Shown: in pieces, positions 1 through 64,000 of the stretch
How positions within the stretch are numbered: the stretch's first letter is position 1
Layout of the letters: every line of letters begins with the position of its first letter
Assembly: GCA_964628555.1 (NCBI GenBank)
Contig: CAZVMD010000006.1
Coordinates: 1,267 to 65,266 of the forward strand
Source: an uncultured Myxococcales bacterium
GTDB lineage: Bacteria; Myxococcota_A; Polyangia; Palsa-1104; JAEUJZ01
DNA length: 64,000 bases
Direction of reading: 5' to 3'
The notes under the pieces: generated by a model
Database searches by the model: none
Seen by the model: the letters and a program-made list of their open reading frames with translations, nothing else
What the model was told of the DNA's origin: nothing
Program-made: the position numbers and the translations under genes

Positions 1-112
1 CTTTTTCGGTATAGCCAACAAAGGCCGGGATGGCGGTCGAGACCTCGGCTACCGAAGGCGGCAGCGTCGAGATCTCTTCCACGAAAACACCAGGTGTCTT
101 GTAGACGGGCAT
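1..112 (-). CDS. Contractile tail-sheath protein, N-terminus only (gene continues off the left edge); eCIS/phage-tail-like
   Basis: Reverse-complement of 1-112 starts ATG at 110-112 with a GAGGA RBS. It reads MPVYKTPGVFVEEISTLPPSVAEVSTAIPAFVGYTEK, the conserved sheath N-terminal signature (PGVYVEE...TA.AFVG.T) of T4 gp18 and Afp/PVC sheaths. It lies 12 nt downstream of the 125..973 gene on the same strand. Confidence 0.55.
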   Translation of the reverse strand, partial: MPVYKTPGVFVEEISTLPPSVAEVSTAIPAFVGYTEK

Positions 113-124
113 CTTTCCTCGTGC

Positions 125-973
125 TCACTGGGTTAATAGGGGCTGCGTTCGGTACTTGATGACGCGAAACAGCAGAACTCCCCCCGCCACACTGCGCGGC
201 GAGGGGTTGGGCAAGGGACCAAGGAGGCGTTCTTCCCCGAGCCGCAGCTCCAGATAGGCACGTGGCTGCTGTCGGCAGGAGATGGGCTGATCGGACAGGA
301 AGCGGACGCAGCGCAGGGTCGGGTACTGCTGCAAGAGCTGCGTGGCCGTGCTGTCGCTGCTGTCCGGTTCACTGCGCAGGTCGGCGCGATTGCTGTCGGA
401 AAAGCTGAGCAGATCGTCGCTGCCGCTGGGGGCTGCATCGACGATGTGCAGCTGGCTGGGGTCGGTGCTTGAGCTGGTAACGCAGTAGTAGGCCCAGCGC
501 AGCTCCCGGGCGCGGAATGGCAGGAAGTAGGTCGCTGGCTGCACCGTCAGGCCATCCGCGGCGACGGGGCAGGGAAGCTCGATGGCCGCGAAGCAGCCGG
601 TCGGCAGCAGCGGATCGGGACTCTCGGCCAGGACTAGCTGGCCAGCCGGCAGACTAGCTGCATCCCCAGGCACGAAGAGCGGTGCCGACTGCGCTGCAAG
701 CTCGCTCAGATCGGTGAACAGCGAGAACTCCGGATTCTGCAGCACCAGCTCAAAGCGCAGCGTGGTTGGCGCCGAAAAAGGAATGGGCAGCTTACCCGCC
801 GCATCAACCGGAGCGAGGATGCGCAGCCGGCCGGCATCAGCGCGGACCAGGCAGCGATGCCCATCGAGCAGGTGGCGGCTGGCGGCGCTCACGCTGATCG
901 CTAGATCCGGACAGACACCGTCGCTGTAGTAGGCGTGCTGCAGGCTGATCTGCAGCAGCGTGATGTAGCTCAT
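125..973 (-). CDS. Hypothetical protein; eCIS-associated by position between the DUF4255 gene and the sheath gene
   Basis: 282-aa ORF. Its ATG at 971-973 overlaps the stop of the upstream DUF4255-like gene (ATGA coupling). No recognisable motif. Confidence 0.45.
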   Translation of the reverse strand: MSYITLLQISLQHAYYSDGVCPDLAISVSAASRHLLDGHRCLVRADAGRLRILAPVDAAGKLPIPFSAPTTLRFELVLQNPEFSLFTDLSELAAQSAPLFVPGDAASLPAGQLVLAESPDPLLPTGCFAAIELPCPVAADGLTVQPATYFLPFRARELRWAYYCVTSSSTDPSQLHIVDAAPSGSDDLLSFSDSNRADLRSEPDSSDSTATQLLQQYPTLRCVRFLSDQPISCRQQPRAYLELRLGEERLLGPLPNPSPRSVAGGVLLFRVIKYRTQPLLTQ

Positions 974-1548
974 CGCCGGATCCTCAGCTGCAGCTCGCCA
1001 ACCGGCGCGATGGCACTGGTCTCTTCGTCTTGATAGACGACCATGCGCGCCTTGTAGAGCAGGGCTGGCAGGTACGGAACGCGCAGCATGCTAAACAGGT
1101 TGTGCTGCTCTGCGATGGGCAGCGTGACCAGCTCCATCATGATCTTTTCGATCCGGCTGCTCAGCGCAGGAGCGTTGCTGTGATCGAAGACCCGCTGGCT
1201 GGCGAAGAACTGCAGGACCAGCGACAAGTAGCGCAGCGCCTGCTCGTAGTCTTTGAAGCGGGCGGCAAAAAGGAGGTACAGGTTAAGGTGAATCGGCGGC
1301 TGCGTTCGCTGCGTCGTCCCGTCGGCGAGCTGGACACGATACGGGTCGCCGCTGCGCAGCGAAAACTCCTGCTCCAGATTGACCAGGAGCAGGGTGATCG
1401 AGCCAAGCTTGAAGTCCAGATTCTCTAGTGACTCGCAGCCGACAAACGCCACCTGTCCCTGATCGCTCTGCGCGCCTTCGACTCCCAAGACGCTGCTCAG
1501 GTGGCCGTTAAGCGTGTCTCGCAGTAGCACGAAAACTTCGTTCAACAT
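970..1548 (-). CDS. DUF4255 (Pvc16/Afp16 N-terminal domain)-like protein; putative tail terminator/cap of a contractile injection system
   Basis: 192 aa; the N-terminus MLNEVFVLLRDTLNGHL resembles the start of DUF4255 proteins. The size is typical. It is first in a minus-strand operon followed by the sheath, with a divergent AAA ATPase. A G-rich RBS precedes it. Confidence 0.5.
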   Translation of the reverse strand: MLNEVFVLLRDTLNGHLSSVLGVEGAQSDQGQVAFVGCESLENLDFKLGSITLLLVNLEQEFSLRSGDPYRVQLADGTTQRTQPPIHLNLYLLFAARFKDYEQALRYLSLVLQFFASQRVFDHSNAPALSSRIEKIMMELVTLPIAEQHNLFSMLRVPYLPALLYKARMVVYQDEETSAIAPVGELQLRIRR

Positions 1549-1765
1549 CCGCTGCGCGTTCCCCCACGGCGCTGATTCCTAAGTCAGATCGCCCTGGCTC
1601 TTTAGCCTGCTGGGCGCAGCAGCGAGCGTCTATTTGATTTCTTTGAAGTCAGCTTTTGGTTTCAAGCAAAGCTTCCTCGGTCGGCTTGGCTGTAGCGTGG
1701 GAAGCGACGCGTGGGGCGATCGCGCGCCGCTTCGTATCGCTCGTCGTGCGGCATGGGAACGAGGA

Positions 1766-3115
1766 ATGAGCACACTTCTGGCAAACGCTGCTGCCTTGGA
1801 ACAAGACCTCGCCTGGTTCGGGGAGGTCCTGGCGACTCGCTTGCGCCTGCACTTCACTCCGAATGAGCCGGGGCCGGCCACTGTCCTGGACCTTCCGCCC
1901 CCCGACCTTAGCCAGTCTGATTCGGAGTATGCTCGCTTCCTCCTGCACTATCGCTTCACGTTTGCCGAGCGCTTGGCGCTGGTCTTGGCGCTGGTGCCCC
2001 AGCTGCGGCCACAGCTCCTCGACCCGTTTTACACGCGCAGTGCCGGCACCGATCGCCGCGTCACTGACTTTGGCGGCTACTGCGAGCGCGGCGATGGCGA
2101 ATTCCTGCCGACCGGCGAGACGCTGGCCTTCCTGCTGGGCGGTGCCGACCTGGCGCTGCGCTTTCACTGTCAGCTGCTCTTCGATCCGCAGCATGTGTTT
2201 AGCCGACACCGGATTCTGCGCAGTGCCGCGCTGGTTCCTGAGCTGCCGATCATGAAGTCGCCGCTCCTGATCTCGGAGGAGCTCCTGTCTCTGTTTACGA
2301 CCGGACAGGAGCGGCGGCCGGCCTTCGGGGCCAGCTTCCCGGCCATGGCCATCGAGACCAACCTGACCTGGGACGATGTTGTGCTCTCGCCCGCGACGCG
2401 GAAGCAGGTGGAGGAGATCCGCACCTTCATCGACTACGGTTCGCAGCTTCTCAACGAGTGGGGCATGGCCGCCAAGCTGCGGCCTGGCTACCGCGCGCTG
2501 TTTTATGGCCCACCCGGCACCGGCAAGACCATGACCGCCTGCCTCGTCGGCAAGTCGAGCGGACGCGACGTCTACAAGGTCGATCTATCGCTGGTGATGT
2601 CCAAGTACATCGGCGAGACCGAAAAGAACCTGGCTCGCGTGTTCGATCAGGCCGAGCACAAAAACTGGATCCTGTTTTTCGATGAAGCCGATGCGCTGTT
2701 CGGCAAGCGCAGCGAGACCCGCGACGCGCACGATCGCTACGCTAACCAAGAAGTCGCTTTCCTACTGCAGCGCATCGAGACTTTCGACGGCATCGCCATT
2801 TTGGCCTCGAACCTGCGCGACAACGTCGATGATGCCTTCGCCCGTCGCTTCGAGTCCGTGATCTACTTCCCAATGCCGCGCGCCGAAGAGCGCCTGCGGC
2901 TGTGGCGACAAGGCTTCTCGCCGCAGGCCACGCTCGATCGCTCCGTCGATCTGGAGGCCCTGGCTCGCGAGCGCGTCCTGTCGGGCGGCGCGATCATGAA
3001 CGTCATCCGCTACGCCTCGCTGCAGGCGCTAAAGGGCGGCGGTCGTCCGATTACCGCCGACGATCTGCTGGTGGGAATTCAGCGTGAGCTGGCCAAAGAG
3101 GGCAAGGCGGCCTGA
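1766..3115 (+). CDS. AAA+ ATPase (Afp15/Pvc15-like eCIS-associated ATPase candidate)
   Basis: Walker A GPPGTGKT, Walker B ILFFDEADALF, sensor/arginine-finger region SNLRDNVDDAFARRFE. ~240-aa N-terminal non-ATPase domain. Divergent from the DUF4255 gene. The listed ORF starts at a TTG at 1634; the ATG at 1766 is preferred but uncertain. Confidence 0.8.
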   Translation: MSTLLANAAALEQDLAWFGEVLATRLRLHFTPNEPGPATVLDLPPPDLSQSDSEYARFLLHYRFTFAERLALVLALVPQLRPQLLDPFYTRSAGTDRRVTDFGGYCERGDGEFLPTGETLAFLLGGADLALRFHCQLLFDPQHVFSRHRILRSAALVPELPIMKSPLLISEELLSLFTTGQERRPAFGASFPAMAIETNLTWDDVVLSPATRKQVEEIRTFIDYGSQLLNEWGMAAKLRPGYRALFYGPPGTGKTMTACLVGKSSGRDVYKVDLSLVMSKYIGETEKNLARVFDQAEHKNWILFFDEADALFGKRSETRDAHDRYANQEVAFLLQRIETFDGIAILASNLRDNVDDAFARRFESVIYFPMPRAEERLRLWRQGFSPQATLDRSVDLEALARERVLSGGAIMNVIRYASLQALKGGGRPITADDLLVGIQRELAKEGKAA

Positions 3116-3143
3116 GCGCCGCCGCGCGTGCACTGCCCTGCGC

Positions 3144-4124
3144 CTAGCGGTCTTTCAGCCCGCTGAGCTTGCGGTCGGCGAGGATGTTGTACAGCTTGCT
3201 GATGCGGCCGCTGTCGTCGACGTCGATGGCCAGCACCGAGCGCGGGGCGATGCGCGGGGGCGGTCCGCTATGCTGCGCCACCAGGCAGGGCAGGCCGGCC
3301 AGCACCGCCAGGCTGCCTGTCCACTGTCCTTGGGATCCGCCCAGGCGCGGCACCTTGACCAGGAACAGCGAGACCGACGCGACGCCGCGCACCGGCTTGC
3401 GCGCTGCCAGATACTGGCCGCCACCGTCGTTGAGCATCACCACCTGCGGCGAGAGCAGGCCGGCCACCGCCGCCACGTCTTGCTGCGCGATGGCTAGCAA
3501 AAGCTGGGTCAGCGTGGCCTGCACCCGGGCCTGCGCCGTCTGCGAGGTATCGATGCGGGCCTGGTCGTAGCTGCTTAGCTTGCGACGACCGCGCAGGTGC
3601 ACGACCTTGACGTTGGCCTCGCTCATGTCGAGCGTGGCAGCGGTCTGTCGGACATCGAGATCGAGGACATCGCGCAGCACCAGCACGGCTCGCTGCTGCG
3701 GTGAGAGCGCTTCCAGCGCGAGCAGAAAGCCGAAGGTCAGCGACTCGCGGGTGTCGTAGCGAGCGGTCGGACTGGCTGCCTCGTCGGCTGGCTCGGCGAC
3801 CGGGCTGGGCAGCCAGGGACCGATGTACGGCGTGCGGCGGCGGCGGCGCAGGACGTCAATCGACAGGCGAGAGGCGACACGCCACAGCCAAGGGCGCAGC
3901 GGCAAAGTGAGGTCGGCGGGCGGGTGGAAAAGGAGTCGCGCGCAGGTCTCTTGCACGACATCATCAGCATCGGCGGCCGAGCCGGTGATGCGCAGCGCCA
4001 GGCCCCACAAGGCAGGGCGCTCCTTTGCGATCAGCGCGGCGAAGTCGGGCGGATCGGCAGCCGGCTTGGCTGCTTCGTCGCTGGGCTGAGGACGGGAAGA
4101 GGGTCGCGGCGACCGGTCGCTCAC
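3144..4124 (-). CDS. ECF41-family RNA polymerase sigma factor (sigma-70 region 2/4 plus a SnoaL-like C-terminal extension)
   Basis: Sigma-2 region DDVVQETCARLL. The linker motif YIGPWL is characteristic of ECF41. ~200-aa C-terminal extension. 4-nt overlap with the upstream membrane-protein gene. Confidence 0.8.
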   Translation of the reverse strand: MSDRSPRPSSRPQPSDEAAKPAADPPDFAALIAKERPALWGLALRITGSAADADDVVQETCARLLFHPPADLTLPLRPWLWRVASRLSIDVLRRRRRTPYIGPWLPSPVAEPADEAASPTARYDTRESLTFGFLLALEALSPQQRAVLVLRDVLDLDVRQTAATLDMSEANVKVVHLRGRRKLSSYDQARIDTSQTAQARVQATLTQLLLAIAQQDVAAVAGLLSPQVVMLNDGGGQYLAARKPVRGVASVSLFLVKVPRLGGSQGQWTGSLAVLAGLPCLVAQHSGPPPRIAPRSVLAIDVDDSGRISKLYNILADRKLSGLKDR

Positions 4125-4891
4125 GGAGACAGTTTATCCGCCAGCGCCTTATATTCGGGAAATCGTTCGCGTGAGGCTTCGTTGCCGCGCCACAGGATGC
4201 TGAACACGCCCGCGGTGACTACGGCGGCAAAGCCGAAGATGACCGCCAGGCGGGCTCGGCTGGGTCCGGCGGTGGGACGGGAGGCGGCAGGTGCGGCGGC
4301 GGCGCGGCGACGCAAAAGGATGCGCGAAGCGAGATGCAGGCCGATGCCAAGGTGGGTGGCTCCGGCGATGGCGAGGAGCAGATAGTAGGGCCAGAAGAAG
4401 GCCGGCACCGACAGCGCGGCATAGGCCAAAAAGGCGAAGTCGGCCTTGCCGGTTGCCGTCGGTGCGCTGGCCAAGGTCGGCGCGATGCGGGTGGCCAGGA
4501 CGTGCGGCAGGATGACGAGCAGCAGGAAGTAGCCGGCCAGGCGGTGGGCGCGCATGTAACCCGAGCCGGCCAGCGCCAACAGCTTGCGCCGGCGAATCAT
4601 CTGCACGATGGCGCAGGCGATGTGGATGCTGCCGGCCGCACCCATGATCGCGATCTCGACGGCGACGTGGGGGCGATACAGCTTGCGCAGCGCCGACAGC
4701 GTCGCGTCATAGGCCCCAGGACCGAGCAGGCCGGAGCTGGCGGTAAGCAAGTGCAGGACAAGAAAGAGGGCGAAGATGGCGCCTGAGGCGGCCTGTATGG
4801 GCCCCAGCTTGAGCTTGGCGGCCTCGGGGGATCCAGCCGCTTCGCTGGCGGTGGGAGCGGGTAGGGCAGGGGCTTGTGCTTCGTGGTCCAT
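4121..4891 (-). CDS. Multi-pass membrane protein co-transcribed upstream of the ECF41 sigma factor
   Basis: 4-5 predicted TM helices. ATG at 4889-4891 preceded by GGTGGAGG. Overlaps the sigma gene start. The track ORF starts at a GTG at 4912. Confidence 0.55.
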   Translation of the reverse strand: MDHEAQAPALPAPTASEAAGSPEAAKLKLGPIQAASGAIFALFLVLHLLTASSGLLGPGAYDATLSALRKLYRPHVAVEIAIMGAAGSIHIACAIVQMIRRRKLLALAGSGYMRAHRLAGYFLLLVILPHVLATRIAPTLASAPTATGKADFAFLAYAALSVPAFFWPYYLLLAIAGATHLGIGLHLASRILLRRRAAAAPAASRPTAGPSRARLAVIFGFAAVVTAGVFSILWRGNEASRERFPEYKALADKLSP

Positions 4892-4952
4892 GACAACCTC
4901 CACCCTATTCACGCGGGGCGCTGCGTTTGGTTACAGCGCGGCTGAAGATTTT
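4892..4952 (-). promoter_or_regulatory. Candidate ECF41-type promoter upstream of the membrane-protein/ECF41 sigma operon
   Basis: Minus-strand reading TGTAACC-N15-CGTG ...GGTGGAGGttgtcATG. The reported ECF41 target consensus is TGTCACA-N16-CGTC. Confidence 0.25.
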
Positions 4953-6068
4953 TCAGAAACCGTCGCTGTGCAGGGTGCGAGCGAGGCGGCGATAGAGCTC
5001 GCGATGGTCAAAGCCACTGATCAGATCGGGCAGCAGGTGGGCAAGCTGCCCGACCTCGTCCAGGTGATCGGCCGGCACGCAGCCCAGAAACGTGCCCCAG
5101 CGCGAAGCGGCGACGGTGACCAGGCCATCGTTGGGGATCGGCTGCAGCGGGTTCGGACTGGTCAGGGCGAAGACCGGCACGGCGACGGCGAGCAGCGGAT
5201 CCAGAAGATCGATGCGATCCGAGTTGCCCCAGACGCTGCCGGCACACTCGCTGTCGGCGATGCGGGCGCTGCTGCGGCCGGCGACGCTGTAGTACTTGAC
5301 GCGGCGGTCGTCGGGGTTCTTGGGATTGAACTCGCGCGTCATGTAGTCGCGCGATAGCTGCCGCAGCGAGGCTTGCACCTTGGCATCGCCCGGGGCGGCG
5401 GTCAGGCTCCACAGGGCGCGCAGGAGGGCGTTGATCAGATCGTAAGAGATGCCGGGGATGAGCCCGAGCGCAGCGTCGGCGACCGGCGTCCCGCGGTGCG
5501 GCGATGCAACGGTGACTAGGCCCGCGACGCGATCGCCGTAGCCCAGCGAGCTGACAAGATAGCGGGCATCGATGCCGCCCTGCGAGTGACCGATGAGGTT
5601 GACCTTGCAGGCGCCGGTGGCTCGCAGCGTGTCGTCGATGACGCTGGCCAGGTAGGTGGCGCGCACAGCCGAGCTCTCAAAAGGGGGGACCTGTGCTTCG
5701 ATGACCGTCTCGCCACGGCTGCGCAGATCGGCCGCGACCATAAAGAAGTAGTTGATCGGTCCGATGCGCTCAAAGCCGGCGAAGCCATGCGCGAGGACGA
5801 TGGGATAGGGGGCGCCGCGACAGCTACCGAGTGCCGCGACTGACTGCGCCAGCGCCGCCTCGTCTTCGGCGGGCCCGCCGCAGGCCGCAAGCTGAGCGAC
5901 GCCCAGCACGGCAGACAGGCAGATGGCGAGGCGAGCCCAGCGCCGGCTTATGCCGCTCGCTAGCCGTGCCTGCCGACGAGGCTCTGGACGAACGGGCGGT
6001 GCAGAGAGCGGACGAGCAGAGCGGAAGAACGACGGACGGGCAGATAGAGGACGGAGAGACCGGGACAT
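4953..6068 (-). CDS. Secreted triacylglycerol lipase/esterase (alpha/beta hydrolase, Pseudomonas-type lipase family)
   Basis: Oxyanion HGF (VLAHGFAGF) and nucleophile elbow GHSQGG. Lipobox-like LAAC signal after an N-terminal extension. Strong RBS GGAAGGAGG before the ATG at 6068. Confidence 0.7.
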   Translation of the reverse strand: MSRSLRPLSARPSFFRSARPLSAPPVRPEPRRQARLASGISRRWARLAICLSAVLGVAQLAACGGPAEDEAALAQSVAALGSCRGAPYPIVLAHGFAGFERIGPINYFFMVAADLRSRGETVIEAQVPPFESSAVRATYLASVIDDTLRATGACKVNLIGHSQGGIDARYLVSSLGYGDRVAGLVTVASPHRGTPVADAALGLIPGISYDLINALLRALWSLTAAPGDAKVQASLRQLSRDYMTREFNPKNPDDRRVKYYSVAGRSSARIADSECAGSVWGNSDRIDLLDPLLAVAVPVFALTSPNPLQPIPNDGLVTVAASRWGTFLGCVPADHLDEVGQLAHLLPDLISGFDHRELYRRLARTLHSDGF

Positions 6069-6173
6069 GGGAAGCCTCCTTCCAGCGCGCGATAGGTGGG
6101 CGAATCAAAGCACGCTGGCCGGAGATTTGGCAGTCGCAAGCGGCTGCGGGTCGGATGTCCCCGACGGGCCGTG

Positions 6174-6503
6174 CTACTGGCTGGGGCCCGCTGGCGGCTG
6201 GCTGCTGTGCTCGCGCTTGCGCTGCAGGAACAGCTTGATGGTCGCCAGGATCGCGATCGCTGAAAGGCCCGGGCAGACGATGCCGAAGAAGATCCACAGC
6301 AGCATGCGGTTAAAGCCCTGCTGCTCAGCGCTGCCGAGGCGACCATTCCAGTACAAGATCGAGAGCCCAACGCCGAGGGCGCTAAACAACAGATAGGTTC
6401 CGCTGCGCGCCTGACCGGCCTGGGGCGAGCCCGGGCTGGCTGGATTCTTGGTCAGTGCCTGCTTGCTGCTGCTGTCTTTGCCGCTGTCTTGATCGGTGGC
6501 CAT
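6174..6503 (-). CDS. Small two-TM membrane protein (paralog of 11975..12184)
   Basis: Hydrophilic S/K/D-rich N-terminus, then 2 TM helices. Clear homology to the 69-aa ORF at 11975..12184 (RSGxYLLFSAxGxxLxIxxW...LLxxIxxGIxxPGxxxIxILxxIKxF). ATG at 6503 with AGGGA nearby; the alternative ATG is at 6533. Confidence 0.5.
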   Translation of the reverse strand: MATDQDSGKDSSSKQALTKNPASPGSPQAGQARSGTYLLFSALGVGLSILYWNGRLGSAEQQGFNRMLLWIFFGIVCPGLSAIAILATIKLFLQRKREHSSQPPAGPSQ

Positions 6504-6647
6504 GTCCCTGTCCCATCCCGCTGCACGGCTCATGATATCTTCAAATGCGGCCGGCTTCGGCTGCGCGTTTGCAGGCGGGTGCTAGGCGTCTGTCTGGCCC
6601 AGCCTTCGATGCCGCGGCGGCCGGCTCTGTCCCACGACTCCGTCACC

Positions 6648-7853
6648 ATGATTCGCTATGGCTCCAGCTTTCGCGCGGCCGATATCAAGACGACGCTGGC
6701 GCATGCGCAGGCCATCGCGCCCCAGCTGGGTATCAGCCGCGTCACCGAGGTGACGTACCTCGATCGCATCGGCGTCCCGGTCTTCGTCGCGATTCGGCCG
6801 GATGCGCAGCCGGGATCGGTATGTGTCAGCGCCGGCAAGGGCATGACCGCGGCCGAGGCCCGCATCGGGGCCTACATGGAGGCCATCGAGCTAGCCTGGG
6901 CTGAGTACCGGCGCACCCAGTTTCCCCTGCAGAGCCTGCCCAGCGGCGAGGTCCTCGACGGGCGCAGCCGCCCCGAGGCCCTGCTGGATTTCTGTCCGAG
7001 CTGGGGGCAGTTTCTCGACCGCAGCGCCGAGATGTGGTGTGTGCCGGCGCAAGACATCGTCAGCGGCGAGACCTGGCAGATTCCCGCCGAGACGGTCTTT
7101 CATCCGCTGCCGGCTGAGCTGGGCGGCGCGCGCTACTTCGGCTCGGGCAGCAATGGCCTGGCCTCGGGCAACAGCGTGCTGGAGGCGACGGTGCACGCGC
7201 TCGCTGAGGTCATCGAGCGCGATGTCACCAGCTTCCACAACGCCCGCGATGCCTCGCGCCTGATCGCCGCCGCCAGCCTGCCGGAGCCGATCGCCGGCCT
7301 GCTTGCTCACCTCAACGCGCAGGGCTTTGAGCTGGTGGTGCGCGGTCTACCGAACCCCTTTGGCCTGCCGTGCTTTATGGCGGTCTCGTTCGATCGCACC
7401 CAGCCTGAGGTGACGCTGCGCGGCGACGGCTGTCATCCGGTGCGCTCGATTGCGCTGTTGCGCGCGGTGACTGAGACCATCCAGTGCCGGCTGAGCCTGA
7501 TCCATGGCGGCCGCGACGATCTGGCCAATGTCCATCGTCCCTTCAAGGCCCTATCGCCCGAGGAAAAAGCCGAGGTCTATGCCAAGGTGCTGGGCGGACT
7601 CCTGCGCGATCCGCAGCCGCTGGCCTACACCGACCTGCCCGATCACGCCGACCAGATCAGCAGCCTGGAGTCTTGCCTGGGGCTCCTCGTTGCTCGCCTG
7701 CACGCCCTTGGCTTTCCCCGCATCCTGCGTTTTGTCTACACGCCGCCGGACTACCCGGTGCAGGTGGTGCGCATCGTCGTGCCGGGGCTGGAGTGCTATT
7801 CGCGCGACACCAATCGCATCGGTCCGCGGCTGCGGAGGTATCTGCGTGTCTGA
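6648..7853 (+). CDS. ycaO: YcaO-domain protein (TfuA-partnered, thioamide-forming type)
   Basis: YcaO hallmark GSGSNGLASGNSVLEATVHALAEVIERD, plus IGVPVFVAIRPD and GAYMEAIE. Stop overlaps the tfuA start. The start may instead be the ATG at 6609. Confidence 0.85.
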   Translation: MIRYGSSFRAADIKTTLAHAQAIAPQLGISRVTEVTYLDRIGVPVFVAIRPDAQPGSVCVSAGKGMTAAEARIGAYMEAIELAWAEYRRTQFPLQSLPSGEVLDGRSRPEALLDFCPSWGQFLDRSAEMWCVPAQDIVSGETWQIPAETVFHPLPAELGGARYFGSGSNGLASGNSVLEATVHALAEVIERDVTSFHNARDASRLIAAASLPEPIAGLLAHLNAQGFELVVRGLPNPFGLPCFMAVSFDRTQPEVTLRGDGCHPVRSIALLRAVTETIQCRLSLIHGGRDDLANVHRPFKALSPEEKAEVYAKVLGGLLRDPQPLAYTDLPDHADQISSLESCLGLLVARLHALGFPRILRFVYTPPDYPVQVVRIVVPGLECYSRDTNRIGPRLRRYLRV

Positions 7854-8541
7854 GGTCTGGCTGTACGCCGGTCCGACGCTGCTGCGCGCGCAGGCCATCG
7901 AGCCCGGGCTGTCGCTTGCGGGCATCTCGGTGCTGCCGCCGATTGGCCGCGGTGATCTGCCACGTCTGCTGCGCTCGCCGGCGGCGGCCCGGCCGGGCTG
8001 CATCGTCATTGTCGATGGCCTGTTTCATCTGCGGCTTTCGGTGGGGCACGCCGAGCTGCGCAGCGCGCTGGTCAGCGGCTTTCGCGTCTTCGGCCTGTCT
8101 TCGATGGGCGCGATTCGAGCCCGCGAGATGGCGCACCTGGGGATGGAGGGCTTCGGGCAGATCTATGAGCTGTACTGCCAGGCCGGGATCGACTTTCGCG
8201 ACGACGAAGTGACGCTGCTGCACGACCCCGAGCCGCCGTATCGCGAGCTCTCTGAGCCGCTTGTGCACCTGCGAGCCGCGGTGCGAGATCTGGTCCAGCT
8301 GGGGCTCTTGCCAGAACAGGCCGGCGAGGCGGTGATCGAGAAGCTGTCCCGCTCGTGGTTCGGCGATCGCACGCTGCCGATCCTGCGCGCGCTGCTTTCT
8401 GCGCAGGGGCTCGACGCGGCGGCGCTGGCGGCGATCGATGCCCGCTTGGCGGACTTCAACCGCTATCGACAGAAGGCGCACGATCTAATCGCCTTCCTGC
8501 AGCAGCGACCGGATCGTCAGCCGCGCTCTACTGCGCCCTAG
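7846..8541 (+). CDS. tfuA: TfuA-like protein (YcaO partner for peptide backbone thioamidation)
   Basis: GTG at 7846 overlaps the ycaO stop by 8 nt. N-terminus VWLYAGPTL...LPPIGRGDL and the length (~230 aa) match the TfuA family. Co-oriented and coupled with ycaO. Confidence 0.75.
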   Translation: MSEVWLYAGPTLLRAQAIEPGLSLAGISVLPPIGRGDLPRLLRSPAAARPGCIVIVDGLFHLRLSVGHAELRSALVSGFRVFGLSSMGAIRAREMAHLGMEGFGQIYELYCQAGIDFRDDEVTLLHDPEPPYRELSEPLVHLRAAVRDLVQLGLLPEQAGEAVIEKLSRSWFGDRTLPILRALLSAQGLDAAALAAIDARLADFNRYRQKAHDLIAFLQQRPDRQPRSTAP

Positions 8542-9764
8542 CTTGCGTGTTGCTGTGCTGCGGCCAGCGCGGCGTAGAAGCGCTCGCTGGGCGAAGGCAG
8601 CGCCCGCACTTGTGCGGTGTACAGAGCTTGCCGCTGTCGCTGCAGCGCTGCGCCCGCTTCGCCCAGGAGCTCGTCTAGCGTCGCCAGAAAACCGGCCTCG
8701 TCCAGGACGTCGACGCCGGCGATGGCGTCGAGGTATGGGTTGCCCTGCAGCACCGGCGCAAGGAGCTGCGACAGGCTGAGCGGCCAAGCGCGAAACGGGT
8801 ACAGCCCGCCGGCGCGTGCGACAAAGGTCTGGGCGGCCGCGGACGCCGGGGCCCGACTGACATCAGCAAGGCTGCCGATTAGCACCGGGACCTGTGCGGC
8901 CAGCGCGGCCATGACAGTTGTGGCGGCGATGTTGAAGCTGAGCAGCAGATCACTGGCCGCAAGCAGGCGCAGAAACTCGCTCGCCGGCTGCTGCGGTAGG
9001 TGGCGATAGCGGTCGCCTAGCCCGGCCGCTGCGGCGAACGGCTCGGGACCGATGTGCAGGACCCGCAGCGGGGTCGCCCCTTTGGGGTTCGCCAGATAGT
9101 GCGAAAGATAGGTACAGATCAGCTCGGGCAGCGCGTCCGCCATGCGCTGGCGGACCGGATGCAGCTGCTGCGAGGCGTGCTGCCACGCCGCGGATGGCCA
9201 GAAGATCAGCCTCTCACCGGGGCTGACACCGAGCGCCTGTCGCACCTGCGCTCGCTCCGCGGGCTCCAGAGTGATGGGCGGGGGTAGGGCATTGTAGGCG
9301 CCTGCGGCGGTCGGACGGACAAACGGCACCGGCACCAAGCGGTGGAGCACTTGCTTGACGTCTGGCCCGAGCTGAAATGTCTCGGGGTGGTAGTCCCAGT
9401 GCAGGCCGGCCTCGGGGACATTCCAGACATCGAGCGCAAGGACCGGAATCCCCGACTGCAGGAAGGTGTCAAAGCGACGGCCGCTGATGCCGAAGAACGT
9501 GTACACCGCGACCAGATCAATCAGCACGATGCTGTCGCAGCCCTCGCTGCGTGCGGTGTCGAGGATGGCTTCGTCCAAGCGGCTGAGTGCCAGATCAATG
9601 CGGCCATAGCGCACAGGCGCGGCGCGGATCGTCTTCTGTAGACCTGACGGCCCCAAGAACAGGACGCGGTCCCCCGCTGCGTGCAGGGCAGTGGCGAGCT
9701 GAACCCCCAGCAAGGCCTCGCCAAATCCCATGGCTGTAGCGGCAACAAACAAGTGCTTTCGCAT
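8538..9764 (-). CDS. GT-B-fold glycosyltransferase-like protein (degenerate; function unknown)
   Basis: ~409 aa. N-terminal Rossmann-like VLFLGPSGL. A C-terminal segment SDLLLSFNIAATTVMAALAAQVPVL resembles the MurG/GT1 donor-binding helix pattern. ATG at 9764. Convergent with tfuA and overlapping it by 4 nt. Confidence 0.4.
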   Translation of the reverse strand: MRKHLFVAATAMGFGEALLGVQLATALHAAGDRVLFLGPSGLQKTIRAAPVRYGRIDLALSRLDEAILDTARSEGCDSIVLIDLVAVYTFFGISGRRFDTFLQSGIPVLALDVWNVPEAGLHWDYHPETFQLGPDVKQVLHRLVPVPFVRPTAAGAYNALPPPITLEPAERAQVRQALGVSPGERLIFWPSAAWQHASQQLHPVRQRMADALPELICTYLSHYLANPKGATPLRVLHIGPEPFAAAAGLGDRYRHLPQQPASEFLRLLAASDLLLSFNIAATTVMAALAAQVPVLIGSLADVSRAPASAAAQTFVARAGGLYPFRAWPLSLSQLLAPVLQGNPYLDAIAGVDVLDEAGFLATLDELLGEAGAALQRQRQALYTAQVRALPSPSERFYAALAAAQQHAS

Positions 9765-9910
9765 GGATACGCCCACCCAGGGTTCATCGTAGCACGCCTC
9801 GTCGCTGACTAGGTTCCGCTGCCGAGCCCACGTGCTATCATCGACCGCGGGGCAATTCACGCACCTTCCGCGGGCGGCTGCCGATGACTCGGTTGAAGGG
9901 GTAACACTAC

Positions 9911-10735
9911 ATGGGCGAGCACGGGAACGAACACCAGGGTGGAGAGCACGGCGGTGAGCATCATGGGCCGCTGGGCCTCATGGGTCATATCGCGCACTAT
10001 GTCGGGGCGGGTGCACACGCGCTGCATCACCCGGCGGTGCACCATGCTCTGGAGCACGCCGGCAAGTTCGGCCACGCCGTCGCCGGTCCGCTAGGCAAGG
10101 CGCTGCCCTATGTCGGCGCCGTCGCTGGCACAGCGCAGGCCGGGATCGAAGGCTACGAGGCCTACGAGGCCTTCAAGCACGGTGGCGTGCATAACGATCA
10201 GGCCTGGGAGAAGGTCGGCGGCTCGGTGCTGGGTGGCGCGGGCGCGGCGCTCAGCTTCACGCCCTACGGCGCGGCGCTGGGACTCGGTGAGCTGGCCGTC
10301 GATGGCCTCGGCGCGCTGTCCGGCAAGGTGCTGGGCGAAGATGCGTCGTTTAACTCGGCGCAGGTAGTCGGTGGCGCCATCCGCGGCATGGTCGGCGACA
10401 AGTCGATGGGCTGGAAGGCCGGGACCGCGGTCTCGAACGCGCTCGGTGGCGGCTTCTGGGGCAACGCCGCGGGTGTGGCCACGGGAGCGGTGACCAACGC
10501 CGTCGCGGCGCCGGTAAACGCGCTCAACACGGTCGGCGGTGGCCTCGTCAACTGGGTCGGCAATGCGCTCGACTCGACGCCCGGCAAGCAGGACTACTGG
10601 GGCCAGGGCCTCAACGCAGTGGGCGGCGCGATCACCAGCGGGGCTAGCGCGGTCGGTGGTGCGCTCACCCGAGGCGCTGGCGCCGTCGGTCGCGGGCTGG
10701 GTCGCGCAGCCAGCTGGGTCGGCGGGCTCTTCTAA
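9911..10735 (+). CDS. Histidine-rich N-terminus / glycine-alanine-rich protein (274 aa), function unknown
   Basis: Good RBS GAAGGGG 9 nt upstream of the ATG. The first ~60 aa contain ~15 His (HGNEHQGGEHGGEHHG...HALHHPAVHHALEH). The rest is Gly/Ala-rich with GxxxG-type spacing. No signal peptide. Divergent from the GT-B-like gene. Confidence 0.5.
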   Translation: MGEHGNEHQGGEHGGEHHGPLGLMGHIAHYVGAGAHALHHPAVHHALEHAGKFGHAVAGPLGKALPYVGAVAGTAQAGIEGYEAYEAFKHGGVHNDQAWEKVGGSVLGGAGAALSFTPYGAALGLGELAVDGLGALSGKVLGEDASFNSAQVVGGAIRGMVGDKSMGWKAGTAVSNALGGGFWGNAAGVATGAVTNAVAAPVNALNTVGGGLVNWVGNALDSTPGKQDYWGQGLNAVGGAITSGASAVGGALTRGAGAVGRGLGRAASWVGGLF

Positions 10736-10969
10736 GCCGCGATCGTACTCGGCCGTCTCGTCGCTCCGTCGCCAGGGCCCGTCGGGCCCTCGCTTCCCCC
10801 TCATCCCTTCACATTCCTGATGCCCTTCTTCCGCTGGCTGGCCGAAGTGCAGCAGCGCAGGTCACGTCGCGCACTTCCGAACCGCTGGTTCTCGCTACTG
10901 CACGCGCTGCCGCAGCCAGCTGTCTTGGCGGCCAGCCTCTGAATCTTCGCCGTCGGCGACGCGGCATTC

Positions 10970-11875
10970 ATGTACACTTTTGCTATGCAGCTTGTGAATA
11001 TGCTCTCGGGCTGGGCCAAGATGCCGATGGCCGATGGGATTGTCCTTGTACCGCAAGAGGGGCCGCAAGCCGGGGGGATTCGCATCCATGAGCGCTGTCG
11101 CCCGCTGCGCCGCTTCAGCGCCATCCTGACCGACATCATCGCGGGTCTGCCCGAGCACCATACGTCGCTGCAGATCGGCCCGCTGCAGCGGCTGGTGACG
11201 CACGAAGGCGAGCATGCCGGACTGATCACGCTGACCGCCAAGACCCAGGACGGGGGACCGGCCGAGCGCACCATCGGCATCATCCTCGGCGATGACAGCT
11301 ACGCCATGGTGGATGGCGCGGTGATCAAGCCCGAGCGCTTTGCCGAGGTGCGGCAGATGGTGCAGCTGATCACCGAAGGCTTCTTCCTGGGGCTTGGGGA
11401 TCAGCGTCGCCGCCGCTACTTCTTTACCCCGCCTTCTGGCTGGCGCGGCCTGGGGCGAGTTCACACCAGCCGCTACTACCATCCGCAGTACCCGCGCGAG
11501 CCGGCCATCATTACGGTCCACGATACTCGGCCGGCCACGGTCACCGTTTCTGAGGTCACGGATCGGCTGCTGTTTCAGGACTTCACTGGCGGTCTAGAGC
11601 GCGATCCGCCGGCGCCGCCGACCCCGATCGTGGCGCGCAGTGGGCTGGCGGGTCAGATTGTGCGGATCAGCGGGCACCATCCCTCGGGTCGGCACCTGGC
11701 CTTCGTGCAGGCCACGCTGGTCGACAGTCGCTTTTCGTACACCATCGTGCTGGAGACGACGGTGGAGGCGCTGCCCAAGCACCTGCCCACCCTGACCGAG
11801 ATGGCGCTGTCGATCGTGCCTGTGCCACCGCGCAAGACGCAGAGTGCGAGTGCGCTGATTGCCTGGGCCGATTAG
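10970..11875 (+). CDS. Hypothetical protein (301 aa)
   Basis: Long ORF with ordinary amino-acid composition and no recognisable motif. Several in-frame ATGs (10970-11027), so the start is uncertain. Confidence 0.45.
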   Translation: MYTFAMQLVNMLSGWAKMPMADGIVLVPQEGPQAGGIRIHERCRPLRRFSAILTDIIAGLPEHHTSLQIGPLQRLVTHEGEHAGLITLTAKTQDGGPAERTIGIILGDDSYAMVDGAVIKPERFAEVRQMVQLITEGFFLGLGDQRRRRYFFTPPSGWRGLGRVHTSRYYHPQYPREPAIITVHDTRPATVTVSEVTDRLLFQDFTGGLERDPPAPPTPIVARSGLAGQIVRISGHHPSGRHLAFVQATLVDSRFSYTIVLETTVEALPKHLPTLTEMALSIVPVPPRKTQSASALIAWAD

Positions 11876-11974
11876 GCAGGCCACGGGCGACGCGGAAACG
11901 ATTCCGCTGACCGCGCCGCCAGGCTGCGCTAGGCTGCCCCGTACAGCACTTTACTTTCGAGACTGAGGGTCGAG

Positions 11975-12184
11975 ATGGGCGAAGCGAGATCGGGTCTATA
12001 TCTGCTGTTTAGCGCCATCGGCATCGCGCTGGCGATCGCGTTCTGGTATCCGCGGTTGCCGCCGGAAAAACGTCAGGGCTGGCTGAAGCTCCTCGTGACC
12101 ATTTACTTGGGCATCACGATCCCGGGCGTGGTGGTGATTGGCATCCTGTGGTTGATCAAAAAGTTCGTCCTGCATAACGCCTAG
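11975..12184 (+). CDS. Small two-TM membrane protein (paralog of 6174..6503)
   Basis: 69 aa, two hydrophobic helices, homologous to the C-terminal 2/3 of the 6174..6503 product. Lies in inverted orientation relative to its paralog. Confidence 0.5.
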   Translation: MGEARSGLYLLFSAIGIALAIAFWYPRLPPEKRQGWLKLLVTIYLGITIPGVVVIGILWLIKKFVLHNA

Positions 12185-12209
12185 GCTGCACAGCCGAGGA
12201 GCACAGCCG

Positions 12210-12710
12210 ATGAAGTTGCAACTGCCGGTTCGTCCCGAGTGGCCGCAGAAACAGATCCCGCAGGGCTTGGTGGTACAGCTTGCCCCCGAGGTCACGCTGT
12301 TTAGCGAAGTCTGCCTGCCGCTGCCCTTTGACCTGCAGCGCTGGGGCGATCAGGTCGTGATGTTTAACGTGCCGCCGGGGCAGCTCGTGGTCCACGCGGT
12401 GACCGACGGCGTGACGCGCGCTGGCTGGCCGGTGACGCTGGTCAAGTCGGATGTCCTCGACCGACCCGGCGGGCAGGCACAGCTACGCCGCATTCACGCG
12501 CTGTATCGCTTTACGCAGTACGGCGCCGTGGCTGTCGTCGTCGGGCCGCCGTCGCGCATGGATGCGCTGGAAGGCGACTTGGTCAACTTCTTGGCTGAAG
12601 GCCAGCCCGACTTTGCCAGCGATGAGGTGATCGCCCTGGCCGAGGTGTTCGAGGGCATAGCCGAGGTCGTGCTCACCCCCGCCGGCGCGCCGCCTGCCCC
12701 CAGCCCCTAG
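12210..12710 (+). CDS. Hypothetical protein (166 aa), immediately downstream of the small membrane protein
   Basis: ORF 25 nt after the previous stop. No recognisable motif. Confidence 0.45.
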   Translation: MKLQLPVRPEWPQKQIPQGLVVQLAPEVTLFSEVCLPLPFDLQRWGDQVVMFNVPPGQLVVHAVTDGVTRAGWPVTLVKSDVLDRPGGQAQLRRIHALYRFTQYGAVAVVVGPPSRMDALEGDLVNFLAEGQPDFASDEVIALAEVFEGIAEVVLTPAGAPPAPSP

Positions 12711-12727
12711 GCCGCGGCCTCCCGCGC

Positions 12728-14179
12728 CTAAAGAGCGCTGGCGCACTTGGCCGCTGGCTGTGGCTGGCACTTCGAGGCCGGCAGCGGCATCCCGGCCTTG
12801 CGCGCGTCGAAGAAGTTGAACACGTCATCCATCGAATCGGTGATGGTGTGGACGTGATCGGCTCCGGCGCACTGCAAGTACTGCACCTGGGCTCCCTTCT
12901 GGCACCACGAGGCCATCACCGGATCATTGGCCGCCGGAATCACCGTCGTGTCTTTGTCGCCGGTGACATACAGGATCGGCACGCTGGTGTTGACCGGCAG
13001 GCTCATCGTCGCCGGGTTGTTGTAGTGCAGCCAGCAGCTCCAGGGATCGTTCTTCTGGTTCTGCGTGACGGCGCCGAGGAACGGCATGGTGAACACCTGC
13101 GCCGGGTCGGTGACGTTCTTGATCGGATCGCTGTAGCTGCTATTGCAGTAGTTCTTAAGCTGCGTCAGCGCTGTACCATCCCAGGGCGGCAGCAGCGAGC
13201 GTGAGATCTGGCTGCGATCGTAGTAGTCGCTCCAGGTATAAGCGATGGCTTGGCCCAGGTTGTAAGTGGGCGCGGGACCGGCGAAGTTGGCGCGCGCACT
13301 CTCGGGCAGGTCGGCCGGCGGTGACACGGCGGCGGCACCCTTGAGCGTAAACTCCGGCGCGTAGAACGGCTGCATCGCCAGCGTGTACTGCACCGCTTGT
13401 GCCCCCTGCGAGTGACCCCACAGATACATCTCGCTGGTGGCGCTGACGCTCTCGTTGGCGGTGAGATATTTCTGCGCGGCGCGCGCCGCATCCAGCGAGG
13501 CCAGAGCCGTCGGCTCCAGCAACAGATACGGCGAGGTGGCCGTCGATGCCGCGCCCAGGCTGCGCTGGTTGAGGTAGTCGGGAAACACCGCGACATAGCC
13601 GGCCGAGGCCATCAGCATCGAGAGGATGGTCATCGGGGCGGTAAAGTCGCCGGCCTTGCGCGACGGCGCGCACTCATCCGTGTAGCCAAGCGTCGGGTGC
13701 AGGAAGAGCACGATAGGGAAGCTCTTGCCGCTGGCGGTTGGCCACGTCACCATCGCCGTCGCATCGACTAGCTGACCGCGATCCTGCGTCTGATAGCGCA
13801 CCGTGGCGGTATGCACGCCGTACTGCGGCGAGCGGTGCACATTGAGCTGCGATCCCAAGAACGCCACCGCCTGCAGCGTCGAGATGAACAGCGTGTTGGC
13901 GCCCAGGAAGTTCTTCGACTTCTGCAGCACGTTGCCCATGCTGGTGCTCGGCTGCCAGCTATACGCGGTCTGGCCGCAGATCGCCGGGCTCTTGGCATCC
14001 CAGGGCGGAAACATCGGCGTCATCGGGGTGTCGCCCCCGTCGCCGCCGCCGCCATCTAGGTTGCCATCCCCGCCATCGGGGTTATCGGTGCCGCTACTCG
14101 ATGTGCCGCCGCAGGCCACCGAAAACGACAGAGCCAAGGCTAAAGAGATCGAGACCTGTTTGCTGCGCCGCATCTGCAT
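12728..14179 (-). CDS. Secreted lipoprotein lipase (secretory-lipase / LIP family alpha/beta hydrolase)
   Basis: Lipobox LSFSVAC after MQMRRSK. GAGGGGG RBS 4 nt before the ATG at 14179. Nucleophile motif GHSQGA. Size and layout fit the PF03583-type secretory lipase family. Confidence 0.6.
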   Translation of the reverse strand: MQMRRSKQVSISLALALSFSVACGGTSSSGTDNPDGGDGNLDGGGGDGGDTPMTPMFPPWDAKSPAICGQTAYSWQPSTSMGNVLQKSKNFLGANTLFISTLQAVAFLGSQLNVHRSPQYGVHTATVRYQTQDRGQLVDATAMVTWPTASGKSFPIVLFLHPTLGYTDECAPSRKAGDFTAPMTILSMLMASAGYVAVFPDYLNQRSLGAASTATSPYLLLEPTALASLDAARAAQKYLTANESVSATSEMYLWGHSQGAQAVQYTLAMQPFYAPEFTLKGAAAVSPPADLPESARANFAGPAPTYNLGQAIAYTWSDYYDRSQISRSLLPPWDGTALTQLKNYCNSSYSDPIKNVTDPAQVFTMPFLGAVTQNQKNDPWSCWLHYNNPATMSLPVNTSVPILYVTGDKDTTVIPAANDPVMASWCQKGAQVQYLQCAGADHVHTITDSMDDVFNFFDARKAGMPLPASKCQPQPAAKCASAL

Positions 14180-14287
14180 TCGCCCCCTCGTGCAGACAGA
14201 AACCAACAGCATGATATCAAGTGCCGGACCTCCGACGCATGCTTGGTTTTTTTGGTCGGCAGGCGAATGACTCTAGAATTTCGAGTC

Positions 14288-15976
14288 ATGCGCATGCAAA
14301 AAGCCACCCTGTCGAGACTTCTTGTCGGTCCGCTGCTGTTTTCGCTGCTGCTGTCAGCGTGCAAAGAGGAGCAGCCGGTACCGCCGCCCGCGGTCAATCC
14401 AGCGGGGCCGGCCGGCGCGCCTGCGGCGACTGCAGCCGGAGCTACGCAGCCTGCGGTCGTCGAGAAGCCGGCGGCCGCGCCCAAGGCTCCGGTTGGTATG
14501 CAGAACCCGTTTCCCCACCTGACCACCGAAGCCTCAGCGCCGTTTAATCGCGGCTGGGCCGCGCTCAAAGCCAAGAAGTATGAGGACGCTGCGACGGCCT
14601 TTGGCGAGGTGGGGACGCAGCTTCCTGACTACCTGAATGCTCGCTATCAAGCGGCGCGCGCCCTTGTGCTGGCCGGCAAGCTGGCCGAGGCCCGCGCCCA
14701 GTTTGAAGAGCTCCTGCGACGGAGCTACGTCGGCTACTCCGATCGGATCAGCAAGCAGAAGGAGCTAGCGCCGTTTCGCGCCTCCGCCGAGTGGGCGGCG
14801 TATCAGCAGGCCGAAGCCCGGGTGCGCGCCGACTATGCCGAAGGCCTAGCTCAGGGGCTGGTGCTCGTCGCCCGCGCCGGTGCTGTCGACCCGCTGGCCT
14901 TCGCTGCCAGCAAGACCGCCGGGGTACAGGAAGCGAAGCTCGACTGGAAGCAGGAGGTCTATCACTACGACGTCGCGGCAGCGCGCTTTCGGCCGCTCAC
15001 GGCGAGCGATGGTCATGTCCTGGTGGCGCTGCGCTCGCCCGATGGCAAGCGACTGGTCTTTGTCACTGCTGACCGGGTTGCGCGCCTGGAGAAAGACGCT
15101 GCCGATCCGCGCGCCAAGGTCTGGTTCGTCGAGCCGCAGCTCTACTTCCTCGACCTTGGCAGCCTCGATTTGGCTGGCCCGATCAAGCTGGTCGGGGGCT
15201 ATGAAGAGCTGACGATTGGCTTTGGCCAGAGCGGCACGGCGCTGCTTTCGACTCCCGGCGTGGTGGCGGGCAGCGGGGAGGGGACCGCCGCCGGCACCTA
15301 TGAGATGGACACCGCGCGCACCGGCCTGACCAAGGCGGCCAGCGACCCCGACTTCAGCGGCGAGCGCGTGGTGATTCGTCCCGACCGCCTGCTGCGCAGC
15401 GAGCGCCCCGCTCCGGCCGGTGTGACCGTAGCCGAAGATCGTCACAGCCTGCGCCTGGGCAGCAGTGGGGCGGTCATCACCTCGGCGCGCACCTTATCGC
15501 CCACATCGCTGGCCTGGTCGCCGAACCAGGCGCTGTTTGCCTACGCTGGTCAGCTGGATAGCTGCGCGGCCCTGCGCGACGAAAAAGCCAAGGCGGCGCA
15601 GAACGAGCTCTTCATCTATGAAGTCGAAAAGAAGAGCGCGCAGCGCATCGACAGCGGGGCTAGCCAGTTCGAGCTGCAGTGGCTGAGCGAAAACCTCCTT
15701 GCCTACGAGAGTGGGGCGGGCGCCAAGGCGAGCCTTCACCTGTACGACGTGGCGGCGCGCAAGAAGACGACGCTGCCGCTCAAAAATGGCGCTGGCTTCG
15801 TCGGCCTGCCGACCCTGTCCTGTGGCCCGCCCGCCTCGGCTGCGACTGCCGCTCCCGCCGCTGCCCCCGCCCCGCCCGCGCCGGCCCCCGCCGCTCCCCC
15901 TGCGGCCGCTACTCCGCCTGCCCCTGGCAGTGCCGGTTCGCCCCCGTCCGCTGCTCCGGCTGCCGCTGCCCCGTAG
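14288..15976 (+). CDS. Lipoprotein with an N-terminal TPR-like region, a TolB/WD40-like beta-propeller region and a Pro/Ala-rich tail
   Basis: Signal plus lipobox LLLSAC. Segments like VALRSPDGKRLVF and LAWSPNQALFAY fit a beta-propeller. The C-terminal tail is PA-rich low-complexity. Confidence 0.55.
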   Translation: MRMQKATLSRLLVGPLLFSLLLSACKEEQPVPPPAVNPAGPAGAPAATAAGATQPAVVEKPAAAPKAPVGMQNPFPHLTTEASAPFNRGWAALKAKKYEDAATAFGEVGTQLPDYLNARYQAARALVLAGKLAEARAQFEELLRRSYVGYSDRISKQKELAPFRASAEWAAYQQAEARVRADYAEGLAQGLVLVARAGAVDPLAFAASKTAGVQEAKLDWKQEVYHYDVAAARFRPLTASDGHVLVALRSPDGKRLVFVTADRVARLEKDAADPRAKVWFVEPQLYFLDLGSLDLAGPIKLVGGYEELTIGFGQSGTALLSTPGVVAGSGEGTAAGTYEMDTARTGLTKAASDPDFSGERVVIRPDRLLRSERPAPAGVTVAEDRHSLRLGSSGAVITSARTLSPTSLAWSPNQALFAYAGQLDSCAALRDEKAKAAQNELFIYEVEKKSAQRIDSGASQFELQWLSENLLAYESGAGAKASLHLYDVAARKKTTLPLKNGAGFVGLPTLSCGPPASAATAAPAAAPAPPAPAPAAPPAAATPPAPGSAGSPPSAAPAAAAP

Positions 15977-16053
15977 CGACGGATTTCACACAGCTTTGCA
16001 AATCTCCAAAAAAGGCCGCATAGGCCTTGCTCCGACGGAGTACCATCGTTTTG

Positions 16054-17694
<1,641 letters not shown>

Positions 17695-17780
17695 CCGCGA
17701 GCCCTCGATGCCTGGTTCGCCTGGCGCTGCCCGCGTGTCGATCGGGCTGCAGCCACGCCCTGCGCGGGCGACGTGCTCGG

Positions 17781-18374
17781 CTAGCTTGGCGACGGCTGGC
17801 GAAAGCGTCGGCGCAGGTTCGCTTCTAGCAGGAACAGGAGCAGCAGCACCGGCGTGGTGAAGAACGAATAGAGCGTGTAGCCAAGCAGGAGCGGAATCAG
17901 CGGCTCCAAGATCTTCTGGAACAGGCCCAGCGAATACAGGGCACCGGGGCCAAGATACAGCCCGGTCGCCAGCCAGCAGGCTCCCTCGAAGCTCGACGCG
18001 GCGTGGAGCAGGAACCACAAGCGCCAGACGACGATGGTAAGCCCCAGGATGCCCTGCCACATGAGCAGCGTCGTCAGCAGCGCCAGGTTGGCCAGCGTGC
18101 CCTTGAACTCACTTAAGTTCTGGCTGTTCACCACCAGGCCCAGCCACAGCACGACATCGACCACGACCAGTGCCAAAAACGGCAGCGCGATCACTAGCGG
18201 CCGCAGCGGTGCGCTCGGCACTAGCTCGCGATACTCGCGCCGGGCCCAGCTGACCATGAACGGAACGATCAGATAGGTCAGTGGCCCCAAGAGGACGCCG
18301 ATGCGGATGAAGTCATCTTTGCCCAGGCAACCCGACAGCAAGGTGACCAGCAGCAGGCAGCCGATGCGGTGCAT
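17781..18374 (-). CDS. Hypothetical multi-pass membrane protein
   Basis: Highly hydrophobic ORF with 5-6 predicted TM helices. The start at MHRIG is a guess. Confidence 0.45.
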   Translation of the reverse strand: MHRIGCLLLVTLLSGCLGKDDFIRIGVLLGPLTYLIVPFMVSWARREYRELVPSAPLRPLVIALPFLALVVVDVVLWLGLVVNSQNLSEFKGTLANLALLTTLLMWQGILGLTIVVWRLWFLLHAASSFEGACWLATGLYLGPGALYSLGLFQKILEPLIPLLLGYTLYSFFTTPVLLLLFLLEANLRRRFRQPSPS

Positions 18375-18505
18375 GGCAATATCGTAGAGACAAACGCTAG
18401 CCGCCGTCGAGTGCCGCGTATACCAAAGTGACCCTTGGGCCGGCAGCAAGTCGCTCTTTTCGCGCTGACGGCGGTTCGCCAGCAGGTGACTGGCGTCGGG
18501 CCAGT

Positions 18506-19567
18506 CTAGGTCAGGTAGCCACGGCGCTGCTGATCCCGCTCGATCGAGCGGAACAGGGCGCCAAAGTTGCCTTCGCCAAAGGACAGGTGGTTGCGACGCT
18601 GGATCAGCTCGATGAAGATCGGGCCGATGAGGTTCTTGGTGAAGATCTGCAGCAGGTAGCCCTGGTCATCGCCATCGACCAGGACGTTGCGCTGCTGGAT
18701 CTCGGCGTGGTCTTCGCGCACGTTGGGGACGCGCTGAAACACCTCGCGATAGTAGTCGTCATCGATGTCGAGAAACTGCACCGGCGTTCCCTCTAGGCCG
18801 CGCAGCGAGGCCAAGATGTCGTCGGTCAGGAAGGCCAGGTGCTGTATGCCGGGGCCCTTGTACTCTTCGAGGTACTCGTTGATCTGGCTGCCCTTCTCGG
18901 TGCCTTCGTTGATCGGGATACAGAACGAGCCATCGGGCGAGCGCAGCGCGTAGGACGTCAGGCCGGTCTTTACGCCACGGATGTCGAAGTAGCGCACCTC
19001 GCGGAAGCCGAAGACATCGCGGTAAAAGCCGCCCCACTTTAGGAGCTCGCCGCGCGGCACGTTGTTCGTCAGATGATCCATCTGAGTGAAGCCCTTGTCG
19101 GCCACCCGATCCGGCTCGGCTAGCTCGACAAAGCCCAGCTGCGGCCAGGTGTCGCGCCCATCGACGAAATAGATCAGCGAGTCGCCGATGCCGCGCACCG
19201 CTGGCAGCCGGCGGCCATCGGCTCGTAGCAGATCGCCCTGGCCCGCCTGTGCACCGCGCGACACGGCGACGCTGGCCGCTTGCTCGGCATCGGCGGCCCG
19301 CCAGCCCATCGCAGCGATGCAGGGGCCGTGCAGCGTCGCAAACTCGGCGGAAAAGCCGTCTTTGCTGCGGTCCAAGAGCAGATAGATCTGCCCCTGCTCG
19401 TACAAGTCGATGGCCAGGGCTGCGTGGCGGCGCGTGCGCGAGAAGCCAAAGGCCAGAAACAGCTGGTGCAGCGCGTCGGGGTTGGGCGAGGCAAACACGG
19501 CAAAGGCAAAGCCGCGCAGCGCGCAGGGATTGTCAGGGGTGGGCACGGTCTGTGGCGTCGAGTTCAT
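18506..19567 (-). CDS. hppD: 4-hydroxyphenylpyruvate dioxygenase
   Basis: 353 aa from the ATG at 19567. The C-terminal module ...GIQHLAF...LLQIFTKNLIGPIFIELIQR...GEGNFGALFRSIE is typical of HPPD. Confidence 0.85.
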   Translation of the reverse strand: MNSTPQTVPTPDNPCALRGFAFAVFASPNPDALHQLFLAFGFSRTRRHAALAIDLYEQGQIYLLLDRSKDGFSAEFATLHGPCIAAMGWRAADAEQAASVAVSRGAQAGQGDLLRADGRRLPAVRGIGDSLIYFVDGRDTWPQLGFVELAEPDRVADKGFTQMDHLTNNVPRGELLKWGGFYRDVFGFREVRYFDIRGVKTGLTSYALRSPDGSFCIPINEGTEKGSQINEYLEEYKGPGIQHLAFLTDDILASLRGLEGTPVQFLDIDDDYYREVFQRVPNVREDHAEIQQRNVLVDGDDQGYLLQIFTKNLIGPIFIELIQRRNHLSFGEGNFGALFRSIERDQQRRGYLT

Positions 19568-19631
19568 GCGCTTAGTCCAGGGGTCGGGGGCAAGGAGCTG
19601 CGATCGGGGGTCGAAGGTCCGCACCGGCAGC

Positions 19632-20759
19632 TTAGCGGCTCTCTGCCGCTTGCCAGCTCTTCCAATAGTCGGCGATCTCAAGGCTTGCTGCCGTCTGACA
19701 GATGGCAAGCGGCCGCCGCGTATCGACCATCACCGCGACTTCTTCGGTGCGCTGCGCGCTGGGGGTGCGCTGGGCAGCGCGACGCTGGGGTCCGTGATGG
19801 ATGCCCTGCGGGTGGAAGGTCAGCATGCCCGGCTTGATCCCGTCGCGGCTGAAGAATTCGCCGGCGTGATAGAACAGCACCTCATCGAAGTCGATGTTCG
19901 AGTGATAAAACGGCACCTTCAGCGCGGCCGGGTCGCCGTTTTCCAGCGGGCGCGGCGCGAAGGTGCAGATGGCGACGTTGTGGGCGATGAACGTCGTATG
20001 GGCCGACGGTGGCAGGTGATAGCGATCCGACAGCACCGGTCGAATATCGCGCACGTTGAGCTGCAGCACCGACAGCGTGCCCTTCCAGCCCACGACATCC
20101 AGCGGGTCGTGCGGATAGAAGACCGAAGTCAGCTCGCCCTGGCGCTTGATCACCACGCGCCACTCGTGCGGCCGACAGCCGGCCAGGCCAGCCGGAAGCG
20201 GCGTGCGCTCCTCGGGGGAGGGGACCCGCAAGAGCGCCGGATCGAACAGCGCGTGCTGACCCAGCATGCCGCGCTCGGGCAGACCGAGCTCGCCCGTCGT
20301 CTCAACTACTAGGAGCTGAGTCGGCGTGCTGGGCGCCAAGCGATACAGCGTGCCGCGCGGAATCAAAAGATAGTCCCCGGCTTCGTACGTCAGCGAGCCG
20401 AAGTCGGTGGCCAGCCGACCGCTGCCGACGTGCACGAACAGCAGCTCATCGCCGTCGGCGTTGCGGAACAGGTAGGGCATCGGCTGGCTCAGCGTCACAT
20501 AGGACAGACGACAGTCGCCGTTGTGCAGCAGATCGACGCGGCTCTGCAGATAGTCGGGACCGTCGGCGGTCTTGAGGTCATAAAGCCGCGGCCGCAGCGG
20601 GCCTTCGATGCGCGTCCAGGCGACCGGCGGATGCTCACGATACAGGTGGGCATAGCGGCCAAAGAAGCCGTTGCGGGCGTACTCCTCTTCAACGGTGCCG
20701 GCCGGCAAGCCGACGTGCGCCTGGCTGGCGACGCGACCACGAATGTAGGGAATCGACAT
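19632..20759 (-). CDS. hmgA: Homogentisate 1,2-dioxygenase
   Basis: 375 aa with cupin-like segments. Adjacent to hppD on the same strand. The composition and length fit HmgA. Confidence 0.75.
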   Translation of the reverse strand: MSIPYIRGRVASQAHVGLPAGTVEEEYARNGFFGRYAHLYREHPPVAWTRIEGPLRPRLYDLKTADGPDYLQSRVDLLHNGDCRLSYVTLSQPMPYLFRNADGDELLFVHVGSGRLATDFGSLTYEAGDYLLIPRGTLYRLAPSTPTQLLVVETTGELGLPERGMLGQHALFDPALLRVPSPEERTPLPAGLAGCRPHEWRVVIKRQGELTSVFYPHDPLDVVGWKGTLSVLQLNVRDIRPVLSDRYHLPPSAHTTFIAHNVAICTFAPRPLENGDPAALKVPFYHSNIDFDEVLFYHAGEFFSRDGIKPGMLTFHPQGIHHGPQRRAAQRTPSAQRTEEVAVMVDTRRPLAICQTAASLEIADYWKSWQAAESR

Positions 20760-20825
20760 GGCTCCAGGATGGCGGTTTTACATGCGCGAAAAAACTGCGA
20801 TGTTTCGTGCATCATAGTCTAAGAA

Positions 20826-21725
20826 ATGCACAAAGAATCGCCGCCAAACCCGGCCCCGATCACCCTCGAACAGGCCCGCGCGCTCGACGCGCTGGAGCGC
20901 AGCGGAACCTTCGCTGGGGCAGCGGCGGTCCTGGGGCGTGGACACAGCTCGGTGCTGTACTTGCTGCGTACGCTGGAGGAAAGCCTGGGCTTTCCCCTGC
21001 TCGATCGCTCGCAGTACCGCACCCAGCTCAATGCGCGCGGGCAGCGCGTCCTTGAGAGCTGCCGCTTGCTGCTGCAGGCCGAGGCGGGGCTGGCCGCGAC
21101 GGTGCAAGAGCTGCGGGCGGGCTGGGAGCCCAAGCTGGCCGTGGTCTTCGATGGCATCGTGCCCGTCGAGCCGCTCTTGCGGGCAGTCGGTCGCTTGATC
21201 CGCGACAAGGTGCCGACCCGCATCGATGTCCGCGCCGAATTCCTGGGCGGCGTCGAAGAGGCCTTCGAGCGCACGGCAGCTGACCTGATGATCGCCGTCC
21301 TGCCACCGCGCAGCTCCGGTCTGCGCAGCGTGGCGCTGGCGCCGCTGCCCGCCTCGCTGGTGGCGCGGGCTGACCACCCGCTGGCGCGCGGCCAGCACGA
21401 CGAGCGCTCGCTGGATGCCCACCTGCTCCTGACCGTGCGCGGCTCGGACCCGCGGCTGCAGCTGTCGACCGCCGGCATTGAGGCCCACTCAACGGTGCAT
21501 CTGAACGACTTTGCTTCGAAGCGCGGGGCGATCTTGGCGGGCATCGGCTACGGCTGGATGCCCGATGCGCTGATCGACTCAGAGCTACGGCGCAAGAAGC
21601 TGCGGCGCATCCGCTGGACTCGGCCCTCGCGGCATGTCTTCCATCCTCGGCTCTATCACCGCGGGCAGCCGGGTCCGGCGACGCGACAGCTGATCGCGGC
21701 CCTGACTCAGGCTGCGGAGGTCTGA
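20826..21725 (+). CDS. LysR-family transcriptional regulator, divergent from hmgA-hppD
   Basis: N-terminal HTH ITLEQARALDALERSGTFAGAAAVLGRGHSSVLYLLRTLEESLGFPLL. LysR substrate-binding domain. ~300 aa. Confidence 0.85.
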   Translation: MHKESPPNPAPITLEQARALDALERSGTFAGAAAVLGRGHSSVLYLLRTLEESLGFPLLDRSQYRTQLNARGQRVLESCRLLLQAEAGLAATVQELRAGWEPKLAVVFDGIVPVEPLLRAVGRLIRDKVPTRIDVRAEFLGGVEEAFERTAADLMIAVLPPRSSGLRSVALAPLPASLVARADHPLARGQHDERSLDAHLLLTVRGSDPRLQLSTAGIEAHSTVHLNDFASKRGAILAGIGYGWMPDALIDSELRRKKLRRIRWTRPSRHVFHPRLYHRGQPGPATRQLIAALTQAAEV

Positions 21726-21914
21726 GCTCCATGACGGTCGCGCTGTGGCTCCAGCGGCCGAGTACACGGCGAGAAGCACGCGCACCCTTGCGTCGGGGTG
21801 TACAAGCCCCGGGCGGCTCTGCGAAAATGGCGGCGGCTGTTTCACTGGCGCTAACCTCGCGTCGGCGCAACGCTTTTTGACCTGCCCCCCTCTGCCTAGG
21901 CAAACGAGGCCACC

Positions 21915-23687
21915 TTGTCTGAATCGCCCCGCGCTCCGTCCGACCCCAGCCTGTCTTCGGCTGGGCCCGACACCGCTGCAGCCGCTGCTGTCCCAGCCGA
22001 GGGTCGGCCGGTCGCGCTGTCTGCCGAGGATCAGTCCGACGCTGAGCTCGGCCCGCCCAGCCCAGCCGGAGCCGCTCGCTTCCGGCGCCGACCGCTGCAG
22101 ATTCCGCTCTTGTTTCTGTCGGTGTTCATCATCGCCACCTGCGGCCTGGGCTATGAGCTGATCGCTGGCACCGTCGCGAGCTACCTGCTTGGCGACTCGG
22201 TGACGCAGTTTTCGACGGCCATCGGGCTTTACATGTTTGCGCTGGGCATCGGCGCCTACCTGTCGCGCTTCTTTGACCGCGAAGAAGAGCTGACCACGCG
22301 CTTCATCGACATCGAGCTAGCCGTGGCCCTGCTCGGCGGCTTTGCCGCGGCGATTCTGATGCTGACCTTTGCCCATGCCGCCTGGTTCCGCCCCGTTCTG
22401 TACAGCATCATCGTCGCCACCGGCACGCTGGTCGGTCTAGAGGTCCCGCTGCTCCTGCGCATCTTGAAGAACCGCATGGAGTTCAAAGAGCTAGTAGCGC
22501 GCGTCTTGACCGTCGATTACATCGGCAGCCTGGCCGCCTCGCTGCTGTTCCCGCTGCTCCTGGTGCCGCGGCTGGGGCTGGTTCGCACCTCGCTGCTCTT
22601 TGGCTTGCTCAACGCCGCGGTCGGTCTGTGGAGCACGTTCCTGCTGCGCCAGAGCCTGCGGCGGGTGGTCGCGCTGCGCCTGCGCTGCGTCGTGGTGCTG
22701 CTGGCCCTGCTGGCCGGCTTTGCCTTCGCCGATCACATCACCTCGCTGGCCGAGGATGGGCTGTATGCCGACGACGTCATCCTGTCGCGCAACTCGCCCT
22801 ACCAGCGCATCGTCATCACCCGCGGCAAGGCCAGCTTCCAGCTGTTTCTCAACGGCAACCTGCAGTTCTCGTCGGCTGATGAGTATCGCTATCACGAAGC
22901 GCTGGTGCATCCGGTGATGGCGCAGGCCAGCCGCAGTCTGGGACACGTGCCGCGGCGCGCCCTGATCCTCGGCGGCGGCGATGGGCTGGCCGCTCGCGAG
23001 CTCCTGCGCTACGAAGCCATCGACGAGATCACCATGGTCGATCTCGACCCGGTAATGACCGACCTGGCGAGCAAGTTTCCGCTGCTCAAAGAGCAGAATG
23101 GCGGCTCGCTGACCTCGCCCAAGCTGCACCTGCACAACGCCGATGCAATGCAGTGGCTGGAGGCGCACGCGCGCAGTCGCGACCCGCGGCGCTGGGATGT
23201 GGCGATTGTCGACTTCCCCGATCCCAGCTCGTTTGCCGTCGGCAAGTTGTACACCACGCACTTCTATCACCTGCTGCGGGCGGCCTTGATGCCGGCCGGC
23301 GCGGCGGTGGTGCAATCGACCTCGCCGCTGTTCGCGCGGCGATCGTTTTGGTGCATCGTGCGCACGCTGGAAGCGGGCGGCTTTGCTGCGCATCCCTATC
23401 ACGCCTTCGTGCCCTCGTTCGGCGAGTGGGGATATGTCCTGGCCCTGCCCCAGCCGACTGGGATTTCTACGGGGGAAGCGAAGCCGGTGTTCGATCCGCT
23501 TCCGACGGTGCTACCGCCGGGTCTGCGGTACGTGGATGCCGCAGTGCTGCCCGCGCTGTTCGTGCTTAGCCCGGATATGCAGCGCCCGCTGAGCGAGCCC
23601 GGGGAGGAGCAGGAGCTGCTGCCCAATCGCCTGAACAACCAGATCCTGGTTGCCTACTACGAGCGCGAGTGGAAGCGGTGGAACTGA
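21915..23687 (+). CDS. Membrane-anchored polyamine aminopropyltransferase (spermidine synthase-like) with an N-terminal multi-TM domain
   Basis: C-terminal SpeE core LILGGGDGLAARELLRYEAIDEITMVDLDP... and VDFPDPSSFAVGKLYTTHFY. N-terminal ~250 aa are hydrophobic helices. The start is uncertain: TTG at 21915, with no in-frame ATG before the TM region. Confidence 0.75.
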   Translation: MSESPRAPSDPSLSSAGPDTAAAAAVPAEGRPVALSAEDQSDAELGPPSPAGAARFRRRPLQIPLLFLSVFIIATCGLGYELIAGTVASYLLGDSVTQFSTAIGLYMFALGIGAYLSRFFDREEELTTRFIDIELAVALLGGFAAAILMLTFAHAAWFRPVLYSIIVATGTLVGLEVPLLLRILKNRMEFKELVARVLTVDYIGSLAASLLFPLLLVPRLGLVRTSLLFGLLNAAVGLWSTFLLRQSLRRVVALRLRCVVVLLALLAGFAFADHITSLAEDGLYADDVILSRNSPYQRIVITRGKASFQLFLNGNLQFSSADEYRYHEALVHPVMAQASRSLGHVPRRALILGGGDGLAARELLRYEAIDEITMVDLDPVMTDLASKFPLLKEQNGGSLTSPKLHLHNADAMQWLEAHARSRDPRRWDVAIVDFPDPSSFAVGKLYTTHFYHLLRAALMPAGAAVVQSTSPLFARRSFWCIVRTLEAGGFAAHPYHAFVPSFGEWGYVLALPQPTGISTGEAKPVFDPLPTVLPPGLRYVDAAVLPALFVLSPDMQRPLSEPGEEQELLPNRLNNQILVAYYEREWKRWN

Positions 23688-25471
23688 TGGCCAGCCCGCT
23701 GCGCCGCCGCGAATTCTTGCTGGCCAGCCTGGCCGGGCTGGGCGCCGGCTGCTCGTTGCAGATCTTCGATCAGCGGCCGCAGATCGAAAAGATCACCGGA
23801 CAGATCGTCGGGCCGAGCGAGCTGCGCGGCCACTTTCTGCGCGATGGCGGCGCGGTGCTGCGCAGTCGGCGCATTGCCGAGCAGCACCACGTCGATGTCG
23901 CCATCCTTGGCGGCGGCGTGGCTGGACTGTCGGCGGGCTGGCGCTTGGCGCGGGCCGGTGTGCAGGACTTCCGCCTGCTGGAGCTCGAAGACGAGGTCGG
24001 TGGCACCTCGCGGGCCGGCGGCAATCGCGTCAGCGGCTATCCCTGGGGGGCGCACTATCTGCCCGTGCCCTCGCGCAACCTCGACGCGCTGTGCGAGCTC
24101 CTGCGCGAGCTTGAGATCCTGCGCGGCTTCGATGCGGCCGGTCGCGCCATCTGTCGCGAAGAGACGCTGTGCCGGTCGCCGCAGGAGCGCGTGTTCTACA
24201 AGGGCCGCTGGTACGAGGGCCTGTATCTGCGGGTGGCCGCCTCGGCCGAGGATCAGCGCCAGTTCGAGCGCTTTCACGACGAAGTGGCGCGCTGGGTGGC
24301 GACACGAGCCAGCGACGGGCGACGTGCCTTCACGCTGCCGCGCGCGAGCTCGGCACCGCAGGCCGCCGCGGAGCTCGATCGGCTGACCATGGCGGCCTTT
24401 CTCGATCAGCTGGGACTGTCGTCGTGGCGGCTGCGCTGGTACGTCGATTACGCCTGCCGCGATGACTTTGGGCTGCGGGCCAGCCAGTGCTCGGCCTGGG
24501 CGGGCATGCACTACTTTGCCGCGCGCCTGCTGCACGCCGATGACAGCCCACCTGAAGTGCTGACCTGGCCCGAGGGCAATGGCTATCTAGTCGGGCGCTT
24601 GTCGCGCTACCTCGATGCTGCTGCGCCGACGGCGCCAACGCGGCGGGTGCGACCGCAGAGCCTGGTCGTCGATGTGCGCAGCCTGCCGCAGGAGGGGCCG
24701 GGCAGCGATCGCGTCGAGATCCTGTACCTGGATCTGTCGCGTGAGCCGGATCCGGCGCGGGCGCCGCTGTGTGCGCTGCGGGCCCGTCGCGCCATCGTCG
24801 CGCTGCCGGCCTTCCTGCGCCGGACGCTGCTGGCTGACTATCGCGAGCGGCCGGGGAACCTGCCGGCCTGGCTGGGGCAGTTCAGCTACGCGCCGTGGCT
24901 GGTCGCCAACCTGACGCTGCGCCGGGCCCATGCCGCACCGGTGGCGGCGGCGCCGGTGCCGGCCCATGCGCGGGGCGGTGGCTTCCCGCCGGCCTGGGAC
25001 AACGTGCTTGTCGAGAGCCCATCGCTCGGCTACGTGGTGGCAACGCATCAGCGCGAGCCCAAGCTCCTGTCCGCTGTCGAAGGAGGCGATGGCCTGCCGC
25101 GCACCGTGTGGACCTATTACCTGCCGCTGTGCGACGGGGATCCGCGCGACGAGCGAGGACGCCTGCAGGCCCTCAGCTGGGGGCAGGCGCGCGATCGCGT
25201 GCTCGCCGACTTGGCCCGCGCCGAGCCCGAGCTGATCCGCGACTGCGAGCACATCGATGTCTTTCGCTGGGGACACGGCATGGTGCGGCCGCTGCCGGGG
25301 CTGCTGACTGGTGCCGCGCTGGCCGAGGCGGCGCAGCCGCTGGGGGGGCTGCACTTTGCGCACAGCGATCTGTCGGGGATGGCGCTGTTCGAAGAGGCGC
25401 ATCATGCCGGTGTGCGTGCCGCCGAAGAGGTCCTACGTGCGCTCGACGCCAACTTTGAACCTTGGGCGTGA
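23687..25471 (+). CDS. FAD-dependent amine oxidase-like oxidoreductase with a Tat-type signal
   Basis: ATG overlaps the upstream stop (TGATG). Twin-arginine motif RRREFLLASLAGLGAG. FAD dinucleotide fold VAILGGGVAGLSAGWRLARAG. Confidence 0.7.
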   Translation: MASPLRRREFLLASLAGLGAGCSLQIFDQRPQIEKITGQIVGPSELRGHFLRDGGAVLRSRRIAEQHHVDVAILGGGVAGLSAGWRLARAGVQDFRLLELEDEVGGTSRAGGNRVSGYPWGAHYLPVPSRNLDALCELLRELEILRGFDAAGRAICREETLCRSPQERVFYKGRWYEGLYLRVAASAEDQRQFERFHDEVARWVATRASDGRRAFTLPRASSAPQAAAELDRLTMAAFLDQLGLSSWRLRWYVDYACRDDFGLRASQCSAWAGMHYFAARLLHADDSPPEVLTWPEGNGYLVGRLSRYLDAAAPTAPTRRVRPQSLVVDVRSLPQEGPGSDRVEILYLDLSREPDPARAPLCALRARRAIVALPAFLRRTLLADYRERPGNLPAWLGQFSYAPWLVANLTLRRAHAAPVAAAPVPAHARGGGFPPAWDNVLVESPSLGYVVATHQREPKLLSAVEGGDGLPRTVWTYYLPLCDGDPRDERGRLQALSWGQARDRVLADLARAEPELIRDCEHIDVFRWGHGMVRPLPGLLTGAALAEAAQPLGGLHFAHSDLSGMALFEEAHHAGVRAAEEVLRALDANFEPWA

Positions 25472-25485
25472 TACTGTGCCCGGCC

Positions 25486-27027
25486 ATGTCTACCCGAGAT
25501 CCGCTTCCGACGGCCAGCCGCTCCGCGCCAGCCTCGGCCTTGTCGCATGAGTCGGTAGCTGACCGCCCAGCCAGCCTGCGCACTGAAGCGCAGGTCAGCG
25601 GCTACGCAACGACGATCGATCTGCCGCGCGTGCGCCTGCTGGTCATTGAGGGACCGGATCAGGGCCAGCACTGTGACAGTGATGACGAGCTCTTGCTGCG
25701 GGTCGGCACGCGGGAAAACAACCAGCTCATCCTCGGCGACAAGAGTGTAAGTGGCTATCACCTGGAGATCGCTCGCTCGGCGGGGGGCAGCACCGGTGCG
25801 GCCAGCTCCGGCTGGCGGCTGCGCGATCTTGGCAGCACCAACGGCACATTTGTCGGCGGCTTGCGCGTCTACGACTTGCAGGTGCGCTCGGGCACGGTGA
25901 TCAGCATTGGCCGCAGCAAGCTGCGACTCGAAGCGCTCGACGATGATCCGGTGCGGGCGGCGCTGCACCCGGCCGGGCGCTTTGGCGACATGGTGGGGCA
26001 CTCGGTGGCGATGCGGCGGCTGTTTTCACGCATCACGCAGGTCGCTGCTTCGACCGCCACGGTGCTGATCACCGGCGAGACGGGGACCGGCAAAGAAGCG
26101 GTGGCCGAGGCGCTGGTGCAGGCTGGCCCGCGCGCCAGCGCTCCGTTTGTGGTCATCGACTGCTCGGCGCTGCCCGCCAACTTGATCGAGAGCGAGCTGT
26201 TCGGCCACGTCAAAGGCAGCTTCACCGGCGCCCACAGCGACTATCGCGGCGCCTTTGAGCGGGCCGATGGCGGGACGGTATTTCTCGACGAGATCGGCGA
26301 GCTGCCGCTGGATCTGCAGCCCAAGCTGCTGCGCGTGCTCGAGCGGCGCGAGGTGCGGCGGGTCGGCTCGGAGCGCACGCGGCCGATCGATGTGCGCGTC
26401 GTGGCGGCGACCAATCGCGCGCTGGCCAGCGAAGTCAACGAGGGCCGCTTCCGCCAGGACCTGTACTTCCGTCTATCGGTGGTCAACCTGCACATTCCAC
26501 CCCTGCGCGAGCGAAGCCAGGACATCCCGCTTCTGATCGAGCACTTCTACAATCAGCTCTTGGCGCGCCACCCAGGCAAGCAGCGCGTACCGTCGCTGAG
26601 CGAGATCAGCGAGCGCCTGCTGGGCAGCAGTCAGGGGGCAGGTGGCGACTATGCCTGGCCGGGCAATGTGCGCGAGCTGCGCAATGCTGTCGAGCGCGCC
26701 TTTCACGTTCCCGATGAGGACCCGGTGGTGGCAGTGCCGCGCTCGGTCGATCTGCGCGAGGGGCCAGAGGGGCGGCGCAGCAGCGTCAGCTCGGGCAGTC
26801 CGCCTAGCGCCGGGGATGACAACCTGCTGCCGCCGTTCGTCATTGATCTGGCGGTGCCGTTTAAGACCGCCAAGCAGCAGCTGATCGACGGCTTCGAGAA
26901 GCGCTATCTGGCGGCGCTGCTAAAGGCTGCACGCGGCAACATCAGCGAAGCGGCGCGGCGGGCGCAGCTAGACCGCATGCACCTTTACAAGCTGATCACG
27001 CAGCACCGCCTGAATCAGCCGGAGTAG
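25486..27027 (+). CDS. Sigma-54-dependent transcriptional activator with an N-terminal FHA domain
   Basis: FHA core ([22 protein letters not shown]...GSTNGTFV). AAA+ sigma-54 interaction domain ([28 protein letters not shown], the region that carries the GAFTGA motif, RVVAATN). C-terminal Fis-type HTH. Confidence 0.9.
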
Positions 27028-27039
27028 GCCCGGCGGCGT

Positions 27040-28287
27040 CTAGCGACGCAGCATCGGCAGGATGATGTGCTCGCCGAAGCGGCTGACGAGGAAGGTCATG
27101 GTGGGGAAGAGCAGGGCGCCGAACAGCCGCCCCAGGGCCCGCATCGGCAGCACCTCTTCGCTGGCGTCGCGCAGCAGATCGTGCAGCTCTTTTACGCGCT
27201 TGAATTCCTTGTACTGATCTTCGCTCAGCGCGACGGGGTTTTCTAAGAGCTCACTAAGCCTTTCCTGCAGCGGTCGCAGCTGGTTTTCTTTTGCGGCGTG
27301 GACAATCGCCTTGATGGCCAGCCGTGGGAGCAGCAGCGCAGCGAACGCCGAGACGTAGGCACTCGCCAGCAGCAGCAGCCCGACGCGGTTGAGAAAGATC
27401 GGTCGATCCTCGACGAGGATGACAAAGCCAATGATGATGCCGGTGGTGATCAGGCTGACCACGCCCACCAGCTGACTGGTGCCACGCAGCGAGCGGCGCA
27501 GCGCCACGGTATCGATCGGGCAGGGGCGATACAGCACGTACTGACAGCGCGGCAAGAGGCGCGACTGGATGGCCAGGACGACAACCGAGTAGACGATCTC
27601 GCCCACTTGATACATGAGCAGCATGGTCATCGTGGCCGTGCCCCAGGTCATCGGTCGCTCCTGGTAGTAGACCTCGATGTAATAGAGATAGACGTGGATG
27701 AGAAAGCTGAAGAGCGCGGCGATGGGCATGGCGCGCCGCAGACGAAACCAGCGCTTCTCAAACTCAAGCAGCCGACGAGCCCCGGCGAGGTCGACGATGT
27801 TGCGGTGCAGGGACAAAAAGACATCGATGGCATGGACCAGCGGCCCATGGCCCCACAGGCCCAGCACCGAGAAGCCGGCGATCACCAGCCCCCACTCGAC
27901 GACGGGGTTGTCGCGCCACTCGCCGAGCCAGAGACTGACCAGCGAGGGCAGCAGGGCAAACAGGATCATGTTGATGACAAATGCCGCCAGCTTGCCGAGC
28001 AGGGTCTGCGAGTCGAGCCGCAGTACGCGCAGGACAAAGAAGATGACGCGGTACAGAAAGACGTAGTTTTCGACGGCCCGGTGGTGATTGCAGAGCTCGC
28101 CGATGAGCCGAGCGACCTCGGGATCGGTCTGGCGATTTGAGGCCACGGGTGCGGCCTCGGTCGTGCGCTCGGCCTCATCTGGCTGCGCGATGGCTGCCGG
28201 GGCTGAGCTAGCGGCTGGGGGATAGTCGTTCACCCGTCCATCGTATCGCGAATGGGCCTGGCTCGTCGCCTGCCTGCTGGCCAGCAT
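27040..28287 (-). CDS. Hypothetical polytopic membrane protein (~415 aa)
   Basis: Multiple hydrophobic helices. The track ORF extends to 28845 but overlaps the start of the opposite-strand oxidoreductase; the ATG at 28287 is preferred. Confidence 0.5.
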   Translation of the reverse strand: MLASRQATSQAHSRYDGRVNDYPPAASSAPAAIAQPDEAERTTEAAPVASNRQTDPEVARLIGELCNHHRAVENYVFLYRVIFFVLRVLRLDSQTLLGKLAAFVINMILFALLPSLVSLWLGEWRDNPVVEWGLVIAGFSVLGLWGHGPLVHAIDVFLSLHRNIVDLAGARRLLEFEKRWFRLRRAMPIAALFSFLIHVYLYYIEVYYQERPMTWGTATMTMLLMYQVGEIVYSVVVLAIQSRLLPRCQYVLYRPCPIDTVALRRSLRGTSQLVGVVSLITTGIIIGFVILVEDRPIFLNRVGLLLLASAYVSAFAALLLPRLAIKAIVHAAKENQLRPLQERLSELLENPVALSEDQYKEFKRVKELHDLLRDASEEVLPMRALGRLFGALLFPTMTFLVSRFGEHIILPMLRR

Positions 28288-28331
28288 TGCCAGGCGGGCG
28301 CATGGTGTGCGAAACCGTCGCGACTCCCATG

Positions 28332-29381
28332 AAACCCCCTCAAATACAGCGGACGATCCGTTTTGCCCTGGTGGGCTGTGGCCGCATCGCTCCCAGTCAT
28401 ATTGAGGCGCTGGCGCGCCATCGTGAACACGCCGAGCTAGTCGCGGTCTGTGACACCGACCCCAAGGCCTTGGCTGCAGCACAAGAGCGCACCGGCGCGC
28501 CCGGCTATGGCTCGCTGGATGCGCTCTTGTCCGCTTGCGACTGCGATGTGGTGGTGCTGGCGACGCCGAGCGGCCTGCACGCAGCGCAGGCGATTCGCGC
28601 TGCGGAAGCCGGTCGGCACGTGGTGACCGAGAAGCCGATGGCCACGCGCTGGCAGGATGGTCTGCGCATGGTCGAAGCCTGCGATCGTGCCGGCCGCTAT
28701 CTGTTTGTCGTGAAGCAGAATCGCCTAAATCCGACGGTGCAGCTGCTGAAGCAGGCCTTTGCACAGAAGCGCTTTGGCCGCATCTACATGACGGTCTGCA
28801 ACGTTCTGTGGACGCGACCCCAGGAGTACTACGACAGCGCCGCATGGCGCGGGACCTGGGAGTTTGATGGCGGCGCGTTTATGAACCAGGCCAGTCACTA
28901 TGTCGATCTTTTGGACTGGCTGCTCGGCCCGGTCGAGAGCGTGAACGCCATGACCGCGACGCTGGCTCGCAACATCGAGGTCGAGGACAGCGGGGTCGTC
29001 TCGATTCGCTGGCGCAGTGGCGCGCTGGGCTCGATGAACGTGACGATGCTGACCTATCCCAAGAACCTGGAGGGCTCGCTGACCGTACTCGGCGAGCGCG
29101 GCACGGTGCGACTGGGAGGCGTGGCGCTCAATCGCGTCGAGCACTGGGAGTTTGCCGAGCCGCACCCCGATGATGAGACAGTGAAGTCGGCGAGCTATCA
29201 GACAAGCTCGGTCTATGGCCTGGGCCATGGCCTGTACTATCGCAACGTTATTCAGACGCTGCGTGGGGAGGCGGCTCCTCTGACCGATGGCCGCGAAGGC
29301 CTACGCTCGCTGGAGCTCTTGATCGCGATCTATCTGTCGGCGCGCGATGGCAAGCGGGTCAGCTTGCCGCTATCGCTGTAA
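28332..29381 (+). CDS. Gfo/Idh/MocA-family NAD(P)-dependent oxidoreductase
   Basis: N-terminal Rossmann IRFALVGCGRIAPSHIEAL. Conserved EKP motif (VVTEKPMA). C-terminal GFOR-like domain. Confidence 0.85.
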   Translation, partial: KPPQIQRTIRFALVGCGRIAPSHIEALARHREHAELVAVCDTDPKALAAAQERTGAPGYGSLDALLSACDCDVVVLATPSGLHAAQAIRAAEAGRHVVTEKPMATRWQDGLRMVEACDRAGRYLFVVKQNRLNPTVQLLKQAFAQKRFGRIYMTVCNVLWTRPQEYYDSAAWRGTWEFDGGAFMNQASHYVDLLDWLLGPVESVNAMTATLARNIEVEDSGVVSIRWRSGALGSMNVTMLTYPKNLEGSLTVLGERGTVRLGGVALNRVEHWEFAEPHPDDETVKSASYQTSSVYGLGHGLYYRNVIQTLRGEAAPLTDGREGLRSLELLIAIYLSARDGKRVSLPLSL

Positions 29382-29404
29382 GGGCCGGAAGGAACGGGGA
29401 GAGG

Positions 29405-30316
29405 CTACTGCAGGGTGGCGGTGCCGTTGCGGCCGGCGGCGATGGACACGACGGTGATATCCCAGGGATCGACCTTGGTGTTGCTGGTGGTCGCCGGCCC
29501 GATCAGGAAGGCGCCGACGCCGGTCTGACCGTTGGTGCTCTGGAAGCGGCTGAGCAGGCTGCTGGGAAAGGTGCCGCTGCCGCGTGCACCGTCGAACAGA
29601 CACTCGAGCGTGATGCTGCGGTTATTGTCAGGGCTCTGCACAAGCTCAGCCGCCACCCGGCTGCCACTGGCTAGCGCGGTCCAGGTCATCTGGTAGTCCT
29701 GCGACTTGGGCACCGTAATGGCGATGTTGGCGCGATTGCCATCGGGGTTGGTGAGCATGAACGCGCCGCTCGGGCTCATTGGCGTAATCGATGCCGAGAA
29801 GGCTGGCACCAGCGCGCCGGCGCCGTTTATCCCAAGGAGCTGACCGCTGGGGAAGACGTTGGCTGTCGAGTGAACGAACGGATCGTAGCTGCCATCGCTG
29901 CGCGGGGTCAGCGTGACGTTTTGGCTGCCCCCGGTGATGCCGATCATGCCGGCGTTGGGGGCGGTGAAGCTGGTGCCTTCACACATGTACAGCGTGCACT
30001 CGCCCTGGACCGTGCGCTGGCACGCTGCGCCCTGTTGGGTCGGATCGAGAAACCAGGCGGAGGCCCCTGAGCTATTGAGCGTGACGACACCGTTTGAGTA
30101 GGTCGTGCTGACGGTGCGGATGAGGCCATAGCGCACCGGCGTCGTCATATCCGGTGGCAGGGCGGCCGCCATGTCCATCGGATCGTTGGTGTTGGTTGGG
30201 CTGCTCGGGCAGCCGGCTTGTGCGCTGAGCAAGCCGAACAGCGCCGCGAACAAAGGCAGCCGCAGGCGCAGCGCAGGACGGGATGGAGTCACGGGATCTA
30301 AGCTCGGGTTGTGCAT
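29405..30316 (-). CDS. Secreted lipoprotein, function unknown
   Basis: Signal plus lipobox LLSAQAGC. S/T/G/N-rich mature region. Last gene of a same-strand secreted-protein cluster. Confidence 0.5.
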   Translation of the reverse strand: MHNPSLDPVTPSRPALRLRLPLFAALFGLLSAQAGCPSSPTNTNDPMDMAAALPPDMTTPVRYGLIRTVSTTYSNGVVTLNSSGASAWFLDPTQQGAACQRTVQGECTLYMCEGTSFTAPNAGMIGITGGSQNVTLTPRSDGSYDPFVHSTANVFPSGQLLGINGAGALVPAFSASITPMSPSGAFMLTNPDGNRANIAITVPKSQDYQMTWTALASGSRVAAELVQSPDNNRSITLECLFDGARGSGTFPSSLLSRFQSTNGQTGVGAFLIGPATTSNTKVDPWDITVVSIAAGRNGTATLQ

Positions 30317-30412
30317 GGCTACATCTCCAAGGCGAAAGGTAGTTTGGGCAGGGACGATGACAGCTCAGCGCTCGACCGCTCTCCCTGCTGCGGCGCGGCG
30401 AGGTCTCTTCGC

Positions 30413-32065
30413 TTATGGCAGCGGCGGCGTGTGCAGCTGGCGATACTGTGTGCCGGTGTTCACCTCCGAGCCGGACCAGGGCGTGGACACATAGGGGAAC
30501 TGGGTTGAAAAAGGCTTGTCGTTGCTATCGACGCCATCGCCCAGAGTATTGGCGGCAGCCACGCTGCGTAGGGCGCCGCCCAGAATGCGCTCAGCGATAT
30601 CGACGACATCGTCCTGCAGGCGTCGGCCGTTGGGAAATCCGACGCTGCTATCGGTCGTGCCGCCGGCCACACCCAGTCCTCCGAGGCGATTGCTGCTGAA
30701 GTCAGCGGCAGCCGGCAGCGAGGTATCGATGCGCAGGATGTCGGCTGGAGCCAAGGAGTAGCTCTTGCCGCGGAAGGGCGGCAGCGGCGTTCCGGTGGCG
30801 CCAGGATCGACCTGAAACTGCACGAGCTCGCTGAGATCAGTTCGCCCGCTGCTCGGCGCGTTCACCCCGTAGAGCCGCTGCAGCAGGCCCGCGATCTCTG
30901 GGCTGGTGAGGGCCGCTGCGCCCCGCGTAGAGCCGAAGAACAGGGCGTCCTGAGCTGGCGCCATCGAGTTGTAGTAGTCCTTGGCAGCCAGCGGGACGAG
31001 CAGCTCGTTGATCAGCGGCAAGCCGAGGCGCGAGACCTGCACCCAGGGGCCGGTCGCGTCCTGCGTCCTGACCTGTTCGCTGGCGATGAGCGGGGGAACT
31101 CTGCGAATGGTGACGCGTGGCCGGCTCGCGGTCGTCCAGATGCCCAGCATCACGTCTCGACCACTGGCAGCGGCGTTCCGCCGCACGAGCTGGGTGATCG
31201 GAACCTGCAGGGCAATTGTGTGGACGTTGTAGCCAGCGATGTAGTCGACTCCGCGCACTGCACCACCGCCACCGCAGCCGGCGGCCGTGTTTGGGGCCGC
31301 TTGACAGCGGATGCGCAGCAGATCGAACAAGCTGCCCAGGTCGGCGTAGAACGGATCGTCCCGCTGTCCGGCAAAGACACGGCCGTTGGCACTGAGGTCA
31401 CCACCCAGCGGATAGACGGTGGTCTGCGCCAGCGCTTCGTATGCCGCTGCCGAGCCGAAGGTATAGGTTCCGGCATAGACCGGCGGCGTGAGCTGATCGC
31501 GCAGCAGTACTGTGGTCGCGCCATCGCGCTCGACGCGAGTCACGCTGTAGCGCTGCCGAACTTGCAGAGCAGCAGCATCGCGGGCCGCGACGGGATCACT
31601 GGCCAAGAGGATGCTCTCGGGCTTCAGGTACTCGGTGCGGAAGCGAAACTGATAGGTGATGTCTTCGATGGCATCGCCGGTATTGTCGACCTTGATCTCG
31701 TACAGTACGCCGTCGGAAAAGCGGGGCCAGTTGGGGCCCCCCCCCGGCTCCTCAAGCGGCCAGTAGTTGGCGATGATCACCAAGCTGTTGGGAGCCAGAG
31801 CCAGGTCGGTGGCGTTCTGCGGCGTGCGAAAGGCGTAAAGATCGGTCGCATCTGCCGCTGGGTCCTCGGACAATAGCGGTGCATCGCGGTGACTTGAGGC
31901 AAGTGCGCTGGGCGACAGCAGCAGCGCTGGCAGCAGCCAGCTGCCGACCCGGCTGAGGGGGCCGCGCACAGTCTCGCGAGCACGCCCGGCCGACTGATCG
32001 GTACATGGCCGCGAGATCTTGCGGTGCGAGGAGGGCAGCGGGGTCCGAATCCGTGTCATGTGCAT
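30413..32065 (-). CDS. DUF4331-family secreted protein
   Basis: Signal peptide followed by HRDAPLLSEDPAADATDLYAF, the characteristic N-terminal motif of DUF4331 proteins. ~550 aa. Start at MHMTR, either 32065 or 32059. Confidence 0.65.
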   Translation of the reverse strand: MHMTRIRTPLPSSHRKISRPCTDQSAGRARETVRGPLSRVGSWLLPALLLSPSALASSHRDAPLLSEDPAADATDLYAFRTPQNATDLALAPNSLVIIANYWPLEEPGGGPNWPRFSDGVLYEIKVDNTGDAIEDITYQFRFRTEYLKPESILLASDPVAARDAAALQVRQRYSVTRVERDGATTVLLRDQLTPPVYAGTYTFGSAAAYEALAQTTVYPLGGDLSANGRVFAGQRDDPFYADLGSLFDLLRIRCQAAPNTAAGCGGGGAVRGVDYIAGYNVHTIALQVPITQLVRRNAAASGRDVMLGIWTTASRPRVTIRRVPPLIASEQVRTQDATGPWVQVSRLGLPLINELLVPLAAKDYYNSMAPAQDALFFGSTRGAAALTSPEIAGLLQRLYGVNAPSSGRTDLSELVQFQVDPGATGTPLPPFRGKSYSLAPADILRIDTSLPAAADFSSNRLGGLGVAGGTTDSSVGFPNGRRLQDDVVDIAERILGGALRSVAAANTLGDGVDSNDKPFSTQFPYVSTPWSGSEVNTGTQYRQLHTPPLP

Positions 32066-32127
32066 CTGCCTTGCTGCGGTGCTACGGCATCGCGACGAAA
32101 ACCAAATCGACAACAGCTGGCCAGCGC

Positions 32128-33147
32128 CTACGGCGACAACAGCAGCACGGCCCCGTCGAGCGGTAGCTCGGTGGGGGTGGCCGAGCTAGGGCTGCTTGAC
32201 GGCAGCACCGCATCGATAGCGACCCAACGATCGGCGGCGCTGGCCCGCGACAGGCTGGTGGCATCGGTGACGGCCGGCAACACGACGTCCTGCAGGGCCC
32301 CATCGGGCGAGATGCGCTGCAGCCAGGGCTCTGAGCCGGAGGCGACGGCGGTTGTGAACAGCACATCGGGGCTGTTGCGGCCGGCTGCGCAGACTCCGCT
32401 CGGGAACGACAGGGCCAGCGGCCGCTGATTCACCTGCAGTAGGCGCTCGCCCACGCGACGAAAGAGTGCGCCACGCTGGCTGCCTGCCGCATCGGCGTCC
32501 GCGACATAGAGGCTGCCATCGCTGGCCTGCGCTAGGCCGATTGGCTGCGACAGCGGCGAGCCGCGGAAAATCGGCGTCGCATCTTCGCCGCTGAGCGGGG
32601 CCTGCCACAGTGCTGCCTCGGTCCCCGCGGCAGTGGCGATGCGGCCAGTGATGTAGACCGAGCGCTCATCGCGAGCCAGCGCGGCTGCCGACGGATAGGT
32701 GGGGCTGCTGCTGCCACCTAAGCGCCGAAAACCAGCCCCTGCCGAGCCGGCATAGACCGCACCACTTGGCGCATCAGCGCCCGCTGCTCCGTAGTCCACG
32801 ATGACCAGCTGTGAGCCGTCTGTCGTCGCCAGAATCGCCACCGGAAACGCGAGCGAGAGCGCCGTGGACACAGCCGAGAGCGCACTTCCTACCGCCCCCT
32901 GGTACAGCTGGTAGCTGCCCGCTTCATCCATGGCGAGCAGGTACAGCGTGGAGCCATCCGCTGACAGTGTCGCGGCGGCAGGACGGTGAGCGGTCAAGAG
33001 CCGCGTGCTCCCCTGCGGCACCGCTTCGCCCGGCTGCGGCTTGGCGGGAGACTCCGTCGGTCGGCAGGAAGTGGTGGTCGCCAAACAGCTGGCCACGGCC
33101 AACAGCCCGGCTGCCCCCTGCGCTACCCATGTCTGGTGCGGACACAT
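32128..33147 (-). CDS. Predicted beta-propeller (NHL/YncE-like) lipoprotein
   Basis: Lipobox LAVASC at the MCPHQ start. Repeated DGS.Y..D / DGSLYVAD-type blades. Start uncertain. Confidence 0.45.
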   Translation of the reverse strand: MCPHQTWVAQGAAGLLAVASCLATTTSCRPTESPAKPQPGEAVPQGSTRLLTAHRPAAATLSADGSTLYLLAMDEAGSYQLYQGAVGSALSAVSTALSLAFPVAILATTDGSQLVIVDYGAAGADAPSGAVYAGSAGAGFRRLGGSSSPTYPSAAALARDERSVYITGRIATAAGTEAALWQAPLSGEDATPIFRGSPLSQPIGLAQASDGSLYVADADAAGSQRGALFRRVGERLLQVNQRPLALSFPSGVCAAGRNSPDVLFTTAVASGSEPWLQRISPDGALQDVVLPAVTDATSLSRASAADRWVAIDAVLPSSSPSSATPTELPLDGAVLLLSP

Positions 33148-33377
33148 TTCTGCGATGAGACTATGTAACCAGAACTTCCCGTGAGCTACCAGGGCTTCTT
33201 CGCCGCACAGCGGGTCTTGCACAGTGGCTAGCGCGCCGCCTGCACAAGGTGACTATGCGGTTAGCTGGGGATTGCCAATCGCAGGGTTCGGTTGCGCCGT
33301 GGCGGGTTGCCGCGTGCGCGATGGTTCAGAGGAAGGGGAGGGGACGAGGCTCAGGCGGAGCGAGCCGCGTCGACGCG

Positions 33378-35135
33378 CTACTGCACGTCGACCGAGGAGT
33401 CGCTGTCATAGCTGGCGGCGGTTGGCGGACGGGTACCAGCGCAGCGGAAGTTTACGACCTTGCCGCTCGGAGGCGGCTGGTTGCCCTGACGCCAGACTCC
33501 AGCGACGGCAGTATCCTGGCAGCGGCCGACCGTGCTGGTCACGGCGCAGTAGCAGTCCTTGGCTTCCGGCATGCAGGCGGCGACGATGTTCGGGTTGCTG
33601 ATGATGGGCTCTGCTTCCTTTGCCCACGCATTGCAGCAGGTCGCGCTGCACTGCGGCAGGTAGGTATCCGGCAGTGAGTCGGGCTGATTGGCGTCGACAA
33701 AGCCAACCAAGCAAGCCGGCTGACCGTTCTGCACCAGCGGCTTGACGGCGAGGCAGTCACCCTTGACGGCCTTGACCACCTTGTCGGCGATTAGGTCAAG
33801 GGCCTTGCCGTAGTTGGCGGCGTCGCAGATGCTCTGCTCGACGTAGACCGAGGGGTCGAACTTGCGGATGAAGGAGGACAGTCGGAGCTGCGCCTGACCG
33901 AAGAAGCCCTTCGCGCTCGTGGTCAGCATCATCGTCGGATCGGGGTCGTAGCAGGCCGCCTTGGTCTTTTCACCGCGGTTGAGGACGTTGGTCGACACAT
34001 CGGTGCCCACGCCATCGACCTCGAAGCGACCAACGCCGGTGTGGCCACGGGCCTGGAAGTCCTGGATCGACGGCGTCCAGATGCCGGCCAGGATCAGCTT
34101 CTCCTTCGGGCGCAGCGCCGAGAGGAACTTGACGTACTTGTCGACCGGCTCAAGGTAGTTGCCGGGGCGCTCCTTGCAGTTGTGCTTCAGGCCGCCCGAG
34201 ACCAGCGGCTCGTCACAGACCAGCGACTTGGCAATGCAGCGGTAGTCGAGGTTGAAGCACTTGTAGTCGGGATCGGGGTTGGTGGTGCCGCAGTTGGTAG
34301 CGGCGGGATCGAGGTACTGGCGCTGCGCTAGCTGGACCGAGCAGTCATCTTCGTCGGTAATGAAGATGACTGCGAGGACCGAGTTATCCCGCAGGAAGCC
34401 CTTGTTCTCGTTCAAGTGGCCATCGAGCGCGCGCTTGACCGACTCCAGGGGCGACTCGACACCGCAGCCGTAGTCACCGACCAGGCCGATACACTGGAAG
34501 GCGCGCTGGGCGATCTCGCTGGGGGTGAGGGCGCCGGGATTGGTCGGCGTGACGTTGACGCTGGTGCCGTCCTTGGCAATCCACAGGTCGCGCGGCACAA
34601 ACGAGGGGTCCTGGCACAGGCCGGTCGTCATCGCCTTGCAGGCGAGGGCGAACTCGGTGTTCTGATCGGAAGCCGGGATGCGGCTGGTACAGGGCTTGTT
34701 CTGCAGCAAGCCATCGTCGCCCTTGGCGGTATTGCAGCGGACCTCAGTCGATCCGGGGAAGGTGGTCTTGCCAGGCGGCAGCGTGCCTACGTCCGACGTG
34801 ACGACGCCGATGTGATAGTTCGCCTTGGTGGCGTCGATCTTCTGCATGAAGGTCGGGATCGCCTTGGCGATGGCTTTCTGCTTCGGACTCATCGACGTCG
34901 AGTTGTCCACCATGAACAGGATGTCGATGTCCTTGGTGAGCTTGGTATCGACGACGTCGGCGCTCATTACCTTGAAGCAGGCGTTGAGGGCGGCGGTCCG
35001 CTCAGCGTCGGAGGCGCCGGGCGGAATCGGACACGGCTGGCTCAGATCTGGCGCCGTGCAGGCGGAAAAACCACTGAGCATACCCAGGCTAAGACCAAGA
35101 CCAGCTAGCGAATGGGACAACAGACGACGACTCAT
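33378..35135 (-). CDS. Cys-rich secreted lipoprotein with a von Willebrand factor A (vWA) domain
   Basis: Lipobox LSGFSAC. MIDAS-type motif DILFMVDNSTSMS followed by an a/b fold. More than 30 cysteines. Confidence 0.6.
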   Translation of the reverse strand: MSRRLLSHSLAGLGLSLGMLSGFSACTAPDLSQPCPIPPGASDAERTAALNACFKVMSADVVDTKLTKDIDILFMVDNSTSMSPKQKAIAKAIPTFMQKIDATKANYHIGVVTSDVGTLPPGKTTFPGSTEVRCNTAKGDDGLLQNKPCTSRIPASDQNTEFALACKAMTTGLCQDPSFVPRDLWIAKDGTSVNVTPTNPGALTPSEIAQRAFQCIGLVGDYGCGVESPLESVKRALDGHLNENKGFLRDNSVLAVIFITDEDDCSVQLAQRQYLDPAATNCGTTNPDPDYKCFNLDYRCIAKSLVCDEPLVSGGLKHNCKERPGNYLEPVDKYVKFLSALRPKEKLILAGIWTPSIQDFQARGHTGVGRFEVDGVGTDVSTNVLNRGEKTKAACYDPDPTMMLTTSAKGFFGQAQLRLSSFIRKFDPSVYVEQSICDAANYGKALDLIADKVVKAVKGDCLAVKPLVQNGQPACLVGFVDANQPDSLPDTYLPQCSATCCNAWAKEAEPIISNPNIVAACMPEAKDCYCAVTSTVGRCQDTAVAGVWRQGNQPPPSGKVVNFRCAGTRPPTAASYDSDSSVDVQ

Positions 35136-35611
35136 CTGAAACTCCTTTTTAGGAATCTAGGCAGAACTGGCAGGCTCCGTTTCCCCACATCCCCAAGTGC
35201 CGCGCTGTGAGCCTAGACAGTGTCTGCAGCACGTGCCTACCCGGCCGCATTGTACTTCAAACCTTACAGGCGAAGGAAAGGCAAAATTTCTGCGCAATCG
35301 ACCGCAGTTAGCTGGCGCAGCTTGGAGGCGCAATTTAGGAAGATCATCAGCGACGGTAGGAAGTTGCCTGCCAGACCGCACATAGGAGTGTCGCTCCTAC
35401 CTTGGGAAGATGATCTGCTGGAATAGGAACCTGGTTGGAGGAGACTCTCTGAGTCCGGATAGGAATCTGCCTGGAAGCTCCTTCGTACTCCTTCGTCATA
35501 TGATGAGACGAAGGCGGCACTGGCCGCGCGGTGCTCCCTGACGAATCGGTGAAACTTTAGGAATGTCTGGAGGATGGCCGGCTTTTGGCGTGATCCAGAC
35601 AAGGAGCGAAA
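35136..35611. promoter_or_regulatory. Divergent 476-bp regulatory region with six TAGGAA direct-repeat motifs and an imperfect palindrome
   Basis: TAGGAA at 35150, 35336, 35357, 35424, 35460 and 35558, plus TAGGAG at 35383. Extended forms TAGGAATCTAGGCAG, TAGGAATCTGCCTGG, TAGGAATGTCTGG. CTCCTTCGT is direct-repeated. CTTCGTCATATGATGAGACGAAG (35491-35513) is an imperfect palindrome. Confidence 0.3.
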
Positions 35612-36139
35612 ATGGTGAAGATAAGTACACGCAAGGTTCTGGGGTCGGTGTTGGCGGTGGCGGTCACCTGCAGCCTGGCCATGCCGCAGCAGCGCGCCGA
35701 AGCTGGCAGCTACGTTCTGCAGGGCAATGAGCTAAAGCTTCCCGCTCCCGTGCTCTTCGAGACTGGGGGCGACAAGCTGCGGCCAGAAAGTGATGCGGTG
35801 CTGGAAGTGGTGGCCAGCTACCTGAGGGAAAAGACATATATCTCGCGGCTGCGCATTGAAGGGCACAGCGACAATCAAGGCAGTGCTGCGCAGAGCCAGG
35901 CGCTGACCGAAAAGCGCGCGCTGAGCGTCGGGCGCTGGCTGATCGCACACGGCATCGATTGCAAGCGCCTGCTCGCTGTCGGCTTTGGTAGCAGCAAGCC
36001 GGTGGCTGACAACGGCACAGCCGAAGGGCGGGCCCAAAATCGCCGCATCAGCTTCGTCAATGCCGCCCTCCGCGGTCGCGCGATCGGTGGGCTGCCAGAG
36101 GACGGCGGGGGCCGGGTCGCCGGCGATCTCTGCCAGTAG
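35612..36139 (+). CDS. OmpA-family peptidoglycan-binding protein
   Basis: Signal peptide. OmpA C-like domain (LRIEGHSDNQGSAAQSQALTEKRALSVGRWL). RBS AAGGAG before the ATG. Confidence 0.8.
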   Translation: MVKISTRKVLGSVLAVAVTCSLAMPQQRAEAGSYVLQGNELKLPAPVLFETGGDKLRPESDAVLEVVASYLREKTYISRLRIEGHSDNQGSAAQSQALTEKRALSVGRWLIAHGIDCKRLLAVGFGSSKPVADNGTAEGRAQNRRISFVNAALRGRAIGGLPEDGGGRVAGDLCQ

Positions 36140-36314
36140 CGTGAACAGGGTGGTGGCGAGGCGGTAGGCCTGGGCCAACCTGAGGGCCGCCGTCCTGGCC
36201 CGGGGGGCTGCTCACTCGATAGCGCGCCGCAAGCGCCGTGGATGAGCAAAACGCTATCCCCTCGTATCGTTATACGATTATAATTTCTGAATTGCTTCGG
36301 GGGCGAAGGCATAG

Positions 36315-37112
36315 ATGAGCAGATTTCTTCCCATCGAACGTGTTGGTATGGCTCTGGCCTTGCTTGGCGCTGGATCGTTAATGTGCGATTCTCTGCCCAA
36401 CGCTGATGCGCGTCATCGAATGCGGCGCGAGCGTGAAAAATATGAATGTAGACCTTCGCAGGAAGCCGCGAATGCTGATTTGGAGAAGGCGCGCCGACTT
36501 TGGGAAAGCGGCATGATTTATTATGATACAAAAGACTATCAGAAAGCAAAATCCGAATTTCAGAACGCTTATGATATTTCGCATTTACCTGATTTCTTGA
36601 TTAATCTCGCCCAAACCAGTGCGAAGCTGGACCAGCCCGGCGACGCGCTCAAATACCTGGAAACCTATGTGCAGGAATGCCCGGGAGCGCCCGATGCACC
36701 TCTGGCCCGGCAGCGGATCGAGGATCTGCGAATCGCGCAAGCCATCAAAGAGGGTGAGAAACCACCCCCGGCGCCGGTGCGCCTGCCGCCGAAGCCGGCG
36801 CTGGCGCTGATGGGTAGCGGCGCCGCGCTGCTGATCATCGGGGCTGGATTAGGCGGGGCGGCGATCGCTGCGGGCAAGCAGGTTGGTAATCCGGCCAACC
36901 ACAACACGGTCTTTAATATCGATTTGCAGAATGCCGAACGACGGGGCAGGGCACTTGAGGGGGCGGCGATCGCTTTTGACGTCTTGGGCGCACTGGCCTT
37001 GGTGAGCGGTGCCGCGTGGACCGCTTCCTGGTTGTACGAGCAAAAGACCGGGCTGTCATTGGCTTTATCTCCCCGCCTGGGGGGATTTGCGCTGTCGGGG
37101 AGTTTTCAATGA
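36315..37112 (+). CDS. TPR-like protein with a C-terminal Gly/Ala-rich membrane segment; 5' half has atypical low-GC codon usage
   Basis: RBS GAAGG. TPR-like helical N-terminus (YYDTKDYQKAKSEFQNAYDISHLPDFLINLAQTSAKL). Two Gly-zipper-like hydrophobic stretches. Stop overlaps the next gene's ATG (ATGA). Confidence 0.5.
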   Translation: MSRFLPIERVGMALALLGAGSLMCDSLPNADARHRMRREREKYECRPSQEAANADLEKARRLWESGMIYYDTKDYQKAKSEFQNAYDISHLPDFLINLAQTSAKLDQPGDALKYLETYVQECPGAPDAPLARQRIEDLRIAQAIKEGEKPPPAPVRLPPKPALALMGSGAALLIIGAGLGGAAIAAGKQVGNPANHNTVFNIDLQNAERRGRALEGAAIAFDVLGALALVSGAAWTASWLYEQKTGLSLALSPRLGGFALSGSFQ

Positions 37113-37447
37113 CAAGAAGATGTTGCCGAACGCTGGCACTGCTAATTTCGACGATCACTAGCTGCTATACTCCTGATTTGACGAAAGAGATATACCTCTG
37201 CGATCGCGGCAAGTGTCCGGAGGATTTTTACTGTATTGATAATAAATATTGCACCAAAAAGCTGGATGATTGTGTGGTGGGCGGGGTTCAAATTAGCGAT
37301 ACAGTGACTGCCTGCGTCGGTCGAACGGATACGAACAATCCCAATACCGCCTGTGCCGGTGGTGCGACGGTCAGCAAGTGCGATATGCAGACGTTCGAAA
37401 AGAACCTCTGCACCGGCATCAATATCTGCTCGTACTGCTGTCGCTAA
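37109..37447 (+). CDS. Small Cys-rich secreted lipoprotein (112 aa; 12 Cys in the mature part) with AT-rich codon usage
   Basis: ATG at 37109-37111 overlaps the upstream stop. Lipobox ISTITSC. Mature part rich in K/N/D/Y/C. Codon usage uses AAA/TAT/ATT/GAT, unlike the rest of the window. Confidence 0.5.
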   Translation: MTRRCCRTLALLISTITSCYTPDLTKEIYLCDRGKCPEDFYCIDNKYCTKKLDDCVVGGVQISDTVTACVGRTDTNNPNTACAGGATVSKCDMQTFEKNLCTGINICSYCCR

Positions 37448-37588
37448 GCAGCGCGGCGTCCATCGCTGAAAGAGCCACGCTGACACCAGCGCTCGGCAGC
37501 GCCTCTCGGACCGCGCGACCTCCGATGACGTCAAGCCTGCAACAGGCTGTTTTGCGCTGGCCCGTCTCGCGATACGATACGACTACCC

Positions 37589-39967
37589 ATGCGCATCTCT
37601 CGACGCGTCGGCAACATCGCCGCCGCCTGTGTGACGTCCGCGCTGCTCGCCGCCGGTGGCTGTGCCCATCCCCAGAGCCCGACGCGGCCGGCCACTCCGC
37701 CGGTGTCGGCGTCTCCACCTCCGCCGGTTGCCGGCGCCCCTCTGCTGAGCAATCTGCCCCCGCTTCCTCCGCTTGCCGGCGAGGAAGATGCCGAGCGGGT
37801 GCGAACCGAGCTCGATGGCCTGAGCATGGAGCAGCCGCGCTGGGCCCAGCTTCGGCTGCAGCTCTTGCGGTACTACGTGGGAGCTGCAGGTGCTGCCAGC
37901 GAGCAAGGCCAGCTGGACGAGGCATTTGCACTTTTTTCCAGCACTCTCCGACTGTTTGAAGCCCAGGAGCTGCAGGCCGCGACGGTGGCGGTCCCCCCTG
38001 AGCTGCTGGATCTAGCCGGCAAGCTGGATCGCCTGTTTAGCAAGCGCGGTTCGCATCCGCAGGTGGTTACGTCGCTTATGGTGCAGCTGTCGGCGCATCC
38101 CGGCGATGCGGCGCTGCGGCTGCGCTTGACCCAGATCCGTGACTGGGTGGCCCACTCGGACGATGGCATGCGCAGCCTGATGCGCGGTCGCAGTGGCTCG
38201 CTGCCCGACCTGCTTGCCGCACCGCCCCCGACGCTAGAGTCCGACTTGGAGCAGGCCTATCGGCTGTGGCCAGCCCGCGTTGTACGCGAGGAGCTGGTGC
38301 CACTTTATCGCACTGAAGCGCAGCTCCTGGCGACGGGGGGGAAGAAGTCTTCGCGTGACTTTCTGCAGTCGCTGTCGGCGACGCTGCGGCGCAAGGGCCT
38401 GAGCAACAGCCCGGCGTTTAAGCTCGGGCGCGCCTATCTGCGCGCTTCGCTAGCCACGGAAGCAGTCGCGGCGATCAAGCAGCTGGGGCAGCTGGCGCGC
38501 TTGTCTGGCGAAGAGGCCAGGCTGCTGACGACGATCGAGGAGACGCTGGCCAGCCCGCCGGGGGCGGCTGACGAAGGGGAGCGGCTGCTGCCTGCCATCA
38601 AGCTGGCAACCACCCTGGCGCAGAATGCCGAGGATGCGGAGGTCAGCCTGCAGATCTGTCGCGATGTGGCGCAGCGCTCGCCGAAGCTCTTGCCGGCCCA
38701 GCTGTGCGTCGGCGAGCTGGCAGTTGCCCTCGAACGCAAAGGCCTGGCGCTGCAGGCCTTTGAGCGGGCTCGCGGCCTGGCTCCGGGCGAGCGCCCAGTG
38801 TGGGAGATGCTGGGCCGACTGTACCTGGATCGCCTCGGAGACCTTCTGGTCGAGGAGCGGACCGGTGAGCTTGAGGCCGAGCTGAAGAAGATCGAGACGT
38901 TTTACGACGGCATGCGGCAGCAGTTTCCGCAGCAGCCACCGACGACGGGCGTAGCTTTGGCCTTGGCCGAGGTCGGGCGGGGCTACTACAACGCGGGCCG
39001 GCTGGGTGACGCCGTGCGCTATCTGGAGCGCTCGAATACGGTGGAGCCCAATGCGGTGGCGCTGGAACAGCTGGGGGTGCTGCAGCTGCGCAGCGGCGAT
39101 GTTACGGCTGCCGCTGCTACCCTGGAGCGAGCGCGCGCGGTCTTTGCCGCCAACAGTCACGCCGATCCGCAAGTGAAGGCGCTGTACTCGGCCCGGCTGG
39201 GGCGCCTGATCGCCGAGGCGCTCGATGCGCAGCCCGACGGGGCCAGCAAGGCCAAAGAGACGCGAGAACGGGCGCTGCGGCAGTTTGCCGCCTTGCTGGA
39301 CAACGGCAACCTAAGCGGCGATCGGGCCGCGGATGCCGAGGTCGAGCGGGGCAAGCTCTACTACCAGCAGGGAGACCGCGAGCCGGCCCTGGCGGCATTT
39401 CGTCGGGCGGCTGAGCAGGGCCGAGGCGAGCCTGAGTCGCGCGCTCCCGGGCAAGCCTTCGTCGACATGCTGGCTTTCTTGGTGCCCCGTGGCGAGCTCG
39501 ATGAAGTGGTGAGCATGTACCACCGGGCGCTTGGCGTCCGCTTGCCGCAGAACATGAAAGTGTACTGTTCGCTGTGGGTTAACGACCTGTTGCTGCGGGC
39601 GGGGCAGCCGGCGGATCCCTTGGCTCAGGCCTTCCTGGGCTCAGTGCAGGGCAACAAGTGGCATGCCGACCTGGCGCGCTGGGCGCTGGGCGCGATCACG
39701 GAGCAGGCCCTGTTGCAGCATGCCGACACGACGGGGCGCCAAGCCGAAGCGCGGTTCTACATCGGTATGGAGCGGCTGCGTCGCGGCGACAAAGCCGGCG
39801 CGATGGAGCAGTGGCGCAAGGTGCTACAGACGCAGATGCTGGGCTATTTCGAGCACGAGATGGCGCGCGAGTACCTGCGGCTGCAGGGGGCCCCGACCGC
39901 TCCGCAGGTGACGCGCAGCGCTCCCCCAGTCAAGCCGCGCTCAGCGCCCCCCCCGGGCAGCATCTAG
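37589..39967 (+). CDS. Large TPR-repeat lipoprotein (792 aa)
   Basis: Lipobox LLAAGGC, a Pro-rich linker, then ~700 aa of TPR/helical repeats. Confidence 0.6.
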   Translation: MRISRRVGNIAAACVTSALLAAGGCAHPQSPTRPATPPVSASPPPPVAGAPLLSNLPPLPPLAGEEDAERVRTELDGLSMEQPRWAQLRLQLLRYYVGAAGAASEQGQLDEAFALFSSTLRLFEAQELQAATVAVPPELLDLAGKLDRLFSKRGSHPQVVTSLMVQLSAHPGDAALRLRLTQIRDWVAHSDDGMRSLMRGRSGSLPDLLAAPPPTLESDLEQAYRLWPARVVREELVPLYRTEAQLLATGGKKSSRDFLQSLSATLRRKGLSNSPAFKLGRAYLRASLATEAVAAIKQLGQLARLSGEEARLLTTIEETLASPPGAADEGERLLPAIKLATTLAQNAEDAEVSLQICRDVAQRSPKLLPAQLCVGELAVALERKGLALQAFERARGLAPGERPVWEMLGRLYLDRLGDLLVEERTGELEAELKKIETFYDGMRQQFPQQPPTTGVALALAEVGRGYYNAGRLGDAVRYLERSNTVEPNAVALEQLGVLQLRSGDVTAAAATLERARAVFAANSHADPQVKALYSARLGRLIAEALDAQPDGASKAKETRERALRQFAALLDNGNLSGDRAADAEVERGKLYYQQGDREPALAAFRRAAEQGRGEPESRAPGQAFVDMLAFLVPRGELDEVVSMYHRALGVRLPQNMKVYCSLWVNDLLLRAGQPADPLAQAFLGSVQGNKWHADLARWALGAITEQALLQHADTTGRQAEARFYIGMERLRRGDKAGAMEQWRKVLQTQMLGYFEHEMAREYLRLQGAPTAPQVTRSAPPVKPRSAPPPGSI

Positions 39968-39968
39968 G

Positions 39969-41165
39969 CTACTTGCGTTGTGAAGCTGTGGCACTGCTGC
40001 CGCCTTCGGCATCGTCGCTGCTTGAGCTGGCAGCCAGCTGGCGAAGCCACTTCACTCCGTCGCTACGTTTCTCGGCCTGCCGGTACAGGTCGATGAAGGA
40101 GCGGAGGTCGCCGTCGACGAGCGCCAGCAGCCGCTGCTGGAAGTCCGAGGAGCGATGATAGACGCTAAAGGACAGCAGCACGGCGTTGTTGAGCGGGCCT
40201 TCAGCCAGCCGGCGATAGCGGGGCCCGCTCGGGAAAGCGGCGCGATAGCTGGCTTGGAGCTTGGCAAAGAGATCGCTGCGTCGCCGCTCAATATCGCTGG
40301 TCGGCCAGCGCTCGCGCTGTGCCTCGGCGTAGTACGCAGCCGCCTCCTTGAGTGCCGGCTCCAGCCAGGCGGAGAAGGCGCGATGTCGCTGTTCCTCGGC
40401 CTGCGCTAGCTGGTGCACCATCGCGCTCTGCGCCGCCGAGCCGCGCTCTCGGAAGAACTGCGCCGCGCCCTCGACGCCGACCAAGGTGGCATAGCTTTCG
40501 TTGAGCTCCGAGGCCGAGCGGAGGTAGGCCGTGGAGTGCGCCATCTCGTGCAAGATCACCTCGACCGTCTGCACCTCTCCCTCGGGGCCAGGATGATCGA
40601 GCATCGACGCATAGATCGGCGAGATCAGATAGCCGAGTGTGGAGTAAGCCCCGACCGGGCGAACGTAGACATCGTAGCCGCGCGCTTCGAGCTGCTTGGC
40701 TTGCTTCTGGGCATCGCGCCGGTCGAAGAAGCCGAGGTACGGCACTGTCCCGACGAGAGGAAACCGCCAGCGCAGAATCCGCCACGCGCTGCGCGGCGCC
40801 GCCGTCAGGTTGTAGGCAACCGGGCCACCCGTGTCGACAAAGCGCTTGAACTCGGCACCGCCGCGTAGCCCCAACACATCGATGCCAAACTGGCGAGCCT
40901 CGAGAGCGAGCTGCAAGCGCTCGCGCAGCGCTGGTGGCGTTGCCGGATCGGTAAGGACATCGTCGACATGCCGGCGGATGCGCAGCAGGTGCAGCTGTCC
41001 CCAGGCTTGTTGGCTCAGATAGCGCGCCGAGAAACATCCCGACTCGGCCAAGAGCGGCAGGAGCGTGAGCCAGACCCAGCTCCGGCGCAGCAAGGACGCA
41101 CTGTGCGACGGCGCGCTCAGCCGGGTTGCCAAGCGATCCGCGGCCGTCACCCCACTCGCCGTCAC
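39969..41165 (-). CDS. Putative zinc-dependent peptidase/aminopeptidase lipoprotein (HEMAH motif; DUF2265-like)
   Basis: Lipobox LLAESGC. HExxH motif ILHEMAHST. The GTG start at 41165 overlaps the stop of the upstream TPR gene (GTGA). Confidence 0.5.
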   Translation of the reverse strand: MTASGVTAADRLATRLSAPSHSASLLRRSWVWLTLLPLLAESGCFSARYLSQQAWGQLHLLRIRRHVDDVLTDPATPPALRERLQLALEARQFGIDVLGLRGGAEFKRFVDTGGPVAYNLTAAPRSAWRILRWRFPLVGTVPYLGFFDRRDAQKQAKQLEARGYDVYVRPVGAYSTLGYLISPIYASMLDHPGPEGEVQTVEVILHEMAHSTAYLRSASELNESYATLVGVEGAAQFFRERGSAAQSAMVHQLAQAEEQRHRAFSAWLEPALKEAAAYYAEAQRERWPTSDIERRRSDLFAKLQASYRAAFPSGPRYRRLAEGPLNNAVLLSFSVYHRSSDFQQRLLALVDGDLRSFIDLYRQAEKRSDGVKWLRQLAASSSSDDAEGGSSATASQRK

Positions 41166-42496
41166 TTCGATGACTCCTCACTATGTAGCTGCTCGCGCAA
41201 GCGCTCTGCGGTGTGCGCAAACTCGTCGAGCAGGCGATCAATGTTGGCGTCGCGTTGTCGGCGCTCAATGCTGCCGCAGAGCCAGTCTTCCTGTAGCGCC
41301 TGCCAGCGCGCCTTGGTCTGGGCTAGCTCGCGCTGGTAGGCCTCGTAGCGTCGGCGCAGCGGCGCGCGGCCCAGCAGGTAGGTGGTGGCACTGGTGGTCA
41401 GCGCCAAGGCTAGCCCAGCCGGCCCCAGACGGAGCATCCCAACCGAAAGCCCCAGCCACACCAAGAGCTGCGGCATGCGCCACAGCAAGAGCGGCAAGGT
41501 CCGAAACTCAGTCGCCCAGATCAGCGCGAAGGCGTGCAGACGTGGGTCATCCTCCAGCGCCTTGGGGCGGAAAAAGTGAGCAATGAGTTGCCCGGGCGAC
41601 AGCGGGGCGCTTACCGGCGGGGTCCGCGCGGCGTGGGCGACGGCTTGCTGCCGGGCGTTGCGGTGAAACAAGACCTGCTCCCAGACCTCGACGACGAGCT
41701 GGCGCTCAAAAGCTTCGTAGTCCTTGTAAATCGTCTCGGGCCGCTGCTTGTTGTCAACCAGCTTTAGGTTGGCCTTGGCGGCCCGCCCCTCGGGGTCCAG
41801 CCGTAGCGACTCGCGGAAGCGCTGCCGTGCCTGGACCGGGCGACCCTGCGCCAGGTCGACGCAGCCCAAGTTGTTCCATGCCAGGGCATTGTTGGGCTCG
41901 ATAGTTAGAGCTTGCTGATAGCAGGCCTTGGCGCGAAGGCGATCGCCCATCGAGCTGGCGACGTAGCCAAGAGTGATGTGATTCGAGGCCCGCTCGGGTC
42001 CAAGCGAGACCGCTTTTTCCGCCGCAGCCAGTGCCTCGGGTTGGCGACGCAGCTCAACCAAGAGCTCGGCATAGGCCCGCAGGTACACAGGCTCCTCAGG
42101 GGACAGGCGCAGCGCTTCACGGTAGGCGGCCTCTGCCTCTTCCCGTCGCTTGCACTCGTTTTGGGCATAGCCCAGAAGGTAATGACAGTGCGCTTCCGTC
42201 GGTTCGACAGCGATGGCCGCTCGCAGTGAGCCGAGGGCTTGCTCAGGCTTGTCAAGATGCAAGAGGCAGAGGCCGTGTAGCTGCAGGGCCTCGGCATTTT
42301 GTGGCGAGGCACTGAGGGCCTTCTCGACCTCAAGAAGCGCAGCCTGCTCCCGTCCAAGATCGAGCAAGGCACGAGCCCGCTGCAGCTGCTGCCGAGCAAA
42401 GTCGTTCGTCGCGGGCAGGCGCTTGCCGGCGCCACCCCCGCCACCAGCGGATGAGCCACCGCCCCCGTCGCCCCGCGAGCCGCTGGCTGGGCTCAT
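41162..42496 (-). CDS. TPR-repeat protein with a Gly-rich N-terminus and C-terminal TM helices
   Basis: Several canonical TPRs (AEALQLHGLCLLHLDKPEQALGSLRAAIAVEP...). C-terminal hydrophobic helices. Start taken at the ATG at 42496 (MSPASG). Confidence 0.55.
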   Translation of the reverse strand: MSPASGSRGDGGGGSSAGGGGGAGKRLPATNDFARQQLQRARALLDLGREQAALLEVEKALSASPQNAEALQLHGLCLLHLDKPEQALGSLRAAIAVEPTEAHCHYLLGYAQNECKRREEAEAAYREALRLSPEEPVYLRAYAELLVELRRQPEALAAAEKAVSLGPERASNHITLGYVASSMGDRLRAKACYQQALTIEPNNALAWNNLGCVDLAQGRPVQARQRFRESLRLDPEGRAAKANLKLVDNKQRPETIYKDYEAFERQLVVEVWEQVLFHRNARQQAVAHAARTPPVSAPLSPGQLIAHFFRPKALEDDPRLHAFALIWATEFRTLPLLLWRMPQLLVWLGLSVGMLRLGPAGLALALTTSATTYLLGRAPLRRRYEAYQRELAQTKARWQALQEDWLCGSIERRQRDANIDRLLDEFAHTAERLREQLHSEESSK

Positions 42497-42743
42497 GCCG
42501 GAAGTCCGTGCGCTGAATTTGGGCCCAGGACATGGGCTGATAGAGATGCCAAGACCGCCACAAACGCAGCTTATCACGCTCGCTTTTTTGGTTGCCAAGC
42601 CAATCGCGCCCGTGATAGGAAGGCCAACACCAAGATGCGTCTTCTATGCTCACAGTGGAAGGATGGGAAGATTTCACCCCCTTCTTCAAGGGCCTGCTTC
42701 TCTCTTGCAGCGAACCAGCAACCGAGCTTGGATGTGGTGAGCG

Positions 42744-44858
42744 ATGGACTTCTCAATGTTTGATGACGAAACAGATGACGTCGGTCAGGAAGTTGAGGCG
42801 TTCTGCCCGCGGTGCAAGGGAGACACAACGCACATCGTTGTTAGCCGGTATGAGGATGAGATCCGCCGGGTCCGCTGCTCCAGCTGCGACGATATTCATG
42901 CCTTTCGACGCCCGCGTGGCGAAGAGAGTGATGAGCCAAGTGAGCAGCCAACGAAGCGCAAGATGGCCAAAGCCAAGCCGACCTGGGAACAGGTGATGAA
43001 CCGCCGCCGGGGAACGCCGCGTGCGTATACCGGCGAGGACATCTATGGCGAACTCGACATCATTTCCCACCCGGTCTTCGGACTGGGCTTTGTGTCGGAG
43101 CTCATCGGTCAGAACAAGGTTGAAGTCACGTTCCAGCACGACAAGCGCATCCTGATCCATAACCGTCGCATGCTGCCCCTTCATCAGGTCCTGCGGCAGC
43201 GACAGGAGGCGGAAGCGAAGGCTCGCAGTGATAGCAAGTCACGCGGGCGTGACGGTGTTCGAGGAGCTGTGAAGCCGCGCCTGGTTAAGCCGCCTGTTCC
43301 TGCTCGCGCGGCGGAGCCGGAGCTTGATGAGATCGAGCTCCCGGATGTCCCAATGGACGAAATCCCGGATGTCATGCCCGGATCACGTGGGCCCATGCCG
43401 ATGGGCAAGCCCGCGAAGCTTTCACCGCGGGCGCTCAAGGCGCTGGAAGATGATGATGAGGATGACGGCGCCGAAAAGGAAGAAGGCGAAGAGGCTACCG
43501 GCAAGCGTCGCGGTCGCGGTCGCCCCGCTGGCTCTGGTGCCGCCCCGCGAGCGGTCGCCGCAGCACCGCGCGAGCCGGATGACGACGACGAATCGGCGGA
43601 GTCGCGCCGGAAAGCCGCACGTAGCTCACAAATTGCCGCACGGATGGAGCGCGTCAAGCTAGCCCGGAAGGCAGCGACCACCGACGCTAGCGCCAGCCCG
43701 CCAGCTGCAAGTTCTCGAGGGGGTGGCGGTCCTGAGTTGCAGCCCACAGCTCCCAGGAAAGGCAAGGCTGCCGAGGCTGTGTCGGAGTCCGGCGCCGGGA
43801 AGGACGTGGCACGAGCGCCTTCGAAGTTGGGCGGGAAATCGAGCAAAGCCTCCGTCAAGGAAGTCAGTGCCGAAGAGGTCCTGCCCGCAGGCAAATCGCC
43901 CAACCTGCCTCCTGCCGACAGTGTGGCTCCCAAGGGCTCGGTGAGCCGTGTTGCCAAGGCCGCGGCGGCGGTAGCCATCCCTGGCAGCGGCAAGAAGCCG
44001 CCAGTAGCCAAGGCAGCAACGGCTGCGGCCTCGCCCGAGGGCTCTTTGCCGGCCAGCAAGCCAGTGTCTCCCAGCGTGTCTGCAAGTGCCAAGAAGCCAA
44101 AAGGTGGCACTGATGCGGTAGCTCCGACCGCGGGCCCGAGTGCCGGGCCAGGGCGCGCTGCTCAGGGGGCGCGTAGCGCGACGGTAGTCAGTAAGACCGA
44201 GCCATCGCCGTCCAGCAAACCAGGCAAGGCGGTAGCTGAGCAGGCTACCTCATCAGCGAAGATGCCAGCCACTGCAGCGAAGGCGAAGCCGCCCGCGAAG
44301 CCCTCTGCCCCTCGCGTTGTCGACAAGAAGCCGCGAGCACTAACGGCAACTCCGAGCAAGACTGGAAAGTTGATGGCGGCGAAGGCCGCTTCGGCAACCA
44401 AGGCCTCGGCCGGTAAGGTCCAGGCCGTCAAGAAAGCGTCACCGAAGTCGCGCTCGATTAAGGTTGTTTCTGCCAGAGCGTCAGCGACCAAGGCTACCCC
44501 TGCCAAAACGGCGACGGCCAAACCAGCGGTTGGCAAGCCTGCCAAGTCCGCCCCGTCCAAGGCGCCTGCTAAGAGTGCTGCGGGCAAGACTGGCGCGAGC
44601 AAGCCGGCTGTTGCTCGGCCAGCCTCGCCGTCTAGGGCCGGGTTAGCCAAGCCATCTTCGGCCAAGTCGTCTCCGCGATCAGCGATGTCTGCCCCGCCGG
44701 CAAAGGCCAAGCCAAGTAAGAAGGTCGTGGCGACGTCCGGTCGGACTAGCAAGGGAACGACCACAGCCTCGGCTAAGGTTGCGAAAGCTGCGTCGGCGTC
44801 GAAGACGGCGCAAAAGTCCTCCGCAAAGAAGCCTGCCAAGCCCTCCTCTCGTCGCTAA
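42744..44858 (+). CDS. Zinc-ribbon protein with a very long Ala/Lys/Pro/Ser-rich histone-H1-like tail (704 aa)
   Basis: N-terminal CPRCKGDTTH...CSSCDD (4-Cys zinc ribbon), an acidic region, then ~450 aa of AKPS low-complexity repeats. Confidence 0.55.
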   Translation: MDFSMFDDETDDVGQEVEAFCPRCKGDTTHIVVSRYEDEIRRVRCSSCDDIHAFRRPRGEESDEPSEQPTKRKMAKAKPTWEQVMNRRRGTPRAYTGEDIYGELDIISHPVFGLGFVSELIGQNKVEVTFQHDKRILIHNRRMLPLHQVLRQRQEAEAKARSDSKSRGRDGVRGAVKPRLVKPPVPARAAEPELDEIELPDVPMDEIPDVMPGSRGPMPMGKPAKLSPRALKALEDDDEDDGAEKEEGEEATGKRRGRGRPAGSGAAPRAVAAAPREPDDDDESAESRRKAARSSQIAARMERVKLARKAATTDASASPPAASSRGGGGPELQPTAPRKGKAAEAVSESGAGKDVARAPSKLGGKSSKASVKEVSAEEVLPAGKSPNLPPADSVAPKGSVSRVAKAAAAVAIPGSGKKPPVAKAATAAASPEGSLPASKPVSPSVSASAKKPKGGTDAVAPTAGPSAGPGRAAQGARSATVVSKTEPSPSSKPGKAVAEQATSSAKMPATAAKAKPPAKPSAPRVVDKKPRALTATPSKTGKLMAAKAASATKASAGKVQAVKKASPKSRSIKVVSARASATKATPAKTATAKPAVGKPAKSAPSKAPAKSAAGKTGASKPAVARPASPSRAGLAKPSSAKSSPRSAMSAPPAKAKPSKKVVATSGRTSKGTTTASAKVAKAASASKTAQKSSAKKPAKPSSRR

Positions 44859-45074
44859 GATTCTTCTCGTCAATCTTGAGTAAGCACAGCGCCTGGGTGC
44901 TATGCACCCGTGCTGCCTGGCCTGGACGCTGCTGGCGTGAGCAAGCCTGCGCCAAGCCAGTTCTGCACATCGGTGCACAGCGGAGCGTGAGCGGACGACT
45001 GCGCGCAAAGAACCCCGGCAGCCAGCCGTACCGTTCCAGATTTCTTTTCGCTGTCATTGTGATAGAGTGACTAA

Positions 45075-46958
45075 GTGGCCAGGTTGGGGCCCGGCGCTCG
45101 CGTCGGCGATCAGTTTCAGATTATTCGCAAGATCGGTGAAGGCGGTTGCGGCGAAGTCTATCTAGCTGAACAGACTACGCTGGGCCGTAACGCCGTCGTC
45201 AAGTTGATGCACACGGAGCTCTCGCGCGATCCTTCGTACGTCGCGCGGTTTCAGCGTGAAGCTCGACTGGCGGCACGGCTCATTCACCATCACACCGCTG
45301 CGATCTACGCTTTTGGCGAGACACCCGAGAAGGTGCTCTGGATCGCCATGGAGTACATCGAAGGCGAGAGCCTTCATAATGTGCTCGCTCGCGAGACGCC
45401 ACGTCAGATTGCCGAGCTGCTCACACCCGTCGCTGACGTCCTGGATCGCGCTGGATCGATGGGTGTCGTCCATCGCGATGTGAAGCCTGACAATATTCTC
45501 GTTGGGCCGGATGGCGAAGGTCGGCGGGCGGTCTTGCTGGACTTTGGGCTTGCGCGGCCGATGGAGGATAATGACAAGCTGACCGCGGTGGGCGTCGCGG
45601 TGGGCTCACCGACCTACATGAGCCCGGAGCAGGTCTTTGGTCCGTCGGTAGATAGCGCCACAGACCGCTATGCCTTCGGCATCATCTTGTACATCGCCGT
45701 TGCGAAGCGGCCGCCGTTCCGTCACGACGACCGCGTGCAGCTTGTGCTGATGCACAAGCGGAATCCCGTCCCTGCCCTGAACTCAATGGTGCCGCAGATC
45801 CCTGCGAACCATCCCTTGGACAAGTTCTTCGCGAAAGCTCTGGCCAAGCAACCGACGGAGCGGTTTCCGTCGGCCAAGGTCATGATTGAAGAGTTTGTTA
45901 AGGCAATGGATGAGGCGCCACTGCCCCTGTTCGGCGACGCTTCTGCAAGCTCACAGAGCGGCCGTGGCGGATCCTCTAAGGCTGTTGAGCAGCGGCCGCC
46001 AGCTGCCGTGCCCCCGCCTCCTCAAGTGGCAGCAGGCAGCGTTCCGCCCAAGAGGCCGCCGCCTCCACCTCCTGGCGCTGGAGCCAAGCCGCCTGCTGCA
46101 CCAACTAGTATTGCACCAGCCCTGCGGACCACTCTGCCCGTCGGAAGCGGCGAGGCCGGCTCTGCAGAGCCCGGCCGAAATCGGGCCGATGGTGTACGGA
46201 GCATCGAAGCCTGGGGGGCGAGAGCGGCTAAGGCGGCTGCCCCGGCTGCGGAGTCGCGCTCGCCGGCCGCTACGGCGGCCCCGGTTGAGGCCACCAGTTC
46301 CGCTCCCGGACATCGTCGCTTGCTTGCTTGTTTGGGGAACACCTCTGAGGCGATCGATGTGTTCTCGGCGCAGCAGGTGACGCTCGGCAAGCACCGCGAC
46401 TGCGACATTGTCGTGCGTGCATTCCCGACGCCGGAGAATGACTCGATCACGCACGGAGTGAGTCGCCAGCACGCCCGCATGATGGTGGCAAACGGGAAGC
46501 TGCTGATCGAAGATCTGCGCAGCCTAAACGGGACCTTTGTCGACGATCGGCGCTTGGCGCTCGGAACCCAGACAGCCCTCTCGGATGGCCAGTTAGTGCG
46601 CCTAGGACCGGTGCTGACCATCGAGGTTCGCATCTTCAAGTCCGGTGGCGCACTGCTGCGTCGCATCGACGAGTATCACGGCGGCTTTCCGGCATCGCTG
46701 GTTATCTGGAAAGAGGTAGCTCTCGGTGACCCAGTGCTTGGGCTGGTACCGGCCGGCGGCGATGCTCCGGTGCGCTGGGGGACAATTCGCAGCCACGGAG
46801 AAGGTGGCGAGCTTTGGTGGTTTGGACCCCAGGCCGTGTTGTGGCAACGGGCCGGGCGCAGCCTCACCGGCGCGCAATCGCTCGTGCCTGGGGATCGCCT
46901 AACCCTGGGATCTACCGTCATCGAGTGGGAGACCGGGATTAAGCCTGGGCTGAGCTAG
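45075..46958 (+). CDS. Eukaryotic-like Ser/Thr protein kinase with a Pro-rich linker and a C-terminal FHA domain
   Basis: GEGGCGEVYLA, VVK, HRDVKPDNILV, DFGLAR, GSPTYMSPE. C-terminal FHA signature (TLGKHRDCDIVV...GVSRQHARM...LIEDLRSLNGTFVD). GTG start. Confidence 0.9.
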   Translation: MARLGPGARVGDQFQIIRKIGEGGCGEVYLAEQTTLGRNAVVKLMHTELSRDPSYVARFQREARLAARLIHHHTAAIYAFGETPEKVLWIAMEYIEGESLHNVLARETPRQIAELLTPVADVLDRAGSMGVVHRDVKPDNILVGPDGEGRRAVLLDFGLARPMEDNDKLTAVGVAVGSPTYMSPEQVFGPSVDSATDRYAFGIILYIAVAKRPPFRHDDRVQLVLMHKRNPVPALNSMVPQIPANHPLDKFFAKALAKQPTERFPSAKVMIEEFVKAMDEAPLPLFGDASASSQSGRGGSSKAVEQRPPAAVPPPPQVAAGSVPPKRPPPPPPGAGAKPPAAPTSIAPALRTTLPVGSGEAGSAEPGRNRADGVRSIEAWGARAAKAAAPAAESRSPAATAAPVEATSSAPGHRRLLACLGNTSEAIDVFSAQQVTLGKHRDCDIVVRAFPTPENDSITHGVSRQHARMMVANGKLLIEDLRSLNGTFVDDRRLALGTQTALSDGQLVRLGPVLTIEVRIFKSGGALLRRIDEYHGGFPASLVIWKEVALGDPVLGLVPAGGDAPVRWGTIRSHGEGGELWWFGPQAVLWQRAGRSLTGAQSLVPGDRLTLGSTVIEWETGIKPGLS

Positions 46959-46993
46959 CCTCCCACCGGAAGCCCCTCGGCGGCGTGTGCTGG

Positions 46994-48250
46994 TTAGCCT
47001 CTCTGCCGTCGCCGGCGTGTGTTCAGCCTTAGTGCTAGCAGGCTACCCAGTGCAATGGGCAGCAGCCCGACAGAGAGCTTGGTGTGCGCAGCAGAGCTCA
47101 GGCTGCAGCCTCCTGGAGTGGGCTCGGGCATGGCTCGCACCGGGATACCGAGCTGATCGGCATAGATGTTCCAGGCCATGGGGCAGATGCGTCCGACTGG
47201 GCTCTCAGCGGGACAGCTCTGCGGGCCGAGGGTGTCTTGGTACTGAAAGACGCGGGTTCGCTGCGTTGCCGACTGTTCCAGTCTGACGATGGCTGCTAGA
47301 TCGGGCTGAAAGTTCCAGCCGCAGGCATACAGACCGTCTGGGCCTGACGACAGGCAGCGCGAGGTCGATACCGTCGAGACAGCCTCGAAGGGACCACTGC
47401 TCCTTTGGGTGTACAGACCGCTGGCTGTAGCGACGATGAGAGCCCCACTTTGTGGATCCCGCAGCATGTCGAAGATGCTAACGGTCAGGCGGAGGTGTTC
47501 GTGCGGCGCGGCGCTGGCCTGGCTTTGCAACAAGACCGTCACGGAGTCGACTCGTGCAGCGAGCCAGATGTCATGTGGCGCCTGCGGGTCGATCCACAGA
47601 GGGGTGATCTGCGATAGCGGCTGACCTCCCACCAAGTGAAATACCGTCTGCTGGCTAAAGGAACGGCCGCCATCTGAGGACAGCAAGAGCTTGGCTTGGC
47701 GAGGCGCTGCAGCGGTCATCATGCCAGCGACGATCGATTGTCCGTCCGCCGAGATCCGCAGCCCCGACGGCCAGGCATCGGGTACCTGCTGCTGCTGCTG
47801 CCAGGTTAGGCCGCGGTCGTCGCTGGTCCACAGGCTGGCGCCTCCGCCATCGCCGCTAGCCAGCGCCCAGATTCGTGGGCTCTGCGGCGTACTTTGGAGG
47901 CTGACGATGTAGAGGGAGGCCAGTGGGCCGGTAATGCTGTCCCAGCTGCAGCCGCCATCGCGCGATACCTGCATGCCAGAGCGGTCGGTTGCATAGAGCG
48001 TTCCGTCGCTGCCTGCGGCAAACAGGTGCTGCTGATAGCTGTTTATGGCCTCGTCGCAGATCCAGTGCCACTGCCCGGCTGGACGACCGACGAACAAGCC
48101 CCAGTAGGGAGTCGGCACCAGCATGTCCTGCCCGCGCCACAGAATCTGCTGTGGGGCGGGCACGCCGCCGTGGCCACGCGCAGGCTGCGGCCAGCCAGCA
48201 CCGAGGAACAGCAAGAGGGGGATAAGCAGGCCAAGTCCGAGTCGGCGCAT
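46994..48250 (-). CDS. Secreted BNR/Asp-box repeat beta-propeller protein with a C-terminal membrane anchor
   Basis: Signal peptide. Asp-box motifs SRDGGCSW, SDDRGLTW, SSDGGRSF. C-terminal hydrophobic segment followed by RRRRQRG. Confidence 0.6.
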   Translation of the reverse strand: MRRLGLGLLIPLLLFLGAGWPQPARGHGGVPAPQQILWRGQDMLVPTPYWGLFVGRPAGQWHWICDEAINSYQQHLFAAGSDGTLYATDRSGMQVSRDGGCSWDSITGPLASLYIVSLQSTPQSPRIWALASGDGGGASLWTSDDRGLTWQQQQQVPDAWPSGLRISADGQSIVAGMMTAAAPRQAKLLLSSDGGRSFSQQTVFHLVGGQPLSQITPLWIDPQAPHDIWLAARVDSVTVLLQSQASAAPHEHLRLTVSIFDMLRDPQSGALIVATASGLYTQRSSGPFEAVSTVSTSRCLSSGPDGLYACGWNFQPDLAAIVRLEQSATQRTRVFQYQDTLGPQSCPAESPVGRICPMAWNIYADQLGIPVRAMPEPTPGGCSLSSAAHTKLSVGLLPIALGSLLALRLNTRRRRQRG

Positions 48251-48262
48251 GACGAGGCGACT

Positions 48263-48655
48263 TTAGAGGGGGGGGGACGGCTCAGCAAGGCTCATTCGCT
48301 CGACCCACCGCTTTAGGTAGCCGCGGATGTGCGTCTTGGGGATGGCATCGTCGGCGCCGGCCGCCAGCAGGTGACGATTTGAGTCGCTGGAGCGTGAGAT
48401 CCCCACGAGGTGCAGCGGCACACCAACGCTGTGGCGATAGCGGTTGAGTGTGGCCATGGCCTCGGCGCCGCTCTGTTCTCCACGCATCGAATAGTCCATC
48501 AGCACGATGCGCGGCCGACGCTGCTTGACGAGGTCCAGGGCCTCATCGGCGTGTTCGAAGACATGCAGATCGATCTGCGGCAGCCGATACTGGTGAGCCC
48601 GGCCGTGCAGCTCATCGTCGAAGATGAACACCGTCAGAGGCTGCTGGGGGGTCAT
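48263..48655 (-). CDS. Single-domain response regulator (CheY-like receiver)
   Basis: Receiver fold with conserved acidic residues (FIFDDE, VLMDYSM) and a Lys near the C-terminus (IPKT). Overlaps the upstream PAP2 gene by 4 nt. Confidence 0.75.
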   Translation of the reverse strand: MTPQQPLTVFIFDDELHGRAHQYRLPQIDLHVFEHADEALDLVKQRRPRIVLMDYSMRGEQSGAEAMATLNRYRHSVGVPLHLVGISRSSDSNRHLLAAGADDAIPKTHIRGYLKRWVERMSLAEPSPPL

Positions 48656-49674
48656 TCCGTGCCCTCCGGGTCCTCGCCGTGGAATTTTTTTACGAGCAGC
48701 GAGCTTAGCCAGGCGGCGATGAGCCCGTTGGCGATGCCAGCGATGACATCGACGACGTAGTGCATGCGCAGATAGATCGTCGAGAGAATCAAGATGACCG
48801 CCGGCAGCAGGGTCAGGTAGGGCAGCGGTCGGAACAGATGCCGCAAGCGAAAGCTAAACGCGATCGAGATCACTCCGGTTGCGGTGTGCAGCGACGGAAA
48901 TGCGTCGTCGGTAACCACCTGCATGGCGTTCCAGCCAGCGATAGCCCAGTCGTAATAGCCAAAGGCTCCGTGCAGGGGCGCGACGTCGGCGAAGAAGTAA
49001 CGCGGCCCGCGGGCGGGCACCAGCATGTACAGGAAGAACCCCAGGCCGAGCTCGAGCACCAGCGCAAGCTGAGTCGCACGAAACGCTTGCCGGTAGCGCA
49101 TCCGCGGCGTGCCATCGTTGTCGTTTACCGTCGGGATATAGGCCGGCGCAACGGTCAGCATCAGCACCAGGTACGACGAATATCCCAGCGCCATGATCTC
49201 GGTCAGCAGCGGGCTGCGAAAGGGCGCCAGCATCTCGCTCGGCACGCCGCCGAACAGCCAGCGATCGAGCGCCGCCAGCTCTGGGTCGAGGGCCCGGCCA
49301 TGGACTAGCCGGGTGTAGGGATCGACCTGAACGTAGAGGGCGATCAGGGCGACGAAGGGACCCCACTCGGCCAGCCCATGCCAAAACGGTCGCCGGCACA
49401 GGAAGCAGACAAACATGCCGAGGAGCGCGCCGAGCAGCGGCTCCCACATCATGGTCAGGTTGAAGCGCAGCTGGCCGCCGACCGCGACGACCATGCCGAG
49501 GATAAGTACCCAAAAGCCGAGCGCGACAAAGCCATCGATGCCGAGGACTTCGATGCTTCGTCGGGCGGCTGAGGGAACGGTAGGAGTCGCTGTACTCGCG
49601 GCGTCGTCGAGGACAAGCGGGGGATGGTCGATTTGTTCAACCTCTCCGGGAGGGGCGGTGTTCTCGTCGATCAC
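48652..49674 (-). CDS. PAP2-superfamily membrane protein (lipid phosphatase / sphingolipid-synthase-like)
   Basis: Six TM helices. PAP2 motifs PSLH and YLRMHYVVDVIAG (C2/C3). Confidence 0.7.
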   Translation of the reverse strand: MIDENTAPPGEVEQIDHPPLVLDDAASTATPTVPSAARRSIEVLGIDGFVALGFWVLILGMVVAVGGQLRFNLTMMWEPLLGALLGMFVCFLCRRPFWHGLAEWGPFVALIALYVQVDPYTRLVHGRALDPELAALDRWLFGGVPSEMLAPFRSPLLTEIMALGYSSYLVLMLTVAPAYIPTVNDNDGTPRMRYRQAFRATQLALVLELGLGFFLYMLVPARGPRYFFADVAPLHGAFGYYDWAIAGWNAMQVVTDDAFPSLHTATGVISIAFSFRLRHLFRPLPYLTLLPAVILILSTIYLRMHYVVDVIAGIANGLIAAWLSSLLVKKFHGEDPEGTE

Positions 49675-49898
49675 GGATGGGCCTACTCAAGAACTACATA
49701 TCTGAAGTCGAGCCGACGGCCAACGAGGTTGCGCGGGAATGTTGTAAGCATGGGCTGTGCCGCTCTCTTGACGGCCGGGCAAGCGTGCTTAGCTTGCGTT
49801 GCTGAAAACCTGAACATCAACGCAATCTAGCGCGGTTTCCTGCATGCTCTCTGGTCGACACGCCGACCTGGTGGGCGCAGCCGCTCGGAGGAGAGCCA

Positions 49899-51836
<1,938 letters not shown>

Positions 51837-51846
51837 CGCTCTCCCC

Positions 51847-51905
51847 GTGCCAGAGCTTCCCGGCTCCCCTCTTTGGGGCAGGGGGCTCTGGCACGACTGT
51901 TTTTA
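51847..51905 (+). terminator. Rho-independent terminator downstream of dnaK
   Basis: GTGCCAGAGC...GCTCTGGCAC 10-bp perfect stem enclosing a second G/C-rich inner stem, followed by GACTGTTTTTA. Confidence 0.6.
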
Positions 51906-51957
51906 GGCCCTCGACTCGCCCACCGCCCGCCGCCCGCCGCCTACAACCCGCCGCCGA

Positions 51958-53448
51958 CTAGCGCTTCCACAGACGGTCGCTAGACCGCTGCAGCAGGCCG
52001 CGCAGCCAGATGCGCTGCTCGGGGTCGGCTGCTTCACTGCGTTCGCGCGCCGGCTCCTCTGCCATCCCTGACACCAAGCGAGTGCGCAGATCGCGCGTCG
52101 GCTCGCTATGCAGGCTAGGCAGCTCGCTGGCCCGGCTGGTCACGGCGGCAGGCTCGGCTCCGGCGATCTCCAGCTCGACTTCCAGCGACTGATTGGAGGG
52201 ACGTGGGCTGGCTGGCCGCCTCGGGGGCGGTGTGCCGTCCAGTGAAGCACGCAGCCGCGAACGCGCCACGACCTCGGTCTTCGCCACCCGCTTTTCCCGG
52301 CTTTCCCGACTCAGCAAGTCGACAAAAGAGGCTCGCTGCAGCTCGTTGCTCAGCGTCGACTGCCGTGGCAGCGACTGGCTCGGCAGGGCTGGCAGTGGCT
52401 GGGGGCCGCGCTCCCCCCCTAAGCTGACCCGCGACTCGGCCGGCCCAGGGCGCCCTGGCAGCAGCTTGTCGAGCGAGGTCTTCGATGGCGTCATCCCCGG
52501 AATCGTTCGCTCTTCGCCGGAATCGACCAGGAGCTCGTCGCTGTCGGCAACTGGCGGATGCTCGCCGCTCGACAGCCCGGCCCGTACGGCCAGGAGCTCG
52601 CGCACTAGCTCGTCGGCGCTGACAAAGCGCTGCTCGGCGGCGCTGCCGTTCGGCAGACAGCCGAGCGCCCGCAGCATGAACTCGCCGGCCGCCGTCCCAA
52701 GCAGCTTCAGCAGGGCCTGCCGCTGCTCCGCGCCGATCGGCAGCAGGGCCGGCTGCCCGAAGACCAGCTGGAACAGGATCTGGCCGATCCCACTCAGATC
52801 GGCCTGAATGGCCTGAGTCAGCGGGACGCCTGGCCCAATGCGGCGCAGGCCGTAGAGCCGAGCCGCCGACAGCACCGTCTCGTGCCCTTCGTCGCTGTCG
52901 CTGACGTTGACATAGACCTGCGTCGTGTCGAGGGTGCCGTGGGCAATCCCTTGGCCATGGGCGCTCTGCAAGAGCTTGAGCAGCGGGTACAGGAGCGAGG
53001 TGCCCACGGCGAAGGCCTGGCGCACATCACTGGGCCGCTGCCACTCCCGCAGCGCTAGGCTCAGCGGCTGCTCGGCTCCGAGGCGGCTGGCGAAGAAGCG
53101 CAGGCCGTCGCGGTCCGAGCCCAGCTCGATGAGCTGAAACAAGCCCGGGTGCGGCTCTAGCAAGCGCTGCGCACCGACTTCGCGCTGCATCCGCTCGTCG
53201 AAGTTGCGGCCCGGCGTCTCGTACACAATCGAGAGCGCGGCGCGCTGGCCGTTGATCAGGTGGTAGGCGACGAAGATGCCGCCGCCGACCCGTGGACCCA
53301 GGAAGGCCTCGACTCGCCAGCGCTTCCCTACCACCTCGGGGGCCAGCAGACTGCCATCGTGGCGACAGTAGATGGGCAGGGCCTGGGTCGGCTCAGTGCG
53401 CTCGAAGCTGGCACCGCACTCAAAACAGCGTCGGGACCCGGTCGTCAT
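51958..53448 (-). CDS. Protein-kinase-like protein with an N-terminal zinc ribbon; catalytic motifs degenerate (probable pseudokinase)
   Basis: N-terminal CFECG...C..H ribbon. Kinase-like lobes but no HRDLKPxN (reads IAHGTLDTTQV) and no DFG. Long S/P/R-rich disordered C-terminus. AT-rich promoter-like stretch upstream (53500-53580). Confidence 0.55.
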   Translation of the reverse strand: MTTGSRRCFECGASFERTEPTQALPIYCRHDGSLLAPEVVGKRWRVEAFLGPRVGGGIFVAYHLINGQRAALSIVYETPGRNFDERMQREVGAQRLLEPHPGLFQLIELGSDRDGLRFFASRLGAEQPLSLALREWQRPSDVRQAFAVGTSLLYPLLKLLQSAHGQGIAHGTLDTTQVYVNVSDSDEGHETVLSAARLYGLRRIGPGVPLTQAIQADLSGIGQILFQLVFGQPALLPIGAEQRQALLKLLGTAAGEFMLRALGCLPNGSAAEQRFVSADELVRELLAVRAGLSSGEHPPVADSDELLVDSGEERTIPGMTPSKTSLDKLLPGRPGPAESRVSLGGERGPQPLPALPSQSLPRQSTLSNELQRASFVDLLSRESREKRVAKTEVVARSRLRASLDGTPPPRRPASPRPSNQSLEVELEIAGAEPAAVTSRASELPSLHSEPTRDLRTRLVSGMAEEPARERSEAADPEQRIWLRGLLQRSSDRLWKR

Positions 53449-53724
53449 GGCTACCTCCAGCGGCTGGCGAGCCCGCTCGATGGCGGTTCGGCGATGTTGG
53501 ATAGAGTACCATAAAAACCGGAAAAACTACAAATTCAGCAAAATCTATGAAGTGCCCGAATTCAGTAAATTCTTGCGGTCACGGCGACGGGTGATGCCCA
53601 GCTGTAGCTGGCTGAACCCTGTGCGACCCGGCGGGCAGACCGCGGTCTGACGTCTGCGACCCGGCTGCGGGATAGTGCGCATCGGGCTCGCTGCCCTTGC
53701 CGCGCTGGCTTCCGTCCGTCCTGA

Positions 53725-55731
53725 CTACTTCGCAGCCGCGGGGGCGGTGTAGTGGCCGGAGCTACTGCCGCGTCTCTGCTCATCCCCTCGCACCCGCGCG
53801 ACCAGCTGGAAGCTGCCGAGCGGCGCCGTGCCAGGGATGGTGAGCTCAAGGGCGAAGCTGCCGTCGGGGCCGGTGACCGTTCGGCCCAGTAGAACGGCCG
53901 CGGGCGACGTCGCCAGATAAAGGTAGACGTCGAGGCCGGCCGCGCTGGCCCCGCGACCTTGGACCTGCACCTGACCCCGCACCGGAACCGCGGCCCCGCG
54001 ATACATCCGTCGGGCAGCACCCACCGAGACACTGACCTGCGTGGGGGCCAGGCGACTCTCCGGGCGGCGGTCGTCGGCCATCGCTAGGTCGTCGGGGGGC
54101 AGTGCTGGCTCGTCGCTGCCGCTCTCTTCGCCACCCTCGCCGGCGAAGTCGACCACGCCTGGGCTGCTGCTGCGACCGCCGGGCCCTGTGCCGGCCGCCG
54201 TGCCTTGGGCGCGGCCGGGGCCGGAGCCTTCCTTGCCATCTCCGCGGCCTGGGCTGGGGTCACCGCTCGTCCCGGGGGGGCCGCTGCCGTCGCGTCCGGG
54301 GGTAGGGCCACTCGCCGCGCGAGCCTTGGCTCGATCCTCTGGACCGTCGAGAGCGGGTAGGGCATCGGTTTTCGCACCAGCCGGACCACGCTCGCTGCGC
54401 TCGCTGCGGCGGGGCAGGCCGGTGACGCTGGGAGCCCGTCCCTGGCGGAAGCGCTCGGGCCGCTCGAAGGGGTCGCCGCCCTTTTCTTGATACGCGGTGC
54501 GTGACTCGCCGCCGAGCACCCGCTGCTGCAGTGGCGCGCCGCCGAGGTTAATCCGGCGCCAGTAGCCGGGCTGGCCACCTGCCGCCGGGATGAAGACCTC
54601 GATAAAGACGTGGAGCTCGTTTTCGACGTAGCGGGTCGGAATGCCGGCCGCCAAGGCGGTGATCGCAAAGGCATAGGAGCGATGGCGGCAGACCCCACGC
54701 TGGCTGAGCGCGATGCGCAGGTACAGCGAGCGCCCGTCGTCCGCCTCGCCAAGCGGGGCGATGCTGAAGTCGCGGAAGTAGCCGACCAAGGTGTTGAGGA
54801 TCTCGAAGTAGTCCGAGGCGGGCGTCGGTCGCAGGCCGATGTGAGCCAGCACGCGGGCTGCCTCGCGTCGCAGCGCGCCCGGCACCGGCGGCACATCCGG
54901 CAGATCGGCCAAGCGCGGGCGCGGCGCCTGCGGCGGGATCAGCGGGCCGGCGAAGTAGCGCTGCGGCGCATCGACCAGATAAACCAGCCGATGGCGACCG
55001 GCCCGGAAGCCCTGCACCGAGACGTTCTCCGCCGAGTCGATGCGAAAGCGCAGCGTGCTGGCCGGCTGCGTCTCATAGGACAGCAGGCGCAGGCCGGCGG
55101 CTGGGGTTGGCAGCGGCACCCACTGCCGCGGCTCGATGTCCACGACCAGCGAGGCATAGAACGGATCGCGCCCTGGCGAGAGGCGATTGCCGTCGACGGG
55201 AAGCTGGCGCGGAGACTCCGGCTGGACATAGAGCCGCCCCTCCTCGTCCACCGCATCGAGGACGGTCATCCGCTTGTAGGGGAAGACGGCGGGGTTGAAG
55301 ACCTCGTGATAGGCGCGCTCGCCGGCTGGCTCGACGCCGGTGTACTCGTCGGGAGCGACGCGCAGGCGACGCAGGGCGGGCGGGTCCTGTCCGGCGGCGG
55401 GTGGAGTGGCCTGCGCCGGGGTGGCCGGGGTGGCCTGGCTGGCCGACGACAGCACCTGCTCATGGGCCAGCGGGGTCGCGCTGCTGCGTGGGGCGCCGAC
55501 CATGCCATCTGGGCCCAGCACGGCATCCGGTAAGGCATCGCTGCGCTCGCCGTCCCGCTTGCACACGCCCTGGAAGCAGCGCAGCGAGGGCGAAGGCACC
55601 GGCTCGTGCAGTACAGGCTGCGCCTGGGCGGAAAACAGCGGCAGTCCGCAGAGCAGCGCCAGCCCCAGACGCAGACGGCGCGGCACAGGGCGAGGCGCAG
55701 GAGGGGAGGGCGCAGACACGAGGGCCATCAT
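53725..55731 (-). CDS. Secreted transglutaminase-like cysteine protease superfamily protein with a Gly/Pro/Ser-rich linker and a C-terminal Ig-like region
   Basis: Signal LRLGLALLCGLPLFSAQA. Transglutaminase-core motif GVCRHRSYAFAITALAAGIPTRYV...HVFIEVFI (Cys-His-Asp/Glu triad arrangement). Confidence 0.6.
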   Translation of the reverse strand: MMALVSAPSPPAPRPVPRRLRLGLALLCGLPLFSAQAQPVLHEPVPSPSLRCFQGVCKRDGERSDALPDAVLGPDGMVGAPRSSATPLAHEQVLSSASQATPATPAQATPPAAGQDPPALRRLRVAPDEYTGVEPAGERAYHEVFNPAVFPYKRMTVLDAVDEEGRLYVQPESPRQLPVDGNRLSPGRDPFYASLVVDIEPRQWVPLPTPAAGLRLLSYETQPASTLRFRIDSAENVSVQGFRAGRHRLVYLVDAPQRYFAGPLIPPQAPRPRLADLPDVPPVPGALRREAARVLAHIGLRPTPASDYFEILNTLVGYFRDFSIAPLGEADDGRSLYLRIALSQRGVCRHRSYAFAITALAAGIPTRYVENELHVFIEVFIPAAGGQPGYWRRINLGGAPLQQRVLGGESRTAYQEKGGDPFERPERFRQGRAPSVTGLPRRSERSERGPAGAKTDALPALDGPEDRAKARAASGPTPGRDGSGPPGTSGDPSPGRGDGKEGSGPGRAQGTAAGTGPGGRSSSPGVVDFAGEGGEESGSDEPALPPDDLAMADDRRPESRLAPTQVSVSVGAARRMYRGAAVPVRGQVQVQGRGASAAGLDVYLYLATSPAAVLLGRTVTGPDGSFALELTIPGTAPLGSFQLVARVRGDEQRRGSSSGHYTAPAAAK

Positions 55732-55779
55732 ATCAGCGCCCGCCGTCGGCAGCATCGCCGGCCACCGCAGCGAGGGCAG

Positions 55780-56787
55780 CTAGTCGATGCGCACCACAGA
55801 CTCGCCGACCTGCTCGCGCTGGTGATTGAACAGCGGCAGGTGCCAGTAGGGGCGCAGGGCCTCTAGCTCAGCGGGGCTGAGCCAGCCCAGGTGCGCGGCC
55901 AGGCGGCAGACCACCGCATCCGTGAGCCGACTGTTGCCGTCCTCGATCTTGATCGCCAGGCCGCCTCGGCCTTCGGCTCCCAGGGCATAGATGCCATCGG
56001 CGCCGACCTTGCCGACCAGGCGACCGCCGGTGACCTCGACCAGGCTGGTGCACAGCCGGCCCGCTCCCGCCACCATGCGCGGTGCGCCGCGCAGCGCCGC
56101 CAGGATGCTGGCTCCGGCCGCCTGATGCGGGGCCGGCAGCGCCCCATGCAGCAGCCGCAGGTAGCCCAGGGCCAGCGAGCGCAGCGACGAGCGAAAGACC
56201 ACTGCCCCGCAGCCGTCGACCGCCGTGTCGATGTCGGCGATCGGCACCTCGGTCACCTGCGCCAGGTGGTGCAGGATCTCCTGCTGCAGCGGGTGGTGCA
56301 GCCGGTTGTAGTCGGCGATCGGCCAGCCGCGGGCCAAGCAGGCGGCCAGCATGCCGCTGTGCTTGCCCGAGCAGTTGTTGTGCAAGCGGGTCGGCGACTG
56401 GCCGCTCTCGGCCAGCAGCTTGGCCTCAGGGGATCCTAGGGGAATGTGCGGACCGCAGTGCAGCGCCTCAGGAGATAACCCGATCTTGGCCAGCATGCCG
56501 GCGGCCACGGCGACATGGGCCTCGCCGCCGCTATGTGAGGCGCAGGCCAGCGCTAGCTCCTCGCGGCTGAAGCCGAAGCGATCGATGGCGCCGCTGTGAA
56601 ACAAGGACAGCGCCTGGATGAACTTGGCGGCCGAGCGCCAGAACACCTTGGCCTCGCCATCCCCGCTCTCGTAAAGCGGCGGCGTGTCGGGGCCGGCGTC
56701 TTTGGGCAGGACGATGGCGCGAACGCAGCTAACCGATTCGACATGGTCGCCGCGCAGAGTCAGAGCGAAAATAGAGATCGGCTGCAT
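55780..56787 (-). CDS. Asparaginase-II-family (PF06089-like) protein
   Basis: Conserved CSGKHSGMLAAC motif and family length (~335 aa). Confidence 0.7.
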   Translation of the reverse strand: MQPISIFALTLRGDHVESVSCVRAIVLPKDAGPDTPPLYESGDGEAKVFWRSAAKFIQALSLFHSGAIDRFGFSREELALACASHSGGEAHVAVAAGMLAKIGLSPEALHCGPHIPLGSPEAKLLAESGQSPTRLHNNCSGKHSGMLAACLARGWPIADYNRLHHPLQQEILHHLAQVTEVPIADIDTAVDGCGAVVFRSSLRSLALGYLRLLHGALPAPHQAAGASILAALRGAPRMVAGAGRLCTSLVEVTGGRLVGKVGADGIYALGAEGRGGLAIKIEDGNSRLTDAVVCRLAAHLGWLSPAELEALRPYWHLPLFNHQREQVGESVVRID

Positions 56788-56792
56788 GGACG

Positions 56793-57815
56793 TTAGAAGC
56801 TCCCGCTGCCACCCGACATGCAGCTCTTGCAGTCAGGATCCATGGGCCGCTTGTCGCAGTCCAGGGGGCAGTAGCCAACCCGGTTAAACGGCTTCTGCAC
56901 TAGCTCGCAGGTGACGGTCTTGCCGTCGACGGTCATCTCGCCATAGCCGCCGCTCTTTTTGAACTGCTCCGAGCAGGTGACCTGGGCTGGCGTGGTGGTG
57001 GCCCAGGCGGGCAGGACCGGCAGCGGCGACTCGCTGTTGGCCAGCGGATAGTCGCCCTCGCTGCATACCGAGGCGACGACGCAGTCGGTGGGCAGCGGGT
57101 TCTTCACATCGCCCGCTTTGATCGTGTAGCAGAGCTTAAAGTGCCCGACGCAATCGACGGTCAGCTTGTTCGGCGACCAGGGCTTGGAGGGCACCATGAT
57201 CTTGCCGTCCATCATCTTTTCGCAGGTCGGCGTGGTACCGGTTAGCACCGACGAGGCGGCGCCCATGTGCTTGCCATCGCTGCCGGTGTAAAAGCAGGGC
57301 ACGACGTTGTCGAGCGCCCAGCGGCCGGCCGAGAAGCAGTTGCAGGCCTCCTTGCCGGTCGTGGTGCCGGGGATGGGCAGGATGTAGCCCTCGCAGGGGC
57401 CCCAGACTTGGCCGATCTCGCCATTGGGGACGCAGCGGGTGACGCCATCCTGGCAGATGCCCAGGCCGCGGTTCTTGCGCAGGCCCGGCCAGCAGGCGAC
57501 GGTGTCGCCGAGCTTGGGACAGGGGCAGCCTTGGCGGTTTTTGTCATCTGGGCACTCGGGCGTGCCACCCGGTGGCTTGGGCGGCGGCAGGGTGCCTCCG
57601 TCGAGACCGCAGTACATCGGCGGTGGATCCTGGGCCCAGAAGGCATCGGGATCGAAGCTCAGATCGCGCGGTCCCGGGCCGGTGCCGCCATCGGCATCCC
57701 CGCCATCACCGCCGTTGCCATTGCCAAGCACCATCGTCGAGCAGGCGACCGCCGCTGCCGAGAGCAGGACGACGATGCCGAGCGAGCGCAGTCTGCGAAG
57801 AAGGATTGGGCGCAT
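56793..57815 (-). CDS. Cys-rich secreted lipoprotein (~340 aa, >25 Cys), function unknown
   Basis: Lipobox LLSAAAVAC after MRPILLRR. Gly/Asp-rich linker, then a Cys-dense region. The track ORF is extended at its N-terminus into the crotonase gene. Confidence 0.5.
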   Translation of the reverse strand: MRPILLRRLRSLGIVVLLSAAAVACSTMVLGNGNGGDGGDADGGTGPGPRDLSFDPDAFWAQDPPPMYCGLDGGTLPPPKPPGGTPECPDDKNRQGCPCPKLGDTVACWPGLRKNRGLGICQDGVTRCVPNGEIGQVWGPCEGYILPIPGTTTGKEACNCFSAGRWALDNVVPCFYTGSDGKHMGAASSVLTGTTPTCEKMMDGKIMVPSKPWSPNKLTVDCVGHFKLCYTIKAGDVKNPLPTDCVVASVCSEGDYPLANSESPLPVLPAWATTTPAQVTCSEQFKKSGGYGEMTVDGKTVTCELVQKPFNRVGYCPLDCDKRPMDPDCKSCMSGGSGSF

Positions 57816-57900
57816 GCGCGCACTATAGCCAGGGGCGGGCGAGTTTTCAGGGATTGTCGACAGGCAGGCCGGGGGCGGGCGACGACCGACGCTGCAGCGA

Positions 57901-58707
57901 TTACTGGCCGCGGAACTGCGGCGAGCGCTTGGCAAAGAAGGCGGCGATGCCCTCGCGCACGTCGGCCGACTTGCCGAGCGCGGCCTGGCACTGCGCTTCC
58001 CACTCGATCTGGCTCTGCAGGTCGCTGTCCATGGCGCGCTGCAGGCTGCGCTTGCTGGCGGCCAGGGCCAGCGGCGGGCCCGCGGCGAGCTTGAGACACA
58101 GCGCCTCGACGGCGGCACTGAGCTGCTCGGGAGCGACGGCCCGCCCGACCAGACCGCAGGCTGCGGCCTGCTCACCGCTTAGCACCTCGGCCCCCAGCAG
58201 AAGCTCGGCGGCGCGGCTGGGCCCGACGATGCGCGGCAAGAGCCAGGTGATGGCGAAGTCGCCCGACAGGCCGATGCGATGGAAGACCGCCCCCAGGCTG
58301 GCGGTGGTCGCGGCGATGCGCAGATCGCAGGCCAGGGCCAGCGCCAGGCCGGCTCCCATGCACGGGCCCTCGATGGCGGCGACGACGGGGCGATCGAGCT
58401 CGCACAGCTGACGAATGACCTGGGCATCGCGGACAAGCTGGGCACTGCGGACAGCGAGCGGCCACTCCAGTCGCTCGGGCATGCTGGACAGGTCGCCGCC
58501 CGACGAGAACGCGCCGCCTTCGCCGCGCAAAAGGACCACCCGCACCTGGCTGTCGGCGGCGATGTGTGCAAGCTCCTGCGACAGCGCTTGCCACTCTTGC
58601 GGACCCAGCGCGTTCTTGCGGGCCGGGCGATTGAGGGTCAGCGTCGCCACTCGTCCGTCGCCCAGGCTGCCGCGCAGCACCGACGGTGCTTCAGTCGCCT
58701 CAGACAT
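57901..58707 (-). CDS. Enoyl-CoA hydratase/isomerase (crotonase) family protein
   Basis: LTLNRPARKNAL...GEGGAFSSGGDL...IEGPCMGAGLALALACDLRIA (oxyanion-hole motifs). Start at MSEATE (58707). Confidence 0.85.
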   Translation of the reverse strand: MSEATEAPSVLRGSLGDGRVATLTLNRPARKNALGPQEWQALSQELAHIAADSQVRVVLLRGEGGAFSSGGDLSSMPERLEWPLAVRSAQLVRDAQVIRQLCELDRPVVAAIEGPCMGAGLALALACDLRIAATTASLGAVFHRIGLSGDFAITWLLPRIVGPSRAAELLLGAEVLSGEQAAACGLVGRAVAPEQLSAAVEALCLKLAAGPPLALAASKRSLQRAMDSDLQSQIEWEAQCQAALGKSADVREGIAAFFAKRSPQFRGQ

Positions 58708-59272
58708 TGGCGCCCCCGCTTGTGCGATCGGCCGCAGCGTCCGACTGCAGGTGGGCAAAGGCTGGGCGCAGCTTCTCGTAGGTCGCGGTCATGTGCTCGC
58801 TGAGCACCTTCACATCACCGACCACCGGCATGAAGTTGGTGTCGCCGTTCCAGCGCGGCACGATGTGGAAGTGGGCGTGCTGATCGATCCCCGCCCCGGC
58901 GACGCGGCCGAGGTTCATGCCGAGGTTGCAGCCGTGCGCTGATAGCTCGCGCGTGACGATCGCCACGCTCTTGCGCAGCAGCTCACAGGTGGCTTGGTAT
59001 TCGTCGGTTGGCAGGGCCAGCAGATCGGCGGTGTGGCGACGCGGCACGACCATGACGTGGCCGCTGTTGTAGGGGAAGCGGTTCATGATCACAAAGGCCT
59101 GCGGCGTGCTGCACAAGATCTGATGCTTGTCGTGCGCCGCGCGACCTTCGGCGGGGAAGCGGCAGAAGATGCACTCTTGCGCGCTGTCGGTGGCGCTGCC
59201 GGCGGGAGCGCTGCCACTTGCACTCAAGATGTACGCCATGCGCCAGGGGGCCCAGAGTCGATCGATCGCCAT
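58700..59272 (-). CDS. HIT-family Ap4A phosphorylase-like protein (Rv2613c-like)
   Basis: LWAPWRMAYIL, NRFPYNSGHVMVVPRRH and the histidine triad HAHFHIVPRWNGDTNF parallel M. tuberculosis Rv2613c. GGAGG RBS 8 nt before the ATG at 59272. Confidence 0.75.
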   Translation of the reverse strand: MAIDRLWAPWRMAYILSASGSAPAGSATDSAQECIFCRFPAEGRAAHDKHQILCSTPQAFVIMNRFPYNSGHVMVVPRRHTADLLALPTDEYQATCELLRKSVAIVTRELSAHGCNLGMNLGRVAGAGIDQHAHFHIVPRWNGDTNFMPVVGDVKVLSEHMTATYEKLRPAFAHLQSDAAADRTSGGANV

Positions 59273-59319
59273 CGCGGCGTCCTCCATTGCAAGACGGCCT
59301 ATGCAGAACGGAGACACAG

Positions 59320-59912
59320 CAATATCACCTCTGTCGTCCGCCCGGCAGCCCCTGGCGATCGTTCTTGCTGCGTTCGGGATCGGCCCTGGCCTGCCTTGCG
59401 GGCGGCGGTCGCGAGCGATCGCTCAGTCCACGCCGCTGCCTTTGCGCTTGCGCACCAGCGTCGGGATGCTGATGTCGAGCGTGCGTGCTTGCACCGGCAG
59501 GGGGATGGCCAGCACCCCGCTTGGGGCTGGCAGCGGCGTCTGCACCGAACAAGGTGCCGCCTGCAGCGTCGGCGCTTTCTTGAGAGGAGGCCAGCGAAGC
59601 AGGCCTGCGAAGACACCATCAGCTCATCAGTCGCGACCAGCTCTGGCCATGTCTTTGCGGTCACTTGCTCCAGGATGCGCGAGAGGATCACAAAGTTGGT
59701 GTTTGAGTAGCGGCTGTAGCGATCGCCGGGTGCCGCCCAGGCCCGTTTCGGTTTCCGTCCCGGAGCCGCACCGAGATGCCAACACCGACAAGACCTCGCT
59801 TGGTCAGGGAGCTCTCGGCCAGCGAGTCGAGCGAGCTCGAAATGGAGGGCTGGCAGCCGGTCAGGCCCAAGAAAAGGGATGCAAAAACGGCATAGCGAGA
59901 GAAGGTCTTCAT
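59320..59912 (-). pseudogene. Decayed beta-lactamase-family (PF00144) serine-hydrolase gene: lipoprotein N-terminus, internal deletion and frameshift
   Basis: ATG at 59912 with a GGAG RBS gives MKTFSRYAVFASLFLGLTGC...SLDSLAESSLTKRGLVGVGISVRLRDG (signal plus the PG.AV.V..DG region). A +2 frame then reads GDRYSRYSNTNFVILSRILEQVTAKTWPELVATDELM (the YSN motif region). Too few residues separate the two pieces for the SxxK segment, and there is no KTG region afterwards. Confidence 0.45.
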
Positions 59913-60353
59913 GGGGGTGTCTCCGTGTGGGCGCCGCAAGTGGCGTGCTCTGTCGCTAGAGCACCCCCCGTGCCGGAGACGAGTCCGCAAGATCATGGGG
60001 GAATTTCCGCTGCCCCGGAGCGGACCACCACGTTTCGTGCGCATCGAACTGCAGACCAGAACGAAACGTTCTTCCGCCCGCCCCCGGCTCCGGCTCGCGC
60101 AGACTCTTCGCGATGGCAGGGAAGCCGGCAACTTTCGCCGCGTCCGCTCTGCGTGGGGTGGCGCTGCGGCGCGTGGCGGGCGACGGACGGTGAGGGGCTG
60201 GCATGCACGGTGCTTTATCTCCGCGGTACGGTCTGCCGAGCGCAGCCGCAGCGAACGGAGGACGGCAGCGCTGCTGCAAGCCCGCCGACCTCTTGCCCGG
60301 CTGACCGGCACGCACCGCCGCTTATCGTCACTGACTGCGGGGAGGTCCAGGCC

Positions 60354-60818
60354 ATGGTGGGCAGCTCGAACAATCCCGGGACCGGCAAGCCGAGCTGGCG
60401 CTGCATCGGGGCGCTTGTGCTCGGCGGTGGCAGCCTCCTGTGCGGCGGCTGTACCCGCTGGGTCGAGGTGCGCTTCGACAAAGCTCCCAGCGCCGCGGTC
60501 GCGTGGGAGGAGAGCCGCGTCACGTATGAGGACGGCCAGCAGGTGGAGCTGGACAAGAGTCGGCTGGTCTATCCGCTGCTCTATGGTGAGGTCAGGAGCG
60601 TGCGCGAGTCAGCCAAGGGGCGACTGCTGCGCCGCGCTGACTGGAACATCCGCCCGCCCATCAATGTGCGGCGTGTGGCACGGCTTGAGCGACGCCAGTT
60701 CTCTTTGGAGGACACGCTTATCGAGGGCACCGGCATCCTGCTCGGGGTAGGCAGCCTGGTCGGCCTCGGGGTCGGGTTTGTTTGGCTGGTTTCTCACTAC
60801 GCGGCCCCTCCCATCTGA
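60354..60818 (+). CDS. Small lipoprotein with a C-terminal TM segment (155 aa), hypothetical
   Basis: ATG at 60354. Lipobox LLCGGC. C-terminal hydrophobic helix GILLGVGSLVGLGVGFVWLV. Lies within a longer spurious track ORF. Confidence 0.4.
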   Translation: MVGSSNNPGTGKPSWRCIGALVLGGGSLLCGGCTRWVEVRFDKAPSAAVAWEESRVTYEDGQQVELDKSRLVYPLLYGEVRSVRESAKGRLLRRADWNIRPPINVRRVARLERRQFSLEDTLIEGTGILLGVGSLVGLGVGFVWLVSHYAAPPI

Positions 60819-60939
60819 CTGGCAGGGGCGCTTGCCCTTGCACCCACCGTCGCTGCGCACGCGCGGCTTTCCTTGCCTGAGGCGGCCGTGCTATTGAAAA
60901 AGCTGCTTTTTTTCGCTCTACAGCCGGGGGGCTGAGCCC

Positions 60940-63900
60940 GTGCGACTGCTGAAACAGGTCCGCCTATTTTTTCAGGAAGGCACGTCGGACAAGGTCTACG
61001 AGATCGACCTGTGCGAGCTCGGGCCGGGACGCTGCGTCGTCAACTACCGCTTTGGTCGGCGCGGCAGTCGCTTGCGCGAGGGCAGTCACACCGCGGCCCC
61101 GGTCAGCCTGACCGAGGCCGAGCGGGCGTTCGAGGCGCTGGAGCGCGCCAAGCGAGCCAAGGGCTATCGCGATCTGCCCGCGAGCGCTGGGCCCACGTCG
61201 AGCCCAAGTCCCGGTCGCAGTCCGGCCCGTCCCGCCGCTCCGGCCGTCGCGGGTCGGCCGAACCGCACGCCGGCTGAGTTTCGCGAAGCGGCGGTGCTGC
61301 GTCGCCTGCAGGCTGGTCCGCGCGGCAGCAAGTGGCCGATCGAGCGCGCCATCTGGCGAGCCGGTGAGCTGCGGGTGCGCGGTGCGGCGCCGGTGCTGGT
61401 CCGTCTGCTTGGCGGCGGCGCCCTGCGCGACTACTGCATCGTCTGGGCGCTGGGCCGGCTGGGCGACGAGGTAGCGGTCGAGCCGCTGGTCGGTCTGTGG
61501 CGGGCCGCCAGCACCCCCGAGATGGTGCGCCGCCTGGCCGTCGAGTCGCTGCGCCTGCTCGGCAGTGACGCGATGCGGGCCGAGATGGCTCGCGATCTGC
61601 TGGACGAGCTGCCCGTCGAGCTGCGCCGGCCCGCCCAGAGTGGAAATACCGAGGCTCTGCTCGCCGCCCTCAACAAGTACGTAACCGGCTCGGACGCCAG
61701 TCGCTACGAGGTGCTGGAGACCCTGTACCTCATCGACACCGAGGCGGTGCGGCCGGCGCTGCTGTCCTTTCTGCGCAGCGCGCCGCTGCGCGGCTTGCAC
61801 TTTGCGCGCCTGCGCTTCCTGTTCAAAGCCGCCGAGCTGCGCAGCGACGGCGAGCTGTTCGGCCTCTTGGCCTATCGCTTTGCCAAAGAGAGCGCCGCGA
61901 CGAAGAGCTACGGCTCGCGCGGGCGGACGGCGTATGCCGCGACCACCCGCGGCTATCTGCAGCTCCGCGTGTGGCGACGGCTGCGGCGGCTGGGGGGGCT
62001 TGGCGATCGCGACTACATCAAGATGGCGGTCGGCGTGCTCTTGCCCTTTAGCGACGCCGATGCAGTGGCGGTGCGCAGCGTCGGGCGCAACCACTGGGGG
62101 CCGTTCGCGCCCTACTGGGCCCTAAACCACATCCTGTACGGCAAGAGCCCGCGCTTCCGGGCGCAGCGCAATGCCAAGGCCTGGCGCTGCCAGCCGGGCT
62201 ATCGCCCCGACGATGGCGCGGCGCCGCCGCACGTCCGCGAAGAGTCGTTCCCGGCCCTGTGGACCGAGCAGCCGGCCGGCCTGCTGCACCTGCTCGCCGA
62301 GAGTGCCTGTGCACCGGTACACGAGTTCGCGGCCAAAGCCCTGCGTGCCTGTCCCAAGATCCTCGACGACTTGGACACGGAGACGCTGCTGCTGCTGCTG
62401 TCGCGGCCGTATGCCGTCACGGCGCAGCTTGGCTGCGATGTGGTGGCGGCGCGCTATCAGCCGCTGGCTCCCGAGCTGCCCCTGGTGCTGGCGGTGGCCA
62501 ACTGCGTCTCGGCGAGCGGCCGCGCGCTGGCTCATCGCTGGATCGCCGAGGGGCGCGGCTTCTTCGTACTCGACGGCAACTTCCTGTTTGCGCTGTGTAC
62601 CAGCCCGCACGCCGACACTCGCGCCGCGGCGCTGCAGCTACTGCGCGTGAGCCTGCTGCCCGAGGCGGCGGCCCGCGCGCTGTGTACCCGCCTGATCGCC
62701 AGTCTGCTCGGCCTGAGTGCCACCAGCGACGGACCGGCGCAGGCCCGCGACATCGGCGAGATCCTGTTGCGCGGCCTTGGCCATGGCCCAAGCTCGGTGC
62801 TGCGCTCGCTGCCTATGCGCCCGATCTTCGACCTGTTGCGCCACCCGCTCGGCGAGGTGCAGGGCATCGGCGCCAGCCTGCTTCTGCATCACGAAAAGGG
62901 CGTGGGCGCGCTGTCGCGGGACGAGCTGGATGCCCTGCTGCGGGCCCTGGTCTCGTCGAGCTTTGCGCCGACCCGCCGCCTGGGGCTGGAGCTCCTGGCC
63001 CAGGTCTCGGACGATCGCCTGCGCGAGCAGCAGGAGCTCTTGCGGACCCTGTGCACCCACCCCTTGGCCGATCTGCGCGAGGCGGCGCGGCCGCTGATTC
63101 GTCGGCTGGCCGCGCACTCGCCGGCCTTTGCCCAGGCGATGCTCAGCGAGCTGATCTCGGTGCTGCGCAGCGGCGAGCCGCACGAGGGCGTGCACGCGCA
63201 TGTGCTGCGCCTGCTGCGCGAAGATCTGCCGGCGGCGCTGGCCACCCTGCCGCTCGCCGACGTGCTGGCGCTGTGCGACAGCGACTCGACGGTGGCGCTG
63301 GAGCTGGCCGGGCACCTGCTCTGTACCCATAGCCGCTGGGCCGAGGAGCTGGGCACGAGCGACATCGTTCACCTGGCGCAGAGCGAGGTCCTGGCGGTGC
63401 GCGAGGCCGCCCACGCATATCTGCGCAGCGTCCTGCCCCGCATTCGGGGAAACCCTGAAGAGGTCGCGCTGGCCGTCCGCATCGTCGAGAGCCGCTGGCC
63501 AGACAGCCGCGACTTTGGCTTCCGCCTGCTGCGCGAGGAGCTTGGCGAGCCCGACTACACGCCAGAGATCCTGGTCGGCATCTGCGACAGCGTGAAGCCC
63601 GAGGTGCAGGCGCTGGGGCGCGAGCTTATCACCCGCTACTTCCACAGCGACCGCGGTCCCGAGTACCTGCTCAAGCTGAGCGAGCATCCCTCGACCGATC
63701 TGCAGCTGTTCGCGACCAACTATCTAGAGACCTACGCCGCCGGTCAGCCCGCGCGGCTGCAGGCGCTGCAGCTTTACTTCATCAGCGTACTGTCGCGCGT
63801 CAACCAGGCTCGCCTGGCCAAGCTGCGCGTGCATGCCTTCCTGCGCGCCGAAGCCGGGCGCAGCATCGAGGCCGCGGCTCTGGTGGTCGACATCCTTAGT

Positions 63901-64000
63901 CGGGTCTCGGCGACGGTGGCGATCGGCGAGCGGGCGCGGTCGATCGAGACCCTGCTGGCCATCCACGCGCTGCATCCAGCGCTGCCGCTGCCGCTTGCCC
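60940..64000 (+). CDS. Large WGR-domain / HEAT-repeat protein (MolR-like), 5' partial; continues beyond the window
   Basis: GTG at 60940. N-terminus VRLLKQVRLFFQEGTSDKVYEIDLCELGPGRCVVNYRFGRRGSRLREGS...KRAKGY is a WGR domain. Then PBS-lyase/HEAT-like repeats (PVLVRLLGGGALRDYCIVWALGRLGDEVAVEPLV). The frame is open to position 64000, so it is absent from the ORF track. Confidence 0.6.
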   Translation, partial: MRLLKQVRLFFQEGTSDKVYEIDLCELGPGRCVVNYRFGRRGSRLREGSHTAAPVSLTEAERAFEALERAKRAKGYRDLPASAGPTSSPSPGRSPARPAAPAVAGRPNRTPAEFREAAVLRRLQAGPRGSKWPIERAIWRAGELRVRGAAPVLVRLLGGGALRDYCIVWALGRLGDEVAVEPLVGLWRAASTPEMVRRLAVESLRLLGSDAMRAEMARDLLDELPVELRRPAQSGNTEALLAALNKYVTGSDASRYEVLETLYLIDTEAVRPALLSFLRSAPLRGLHFARLRFLFKAAELRSDGELFGLLAYRFAKESAATKSYGSRGRTAYAATTRGYLQLRVWRRLRRLGGLGDRDYIKMAVGVLLPFSDADAVAVRSVGRNHWGPFAPYWALNHILYGKSPRFRAQRNAKAWRCQPGYRPDDGAAPPHVREESFPALWTEQPAGLLHLLAESACAPVHEFAAKALRACPKILDDLDTETLLLLLSRPYAVTAQLGCDVVAARYQPLAPELPLVLAVANCVSASGRALAHRWIAEGRGFFVLDGNFLFALCTSPHADTRAAALQLLRVSLLPEAAARALCTRLIASLLGLSATSDGPAQARDIGEILLRGLGHGPSSVLRSLPMRPIFDLLRHPLGEVQGIGASLLLHHEKGVGALSRDELDALLRALVSSSFAPTRRLGLELLAQVSDDRLREQQELLRTLCTHPLADLREAARPLIRRLAAHSPAFAQAMLSELISVLRSGEPHEGVHAHVLRLLREDLPAALATLPLADVLALCDSDSTVALELAGHLLCTHSRWAEELGTSDIVHLAQSEVLAVREAAHAYLRSVLPRIRGNPEEVALAVRIVESRWPDSRDFGFRLLREELGEPDYTPEILVGICDSVKPEVQALGRELITRYFHSDRGPEYLLKLSEHPSTDLQLFATNYLETYAAGQPARLQALQLYFISVLSRVNQARLAKLRVHAFLRAEAGRSIEAAALVVDILSRVSATVAIGERARSIETLLAIHALHPALPLPLA

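What the first reader, a model, noticed from the sequence alone, without database searches (positions are those of the whole stretch)
1..3115. Left edge is the start of a phage-tail-like contractile injection system (eCIS): sheath, DUF4255 cap and divergent AAA+ ATPase
The reverse strand at 1-112 encodes MPVYKTPGVFVEEISTLPPSVAEVSTAIPAFVGYTEK with a GAGGA RBS. This is the conserved N-terminal signature of contractile sheath proteins (T4 gp18, Afp2-4, Pvc2-4). Upstream on the same strand are a coupled 282-aa unknown and a 192-aa protein whose N-terminus and size fit DUF4255 (Afp16/Pvc16-like tail terminator). Divergent from these is a 449-aa AAA+ ATPase with a long N-terminal domain, as in Afp15. 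The tube, baseplate, spike and any toxin cargo would lie just off the left edge. A myxobacterial eCIS with a divergent ATPase and an unknown 282-aa insert between cap and sheath is worth following.
Basis: partly seen in the sequence, partly recalled or inferred. Interest (0 to 1): 0.7.

Follow-up and report, generated by a model that had tools for sequence, protein, structure and literature searches.

The report
Cap end of a myxobacterial injection-system cluster
The left edge of the window is the first part of a phage-tail-like contractile injection system gene cluster (cap, cap adaptor, start of the sheath, and a divergently transcribed loading ATPase); it is real, but an ordinary member of a well-described kind, and the 'unknown' 282-aa protein is the already known cap adaptor.

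Summary
Window 1-3115 holds, on the minus strand, a 192-aa Pvc16_N/DUF4255 cap (970-1548), a translationally coupled 282-aa protein (125-973) and the first 37 codons of a sheath gene (1-112). On the plus strand it holds a 449-aa AAA+ ATPase (1766-3115).

A public metagenome contig, 99.97% identical over 3.45 kb, continues 7.4 kb past the left edge. It encodes the full sheath, three tube proteins, DUF5908, CIS_tube, a VgrG-like spike, gp25, a CIS spike tip and the start of a large baseplate protein.

The 282-aa 'unknown insert' is the cap adaptor Cis16B/Alg16B, described in 2022 for AlgoCIS and the Anabaena tCIS and in 2026 for SalCIS. A family profile hits all three solved adaptors, and they supply the only two significant Foldseek matches.

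The ATPase belongs to the CIS ATPase family. It is 48% identical over its full length to the ATPase that follows the tape-measure gene in an Azospirillum cluster, and 44% identical to Afp15 over the AAA module. It is a short form that lacks Afp15's degenerate first AAA domain.

The divergent ATPase position is shared by myxobacterial relatives. Whether particles are released ('e'CIS) is untested. Verdict: a new member of a known kind, of low to moderate interest.

The parts
1..112 (-). First 37 codons of the sheath gene (Cis2/Afp2-4 family). The gene runs off the left edge of the window.
   Evidence: Translation. phmmer against the PDB gives All3325 (tCIS sheath) 3.1e-12, AlgoCIS sheath 3.3e-12, 9r9h sheath 5e-9 and Pvc3 2e-3. 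On L001 the same 37 aa start a 456-aa protein with PF17482 above cutoff and PF04984 below cutoff (27.4 against 31.4 bits). That protein hits All3325 at 2e-127 and Alg2 at 3.5e-127.
113..124 (-). 12-nt spacer between the cap adaptor stop and the sheath start, carrying a GAGGA ribosome-binding site.
   Evidence: Read directly from the sequence: the reverse complement is GCACGAGGAAAG followed by ATG.
125..973 (-). Cap adaptor (Cis16B / Alg16B / SalCis16b family), 282 aa. Its start overlaps the cap gene stop (ATGA).
   Evidence: No Pfam, NCBIfam or single-sequence PDB hit. A profile of 37 homologues (A1) hits SalCis16b 9r9n_C at 6e-10, All3326 7b5i_AB at 2e-7 and the AlgoCIS cap adaptor 7adz_1A at 5e-7. 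The AF2 model has pLDDT 92. Its only significant Foldseek PDB hits are 7b5i_AB (7e-11) and 7adz_1A (1e-10). Size and gene position match Alg16B (284 aa).
970..1548 (-). Short single-domain cap / tail terminator (Cis16A / Alg16A type, DUF4255 = Pvc16_N), 192 aa. It is the first gene of the structural operon.
   Evidence: PF14065 at E=1.1e-30, covering profile positions 5-177 of 180. PDB hits: All3327 at 8e-17 (192 aa), Algo1 cap at 3e-10 (197 aa) and 9r9n_B at 4e-10.
1549..1765 (.). Divergent intergenic region between the cap operon and the ATPase gene. It contains an AT-rich block (about 1621-1690) conserved in the nearest relative and is the presumed shared promoter/operator.
   Evidence: The alignment with L007 shows about 70 nt nearly identical inside otherwise diverged DNA. 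An exact 20-mer is shared and is unique in the window. No sigma-70 consensus site and no Rfam family was found here. The function is inferred only.
1766..3115 (+). CIS-associated AAA+ ATPase (Cis15/Afp15 family, short form), 449 aa. The N-domain is about aa 1-186 (winged-helix-like). The AAA module is aa 187-449, with Walker A G248-T255, Walker B D306/E307, sensor-1 N349 and Arg fingers R360/R361.

Best explanation
Window 1-3115 is the cap-proximal end of a chromosomal contractile injection system (CIS) cluster in a myxobacterium. The cluster is of the double-cap type typified by AlgoCIS, the Anabaena tCIS and SalCIS (called clade Ib in the literature).

One operon runs leftwards: cap (Cis16A), cap adaptor (Cis16B), sheath, three tube paralogues, DUF5908, tube initiator, VgrG-like spike, gp25, spike tip, then large baseplate proteins.

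Inferred mechanism, by homology to the solved systems:
- The baseplate and spike nucleate a tube whose length is set by a tape-measure protein.
- The sheath polymerises around the tube in an extended, metastable state.
- A hexamer of the 192-aa cap closes the tube.
- A hexamer of the 282-aa adaptor bridges the cap to the last sheath layer, with its N-terminal strand completing the sheath 'handshake'. Without it, particles mis-assemble.
- The divergently transcribed 449-aa ATPase (winged-helix-like N-domain plus one active classical AAA module) acts in the cytoplasm. It stabilises, unfolds and loads cargo and/or assists assembly, as shown for Pvc15.
- On target contact the sheath contracts and drives the spike-tipped tube and its cargo into the target.

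Shown here: the identity of each protein family, the gene order, and the continuation of the cluster off the window. Inferred: assembly roles, cargo loading, firing, and whether particles are released.
For: - Cap: PF14065 at 1e-30, plus the solved caps All3327 and Algo1.
- Adaptor: the family profile hits all three solved Cis16B proteins at 6e-10 to 5e-7. The AF2 model (pLDDT 92) has only these as significant Foldseek hits.
- Sheath: the 37-aa N-terminus and the full-length gene on L001 hit tCIS and AlgoCIS sheaths at about 1e-127. That is stronger than Pvc/Afp (1e-76 to 1e-43) and T4 gp18 (1e-7).
- Continuation: L001 is 99.97% identical to window 1-3452. It carries 3x gp19 tube, DUF5908, CIS_tube, Phage_base_V, gp25 and CIS_spike_tip.
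- Orthologous clusters carry Baseplate_J, a Laminin_G_3 protein, a tail-fibre-like protein with the Peptidase_S74 chaperone domain, and CIS_TMP.
- ATPase: full-length homology to CIS ATPases in the canonical post-tape-measure position and 44% identity to Afp15's D2. All catalytic motifs are present (read from the alignment).
- Divergent placement is conserved across Myxococcales, Polyangiaceae and Vitiosangium.
Against: - Only 37 codons of the sheath and none of the tube or baseplate genes lie in the window itself. The rest is read from a near-identical contig from another sample, not from this assembly.
- No tape-measure, tail-fibre or cargo gene has been seen for this exact lineage, only in relatives with 41-65% identical adaptors.
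- The window's own ATPase N-domain does not hit PF22977 directly, and a profile comparison with the Afp15 N-region is non-significant (E=0.085).
- TM-scores of the adaptor model to the solved adaptors are moderate (0.46-0.59).
- No expression or particle data exist.
Confidence: 0.9

Rival explanations
1. It is the tail module of a contractile-tailed prophage (or an R-type tailocin), not a dedicated injection system.
For: Sheath, gp19 tube, gp25, baseplate J and VgrG-like hub families are shared with myophage tails. The sheath has a weak hit to T4 gp18 at 4e-7.
Against: - CIS-specific families are present: Pvc16_N cap, CIS_tube, CIS_spike_tip and DUF5908, with CIS_TMP in a relative.
- A dedicated AAA+ ATPase of the Afp15 family is present.
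- Sheath similarity to CIS sheaths is about 120 orders of magnitude stronger than to phage or pyocin sheaths.
- The 20 genes scanned between 3.1 and 40 kb to the right show no capsid, portal, terminase or lysis family. Two of them (the YcaO and TfuA frames) overlap as called. Those with a family hit look like chromosomal genes: sigma factor, lipases, YcaO/TfuA, kinase, sigma-54 activator.
- Relatives show about 20 kb of tail-only genes.
Confidence: 0.03
2. It is a CIS of this family, but not an extracellular one. Particles stay inside the producer (cytoplasmic as in Streptomyces, or membrane-anchored as in the Anabaena tCIS, T6SSiv or as proposed for SalCIS). They would act in cell death, development or contact-dependent predation rather than being released.
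For: The nearest solved relatives by sheath, cap and adaptor similarity include the thylakoid-anchored tCIS and SalCIS, for which membrane anchoring is proposed. Myxobacteria are contact-dependent predators with developmental lysis (my own knowledge). No tail-fibre gene has been seen for the window's own lineage.
Against: The Vitiosangium orthologous cluster encodes a fibre-like protein with haemagglutinin repeats and the Peptidase_S74 intramolecular chaperone domain typical of tail fibres. That fits binding of an external target. AlgoCIS, an equally close relative, is released. No Cis19- or SalCis20-like anchor was looked for or found.
Confidence: 0.3
3. The divergent AAA+ ATPase is unrelated to the injection system, for example a stand-alone defence or proteostasis ATPase that merely sits next to it.
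For: The best NCBIfam hit is the anti-phage ATPase IteA (E=6e-29), and the best PDB hits are Cdc48/p97. The gene is on the opposite strand and is not next to a tape-measure gene.
Against: - The IteA score is 101 bits against a cutoff of 510, so the protein is not a member.
- Full-length identity of 48% to the ATPase inside the Azospirillum CIS operon, and the N-domain hit to the Aureibacter CIS operon ATPase, show a CIS-specific family.
- The AAA module is closer to Afp15 (44% identity) than the generic AAA matches suggest.
- The gene keeps its divergent position next to the cap gene in three myxobacterial lineages while the other flanking genes change. It is also more conserved (68-85%) than the cap or the adaptor.
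Confidence: 0.03

Closest known systems
AlgoCIS of Algoriphagus machipongonensis (PDB 7adz; Xu et al. 2022, PMC8894135)
   Same: Short single-domain cap (197 against 192 aa). A separate cap adaptor of nearly the same length (284 against 282 aa), detected by profile (5e-7) and by fold (1e-10). A single sheath protein with a near-identical N-terminus and a full-length hit at 3.5e-127.
   Different: The sheath here is 456 aa and lacks the extra outer domains of the 692-aa Alg2. The host phylum differs (Myxococcota against Bacteroidota). Presence of the AlgoCIS 'plug' and 'cage' was not examined.
Anabaena thylakoid-anchored CIS (PDB 7b5h/7b5i; Weiss et al. 2022, PMC8894136)
   Same: The solved components carry consecutive locus tags in the order cap (All3327, 192 aa), Cis16B (All3326), sheath (All3325). 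These are the best PDB matches for sheath (2e-127), cap (8e-17) and adaptor fold (7e-11).
   Different: All3326 is 399 aa with a large insertion. The tCIS is anchored in thylakoid stacks through baseplate extensions, which has no counterpart in a myxobacterium. No ATPase is discussed for that cluster.
SalCIS of Salmonella enterica subsp. salamae (PDB 9r9h/9r9n; PMC13266070)
   Same: SalCis16b is the best sequence-profile hit of the 282-aa family (6e-10). Its deletion disrupts assembly. The cap gene comes first in the operon. A packing AAA ATPase, SalCis15, is present.
   Different: SalCis15 is reported to lie next to the effector genes (SalCgo1, SalCgo2) rather than divergent from the cap. SalCIS has a SalCis20 membrane protein, which was not looked for here.
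Afp (Serratia entomophila pADAP) and PVC (Photorhabdus): clade Ia eCIS
   Same: The same core subunit set. The ATPase AAA module is 44% identical to the D2 domain of Afp15. The cap belongs to the same Pfam family, Pvc16_N.
   Different: - Afp16 and Pvc16 are two-domain caps (293-295 aa) with no separate adaptor.
- Afp15 is 696 aa (N + degenerate D1 + D2) against 449 aa (N + one AAA).
- Afp has three sheath paralogues against one here.
- Gene order differs: in Afp the ATPase and cap lie at the end of the operon, after the tape measure.
CIS clusters on plasmids of Azospirillum thermophilum and Aureibacter tunicatorum (annotated, uncharacterised)
   Same: Short-form ATPase of 447-467 aa with the same N-domain (48% full-length identity to the Azospirillum protein). 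Aureibacter has the order DUF4255, 277-aa hypothetical protein, sheath.
   Different: There the ATPase follows the tape-measure gene on the same strand. The Aureibacter 277-aa protein is not detected by the adaptor profile, apart from a short N-terminal motif.

Membership tests
eCIS/CIS superfamily (eight core subunit types of Chen et al. 2019, PMC6899500) | Afp2/3/4-type contractile sheath | tested here: met
   The 37-aa N-terminus in the window hits solved CIS sheaths at 3e-12. The full 456-aa gene on the 99.97%-identical contig L001 hits PF17482 above cutoff and PF04984 below it, and hits All3325 at 2e-127.
eCIS/CIS superfamily (eight core subunit types of Chen et al. 2019, PMC6899500) | Afp16-type cap / tail terminator (DUF4255, Pvc16_N) | tested here: met
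   PF14065 at E=1.1e-30, 107 bits against a cutoff of 27. Solved caps are hit.
eCIS/CIS superfamily (eight core subunit types of Chen et al. 2019, PMC6899500) | Afp15-type AAA+ ATPase | tested here: met
   BLASTP against Afp15 residues 434-695 gives 44% identity, E=2e-64. Identity is 48% over the full length to the in-operon CIS ATPase of Azospirillum.
eCIS/CIS superfamily (eight core subunit types of Chen et al. 2019, PMC6899500) | Afp1/5 tube, Afp7 tube initiator, Afp8 spike and Afp9 gp25-like proteins | tested here: met
   All lie outside the window, on L001: three PF06841 proteins, PF19266 at 4e-44, PF04717 at 2e-19, PF04965 at 2e-23, plus PF19267 spike tip and PF19265.
eCIS/CIS superfamily (eight core subunit types of Chen et al. 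2019, PMC6899500) | Afp11 baseplate-J protein | tested here: inconclusive
   L001 ends 357 aa into the gene. That N-terminal part is 74% identical to the 1420-aa orthologue in L007/L011, whose C-terminus hits PF04865 at 1e-7 and TIGR02243. The domain itself was not seen for this exact lineage.
Double-cap ('clade Ib'-type) CIS: AlgoCIS, tCIS, SalCIS | Short single-domain cap (about 190-200 aa) instead of the two-domain Afp16/Pvc16 (about 295 aa) | tested here: met
   The protein is 192 aa and Pvc16_N covers residues 8-183. The best PDB hits are All3327 (192 aa) and Algo1 (197 aa).
Double-cap ('clade Ib'-type) CIS: AlgoCIS, tCIS, SalCIS | Separate cap adaptor protein (Cis16B), encoded between the cap and sheath genes in this cluster and, by consecutive locus tags, in Anabaena | tested here: met
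   The family profile hits 9r9n_C, 7b5i_AB and 7adz_1A. The only significant Foldseek hits are 7b5i_AB and 7adz_1A, both with probability 1.00. The gene position is read directly.
Double-cap ('clade Ib'-type) CIS: AlgoCIS, tCIS, SalCIS | Phylogenetic placement of the sheath inside clade Ib | not tested
   No tree was built. Only the ranking of PDB hits is available, in bits: tCIS 429, AlgoCIS 428, SalCIS 366, Pvc3 260, Afp3 226.
Afp15/Pvc15 ATPase architecture (N domain + degenerate D1 + active D2; PMC11495950) | Active D2 AAA module with Walker A and B, sensor-1 Asn and two Arg fingers | tested here: met
   GPPGTGKT, FFDEAD, ASN and ARRF align with the Afp15 motifs.
Afp15/Pvc15 ATPase architecture (N domain + degenerate D1 + active D2; PMC11495950) | Degenerate first AAA domain (D1) | tested here: not met
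   The protein has 449 aa against 696. Only one AAA stretch is found (PF00004, residues 245-369). Residues 1-186 do not align with Afp15 residues 208-433. The N-domain model is helical and winged-helix-like, not a P-loop fold.
Afp15/Pvc15 ATPase architecture (N domain + degenerate D1 + active D2; PMC11495950) | Winged-helix-variant N domain (PF22977) | tested here: inconclusive
Extracellular (released) mode of action | Particles released from the producer that bind targets through tail fibres | not testable with these tools
   A fibre-like gene (Fil_haemagg repeats plus Peptidase_S74) is seen only in the Vitiosangium orthologous cluster. No experimental data exist.
Anti-phage ATPase IteA (NF042959) | Score above the NCBIfam equivalog cutoff | tested here: not met
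   101 bits against a cutoff of 510.
Contractile-tailed prophage | Capsid, portal and terminase genes adjacent to the tail genes | tested here: not met
   No such family occurs in the 20 genes scanned at 3.1-40 kb of the window, in the 7.4 kb left extension, or in 20 kb of the relatives' clusters. The left boundary of this lineage's cluster was not reached.

The most novel reading that the evidence does not exclude
Myxobacterial clusters of this type may form a distinct regulatory and functional variant. The loading ATPase has been moved out of the operon to a divergent position, sharing a conserved AT-rich control region with the cap gene. In this lineage it also sits next to an ECF-type sigma factor. 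The system could therefore be switched on by a specific signal, such as prey contact or development. It could act in myxobacterial predation or programmed lysis rather than as a constitutively made, released toxin syringe. Nothing here excludes this, and nothing here shows it.
Probability: 0.15. Interest if true: 0.55.

Novelty: new member of a known kind. Interest (0 to 1): 0.25.

Why it matters
This adds one more, apparently complete, double-cap contractile injection system, from an uncultured myxobacterium that recurs in several metagenomes. I found no experimentally characterised myxobacterial CIS, although Myxococcota MAG clusters have been reported and linked speculatively to predation (PMC11937823). 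A cultured relative with an orthologous cluster exists (Vitiosangium sp. GDMCC 1.1324, L016). That strain would be the practical entry point for asking whether such systems serve predation.

For annotation, the 282-aa family has no Pfam or NCBIfam model. It can now be labelled cap adaptor (Cis16B), and the 449-aa protein can be labelled a short-form Cis15 ATPase. None of this changes the current understanding of these machines.

Tried and rejected
- An exact-sequence look-up of the 282-aa protein found nothing. The public copies differ by one residue. The look-up with the cap protein worked.
- Single-sequence searches of the 282-aa protein against Pfam, NCBIfam and PDB sequences were empty. 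Only the family profile and the fold search identified it.
- The 37-aa peptide gives no Pfam or NCBIfam hit.
- hhalign against single sequences was non-significant for A3 against the Afp15 N-region, A1 against the Aureibacter 277-aa protein, and A1 against Afp16. I therefore do not claim that the Aureibacter protein is a homologue, nor that Cis16B derives from the Afp16 C-terminal domain.
- An hmmsearch with the adaptor profile against ORFs of the Microthrixaceae, Azospirillum, Aureibacter and pADAP loci found no further adaptor.
- The homologue search with the ATPase N-domain returned mostly gene fragments.
- The consensus promoter scan and Rfam found nothing in the divergent intergenic region.
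- The window's own genome was not among the species-representative genomes scanned, so its organism name and the left continuation of its own contig were not obtained.
- I rejected prophage tail, IteA-type defence ATPase and unrelated neighbouring ATPase as explanations. The reasons are given under the rival explanations.

Full report
**1. Observation**

- On the minus strand, a 192-aa ORF (970-1548) is followed by a 282-aa ORF (125-973). The 282-aa ATG overlaps the 192-aa stop codon as ATGA.
- After a 12-nt spacer containing GAGGA come the first 37 codons of a third gene (112..1), which runs off the window: MPVYKTPGVFVEEISTLPPSVAEVSTAIPAFVGYTEK.
- On the plus strand, 217 bp away and divergent, is an ATPase gene.
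- The mechanical ORF list starts the ATPase at TTG 1634. ATG 1766 (449 aa) is supported because relatives align from residue 1-2 of that form and independent gene calls give 449-453 aa.

**2. Identity of the parts**

Cap. The 192-aa protein matches Pfam Pvc16_N (DUF4255) at E=1.1e-30 over almost the whole profile. It also matches the solved caps of the Anabaena tCIS (All3327, 192 aa, 8e-17), AlgoCIS (Algo1, 197 aa, 3e-10) and SalCIS.

Sheath. The 37-aa peptide has no Pfam hit because the sheath models cover other regions. It matches the N-termini of solved CIS sheaths at 3e-12 (All3325; AlgoCIS sheath) and 5e-9, and matches Pvc3, Pvc2 and Afp3 more weakly.

ATPase. It has one classical AAA domain (PF00004, 2e-27). 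Walker A and B, the sensor-1 Asn and two arginine fingers are all present (read from the alignment).

**3. What lies off the left edge**

A look-up of the exact cap protein found ten public contigs.
- Contig L001 (10.8 kb) is 99.97% identical to window 1-3452 and continues 7.4 kb beyond position 1.
- It encodes the complete 456-aa sheath, which starts with the same 37 residues. PF17482 scores above its cutoff and PF04984 below it.
- It then encodes three gp19-type tube proteins, DUF5908, CIS_tube (4e-44), a VgrG-like spike (Phage_base_V), a 66-aa ORF, gp25, CIS_spike_tip (2e-48) and the first 357 aa of a large protein.
- That last protein is 74% identical to a 1420-aa orthologue in a Myxococcales MAG, whose C-terminus carries Baseplate_J.
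- Orthologous clusters in that MAG, in a Polyangiaceae MAG and in the cultured Vitiosangium sp. GDMCC 1.1324 show the same order.
- The Vitiosangium cluster adds a fibre-like protein (haemagglutinin repeats plus the Peptidase_S74 chaperone domain) and a CIS tape-measure protein (PF19268, 3e-97).

**4. The '282-aa unknown'**

The protein alone has no hit in Pfam, NCBIfam or PDB sequences.
- A homologue search found 44 relatives, nearly all 270-300 aa.
- A profile of 37 of them (A1) hits three solved proteins and nothing else of note: SalCis16b (6e-10), All3326/Cis16B of Anabaena (2e-7) and the AlgoCIS cap adaptor Alg16B (5e-7).
- An AlphaFold2 model built on that alignment is confident (pLDDT 92, pTM 0.85). 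It shows a beta-rich N-terminal domain with short helices and a small C-terminal beta domain. This matches the published description of Alg16B: 284 aa, an Ig-like NTD of residues 1-213 plus a beta-barrel CTD of residues 214-284.
- Foldseek against the PDB returns only two significant hits, 7b5i_AB (7e-11) and 7adz_1A (1e-10), both with probability 1.00.

The protein is therefore the cap adaptor. In AlgoCIS and SalCIS a hexamer of the adaptor links the cap hexamer to the last sheath layer, and its deletion gives uncapped or mis-assembled particles. The Anabaena paper describes the same two-protein cap. It is a published hallmark of the systems the literature calls clade Ib, not a new insert.

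**5. The ATPase**

- The N-terminal 230 aa were searched alone against plasmid records. They hit 'ATP-binding protein' genes that sit directly after the CIS tape-measure genes in the clusters of Azospirillum thermophilum and Aureibacter tunicatorum. This is the canonical Afp14-Afp15 position.
- Full-length identity to the Azospirillum protein is 48% (E=3e-135).
- Against Afp15 from pADAP (696 aa), residues 187-449 align with Afp15 residues 434-695 at 44% identity (E=2e-64). The N-terminal 186 residues do not align.
- Pvc15 is described as N domain + degenerate D1 + active D2. The window protein, like the Azospirillum and Aureibacter ones, is a short form with an N domain and one active AAA module, and no D1.

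The evidence that its N domain equals the Afp15/Pvc15 N domain is indirect:
- Afp15 residues 24-207 hit PF22977 (winged-helix variant) at 2.6e-20.
- The Azospirillum homologue hits it at 8e-9.
- Two close homologues of the window protein hit it weakly, and the window protein itself does not.
- hhalign is non-significant.

The IteA anti-phage model is hit far below its cutoff, so the protein is not a member of that family.

The divergent position next to the cap gene is conserved in the Myxococcales MAG (85% identity), the Polyangiaceae MAG (71%) and Vitiosangium (68%). The genes beyond the ATPase differ between these lineages. This supports a functional link between the ATPase and the cluster.

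**6. Mechanism (inferred by homology)**

- Baseplate and spike nucleate the tube.
- The sheath assembles around the tube in the extended state.
- The Cis16A hexamer terminates the tube.
- The Cis16B hexamer terminates and stabilises the sheath.
- The ATPase stabilises or unfolds cargo and loads it, or assists assembly, as shown for Pvc15.
- Contraction drives the spike and cargo into a target.

Family identities, gene order and the cluster's continuation are shown here. The roles are inferred.

Whether particles are released is open. The equally close relatives include a released system (AlgoCIS), a thylakoid-anchored one (tCIS) and a possibly membrane-anchored one (SalCIS). The fibre-like gene in Vitiosangium favours an external target.

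**7. Rivals**

- A prophage tail is very unlikely. The cluster carries CIS-specific families and a dedicated ATPase. Sheath similarity to CIS sheaths is vastly greater than to phage sheaths. No head or lysis genes appear in the flanks examined.
- An unrelated neighbouring ATPase is excluded by the evidence in section 5.

**8. Novelty and score**

- Organism: the closest genomes are Myxococcales, Polyangiaceae and Vitiosangium, which supports 'myxobacterial'.
- CIS-like clusters in Myxococcota MAGs have already been reported and tentatively linked to predation.
- The double cap and the adaptor were published in 2022 and 2026.
- The cluster meets the core-subunit definition of Chen et al. 2019. 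Baseplate J is seen only in orthologues.
- This is a new member of a known kind.
- Interest is about 0.25. The residual interest lies in the lack of any characterised myxobacterial CIS and in the conserved control region.

Noticed in passing
window 1621-1690 (inside the 1549-1765 intergenic region): An AT-rich block of about 70 nt is nearly identical in a Myxococcales MAG whose flanking proteins are only 65-85% identical. It contains short dyads (AGCTTT..AAAGCT, TTGAA..TTCAA) and is unique in the window. It is probably the shared promoter/operator of the cap operon and the ATPase gene. There is no sigma-70 consensus site and no Rfam hit.
   Followed up: partly
window 3144-4124 (-): An ECF-type sigma-70 factor (regions 2 and 4) with a C-terminal extension of about 140 aa lies convergent with the ATPase gene. 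It keeps this position in the nearest relative MAG (L007, L008). In the Polyangiaceae MAG a 923-aa ORF takes its place. It is a possible regulator of the cluster, untested.
   Followed up: partly
window 6489-9860: A YcaO (PF02624, 4.5e-59) and TfuA (PF07812, 9e-32) pair lies next to a DUF6365 protein and a small 119-aa ORF (6174-6533). This looks like a thioamidation or RiPP-like cluster and is syntenic in the relative MAG. The start codons of the overlapping YcaO and TfuA ORFs are uncertain.
   Followed up: partly
L001 8675-8875 (left of the window); L007 16197-16394: A 65-66-aa ORF sits between the VgrG-like spike gene and gp25, with no family hit. It is present in the two closest lineages and absent in the Polyangiaceae cluster.
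   Followed up: no
L015 2594-3367 (Microthrixaceae MAG): In this actinobacterial relative the cap gene is followed almost directly by the sheath gene, with no detectable Cis16B. An ATPase fragment lies at the far end of the locus. The adaptor and the divergent ATPase position are therefore not universal among relatives found with the baseplate protein.
   Followed up: partly
window 4953-6068 (-) and 12728-14212 (-): Two lipase-type alpha/beta hydrolases (Abhydrolase_1/PGAP1-like and LIP secretory lipase) lie near the cluster. The first is syntenic in the relative MAG. No link to the CIS was tested.
   Followed up: no
window 16027-17694 (+), 25462-27027 (+), 30413-32113 (-): A Ser/Thr protein kinase, an FHA-domain sigma-54 activator and a DUF4331 protein (2e-118) are encoded here. 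The gene content is typical of a myxobacterial chromosome and includes no phage genes.
   Followed up: no
L018 25168-26001 (Aureibacter tunicatorum pAT3): A 277-aa hypothetical protein sits between the DUF4255 and sheath genes, in the position of a cap adaptor. The adaptor profile does not detect it, apart from a short N-terminal Y..l.l.v.HeFY-like motif. It may be a diverged adaptor family.
   Followed up: partly

Follow-up and report, generated by a model that had tools for sequence, protein, structure and literature searches.

The window (the whole 64-kb stretch of DNA that we analysed) carries a ycaO-tfuA pair with a set of neighbors at 6174-12710. All of the genes described in an earlier note on this DNA were found where it had placed them:

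6174..6503, minus strand: sm109, small membrane protein with 2 predicted transmembrane (TM) segments, paralog A (from paralogy and a hydrophobic window)
6648..7853, plus strand: ycaO, ATP-dependent peptide-backbone amide-activating enzyme, 401 aa (PF02624)
7846..8541, plus strand: tfuA, 231 aa, GTG start (PF07812)
8538..9764, minus strand: DUF6365, GT-B-fold putative glycosyltransferase, 408 aa (PF19892, AF2, Foldseek)
9911..10735, plus strand: HG274, Gly/Ala-rich protein with a glycine-zipper-like composition, 274 aa (from composition and homologs)
10771..10793, plus strand: GC-rich hairpin, weak candidate for an attenuator or terminator, without a U tract (from the centroid structure)
10970..11875, plus strand: u301, tandem PsbP/Mog1/DcrB-fold protein and constant "hub" of the cassette, 301 aa
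11975..12184, plus strand: sm69, small 2-TM membrane protein, paralog B (from paralogy with sm109)
12210..12710, plus strand: u166, acidic 166-aa protein and second constant partner (homologs across loci)

The ycaO and tfuA genes encode a genuine thioamidation-type pair, as the earlier note had claimed: the ycaO product contains a full-length PF02624 domain (E = 4e-59) and TfuA matches PF07812 (E = 4e-32). The junction sequence also bears out that the GTG start of tfuA overlaps the ycaO stop, by 8 nt. The GAxMEAIE motif of YcaO is invariant within its clade. The best matches of the two proteins, in both NCBIfam and the PDB, are to the McrA-glycine thioamidation pair of methanogens, which has the same two-enzyme architecture: YcaO matches TIGR03266 (213.9 bits) and M. 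jannaschii MJ1094 (6PE3, E = 5e-35), and TfuA matches NF033432 (118.6 bits) and the solved TfuA 6XP8 (E = 2e-20). The McrA pair acts on a protein rather than on a short peptide and needs no RRE or cyclodehydratase partner. However, the NCBIfam scores lie below the equivalog cutoffs (365 and 235 bits, respectively), the host is a bacterium (Myxococcota), there is no mcrA in the region examined, and the partners are PsbP-fold proteins, a GT-B enzyme, and a Gly-rich protein. The match to the E. coli type of YcaO is far below its cutoff (NF040716, 39.6 versus 700 bits).

The absence of a short precursor gene, as suspected earlier, was confirmed by searching the window and its relatives with profiles for the precursor families of sister clades, which matched nothing. 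The gaps between genes in the window measure 17-234 bp; the sole sizeable one is not conserved as coding sequence. In contrast, in the sister clades, as in the thioamitide and thiovarsolin RiPP loci, a precursor gene of 50-150 aa lies directly upstream of ycaO. (The sister-clade precursors are "...AGFVxHESNN" peptides in Pseudomonas and actinobacteria and "LRxGLVASGAVM" repeat peptides in Acidobacteria.) The sister-clade YcaO proteins are 38-50% identical to the window's, and their genes show the same ycaO-tfuA order and overlap style, but these loci lack u301 and u166. Some of them include ThiS-like, ThiF-rhodanese, MFS, SprT-like, or Ser/Thr kinase-TPR genes, which our cassette does not. No exporter or leader peptidase was found among the cassette genes. 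The context does indeed fit neither the thioamitide nor the McrA contexts.

The earlier note listed three unknowns and treated the 301-aa and 166-aa proteins as anonymous. The unknowns are present, but they are conserved families in relatives rather than orphans, and u301 and u166 are invariant partners of the pair. A neighbor-joining tree was built from 84 YcaO sequences (the window plus 79 genomic loci), and the YcaOs that adjoin u301 or u166 homologs all fall into one of its clades. Within the retrieved DNA of each locus, 10 of the 11 loci of this clade carry u301 or u166, versus 0 of the 69 others (P = 7e-12, Fisher test, 80 YcaO loci). The eleventh (L053) has neither, and there the contig stops 298 bp upstream of ycaO. 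Homologs of u166 occur in 8 of the 11. The operon linkage is tight, in varying gene order: u166-u301-ycaO-tfuA on a single strand (L038), u301-ycaO-tfuA (L003), u301 divergent from ycaO (L006), or u301 convergent with tfuA (L071). (Within the retrieved DNA, tfuA is absent from L004 and L006.) Because homologous loci keep these genes together with the pair, the earlier note's concern that they might be unlinked does not refute its proposal. Judging from these sequence comparisons, the neighbors of ycaO-tfuA are not incidental.

The window's YcaO clade is found in three types of cassette (the window type, with DUF6365 and HG274; a minimal type, L038; and the L071 type), and no proteins other than u301 and u166 recur in all three. 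Apart from YcaO, L071 resembles the YcaO-free cassettes L088 and L092: its 260-aa protein is 64% and 58% identical to theirs, respectively, and its TerB-like protein is 57% identical to the counterpart in L088. L071 also carries radical-SAM genes and an FkbH-like gene. Homologs of u166 accompany u301 in the YcaO-free loci L086, L088, L089, and L090, and in L092 a 142-aa gene occupies the position of u166. u301 and u166 are surrounded by different enzymes in different loci, yet every one of these comes from a modifying-enzyme family, and for most of the families peptide or protein substrates are known (YcaO-TfuA, B12-radical SAM, JmjC_2, GT41, GT4, DUF6365, CARME-like and CmcI-like methyltransferases, PhyH/2OG oxygenases, and APH kinase).

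u301 has a tandem PsbP/Mog1/DcrB fold, which is a non-catalytic binding fold. It shares this fold with the Eag chaperones (DUF1795) SciW and EagT6 and with the T6SS immunity proteins Tsi3 and TplEi. u301 lacks a signal peptide, neither a T6SS nor a prePAAR effector lies near it, and it is not a member of these families at the sequence level: it has no Pfam or PDB sequence match and has its own invariant motifs, TxEGE (77-81) and LGxxRRRR (142-149). Residues G80, E81, R146, R148, P155, and Y257 are invariant at a mean column identity of 27%. R146-R149 lie in a coil between the two domains (block pLDDT of 58). As the motifs are kept whichever enzymes accompany u301, they may serve constant binding rather than modification. 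Also, three family members are fused N-terminally to GT4 glycosyltransferases, a pattern more typical of a substrate-recruiting adaptor (as in RRE fusions) than of a substrate. u166 has no Pfam or PDB match and no signal peptide; a weak full-length hhalign match to the C-terminal domain of u301 (38%, E = 3e-4) suggests that it is possibly a single PsbP-like domain.

HG274 is 23% Gly and 17.5% Ala, with 16 His, no Cys, and 26 overlapping small-xxx-small-xxx-small motifs. It has a His/Glu-rich N-terminus, no signal peptide, and no Pfam or PDB match. The earlier description of it as His-rich and Gly-rich holds for glycine, but the His-richness is lineage-specific and is not found in the homologs. 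Starting 36 nt past its stop codon is the hairpin (centroid GGGCCC-GUC-GGGCCC), a weak candidate for an attenuator or terminator; a consensus terminator scan did not call it, and different GC-rich hairpins lie at the same place in L001 (z = −2.8) and L002 (z = −2.5).

The product of the convergent gene, which overlaps the tfuA stop by 4 nt, belongs to DUF6365 (PF19892, E = 3e-53), a family for which we found no characterized member in the literature. Its GT-B-like nature, proposed earlier, is supported by the AF2 model (pLDDT 87.4, pTM 0.88): the top 50 Foldseek matches in the PDB are all GT-B glycosyltransferases except for one GT-B-fold UDP-GlcNAc 2-epimerase (best E = 9e-11, probability 1.0). 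It shares the two-Rossmann-domain fold of natural-product and cell-envelope enzymes such as VinC, EryCIII, UrdGT2, and MshA (E about 1e-10, TM 0.5-0.6), but with only 10-16% identity. The ORF reaches 9860 and one gene caller picked 397 aa; translation most likely begins at M33 of this ORF (8538-9764, 408 aa), as an identical 408-aa protein is in the database and the N-terminus is conserved. Other DUF6365 loci hold NTP_transferase and pyruvyl-transferase genes.

The two 2-TM genes are homologous and inverted, as the earlier note had it (48% identity over 64 aa, E = 1e-19, with hydrophobic stretches in each), but they do not bracket the segment, as u166 lies outside sm69. (sm109 is 109 aa according to the gene callers; a longer ORF from an upstream ATG extends to 6533.) The family also occurs in some of the related loci, namely L001, L002, L003 (two copies), and L010, and the paralogs are members of the cassette rather than the borders of an island. 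Nor are they terminal repeats, as their inverted DNA similarity is just 51 nt at 78%, within the coding sequences. The term "island" must be dropped: L001 is syntenic with the window on either side of the segment and L002 on its left side, GC and skew show no discontinuity, and the genes examined included no transposase, integrase, or tRNA. Despite the inverted homologs near the ends of the segment, a mobile island or composite element delimited by them is effectively refuted.

Our tentative interpretation is that 6174-12710 is a single conserved, vertically inherited protein-modification cassette, as opposed to a RiPP cluster for a short peptide or a mobile island. Because there is no short peptide substrate but there are PsbP-fold proteins, a glycosyltransferase, and a glycine-rich protein alongside, the pair probably modifies a whole protein. 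A modification of this sort has been demonstrated only twice so far; the precedents for YcaO acting on folded proteins are McrA and uL16. For the McrA and thioamitide systems, it is established that YcaO activates the amide and that TfuA supplies the sulfur. Here, YcaO would use ATP to activate a backbone amide, and sulfur from TfuA would yield a thioamide on a protein encoded in the cassette. With similar caution, we suggest u301 and/or its acidic partner u166 as the most parsimonious target and the Gly-rich protein as the second. u301 and u166 might form a complex, a guess from their charges (pI 8.8 for the basic u301 and 4.7 for u166). The site would most plausibly be a flexible exposed segment, for which the inter-domain linker with LGxxRRRR is a speculative first choice. 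The DUF6365 enzyme would be a second, separable module that co-occurs with HG274 and probably glycosylates either HG274 or the hub. The 2-TM paralogs may be accessory membrane components that handle, or protect against, the glycine-zipper-like HG274. Weighing against this reading are the adaptor-like GT4 fusions, the enzyme-independent invariance of the motifs, the absence of tfuA from the retrieved DNA of L004 and L006, and the case of L053, as well as the lack of an exporter and of signal peptides on u301 and u166, which would leave a modified PsbP-like protein in the cytoplasm.

It is somewhat less probable, although still plausible, that HG274 is itself the substrate, as the earlier note had suggested: it would receive thioglycines from YcaO-TfuA and be glycosylated by DUF6365, u301 and u166, as adaptors or chaperones, would maintain its solubility and deliver it to the enzymes in the manner of RRE domains, and the 2-TM paralogs would protect the producing cell from a product that acts on membranes. 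The outcome would be a kind of "giant RiPP" or a modified bacteriocin. In McrA, the thioamidated residue is a Gly, and u301-GT4 fusions resemble adaptor-enzyme fusions. HG274 homologs adjoin the cassette in L001, L002, L004, L005, and L010 (as immediate neighbors of ycaO in L004 and L005 and a short distance from it in L010), and the family adjoins DUF6365 in the window, L001, and L002. Gly-rich proteins follow u301 in L090 and accompany u301 and u166 in L086, and a hairpin 3' of the stop is common for structural genes. SciW and EagT6, with the fold of u301, bind the hydrophobic helices of effectors (PMC7773334). Glycine-zipper toxins (T6SS and T7SS effectors and the Caulobacter bacteriocins CdzC/D with the membrane immunity protein CdzI; PMC5380434) are similarly Gly-rich, with many small-xxx-small motifs, and are found beside small membrane proteins. 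However, HG274 has no detected homology to them, and the cassette lacks a type I secretion system as well as the exporter and leader peptidase noted above. HG274 is also much larger than CdzC/D (about 100 aa). Further, it is not the most constant partner: it is missing from L006 and L071 (21 kb each) and L038, all with the same YcaO clade, and homologs without a nearby YcaO are found in L090 and L086 (a DUF6365 locus on a 9.5-kb contig, E = 2.6e-10). Similarity to the sister-clade precursors was not detected, and the 2-TM proteins are present in only some loci.

We consider it unlikely that the real substrate is encoded elsewhere (e.g., a housekeeping protein such as a ribosomal protein) or is an undetected small peptide. 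In that case, u301 and u166 would be inherited along with the pair for some other purpose, e.g., regulation, or would be subunits that give the enzyme its specificity. Small peptide genes are easily missed at 65-70% GC, and in E. coli the gene for uL16, the protein modified by YcaO, lies far from ycaO (PMC13063428). But the operon-level linkage of u301 and u166 is strong, clade-specific, and survives the shuffling of gene order; the substrates of the sister clades stay adjacent to ycaO; and the gaps in the window are short, with the largest not conserved. More doubtful still is a toxin/immunity/chaperone module whose function does not depend on YcaO-TfuA, with HG274 as a glycine-zipper toxin, the 2-TM and PsbP-like (Tsi3/Tli4-like) proteins as immunity, and delivery perhaps by the neighboring contractile injection system. 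The fold of u301, the layout of a glycine-zipper toxin with a small membrane protein, and eCIS genes (Pvc16_N and an AAA ATPase) at 970-3115, 3 kb away, are consistent with this. But independence from YcaO conflicts with the clade-specific co-inheritance, PADLOC gave no match, and u301 and u166 lack the signal peptide of T6SS immunity proteins that act against periplasmic toxins. Also, the eCIS adjacency is confined to the closest relatives (Pvc16 and the ATPase in the window and L002, weaker copies in L091, and the ATPase alone in L001) and is not seen in L003-L010, L038, or L071.

Returning to a cassette that modifies a whole protein, YcfD/RoxA, the hydroxylase that acts on uL16, is of the JmjC type. 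E. coli YcaO resembles our cassette in having no short ORF nearby, and its target is a folded protein, in which the thioamide neighbors an Arg hydroxylated by another enzyme; it differs in working without a TfuA alongside and in having an unlinked substrate, where our cassette has candidate substrates in the same operon (Rice et al., 2026, PMC13063428). JmjC_2-family genes are found in related u301 cassettes.

An ORF map and profile searches of the window recovered every gene that the earlier note had named in the cassette (6174-12710):

6174-6503, minus strand: sm109, a small 2-TM protein (paralog A)
6648-7853, plus strand: ycaO (PF02624, E = 4e-59)
7846-8541, plus strand: tfuA (PF07812, E = 4e-32), with a GTG start and an 8-nt overlap with ycaO
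8538-9764, minus strand: DUF6365 (PF19892, E = 3e-53), overlapping the tfuA stop by 4 nt
9911-10735, plus strand: HG274, a protein of 274 aa with 23% Gly, 17.5% Ala, 16 His, and no Cys
10970-11875, plus strand: u301, without a Pfam or NCBIfam match
11975-12184, plus strand: sm69, a small 2-TM protein (paralog B)
12210-12710, plus strand: u166, without a Pfam or NCBIfam match

The two small proteins are true paralogs (48% identity over 64 aa, E = 1e-19). The 440-aa ORF of DUF6365 has no exact database match because its real start lies downstream, most likely at M33, which gives a protein of 408 aa. A scan for promoter and terminator consensus sequences found nothing beyond shuffled expectation.

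The ycaO product belongs to the YcaO superfamily: it matches PF02624 over profile positions 1-325 of 325 (200.9 bits, cutoff 25.7), and the MEAIE motif is invariant in the YcaO alignment of its clade. The tfuA gene directly adjoins ycaO in the same orientation, and its product matches PF07812 at 111.1 bits (cutoff 30). The nearest solved structures are the methanogen enzymes MJ1094 (E = 5e-35) and, for TfuA, 6XP8 (E = 2e-20). The nearest families are those of McrA-glycine thioamidation, but the window's proteins are not members, as both equivalog scores are below the cutoffs (TIGR03266, 213.9 vs. 365 bits; NF033432, 118.6 vs. 235.2 bits). The equivalog for stand-alone YcaO of the S12/uL16 type was not reached either (NF040716, 39.6 vs. 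700 bits); the label "S12 methylthiotransferase accessory factor" that JGI gives to YcaO homologues is a generic annotation. Nor was the azoline-forming TOMM cyclodehydratase (SagD-type, TIGR03604, 85.2 vs. 219 bits), and as no gene in 6174-12710 has an E1-like/RRE or dehydrogenase Pfam domain, the partner genes of a cyclodehydratase are absent. As the NCBIfam equivalog cutoffs are not reached, the pair is a distinct subfamily.

We searched 79 genomic loci of YcaO homologues, with flanks of up to 10 kb, for every protein of the window. Two loci from MAGs (L001 and L002), whose YcaO proteins are 84-85% identical to the window's, share synteny with it, including the flanks. The loci L003, L004 (Haliangiales), L005 (Kofleriaceae), L006, L010, L038, and L071 are Myxococcota-like, with YcaO proteins that are 42-60% identical. 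They carry u301, u166, and often DUF6365 and HG274 near ycaO, with the order and orientation of the genes shuffled; the small 2-TM protein is found in L003 and L010 too. Only ycaO-tfuA is kept in the loci from Acidobacteriota, Bacteroidota, Pseudomonas, Burkholderiales, and Actinomycetota. In a neighbor-joining tree of 84 YcaO sequences (computed without support values), the u301/u166-linked proteins form one clade, whose sole additional member, L053, lies on a contig that stops 298 bp upstream of ycaO. At least one of u301 and u166 is present in 10 of the 11 clade loci and in none of the 69 other loci (Fisher p = 7e-12), and the corresponding counts are 7/11 and 0/69 for DUF6365 (p = 1e-7) and 6/11 and 0/69 for HG274 (p = 2e-6); these tests overstate the significance somewhat because loci of related genomes are not independent and because the counts are bounded by contig ends. 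The qualitative pattern is nevertheless clear: these families occur in a single clade, in shuffled gene orders, and are missing elsewhere. The earlier note had allowed that the pair might prove unlinked to its neighbors across homologous loci; this clade-specific co-occurrence shows that it is linked.

L003 has two ycaO, two tfuA, two u301, and two tandem small 2-TM genes, with DUF6365 and u166, all within 1867-9738 of a 9.7-kb contig, and its two YcaO proteins sit in different sub-branches of the clade. L004 and L006 have a clade ycaO without tfuA in the fetched DNA (11.9 kb for L004, of which only some 0.7 kb precedes ycaO; 21 kb for L006); these genomes may have a YcaO that functions independently of TfuA, or a tfuA at another locus.

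The earlier note had also seen no short precursor gene, and this held up. In the sister clades, which are related YcaO-TfuA groups, two families of short putative precursor peptides are encoded immediately 5' of ycaO at about 45 loci (for example, L025 9666-9929, L046 1900-2187, and L007 4607-5050). One, from Pseudomonas and actinobacteria, ends in the motif NDExxM(R/H)AGFVxHESNN, and the Pseudomonas-type loci add genes for a 91-aa ThiS-like protein ending in AGG, a ThiF-rhodanese, an MFS protein, and a SprT-like protein. The other, from Acidobacteria, has two tandem repeats of AKVxLDxxxVxxFExxLRxGLVASGAVM, and its loci also have a Ser/Thr kinase-TPR gene. The profiles of these families match nothing in the window, L001-L006, L010, L038, or L071. 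The intergenic gaps of the cassette are 17-234 bp long, and the 234-bp gap is poorly conserved and rich in indels among the window, L001, and L002. The cassette has no conserved small ORFs besides those of the 2-TM proteins. We considered whether HG274, u301, or u166 descends from the short precursors and rejected this (hhalign probabilities of at most 0.13%); the Acidobacterial upstream peptides are unrelated to u301 and u166. This distinct clade of YcaO-TfuA has lost the short precursors that its sister clades encode and is co-inherited with defined partners from the same operon, which leaves a small set of candidate protein substrates within reach: u301, u166, and HG274.

The sole proteins shared by every context in which this YcaO clade occurs are u301 and u166, which we will term the hub. 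L038 has a minimal operon, u166-u301-ycaO-tfuA, with an adjoining CARME-like methyltransferase gene; L004 and L005 add a GT41 glycosyltransferase, and L005 also has a CmcI-like methyltransferase and an APH kinase; and L010 adds a PhyH dioxygenase and a B12-radical SAM enzyme. Pairs of u301 and u166 are found without YcaO as well. L088 and L089 both encode a TerB-like protein, a 260-aa protein of unknown function, B12-binding radical-SAM enzymes, an FkbH-like protein, two JmjC_2 hydroxylases, and a u301-GT4-GT4 fusion, and L092, on a shorter contig, has the same core (radical SAM, u301, TerB-like protein, and the 260-aa protein). L071 is a cassette of the L088 type in which ycaO-tfuA lies between the TerB gene and u301 (the 260-aa protein is 64% identical and the TerB-like protein 57% identical to those of L088). 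L086 has two u301, two u166, DUF6365, an HG274 homologue, an FAD oxidase, and a pyruvyl transferase, and in L090, u301 precedes a protein with 27% Gly, a u166-like gene, and acetyltransferases. The exchangeable modules are YcaO-TfuA, B12-radical SAM, JmjC, GT-B/GT4/GT41, and methyltransferases, and among the loci examined, such cassettes were seen mainly in Myxococcota-like genomes.

The u301 family is large: an exhaustive profile search gave 744 representatives (clusters at 50% identity), 466 of them at E ≤ 1e-30, and nearly all are about 290 aa long. The family has no Pfam domains, and no Pfam model exists for it. Across 58 diverse members (27% mean column identity), G80, E81, R146, R148, P155, and Y257 are invariant, and T77, E79, D108, L142, G143, R149, and W158 are nearly so. 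The AlphaFold2 model of u301 (pLDDT 78.2, from a shallow alignment of 15 sequences) has two alpha/beta domains, whose predicted fold resembles that of PsbP, Mog1, and DcrB; hhalign detects homology between the two halves (95%). The LGxxRRRR motif is modeled as an inter-domain coil of low confidence. Three members are fusions, with u301 at the N-terminus and one or two GT4 glycosyltransferase modules. u301 is an uncharacterized family with invariant TxEGE and LGxxRRRR motifs that stays constant across cassettes with many different protein-modifying enzymes. u166 matches the C-terminal domain of u301 weakly over its full length (hhalign probability 38%, E = 3e-4, 128 columns), which suggests that it may share this fold; scanning u166 homologues against Pfam at relaxed thresholds returned nothing beyond noise. 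Searches of PDB sequences with profiles of u301, u166, DUF6365, and HG274 found nothing significant.

The most parsimonious reading, which we hold tentatively, is that YcaO-TfuA thioamidates one or both hub proteins, because the clade has lost the short precursors and only u301 and u166 are universally co-inherited with it. In YcaO-TfuA thioamidation, the sulfur is supplied by TfuA. To our knowledge, backbone thioamides in proteins are limited to two cases, methyl-coenzyme M reductase and ribosomal protein uL16, and we know of neither having its substrate gene adjacent to the enzyme gene. In McrA and thioamitide systems, YcaO uses ATP to activate the backbone amide (PMC13063428). On the hub proteins, YcaO would activate a backbone amide with ATP and TfuA would give the sulfur, possibly (and this is speculative) in the flexible invariant linker of u301. 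More broadly, and with somewhat greater doubt, this might be a third kind of protein backbone thioamidation after McrA and uL16, within undescribed "hub-and-spoke" cassettes for protein hypermodification, in which u301 and u166 either are modified by the exchangeable modules or direct these modules onto cargo such as HG274. A hub that serves as a modification substrate or as an adaptor would be a new organizing principle for gene clusters of ribosomal natural products and protein modification, and a source of new enzyme-substrate pairs.

The main rival is that u301 and u166 are adaptors or chaperones for HG274. This fits the Eag-like fold of u301 and the u301-GT4 fusions, but it leaves the loci without HG274 unexplained, and we consider it unlikely. 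The resemblance of u301 to the Eag chaperones of type VI secretion (DUF1795) is at the level of the fold only, as u301 has no Pfam hit, and the genes scanned in and beside the cassette have no T6SS-related Pfam domains. Isoelectric points (4.7 for the acidic u166, 8.8 for u301) do not discriminate between the candidate partners of YcaO. That the substrate is encoded in trans, or went undetected, seems improbable. A toxin-immunity module that is independent of YcaO-TfuA is more improbable still. HG274 shares repeats of GxxxG-type motifs with glycine-zipper membrane toxins; Pfam and NCBIfam profile searches found no exporter or dedicated secretion system in 6174-12710, and none of the 8 cassette proteins matched the PADLOC models for anti-phage defense. 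The earlier note had described an island bracketed by inverted paralogs. We rejected a mobile island, whose probability we consider negligible: base composition is uniform throughout the region, the flanks are syntenic in relatives, and the DNA of the paralogs is alike over only 51 nt (78%), within the coding sequences.

The chemistry of the enzymes is of a known kind, and the gene context is undescribed in the literature that we searched. In a global survey of TfuA clusters, nothing beyond a Corallococcus family is mentioned, and this architecture is described neither there nor in the literature on GT4 "conflict systems" (PMC8195603). PsbP-fold partners are not described in the papers found under YcaO, TfuA, and thioamidation.

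HG274 had been described as both His-rich and Gly-rich. The Gly-rich part is borne out by a conserved core of about 110 residues that is common to L004, L005, L010, and L086, and the His-rich N-terminus is not conserved. By composition alone, its 26 overlapping small-xxx-small-xxx-small motifs and 23% Gly are glycine-zipper-type repeats; no homologues were found in Pfam or PDB. The homologue in L005 (1-1233, minus strand) has a long C-terminal array of acidic/aromatic repeats of about 20-30 aa (DWVGDRANDAWDFVEPGVDYV...), and those of L010 and L086 end in a related AWDTV(S/T)SW motif. GC-rich hairpins lie right after the stop of the Gly-rich gene (window 10771-10793; L001, about 8644-8673; L002, about 14037-14072); they are non-homologous, but their shared position in three relatives suggests a conserved attenuator or a terminator without a U tract. 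Also, L071 has a Cys/Gly/Ala-rich ORF (18614-19048, plus strand) with repeats such as CGGAAC and CGGD. A predicted gene of 415 aa overlaps this ORF, and several radical-SAM genes of the cassette, which combines YcaO with radical SAM, lie about 6-7 kb away; the ORF may encode a peptide substrate or be a high-GC artefact.

DUF6365 tracks the Gly-rich protein across loci. Its AlphaFold2 model (pLDDT 87.4) has two Rossmann-like domains in GT-B topology and 415 Foldseek matches in the PDB at E ≤ 0.001. Each of the 50 best is a GT-B enzyme, and all but one, a GT-B-fold UDP-GlcNAc 2-epimerase, are glycosyltransferases. The matches include VinC, MshA, EryCIII, and UrdGT2 (E of about 1e-10, probability 1.0, TM 0.5-0.6), so the call of "GT-B-like" in the earlier note is correct at the level of the predicted fold. 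At the sequence level, DUF6365 matched no characterized GT family, and one of five homologues matched Glyco_transf_4 weakly (E = 0.0016). We found no paper on DUF6365, and this Pfam family now has a predicted fold and a genomic context. Other DUF6365 loci have genes for NTP_transferase, polysaccharide pyruvyl transferase, methyltransferases, 2OG oxygenase, and radical SAM, and a metagenome scan with the DUF6365 alignment gave at least one locus (1.4 kb). The pairing of DUF6365 with Gly-rich proteins is supported by L087, which has no YcaO nearby: past a glyoxalase-like gene, some 0.9 kb downstream of DUF6365, it encodes a Gly-rich protein of at least 672 aa (5775-7790, plus strand; 16% Gly overall and as many as 32 Gly per 100 aa).

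The window also contains, at 125-3115, the end of a locus for an extracellular contractile injection system (eCIS), including an unknown 282-aa gene:

970-1548, minus strand: Pvc16_N protein of the eCIS
1634-3115, plus strand: AAA ATPase of the eCIS

We rejected a link to the eCIS as a property of the cassette because the two are adjacent only in close relatives (Pvc16 and the ATPase in L002, weaker copies in L091, and the ATPase alone in L001). L002 has CIS_tube and gp19 tube genes farther out. The interval from the eCIS genes to the cassette holds a gene pair that is syntenic in L001 and L002. An ECF-type sigma factor gene (3144-4124, minus strand) shares 4 nt with the gene of a hydrophobic protein of 263 aa that lacks annotation (4121-4912, minus strand) and may be an anti-sigma factor. 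Downstream of the cassette, 14243-17694 encodes a TPR protein (577 aa) and a Ser/Thr kinase (555 aa, 16027-17694). Sister-clade loci conserve a fused kinase-TPR gene adjoining tfuA; the similarity of the window's kinase to it is that of generic kinase domains only (35% identity). Finally, two different genes for secreted lipases or alpha/beta-hydrolases flank the cassette (4953-6068 and 12728-14212). One is PGAP1/DUF676-like with a lipoprotein-type N-terminus, and the second is a member of the LIP secretory lipase family; the u301 locus L090 likewise has a PGAP1-like gene close by.

What the first reader, a model, noticed from the sequence alone, without database searches (positions are those of the whole stretch)
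9911..10735. His-rich N-terminus plus Gly/Ala-rich body: candidate YcaO-TfuA substrate, metal-binding or glycine-zipper membrane-active protein
274 aa with a strong RBS. The first ~60 residues carry ~15 His in HxxxH/HH patterns typical of Ni/Zn/Cu-binding stretches. The remainder is Gly/Ala/Val/Asn-rich with GxxxG spacing, as in glycine-zipper pore-forming or bacteriocin-like proteins. It has no signal peptide. Because TfuA-type YcaOs thioamidate Gly-adjacent backbone positions, a Gly-rich neighbour is a plausible substrate, though this is speculation. The gene is divergently paired with the GT-B-like gene.
Basis: inference. Interest (0 to 1): 0.65.

Follow-up and report, generated by a model that had tools for sequence, protein, structure and literature searches.

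The report
Glycine-rich protein partnered with YcaO enzyme
This is a real gene for a previously unnamed family of glycine-rich helical proteins that repeatedly sits next to a YcaO backbone-modifying enzyme in myxobacteria-like genomes, which makes it a good and testable candidate for only the third known kind of protein to receive a sulfur-for-oxygen (thioamide) backbone modification.

Summary
The ORF at 9911-10735 (+) is a real gene under purifying selection (87 synonymous against 13 non-synonymous codon changes versus a relative). Its His-rich start (14 His in 60 residues) and its 23% Gly are far beyond chance. GxxxG spacing is not: 14 observed against 14.5 expected.

The protein has no Pfam or NCBIfam match and no PDB match by sequence or fold. 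It founds an unannotated family with 74 representatives at 50% clustering. The family has a variable disordered N-terminus, a conserved ~150-residue helical core (pLDDT about 90), 11-residue C-terminal repeats and an aromatic last residue, often ...SW.

In 6 of 11 independent lineages a family member lies beside a YcaO gene. The arrangements differ, and in four of them the two genes are immediate neighbours. Here the YcaO is McrA-like and is translationally coupled to TfuA.

Other recurring partners are:
- a 301-aa tandem PsbP/DUF1795-fold protein, whose best fold matches are the T6SS immunity protein TplEi and Eag chaperones;
- a 166-aa protein;
- small 2-TM proteins;
- DUF6365.

Four lineages keep some or all of these partners without a YcaO.

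Best reading: the protein is a substrate of YcaO(-TfuA) thioamidation and is handled by binding proteins. This is not proven. The glycine-zipper and metal-binding readings are not supported for the family as a whole.

The parts
6174..6533 (-). Small predicted 2-TM protein, paralogue A. The ORF is 119 aa; the real start is probably the ATG near 6503. It is divergent from ycaO.
   Evidence: 48-50% identical to the 69-aa protein at 11975-12184. A homologue is also divergent from ycaO in L002. GC3 is 0.82.
6489..7853 (+). YcaO, an ATP-dependent enzyme that activates backbone amides. The longest ORF is given; the likely start is the ATG at 6609 or 6648.
   Evidence: Pfam YcaO, E 4.5e-59. The best NCBIfam hit is TIGR03266, the McrA-glycine thioamidation YcaO, E 5e-63 over its full length, at 213 bits against a cutoff of 365.
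7846..8541 (+). TfuA. The GTG start follows a GGAGG and overlaps the ycaO stop by 8 nt, so the two genes are translationally coupled.
   Evidence: Pfam TfuA, E 9e-32. NCBIfam ThioGly_TfuA_rel, E 8e-34, 117 bits against a cutoff of 235. Start mapped; the alignment with L002 TfuA begins at this position.
8538..9860 (-). DUF6365 protein. The longest ORF is given; the likely start is Met33 at 9764. It is convergent with and overlaps tfuA, and is divergent from the target.
   Evidence: Pfam PF19892, E 3.4e-53. Homologues of 40-50% identity lie next to target-family genes in L002, L003 and L017. A GT-B fold was not demonstrated.
9765..9910 (.). Divergent intergenic region of about 146 bp between DUF6365 and the target. 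The target's Shine-Dalgarno-like GAAGGGG is at 9895-9901.
   Evidence: Sequence read. No sigma-70-type consensus promoter was found.
9911..10735 (+). The finding: a 274-aa Gly/Ala-rich helical protein and member of an unannotated family.
9911..10090 (+). Residues 1-60, the acidic, Gly- and His-rich N-terminal region (14 His). Residues 1-18 have pLDDT below 50. Residues 20-58 are modelled as helices at pLDDT 64-69.
   Evidence: The His-richness is specific to this clade.
10091..10555 (+). Residues 61-215, the conserved family core. It includes LGKALPYVGA, LGGAGAALSFTPYG and FNSxQVVGGAIRGxVGDKSxG. It is modelled as a helical bundle at pLDDT 86-94 for residues 61-160.
   Evidence: Alignments; AF2. 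G134 and G154 are nearly invariant across 77 sequences.
10616..10732 (+). Residues 236-274: three 11-residue repeats (AVGGAITSGAS / AVGGALTRGAG / AVGRGLGRAAS) followed by an aromatic C-terminal tail, WVGGLF.
   Evidence: Read from the sequence. The copy number of 11- and 22-residue repeats varies between homologues. 34 of 77 members end in ...[S/D]W; others end in GMY or GLF.
10970..11875 (+). p301, a tandem PsbP/DUF1795-fold protein. Invariant motifs are T-x-EGEHA, GDD and RRRRY.
   Evidence: AF2 pLDDT 81. Foldseek against PDB: TplEi 5h7z E 8.5e-7, EagT6 6xrf, SciW 6xrb, PsbP, DcrB and Tsi3. It is adjacent to target-family genes in L002, L003, L013/16, L014 and L017.
11975..12184 (+). Small predicted 2-TM protein, paralogue B (69 aa).
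   Evidence: In L003 it is fused to the p166 homologue as one 251-aa gene.
12210..12710 (+). p166, a conserved module protein of unknown fold.
   Evidence: Homologues of 37-52% identity occur in L002, L003 and L017 (two copies in L017). There are no Pfam hits. hhalign against p301 was not significant.

Best explanation
The gene encodes a member of an unannotated family of Gly/Ala-rich, all-helical cytoplasmically made proteins. The family has a disordered acidic, Gly- and His-rich N-terminus, a conserved ~150-residue helical core, a variable number of 11-residue C-terminal repeats and an aromatic last residue.

The protein belongs to a mobile gene module whose recurring members are:
- a McrA-type YcaO, here translationally coupled to TfuA;
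- DUF6365;
- a tandem PsbP/DUF1795-fold protein (p301);
- a 166-aa protein (p166);
- small 2-TM proteins.

Most likely mechanism, all of it inferred:
1. The folded or partly folded protein itself, not a short peptide, is the substrate of the YcaO.
2. YcaO uses ATP to O-phosphorylate one or a few backbone amides.
3. TfuA supplies sulfide equivalents, and the amides become thioamides.
4. p301 and p166 bind the small-residue helices as holders, acting as chaperones or immunity proteins.
5. The small membrane proteins tether or receive the complex.

Shown here: the gene is real and conserved, the family exists, and it is adjacent to YcaO, p301 and DUF6365 across rearranged loci. Inferred: that it is the substrate, that the chemistry is thioamidation, and the roles of p301, p166 and the 2-TM proteins.
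For: The gene is real. Codon differences against L007 are 87 synonymous to 13 non-synonymous.

The family is real. The profile search gave 74 representatives at 50% clustering, 51 of them with E<=1e-10. All named members are 'hypothetical protein'. There is no Pfam, NCBIfam, PADLOC or PHROG match.

Linkage to YcaO:
- The window clade and L002 (59% identity) carry YcaO and TfuA within two genes of the target.
- In L013/L016 and L015 the YcaO is divergent from the target with about 20-60 bp between them.
- In L014 and L010 the YcaO is convergent, with the stop codons 14-31 bp apart.
- Those four family members are only 35-44% identical to the window protein, while their YcaOs are 45-55% identical to the window YcaO. 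The pairing is therefore old and has survived rearrangement.
- In those four loci no other ORF fits between YcaO and the target.

Enzyme type. The YcaO and TfuA best match the NCBIfam models for the McrA-glycine thioamidation pair, which acts on a whole protein. TfuA overlaps the ycaO stop.

Precedent. YcaO thioamidates the whole proteins McrA and uL16. The authors of the uL16 study state that further protein substrates are likely to remain undiscovered (PMC13063428).

The substrate-like protein is folded. The AF2 core has pLDDT 86-94.

Binder hypothesis. The p301 model matches TplEi, EagT6 and SciW. Eag chaperones grip small-residue (GxxxG/A) helices (PMC7773334).
Against: - No chemical evidence of any modification exists.
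- YcaO is not obligatory. L003/L004 (DUF6365 + target + p301 + TM-p166), L017/L018 (the same partners, with no YcaO within 7-10 kb), one contig without DNA, and L009 (a DUF2515 fusion on a 42-kb contig) all lack it.
- TfuA was verified only in the window clade and L002. In L010 and L014 nothing follows ycaO. The other contigs are too short to tell.
- The YcaO and TfuA scores are below the NCBIfam equivalog cutoffs.
- No motif separates YcaO-linked members from YcaO-less members cleanly.
- A small 2-TM protein is also divergent from ycaO both here and in L002, so it is an alternative substrate.
- p301's fold class is widespread and has many functions. It matches no DUF1795 HMM.
Confidence: 0.45

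Rival explanations
1. The protein is a membrane-active toxin or effector such as a bacteriocin or injected payload. Its Gly/Ala-rich helices insert into target membranes. p301 and p166 act as cytoplasmic chaperones or immunity proteins, and the duplicated small 2-TM proteins act as membrane immunity. YcaO and DUF6365 only decorate it. This overlaps with the best explanation rather than excluding it.
For: - p301's best whole-length fold match is the T6SS immunity protein TplEi. Its domains match the Eag chaperones EagT6 and SciW, which hold effector TM helices, and the immunity protein Tsi3.
- There are two paralogous small 2-TM proteins in the module.
- The family varies in its N- and C-terminal regions, is patchily distributed, and includes one DUF2515 fusion.
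- There is no signal peptide, as for effectors exported by specialised machines.
- An eCIS-like Pvc16_N gene and an AAA ATPase lie 7 kb away.
Against: - No sampled window of the sequence approaches TM hydropathy; the maximum is 0.92.
- GxxxG is not enriched.
- No T6SS, PAAR, VgrG or Hcp domain was found in the predicted window proteins scanned. The eCIS genes are syntenic only in close relatives.
- The conserved part is the core rather than a delivery domain with a swapped toxin domain.
- No toxin family matches.
Confidence: 0.2
2. The real YcaO-TfuA substrate is something else, either the small 2-TM protein divergent from ycaO or an unannotated short peptide. The Gly-rich protein would then be a co-functioning structural or scaffold component, or the substrate of DUF6365 instead (for example glycosylation of its Ser/Thr-rich repeats).
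For: - A small 2-TM gene is divergent from ycaO both in the window and in L002.
- DUF6365, p301 and p166 stay with the target where YcaO is absent.
- In other loci DUF6365 sits beside NTP-transferase, polysaccharide pyruvyl transferase and GT41 genes. An NTP-transferase follows the target homologue in L015.
Against: - In the four loci where YcaO and the target are immediate neighbours, no small-TM homologue is detectable and there is no room for another ORF between them.
- DUF6365 was not shown to be a glycosyltransferase.
Confidence: 0.2
3. The protein binds or stores metal (Ni, Zn or Cu) through the His-rich N-terminus, possibly with help from thioamide sulfur.
For: There are 14 His in 60 residues, P = 8e-12. 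The close relatives P0001 and P0002 also have 14. Thioamides are soft ligands (general chemistry).
Against: The His-richness is specific to this clade. The family median is 1 His in the first 60 residues, and most members have acidic, Gly-rich N-termini instead. His spacing is not significantly patterned. No metal-handling genes belong to the conserved module.
Confidence: 0.08
4. The protein is an amphipathic 11-mer-repeat protein that binds lipid or membrane surfaces, or protects against stress, in the manner of LEA, apolipoprotein or synuclein proteins. In this reading it is unrelated to YcaO chemistry.
For: The C-terminal 11- and 22-residue repeats vary in number. Small residues show i+11 periodicity at z 2.7. 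One family member matches Pfam LEA_4 at E 2.5e-4.
Against: The repeats are Gly/Ala/Ser-rich rather than charged and amphipathic. This reading does not explain the conserved adjacency to YcaO. The window protein has no LEA_4 match.
Confidence: 0.07

Closest known systems
YcaO(-TfuA) thioamidation of whole proteins: McrA thioglycine in methanogens and uL16 Met82 in E. coli (PMC13063428)
   Same: The YcaO and TfuA here best match the NCBIfam models for the McrA-glycine thioamidation pair. The candidate substrate is a folded protein of several hundred residues, not a leader-core peptide. It is rich in Gly, the residue modified in McrA.
   Different: - The candidate is not homologous to McrA or uL16.
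- The enzyme scores are below the equivalog cutoffs.
- The substrate gene is encoded next to the enzyme, as in a RiPP cluster. That is not the case for the E. coli uL16 YcaO, where no nearby small ORF is reported (PMC13063428); whether it holds for McrA was not checked here.
- The module carries extra genes: p301, p166, the 2-TM proteins and DUF6365.
- No modification has been demonstrated.
TfuA-YcaO thioamidated RiPP clusters: thioamitides, thiovarsolins and thiopeptide thioamidation (PMC6511847, PMC8120280)
   Same: ycaO and tfuA are adjacent, and a gene-encoded candidate substrate lies next to them. Tailoring-type neighbours such as glycosyltransferases were reported as common in mined clusters.
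   Different: - The candidate is 274 aa with a conserved, confidently modelled helical core.
- It has no leader/core organisation.
- The module contains no protease, exporter or RRE.
- The family also occurs without YcaO.
T6SS Eag (DUF1795) chaperone with prePAAR effector TM-helix pairs, and the two-domain immunity protein TplEi
   Same: p301 is predicted to have the same fold class. TplEi matches over the whole length, and EagT6 and SciW match per domain. It is encoded directly after a protein made of small-residue-rich helices. Eag chaperones grip GxxxG/A helices (PMC7773334).
   Different: - p301 matches no DUF1795 HMM, even at E<=10.
- The target has no PAAR or prePAAR domain.
- The target has no hydrophobic TM segments.
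- No T6SS genes were found in the predicted window proteins scanned.
Glycine-zipper membrane toxins and bacteriocins: Tse4/Ssp6-type T6SS effectors, CdzC/D and class II bacteriocins (from general knowledge)
   Same: High Gly/Ala content, helical prediction, and small membrane proteins encoded nearby that could be immunity proteins.
   Different: GxxxG is at chance level. Hydropathy is far below the TM range. No Gly-zipper or bacteriocin Pfam family matches. The protein is much larger than those peptides.

Membership tests
TfuA-associated, thioamide-forming YcaO system (the enzymes next to the finding) | A YcaO domain protein | tested here: met
   Pfam PF02624, E 4.5e-59, profile positions 1-325 of 325.
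TfuA-associated, thioamide-forming YcaO system (the enzymes next to the finding) | tfuA encoded immediately after ycaO | tested here: met
   Pfam TfuA, E 9e-32. The GTG start at 7846 overlaps the ycaO stop at 7853. L002 has the same order.
TfuA-associated, thioamide-forming YcaO system (the enzymes next to the finding) | Equivalog-level match to the McrA-glycine thioamidation pair | tested here: not met
   TIGR03266 scored 213 bits against a cutoff of 365. NF033432 scored 117 bits against a cutoff of 235. These are the best hits but fall below the cutoffs, so the pair is related rather than orthologous.
Substrate of a YcaO enzyme | Conserved genomic association with ycaO across diverged, rearranged loci | tested here: met
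   6 of 11 independent lineages show it, and in 4 the genes are immediate neighbours in divergent or convergent orientation. It is absent in L003/4, L017/18 and L009, and in the contig, which has no DNA and lies outside the 11.
Substrate of a YcaO enzyme | A modified backbone position (+15.977 Da thioamide, or an azoline or amidine) | not testable with these tools
   This needs MS of protein co-expressed with the enzymes.
RiPP precursor peptide (leader + core) | A short precursor (typically under ~120 aa) with a leader and a hypervariable core, plus a processing protease or exporter | tested here: not met
   The protein is 274 aa. The most conserved part is a ~150-residue core modelled as a helical bundle at pLDDT ~90. 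No protease, ABC exporter or RRE is present in the conserved module.
Glycine-zipper membrane proteins and toxins | GxxxG/(small)xxx(small) repeats in excess of what composition gives | tested here: not met
   GxxxG occurs 14 times against 14.5 in shuffles (z -0.2). Small-xxx-small occurs 54 times against 54.3.
Glycine-zipper membrane proteins and toxins | Hydrophobic membrane-spanning segment(s) | tested here: not met
   The maximum 19-residue Kyte-Doolittle mean among windows stepped every 10 residues is 0.92. The usual TM threshold is about 1.6 (established practice).
Glycine-zipper membrane proteins and toxins | Match to a Gly-zipper or bacteriocin profile | tested here: not met
   No Pfam family matches, even at E<=10.
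His-rich metal-binding proteins (Hpn, HypB or UreE-tail type) | A dense His cluster | tested here: met
   14 His in 60 residues, P = 8e-12.
His-rich metal-binding proteins (Hpn, HypB or UreE-tail type) | The His cluster is conserved in homologues, which would imply a function tied to metal | tested here: not met
   The median is 1 His in the first 60 residues across 77 family members. Only the closest relatives keep 14.
T6SS Eag chaperone (DUF1795) with effector pair | The neighbouring protein has the DUF1795/PsbP-like fold | tested here: met
   The p301 AF2 model has pLDDT 81. Foldseek E-values are 8.5e-7 to 1e-3 against TplEi, EagT6, SciW, PsbP and DcrB.
T6SS Eag chaperone (DUF1795) with effector pair | Sequence membership in DUF1795, and a prePAAR/PAAR effector with T6SS genes present | tested here: not met
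   p301, p166 and the target have no Pfam hit at E<=10. No VgrG, PAAR or Hcp hit was found among the predicted window proteins scanned.
GT-B glycosyltransferases (for the divergent neighbour DUF6365) | Detectable similarity to a GT-B family | tested here: inconclusive
   A profile search against PDB sequences gave nothing at E<0.1.

The most novel reading that the evidence does not exclude
This family is a third, bacterial class of whole-protein substrate for thioamide-forming YcaO enzymes, after McrA and uL16. Unlike those, it would be encoded next to its enzyme in a self-contained, horizontally shuffled module with dedicated PsbP/DUF1795-fold holder proteins, small membrane proteins and a second candidate modifying enzyme (DUF6365). 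That would make it a protein-sized 'RiPP-like' product whose function (effector, membrane-active agent or metal binder) depends on backbone thioamides.
Probability: 0.35. Interest if true: 0.8.

Novelty: new variant of a known kind. Interest (0 to 1): 0.62.

Why it matters
Backbone thioamides are known in only two proteins, McrA and uL16. The group that solved the uL16 case states that more YcaO protein substrates probably remain undiscovered (PMC13063428).

This locus offers a concrete pair to test: a substrate candidate encoded beside its enzyme. The pair could be co-expressed and checked by mass spectrometry in weeks.

If confirmed, the result would:
- extend protein thioamidation to Myxococcota;
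- define a new protein family and a new gene module;
- blur the line between RiPP biosynthesis and protein post-translational modification;
- assign a first genomic context to four uncharacterised families (the target, p301, p166 and DUF6365).

Tried and rejected
Searches on the target that found nothing:
- Pfam at E<=10, NCBIfam, PADLOC and PHROGs gave no family.
- The PDB sequence profile search gave nothing.
- Foldseek of the AF2 model against PDB gave nothing at E<=0.001. The top hits were noise-level membrane proteins.
- tblastn against plasmids gave no match.

- The search for related loci rejected alignments A3 and A2 as too diverse.
- The metagenome scan with A5 returned only 3 short contigs.
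- The profile search of the word-indexed database was saturated by low complexity and added only P0115 and P0116.

Negative tests:
- hhalign of p166 against p301 was not significant.
- hhalign of DUF6365 against MurG was not significant.
- The simple promoter and terminator scans found nothing.

Readings rejected:
- The antisense ORF 10091-10804 as the real gene. Its GC3 is lower, and substitutions concentrate at third positions of the + frame.
- The eCIS genes at the left end as part of the module. They are syntenic only in close relatives.
- The glycine-zipper reading.
- A family-wide metal-binding reading.
- A motif that separates YcaO-linked from YcaO-less members. None was clean.
Full report
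**Observation**

The ORF at 9911-10735 (+) exists as described. It is 274 aa with an ATG start, and GAAGGGG lies 9 nt upstream.

It is a real gene.
- GC by codon position is 0.76/0.54/0.83.
- Against the orthologue in L007, 87 codons differ synonymously and 13 non-synonymously. Differences by codon position are 7/5/91.
- The overlapping antisense ORF at 10091-10804 has lower GC3 and is a shadow of this gene.

The composition is extreme.
- There are 14 His in the first 60 residues, and all 16 His lie in the first 95. P = 8e-12 against the window's other proteins.
- Gly is 64 of 274 residues (P = 1e-14). Gly+Ala is 41%, the highest of 41 predicted proteins.
- The N-terminus does not resemble a signal peptide. 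The highest 19-residue hydropathy mean sampled (windows stepped every 10 residues) is 0.92, well below the membrane-spanning range.

One descriptive claim fails the chance test. GxxxG occurs 14 times against 14.5 expected from shuffles (z -0.2), and small-xxx-small is likewise at expectation. The only mild signals are Gly at i+8 and small residues at i+11.

**What the protein is**

It matches no known family.
- It matches nothing in Pfam (even at E<=10), NCBIfam, PADLOC or PHROGs.
- It matches no PDB sequence.

It is nevertheless not an orphan.
- The word-indexed search found 8 relatives.
- An exhaustive HMMER profile search found 74 representatives at 50% clustering, 51 of them with E<=1e-10.
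- Every member that carries a name is a 'hypothetical protein'.

Alignments and the sequences themselves show a common plan:
- a variable, low-complexity acidic and Gly-rich N-terminus, with or without His;
- a conserved core of about 150 residues, with the motifs LGKALPYVGA, LGGAGAALSFTPYG and F-x-ADS-x-x-GG-x-IRG-x-x-GD-x-S-x-G (G134 and G154 are nearly invariant);
- a variable number of 11- or 22-residue repeats (three copies of AVGGAITSGAS-like units here);
- an aromatic last residue.

On the last residue, 34 of 77 members end in ...[S/D]W, and others end in ...GMY or ...GLF.

AlphaFold2 with the 77-sequence alignment gives an all-helical model. pLDDT is 86-94 for residues about 61-160, and the tails are poor. 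Foldseek against the PDB finds nothing at E<=0.001.

The His-rich start is specific to this clade. The family median is 1 His in the first 60 residues, against 14 here.

One member carries an N-terminal DUF2515 domain. One weakly matches LEA_4 and one weakly matches Peptidase_S74.

**Surroundings in the window**

| Coordinates | Strand | Gene | Evidence |
|---|---|---|---|
| 6174-6533 | - | small 2-TM protein | |
| 6489-7853 | + | YcaO (Pfam E 4.5e-59; likely start 6609 or 6648) | |
| 7846-8541 | + | TfuA (GTG after GGAGG, overlapping the ycaO stop) | |
| 8538-9860 | - | DUF6365 (E 3e-53) | |
| 9911-10735 | + | the target | |
| 10970-11875 | + | p301 | |
| 11975-12184 | + | second small 2-TM paralogue | |
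| 12210-12710 | + | p166 | |

The best NCBIfam hits for YcaO and TfuA are the models for the archaeal pair that thioamidates McrA glycine. The matches cover the full length but score below the equivalog cutoffs.

**Comparative context: the key result**

Eleven independent lineages carrying a family member could be examined. A twelfth contig, found through a p301 homologue, has gene calls but no DNA.

| Lineage | Identity of target to window protein | Arrangement |
|---|---|---|
| Window clade (L001, L006, L007) | 80-94% | whole module syntenic |
| L002 | 59% | TfuA-YcaO, small TM, DUF6365, target, p301, small TM; p166 moved |
| L013/L016 | about 42% | YcaO divergent directly upstream of the target, then p301 |
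| L015 | 44% | YcaO divergent directly upstream of the target |
| L014 | 43% | p301, target, then convergent YcaO 14 bp after the target stop |
| L010 | 35% | convergent YcaO directly after the target |
| L003/L004 | 39% | DUF6365, target, p301, a TM-p166 fusion; no YcaO |
| L017/L018 | 36% | target, DUF6365, p166-like, p301-like; no YcaO within 7-10 kb |
| L009 | 34% | DUF2515 fusion; none of the partners |
| L005/L011 and L012 | 64% and 36% | too short to judge |
| Contig without DNA (extra, not among the 11) | not determined | DUF6365, a 168-aa gene, p301 and a GT41 gene; no YcaO |

In the four loci where YcaO and the target are immediate neighbours, the YcaOs are 45-55% identical to the window YcaO. 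No other ORF fits between YcaO and the target.

The family is therefore tied to YcaO in 6 of 11 lineages, through several rearrangements. It is tied to p301 in six lineages and to DUF6365 in four, or five counting the contig without DNA. Neither enzyme is obligatory.

DUF6365 also occurs without the family. In L008 (Kofleriaceae) it sits next to an ORF that reads as a sugar-nucleotidyltransferase by inspection.

**The partners**

p301 has invariant T-x-EGEHA, GDD and RRRRY motifs. Its AF2 model (pLDDT 81) is a tandem PsbP/DUF1795-like fold. The best Foldseek hit is the two-domain T6SS immunity protein TplEi (E 8.5e-7). Its single domains match the Eag chaperones EagT6 and SciW, PsbP, DcrB, LpqN and Tsi3.

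Eag chaperones hold effector transmembrane helices by knob-into-hole packing on GxxxG/A motifs (PMC7773334).

p301 matches no DUF1795 HMM. No T6SS genes were found among the predicted window proteins scanned.

The fold of p166 remains unknown; hhalign against p301 was not significant.

DUF6365 could not be shown to be GT-B.

**Mechanism**

Best-supported reading, confidence about 0.45:
- The protein itself is the substrate of the YcaO, with TfuA as sulfide supplier in this clade, and receives one or more backbone thioamides.
- p301 and p166 bind its small-residue helices.
- The small 2-TM proteins tether or receive it.

What is shown is the reality of the gene, the existence of the family and the conserved adjacency. 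Substrate status, the chemistry and the partner roles are inferred.

There is precedent for whole-protein substrates. McrA and uL16 are the only two known, and the authors of the uL16 study expect more (PMC13063428).

Rival readings:
- a toxin or effector with chaperone and immunity proteins (0.2; this overlaps with the best reading);
- another YcaO substrate, with the Gly-rich protein as scaffold or DUF6365 substrate (0.2);
- a metal binder (0.08);
- an 11-mer-repeat surface-binding protein (0.07).

**Comparison with known systems and novelty**

The system works like protein-level YcaO thioamidation, but the candidate substrate is not homologous to McrA or uL16.

It is laid out like a TfuA-YcaO RiPP cluster, but it fails the precursor-peptide definition. 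The protein is 274 aa with a folded conserved core, and the module has no protease, exporter or RRE.

It fails all three glycine-zipper criteria that were tested.

No paper in the searched library mentions DUF6365 or this pairing. A global TfuA-YcaO mining study noted myxobacterial (Corallococcus) clusters and frequent glycosyltransferases, but not this family (PMC8120280).

I rate it a new variant of a known kind. Interest is 0.62 because it gives a direct experimental handle on an open question.

Noticed in passing
window 125-3115: A Pvc16_N-domain gene at 970-1548 (-) (E 1e-30), an unknown 282-aa gene at 125-973 (-) and a divergent AAA ATPase at 1634-3115 (+). This suggests the edge of an extracellular contractile injection system (PVC/Afp-like) cluster, about 7 kb from the module. 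It is syntenic only in the close relatives L001, L006 and L007.
   Followed up: partly
L003 1-16099 / L004 (contig ctg339168_1x_c, 19,424 bp): The contig consists of about 2.1 copies of a 9,245-bp unit. The unit carries DUF6365, a frameshifted target homologue, p301, a TM-p166 fusion, an SDR, Rrf2, an AlkZ-like gene and a 489-aa gene with no Pfam hit. It could be a small circular element assembled as a concatemer, or an assembly artefact.
   Followed up: no
window 10970-11875 (p301): Four consecutive invariant arginines followed by Tyr (RRRRY, residues 146-150) and an invariant T-x-EGEHA motif (residues 77-83), in homologues down to 27% identity. These look like a binding or catalytic site, which is unexpected for a plain PsbP-like scaffold.
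   Followed up: no
L017 3259-4640 and 9551-10825: One locus carries two separate p301-like/p166-like pairs. One of the p166-like domains forms the N-terminus of a 446-aa TPR protein. A YbjN-like gene and an FAD_binding_4 oxidase precede the target homologue.
   Followed up: no
L008 2294-7242; L017 11384-12523; L015 1531-2268; contig: DUF6365 genes or target homologues repeatedly sit near sugar-activating or sugar-transferring genes: NTP_transferase, polysaccharide pyruvyl transferase and Glyco_transf_41. This hints that DUF6365 works in glycan or glycoprotein chemistry.
   Followed up: partly
P0009 and P0012 C-termini (L014 798-1628, L015 623-1519): Two family members end in FLSD(E/V)R(L/M)K... 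instead of ...SW. This resembles the start of the Peptidase_S74 intramolecular-chaperone autocleavage motif. One search reports one weak Peptidase_S74 hit (E 0.0022) in the family.
   Followed up: no
window 6174-6533 and 11975-12184; also the C-termini of p301 homologues: The module holds two paralogous small 2-TM proteins, about 48% identical. Both the target family (...SW) and the p301 family (...HW[SA][ED]) keep a Trp at or near the extreme C-terminus. This may be a shared recognition tag.
   Followed up: no
window 18506-25471: A homogentisate pathway pair (HPPD-like at 18506-19708 and HgmA-like at 19632-20759), a LysR regulator, a 590-aa spermine/spermidine-synthase-domain protein and an overlapping FAD amine-oxidase-like gene.
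   Followed up: no
window 60964-63975 (-) and 42598-45886: The minus-strand ORFs at 60964-63975 have GC1 of 0.85-0.89 and Gln/Arg/Ala-rich translations. They look like shadows of an uncalled plus-strand gene. My crude GC3-based caller placed no gene in 42598-45886.
   Followed up: no
L006 (DAORCZ010000105.1) and cluster members: Near-identical copies of the module are deposited under 'Pseudomonadota bacterium' and 'Plasticicumulans sp.' MAGs. L007 is labelled Myxococcales and the gene content is myxobacterial in style (Ser/Thr kinases, FHA-sigma54 activators, TPR proteins). The other labels probably reflect mis-binning or mislabelling.
   Followed up: no
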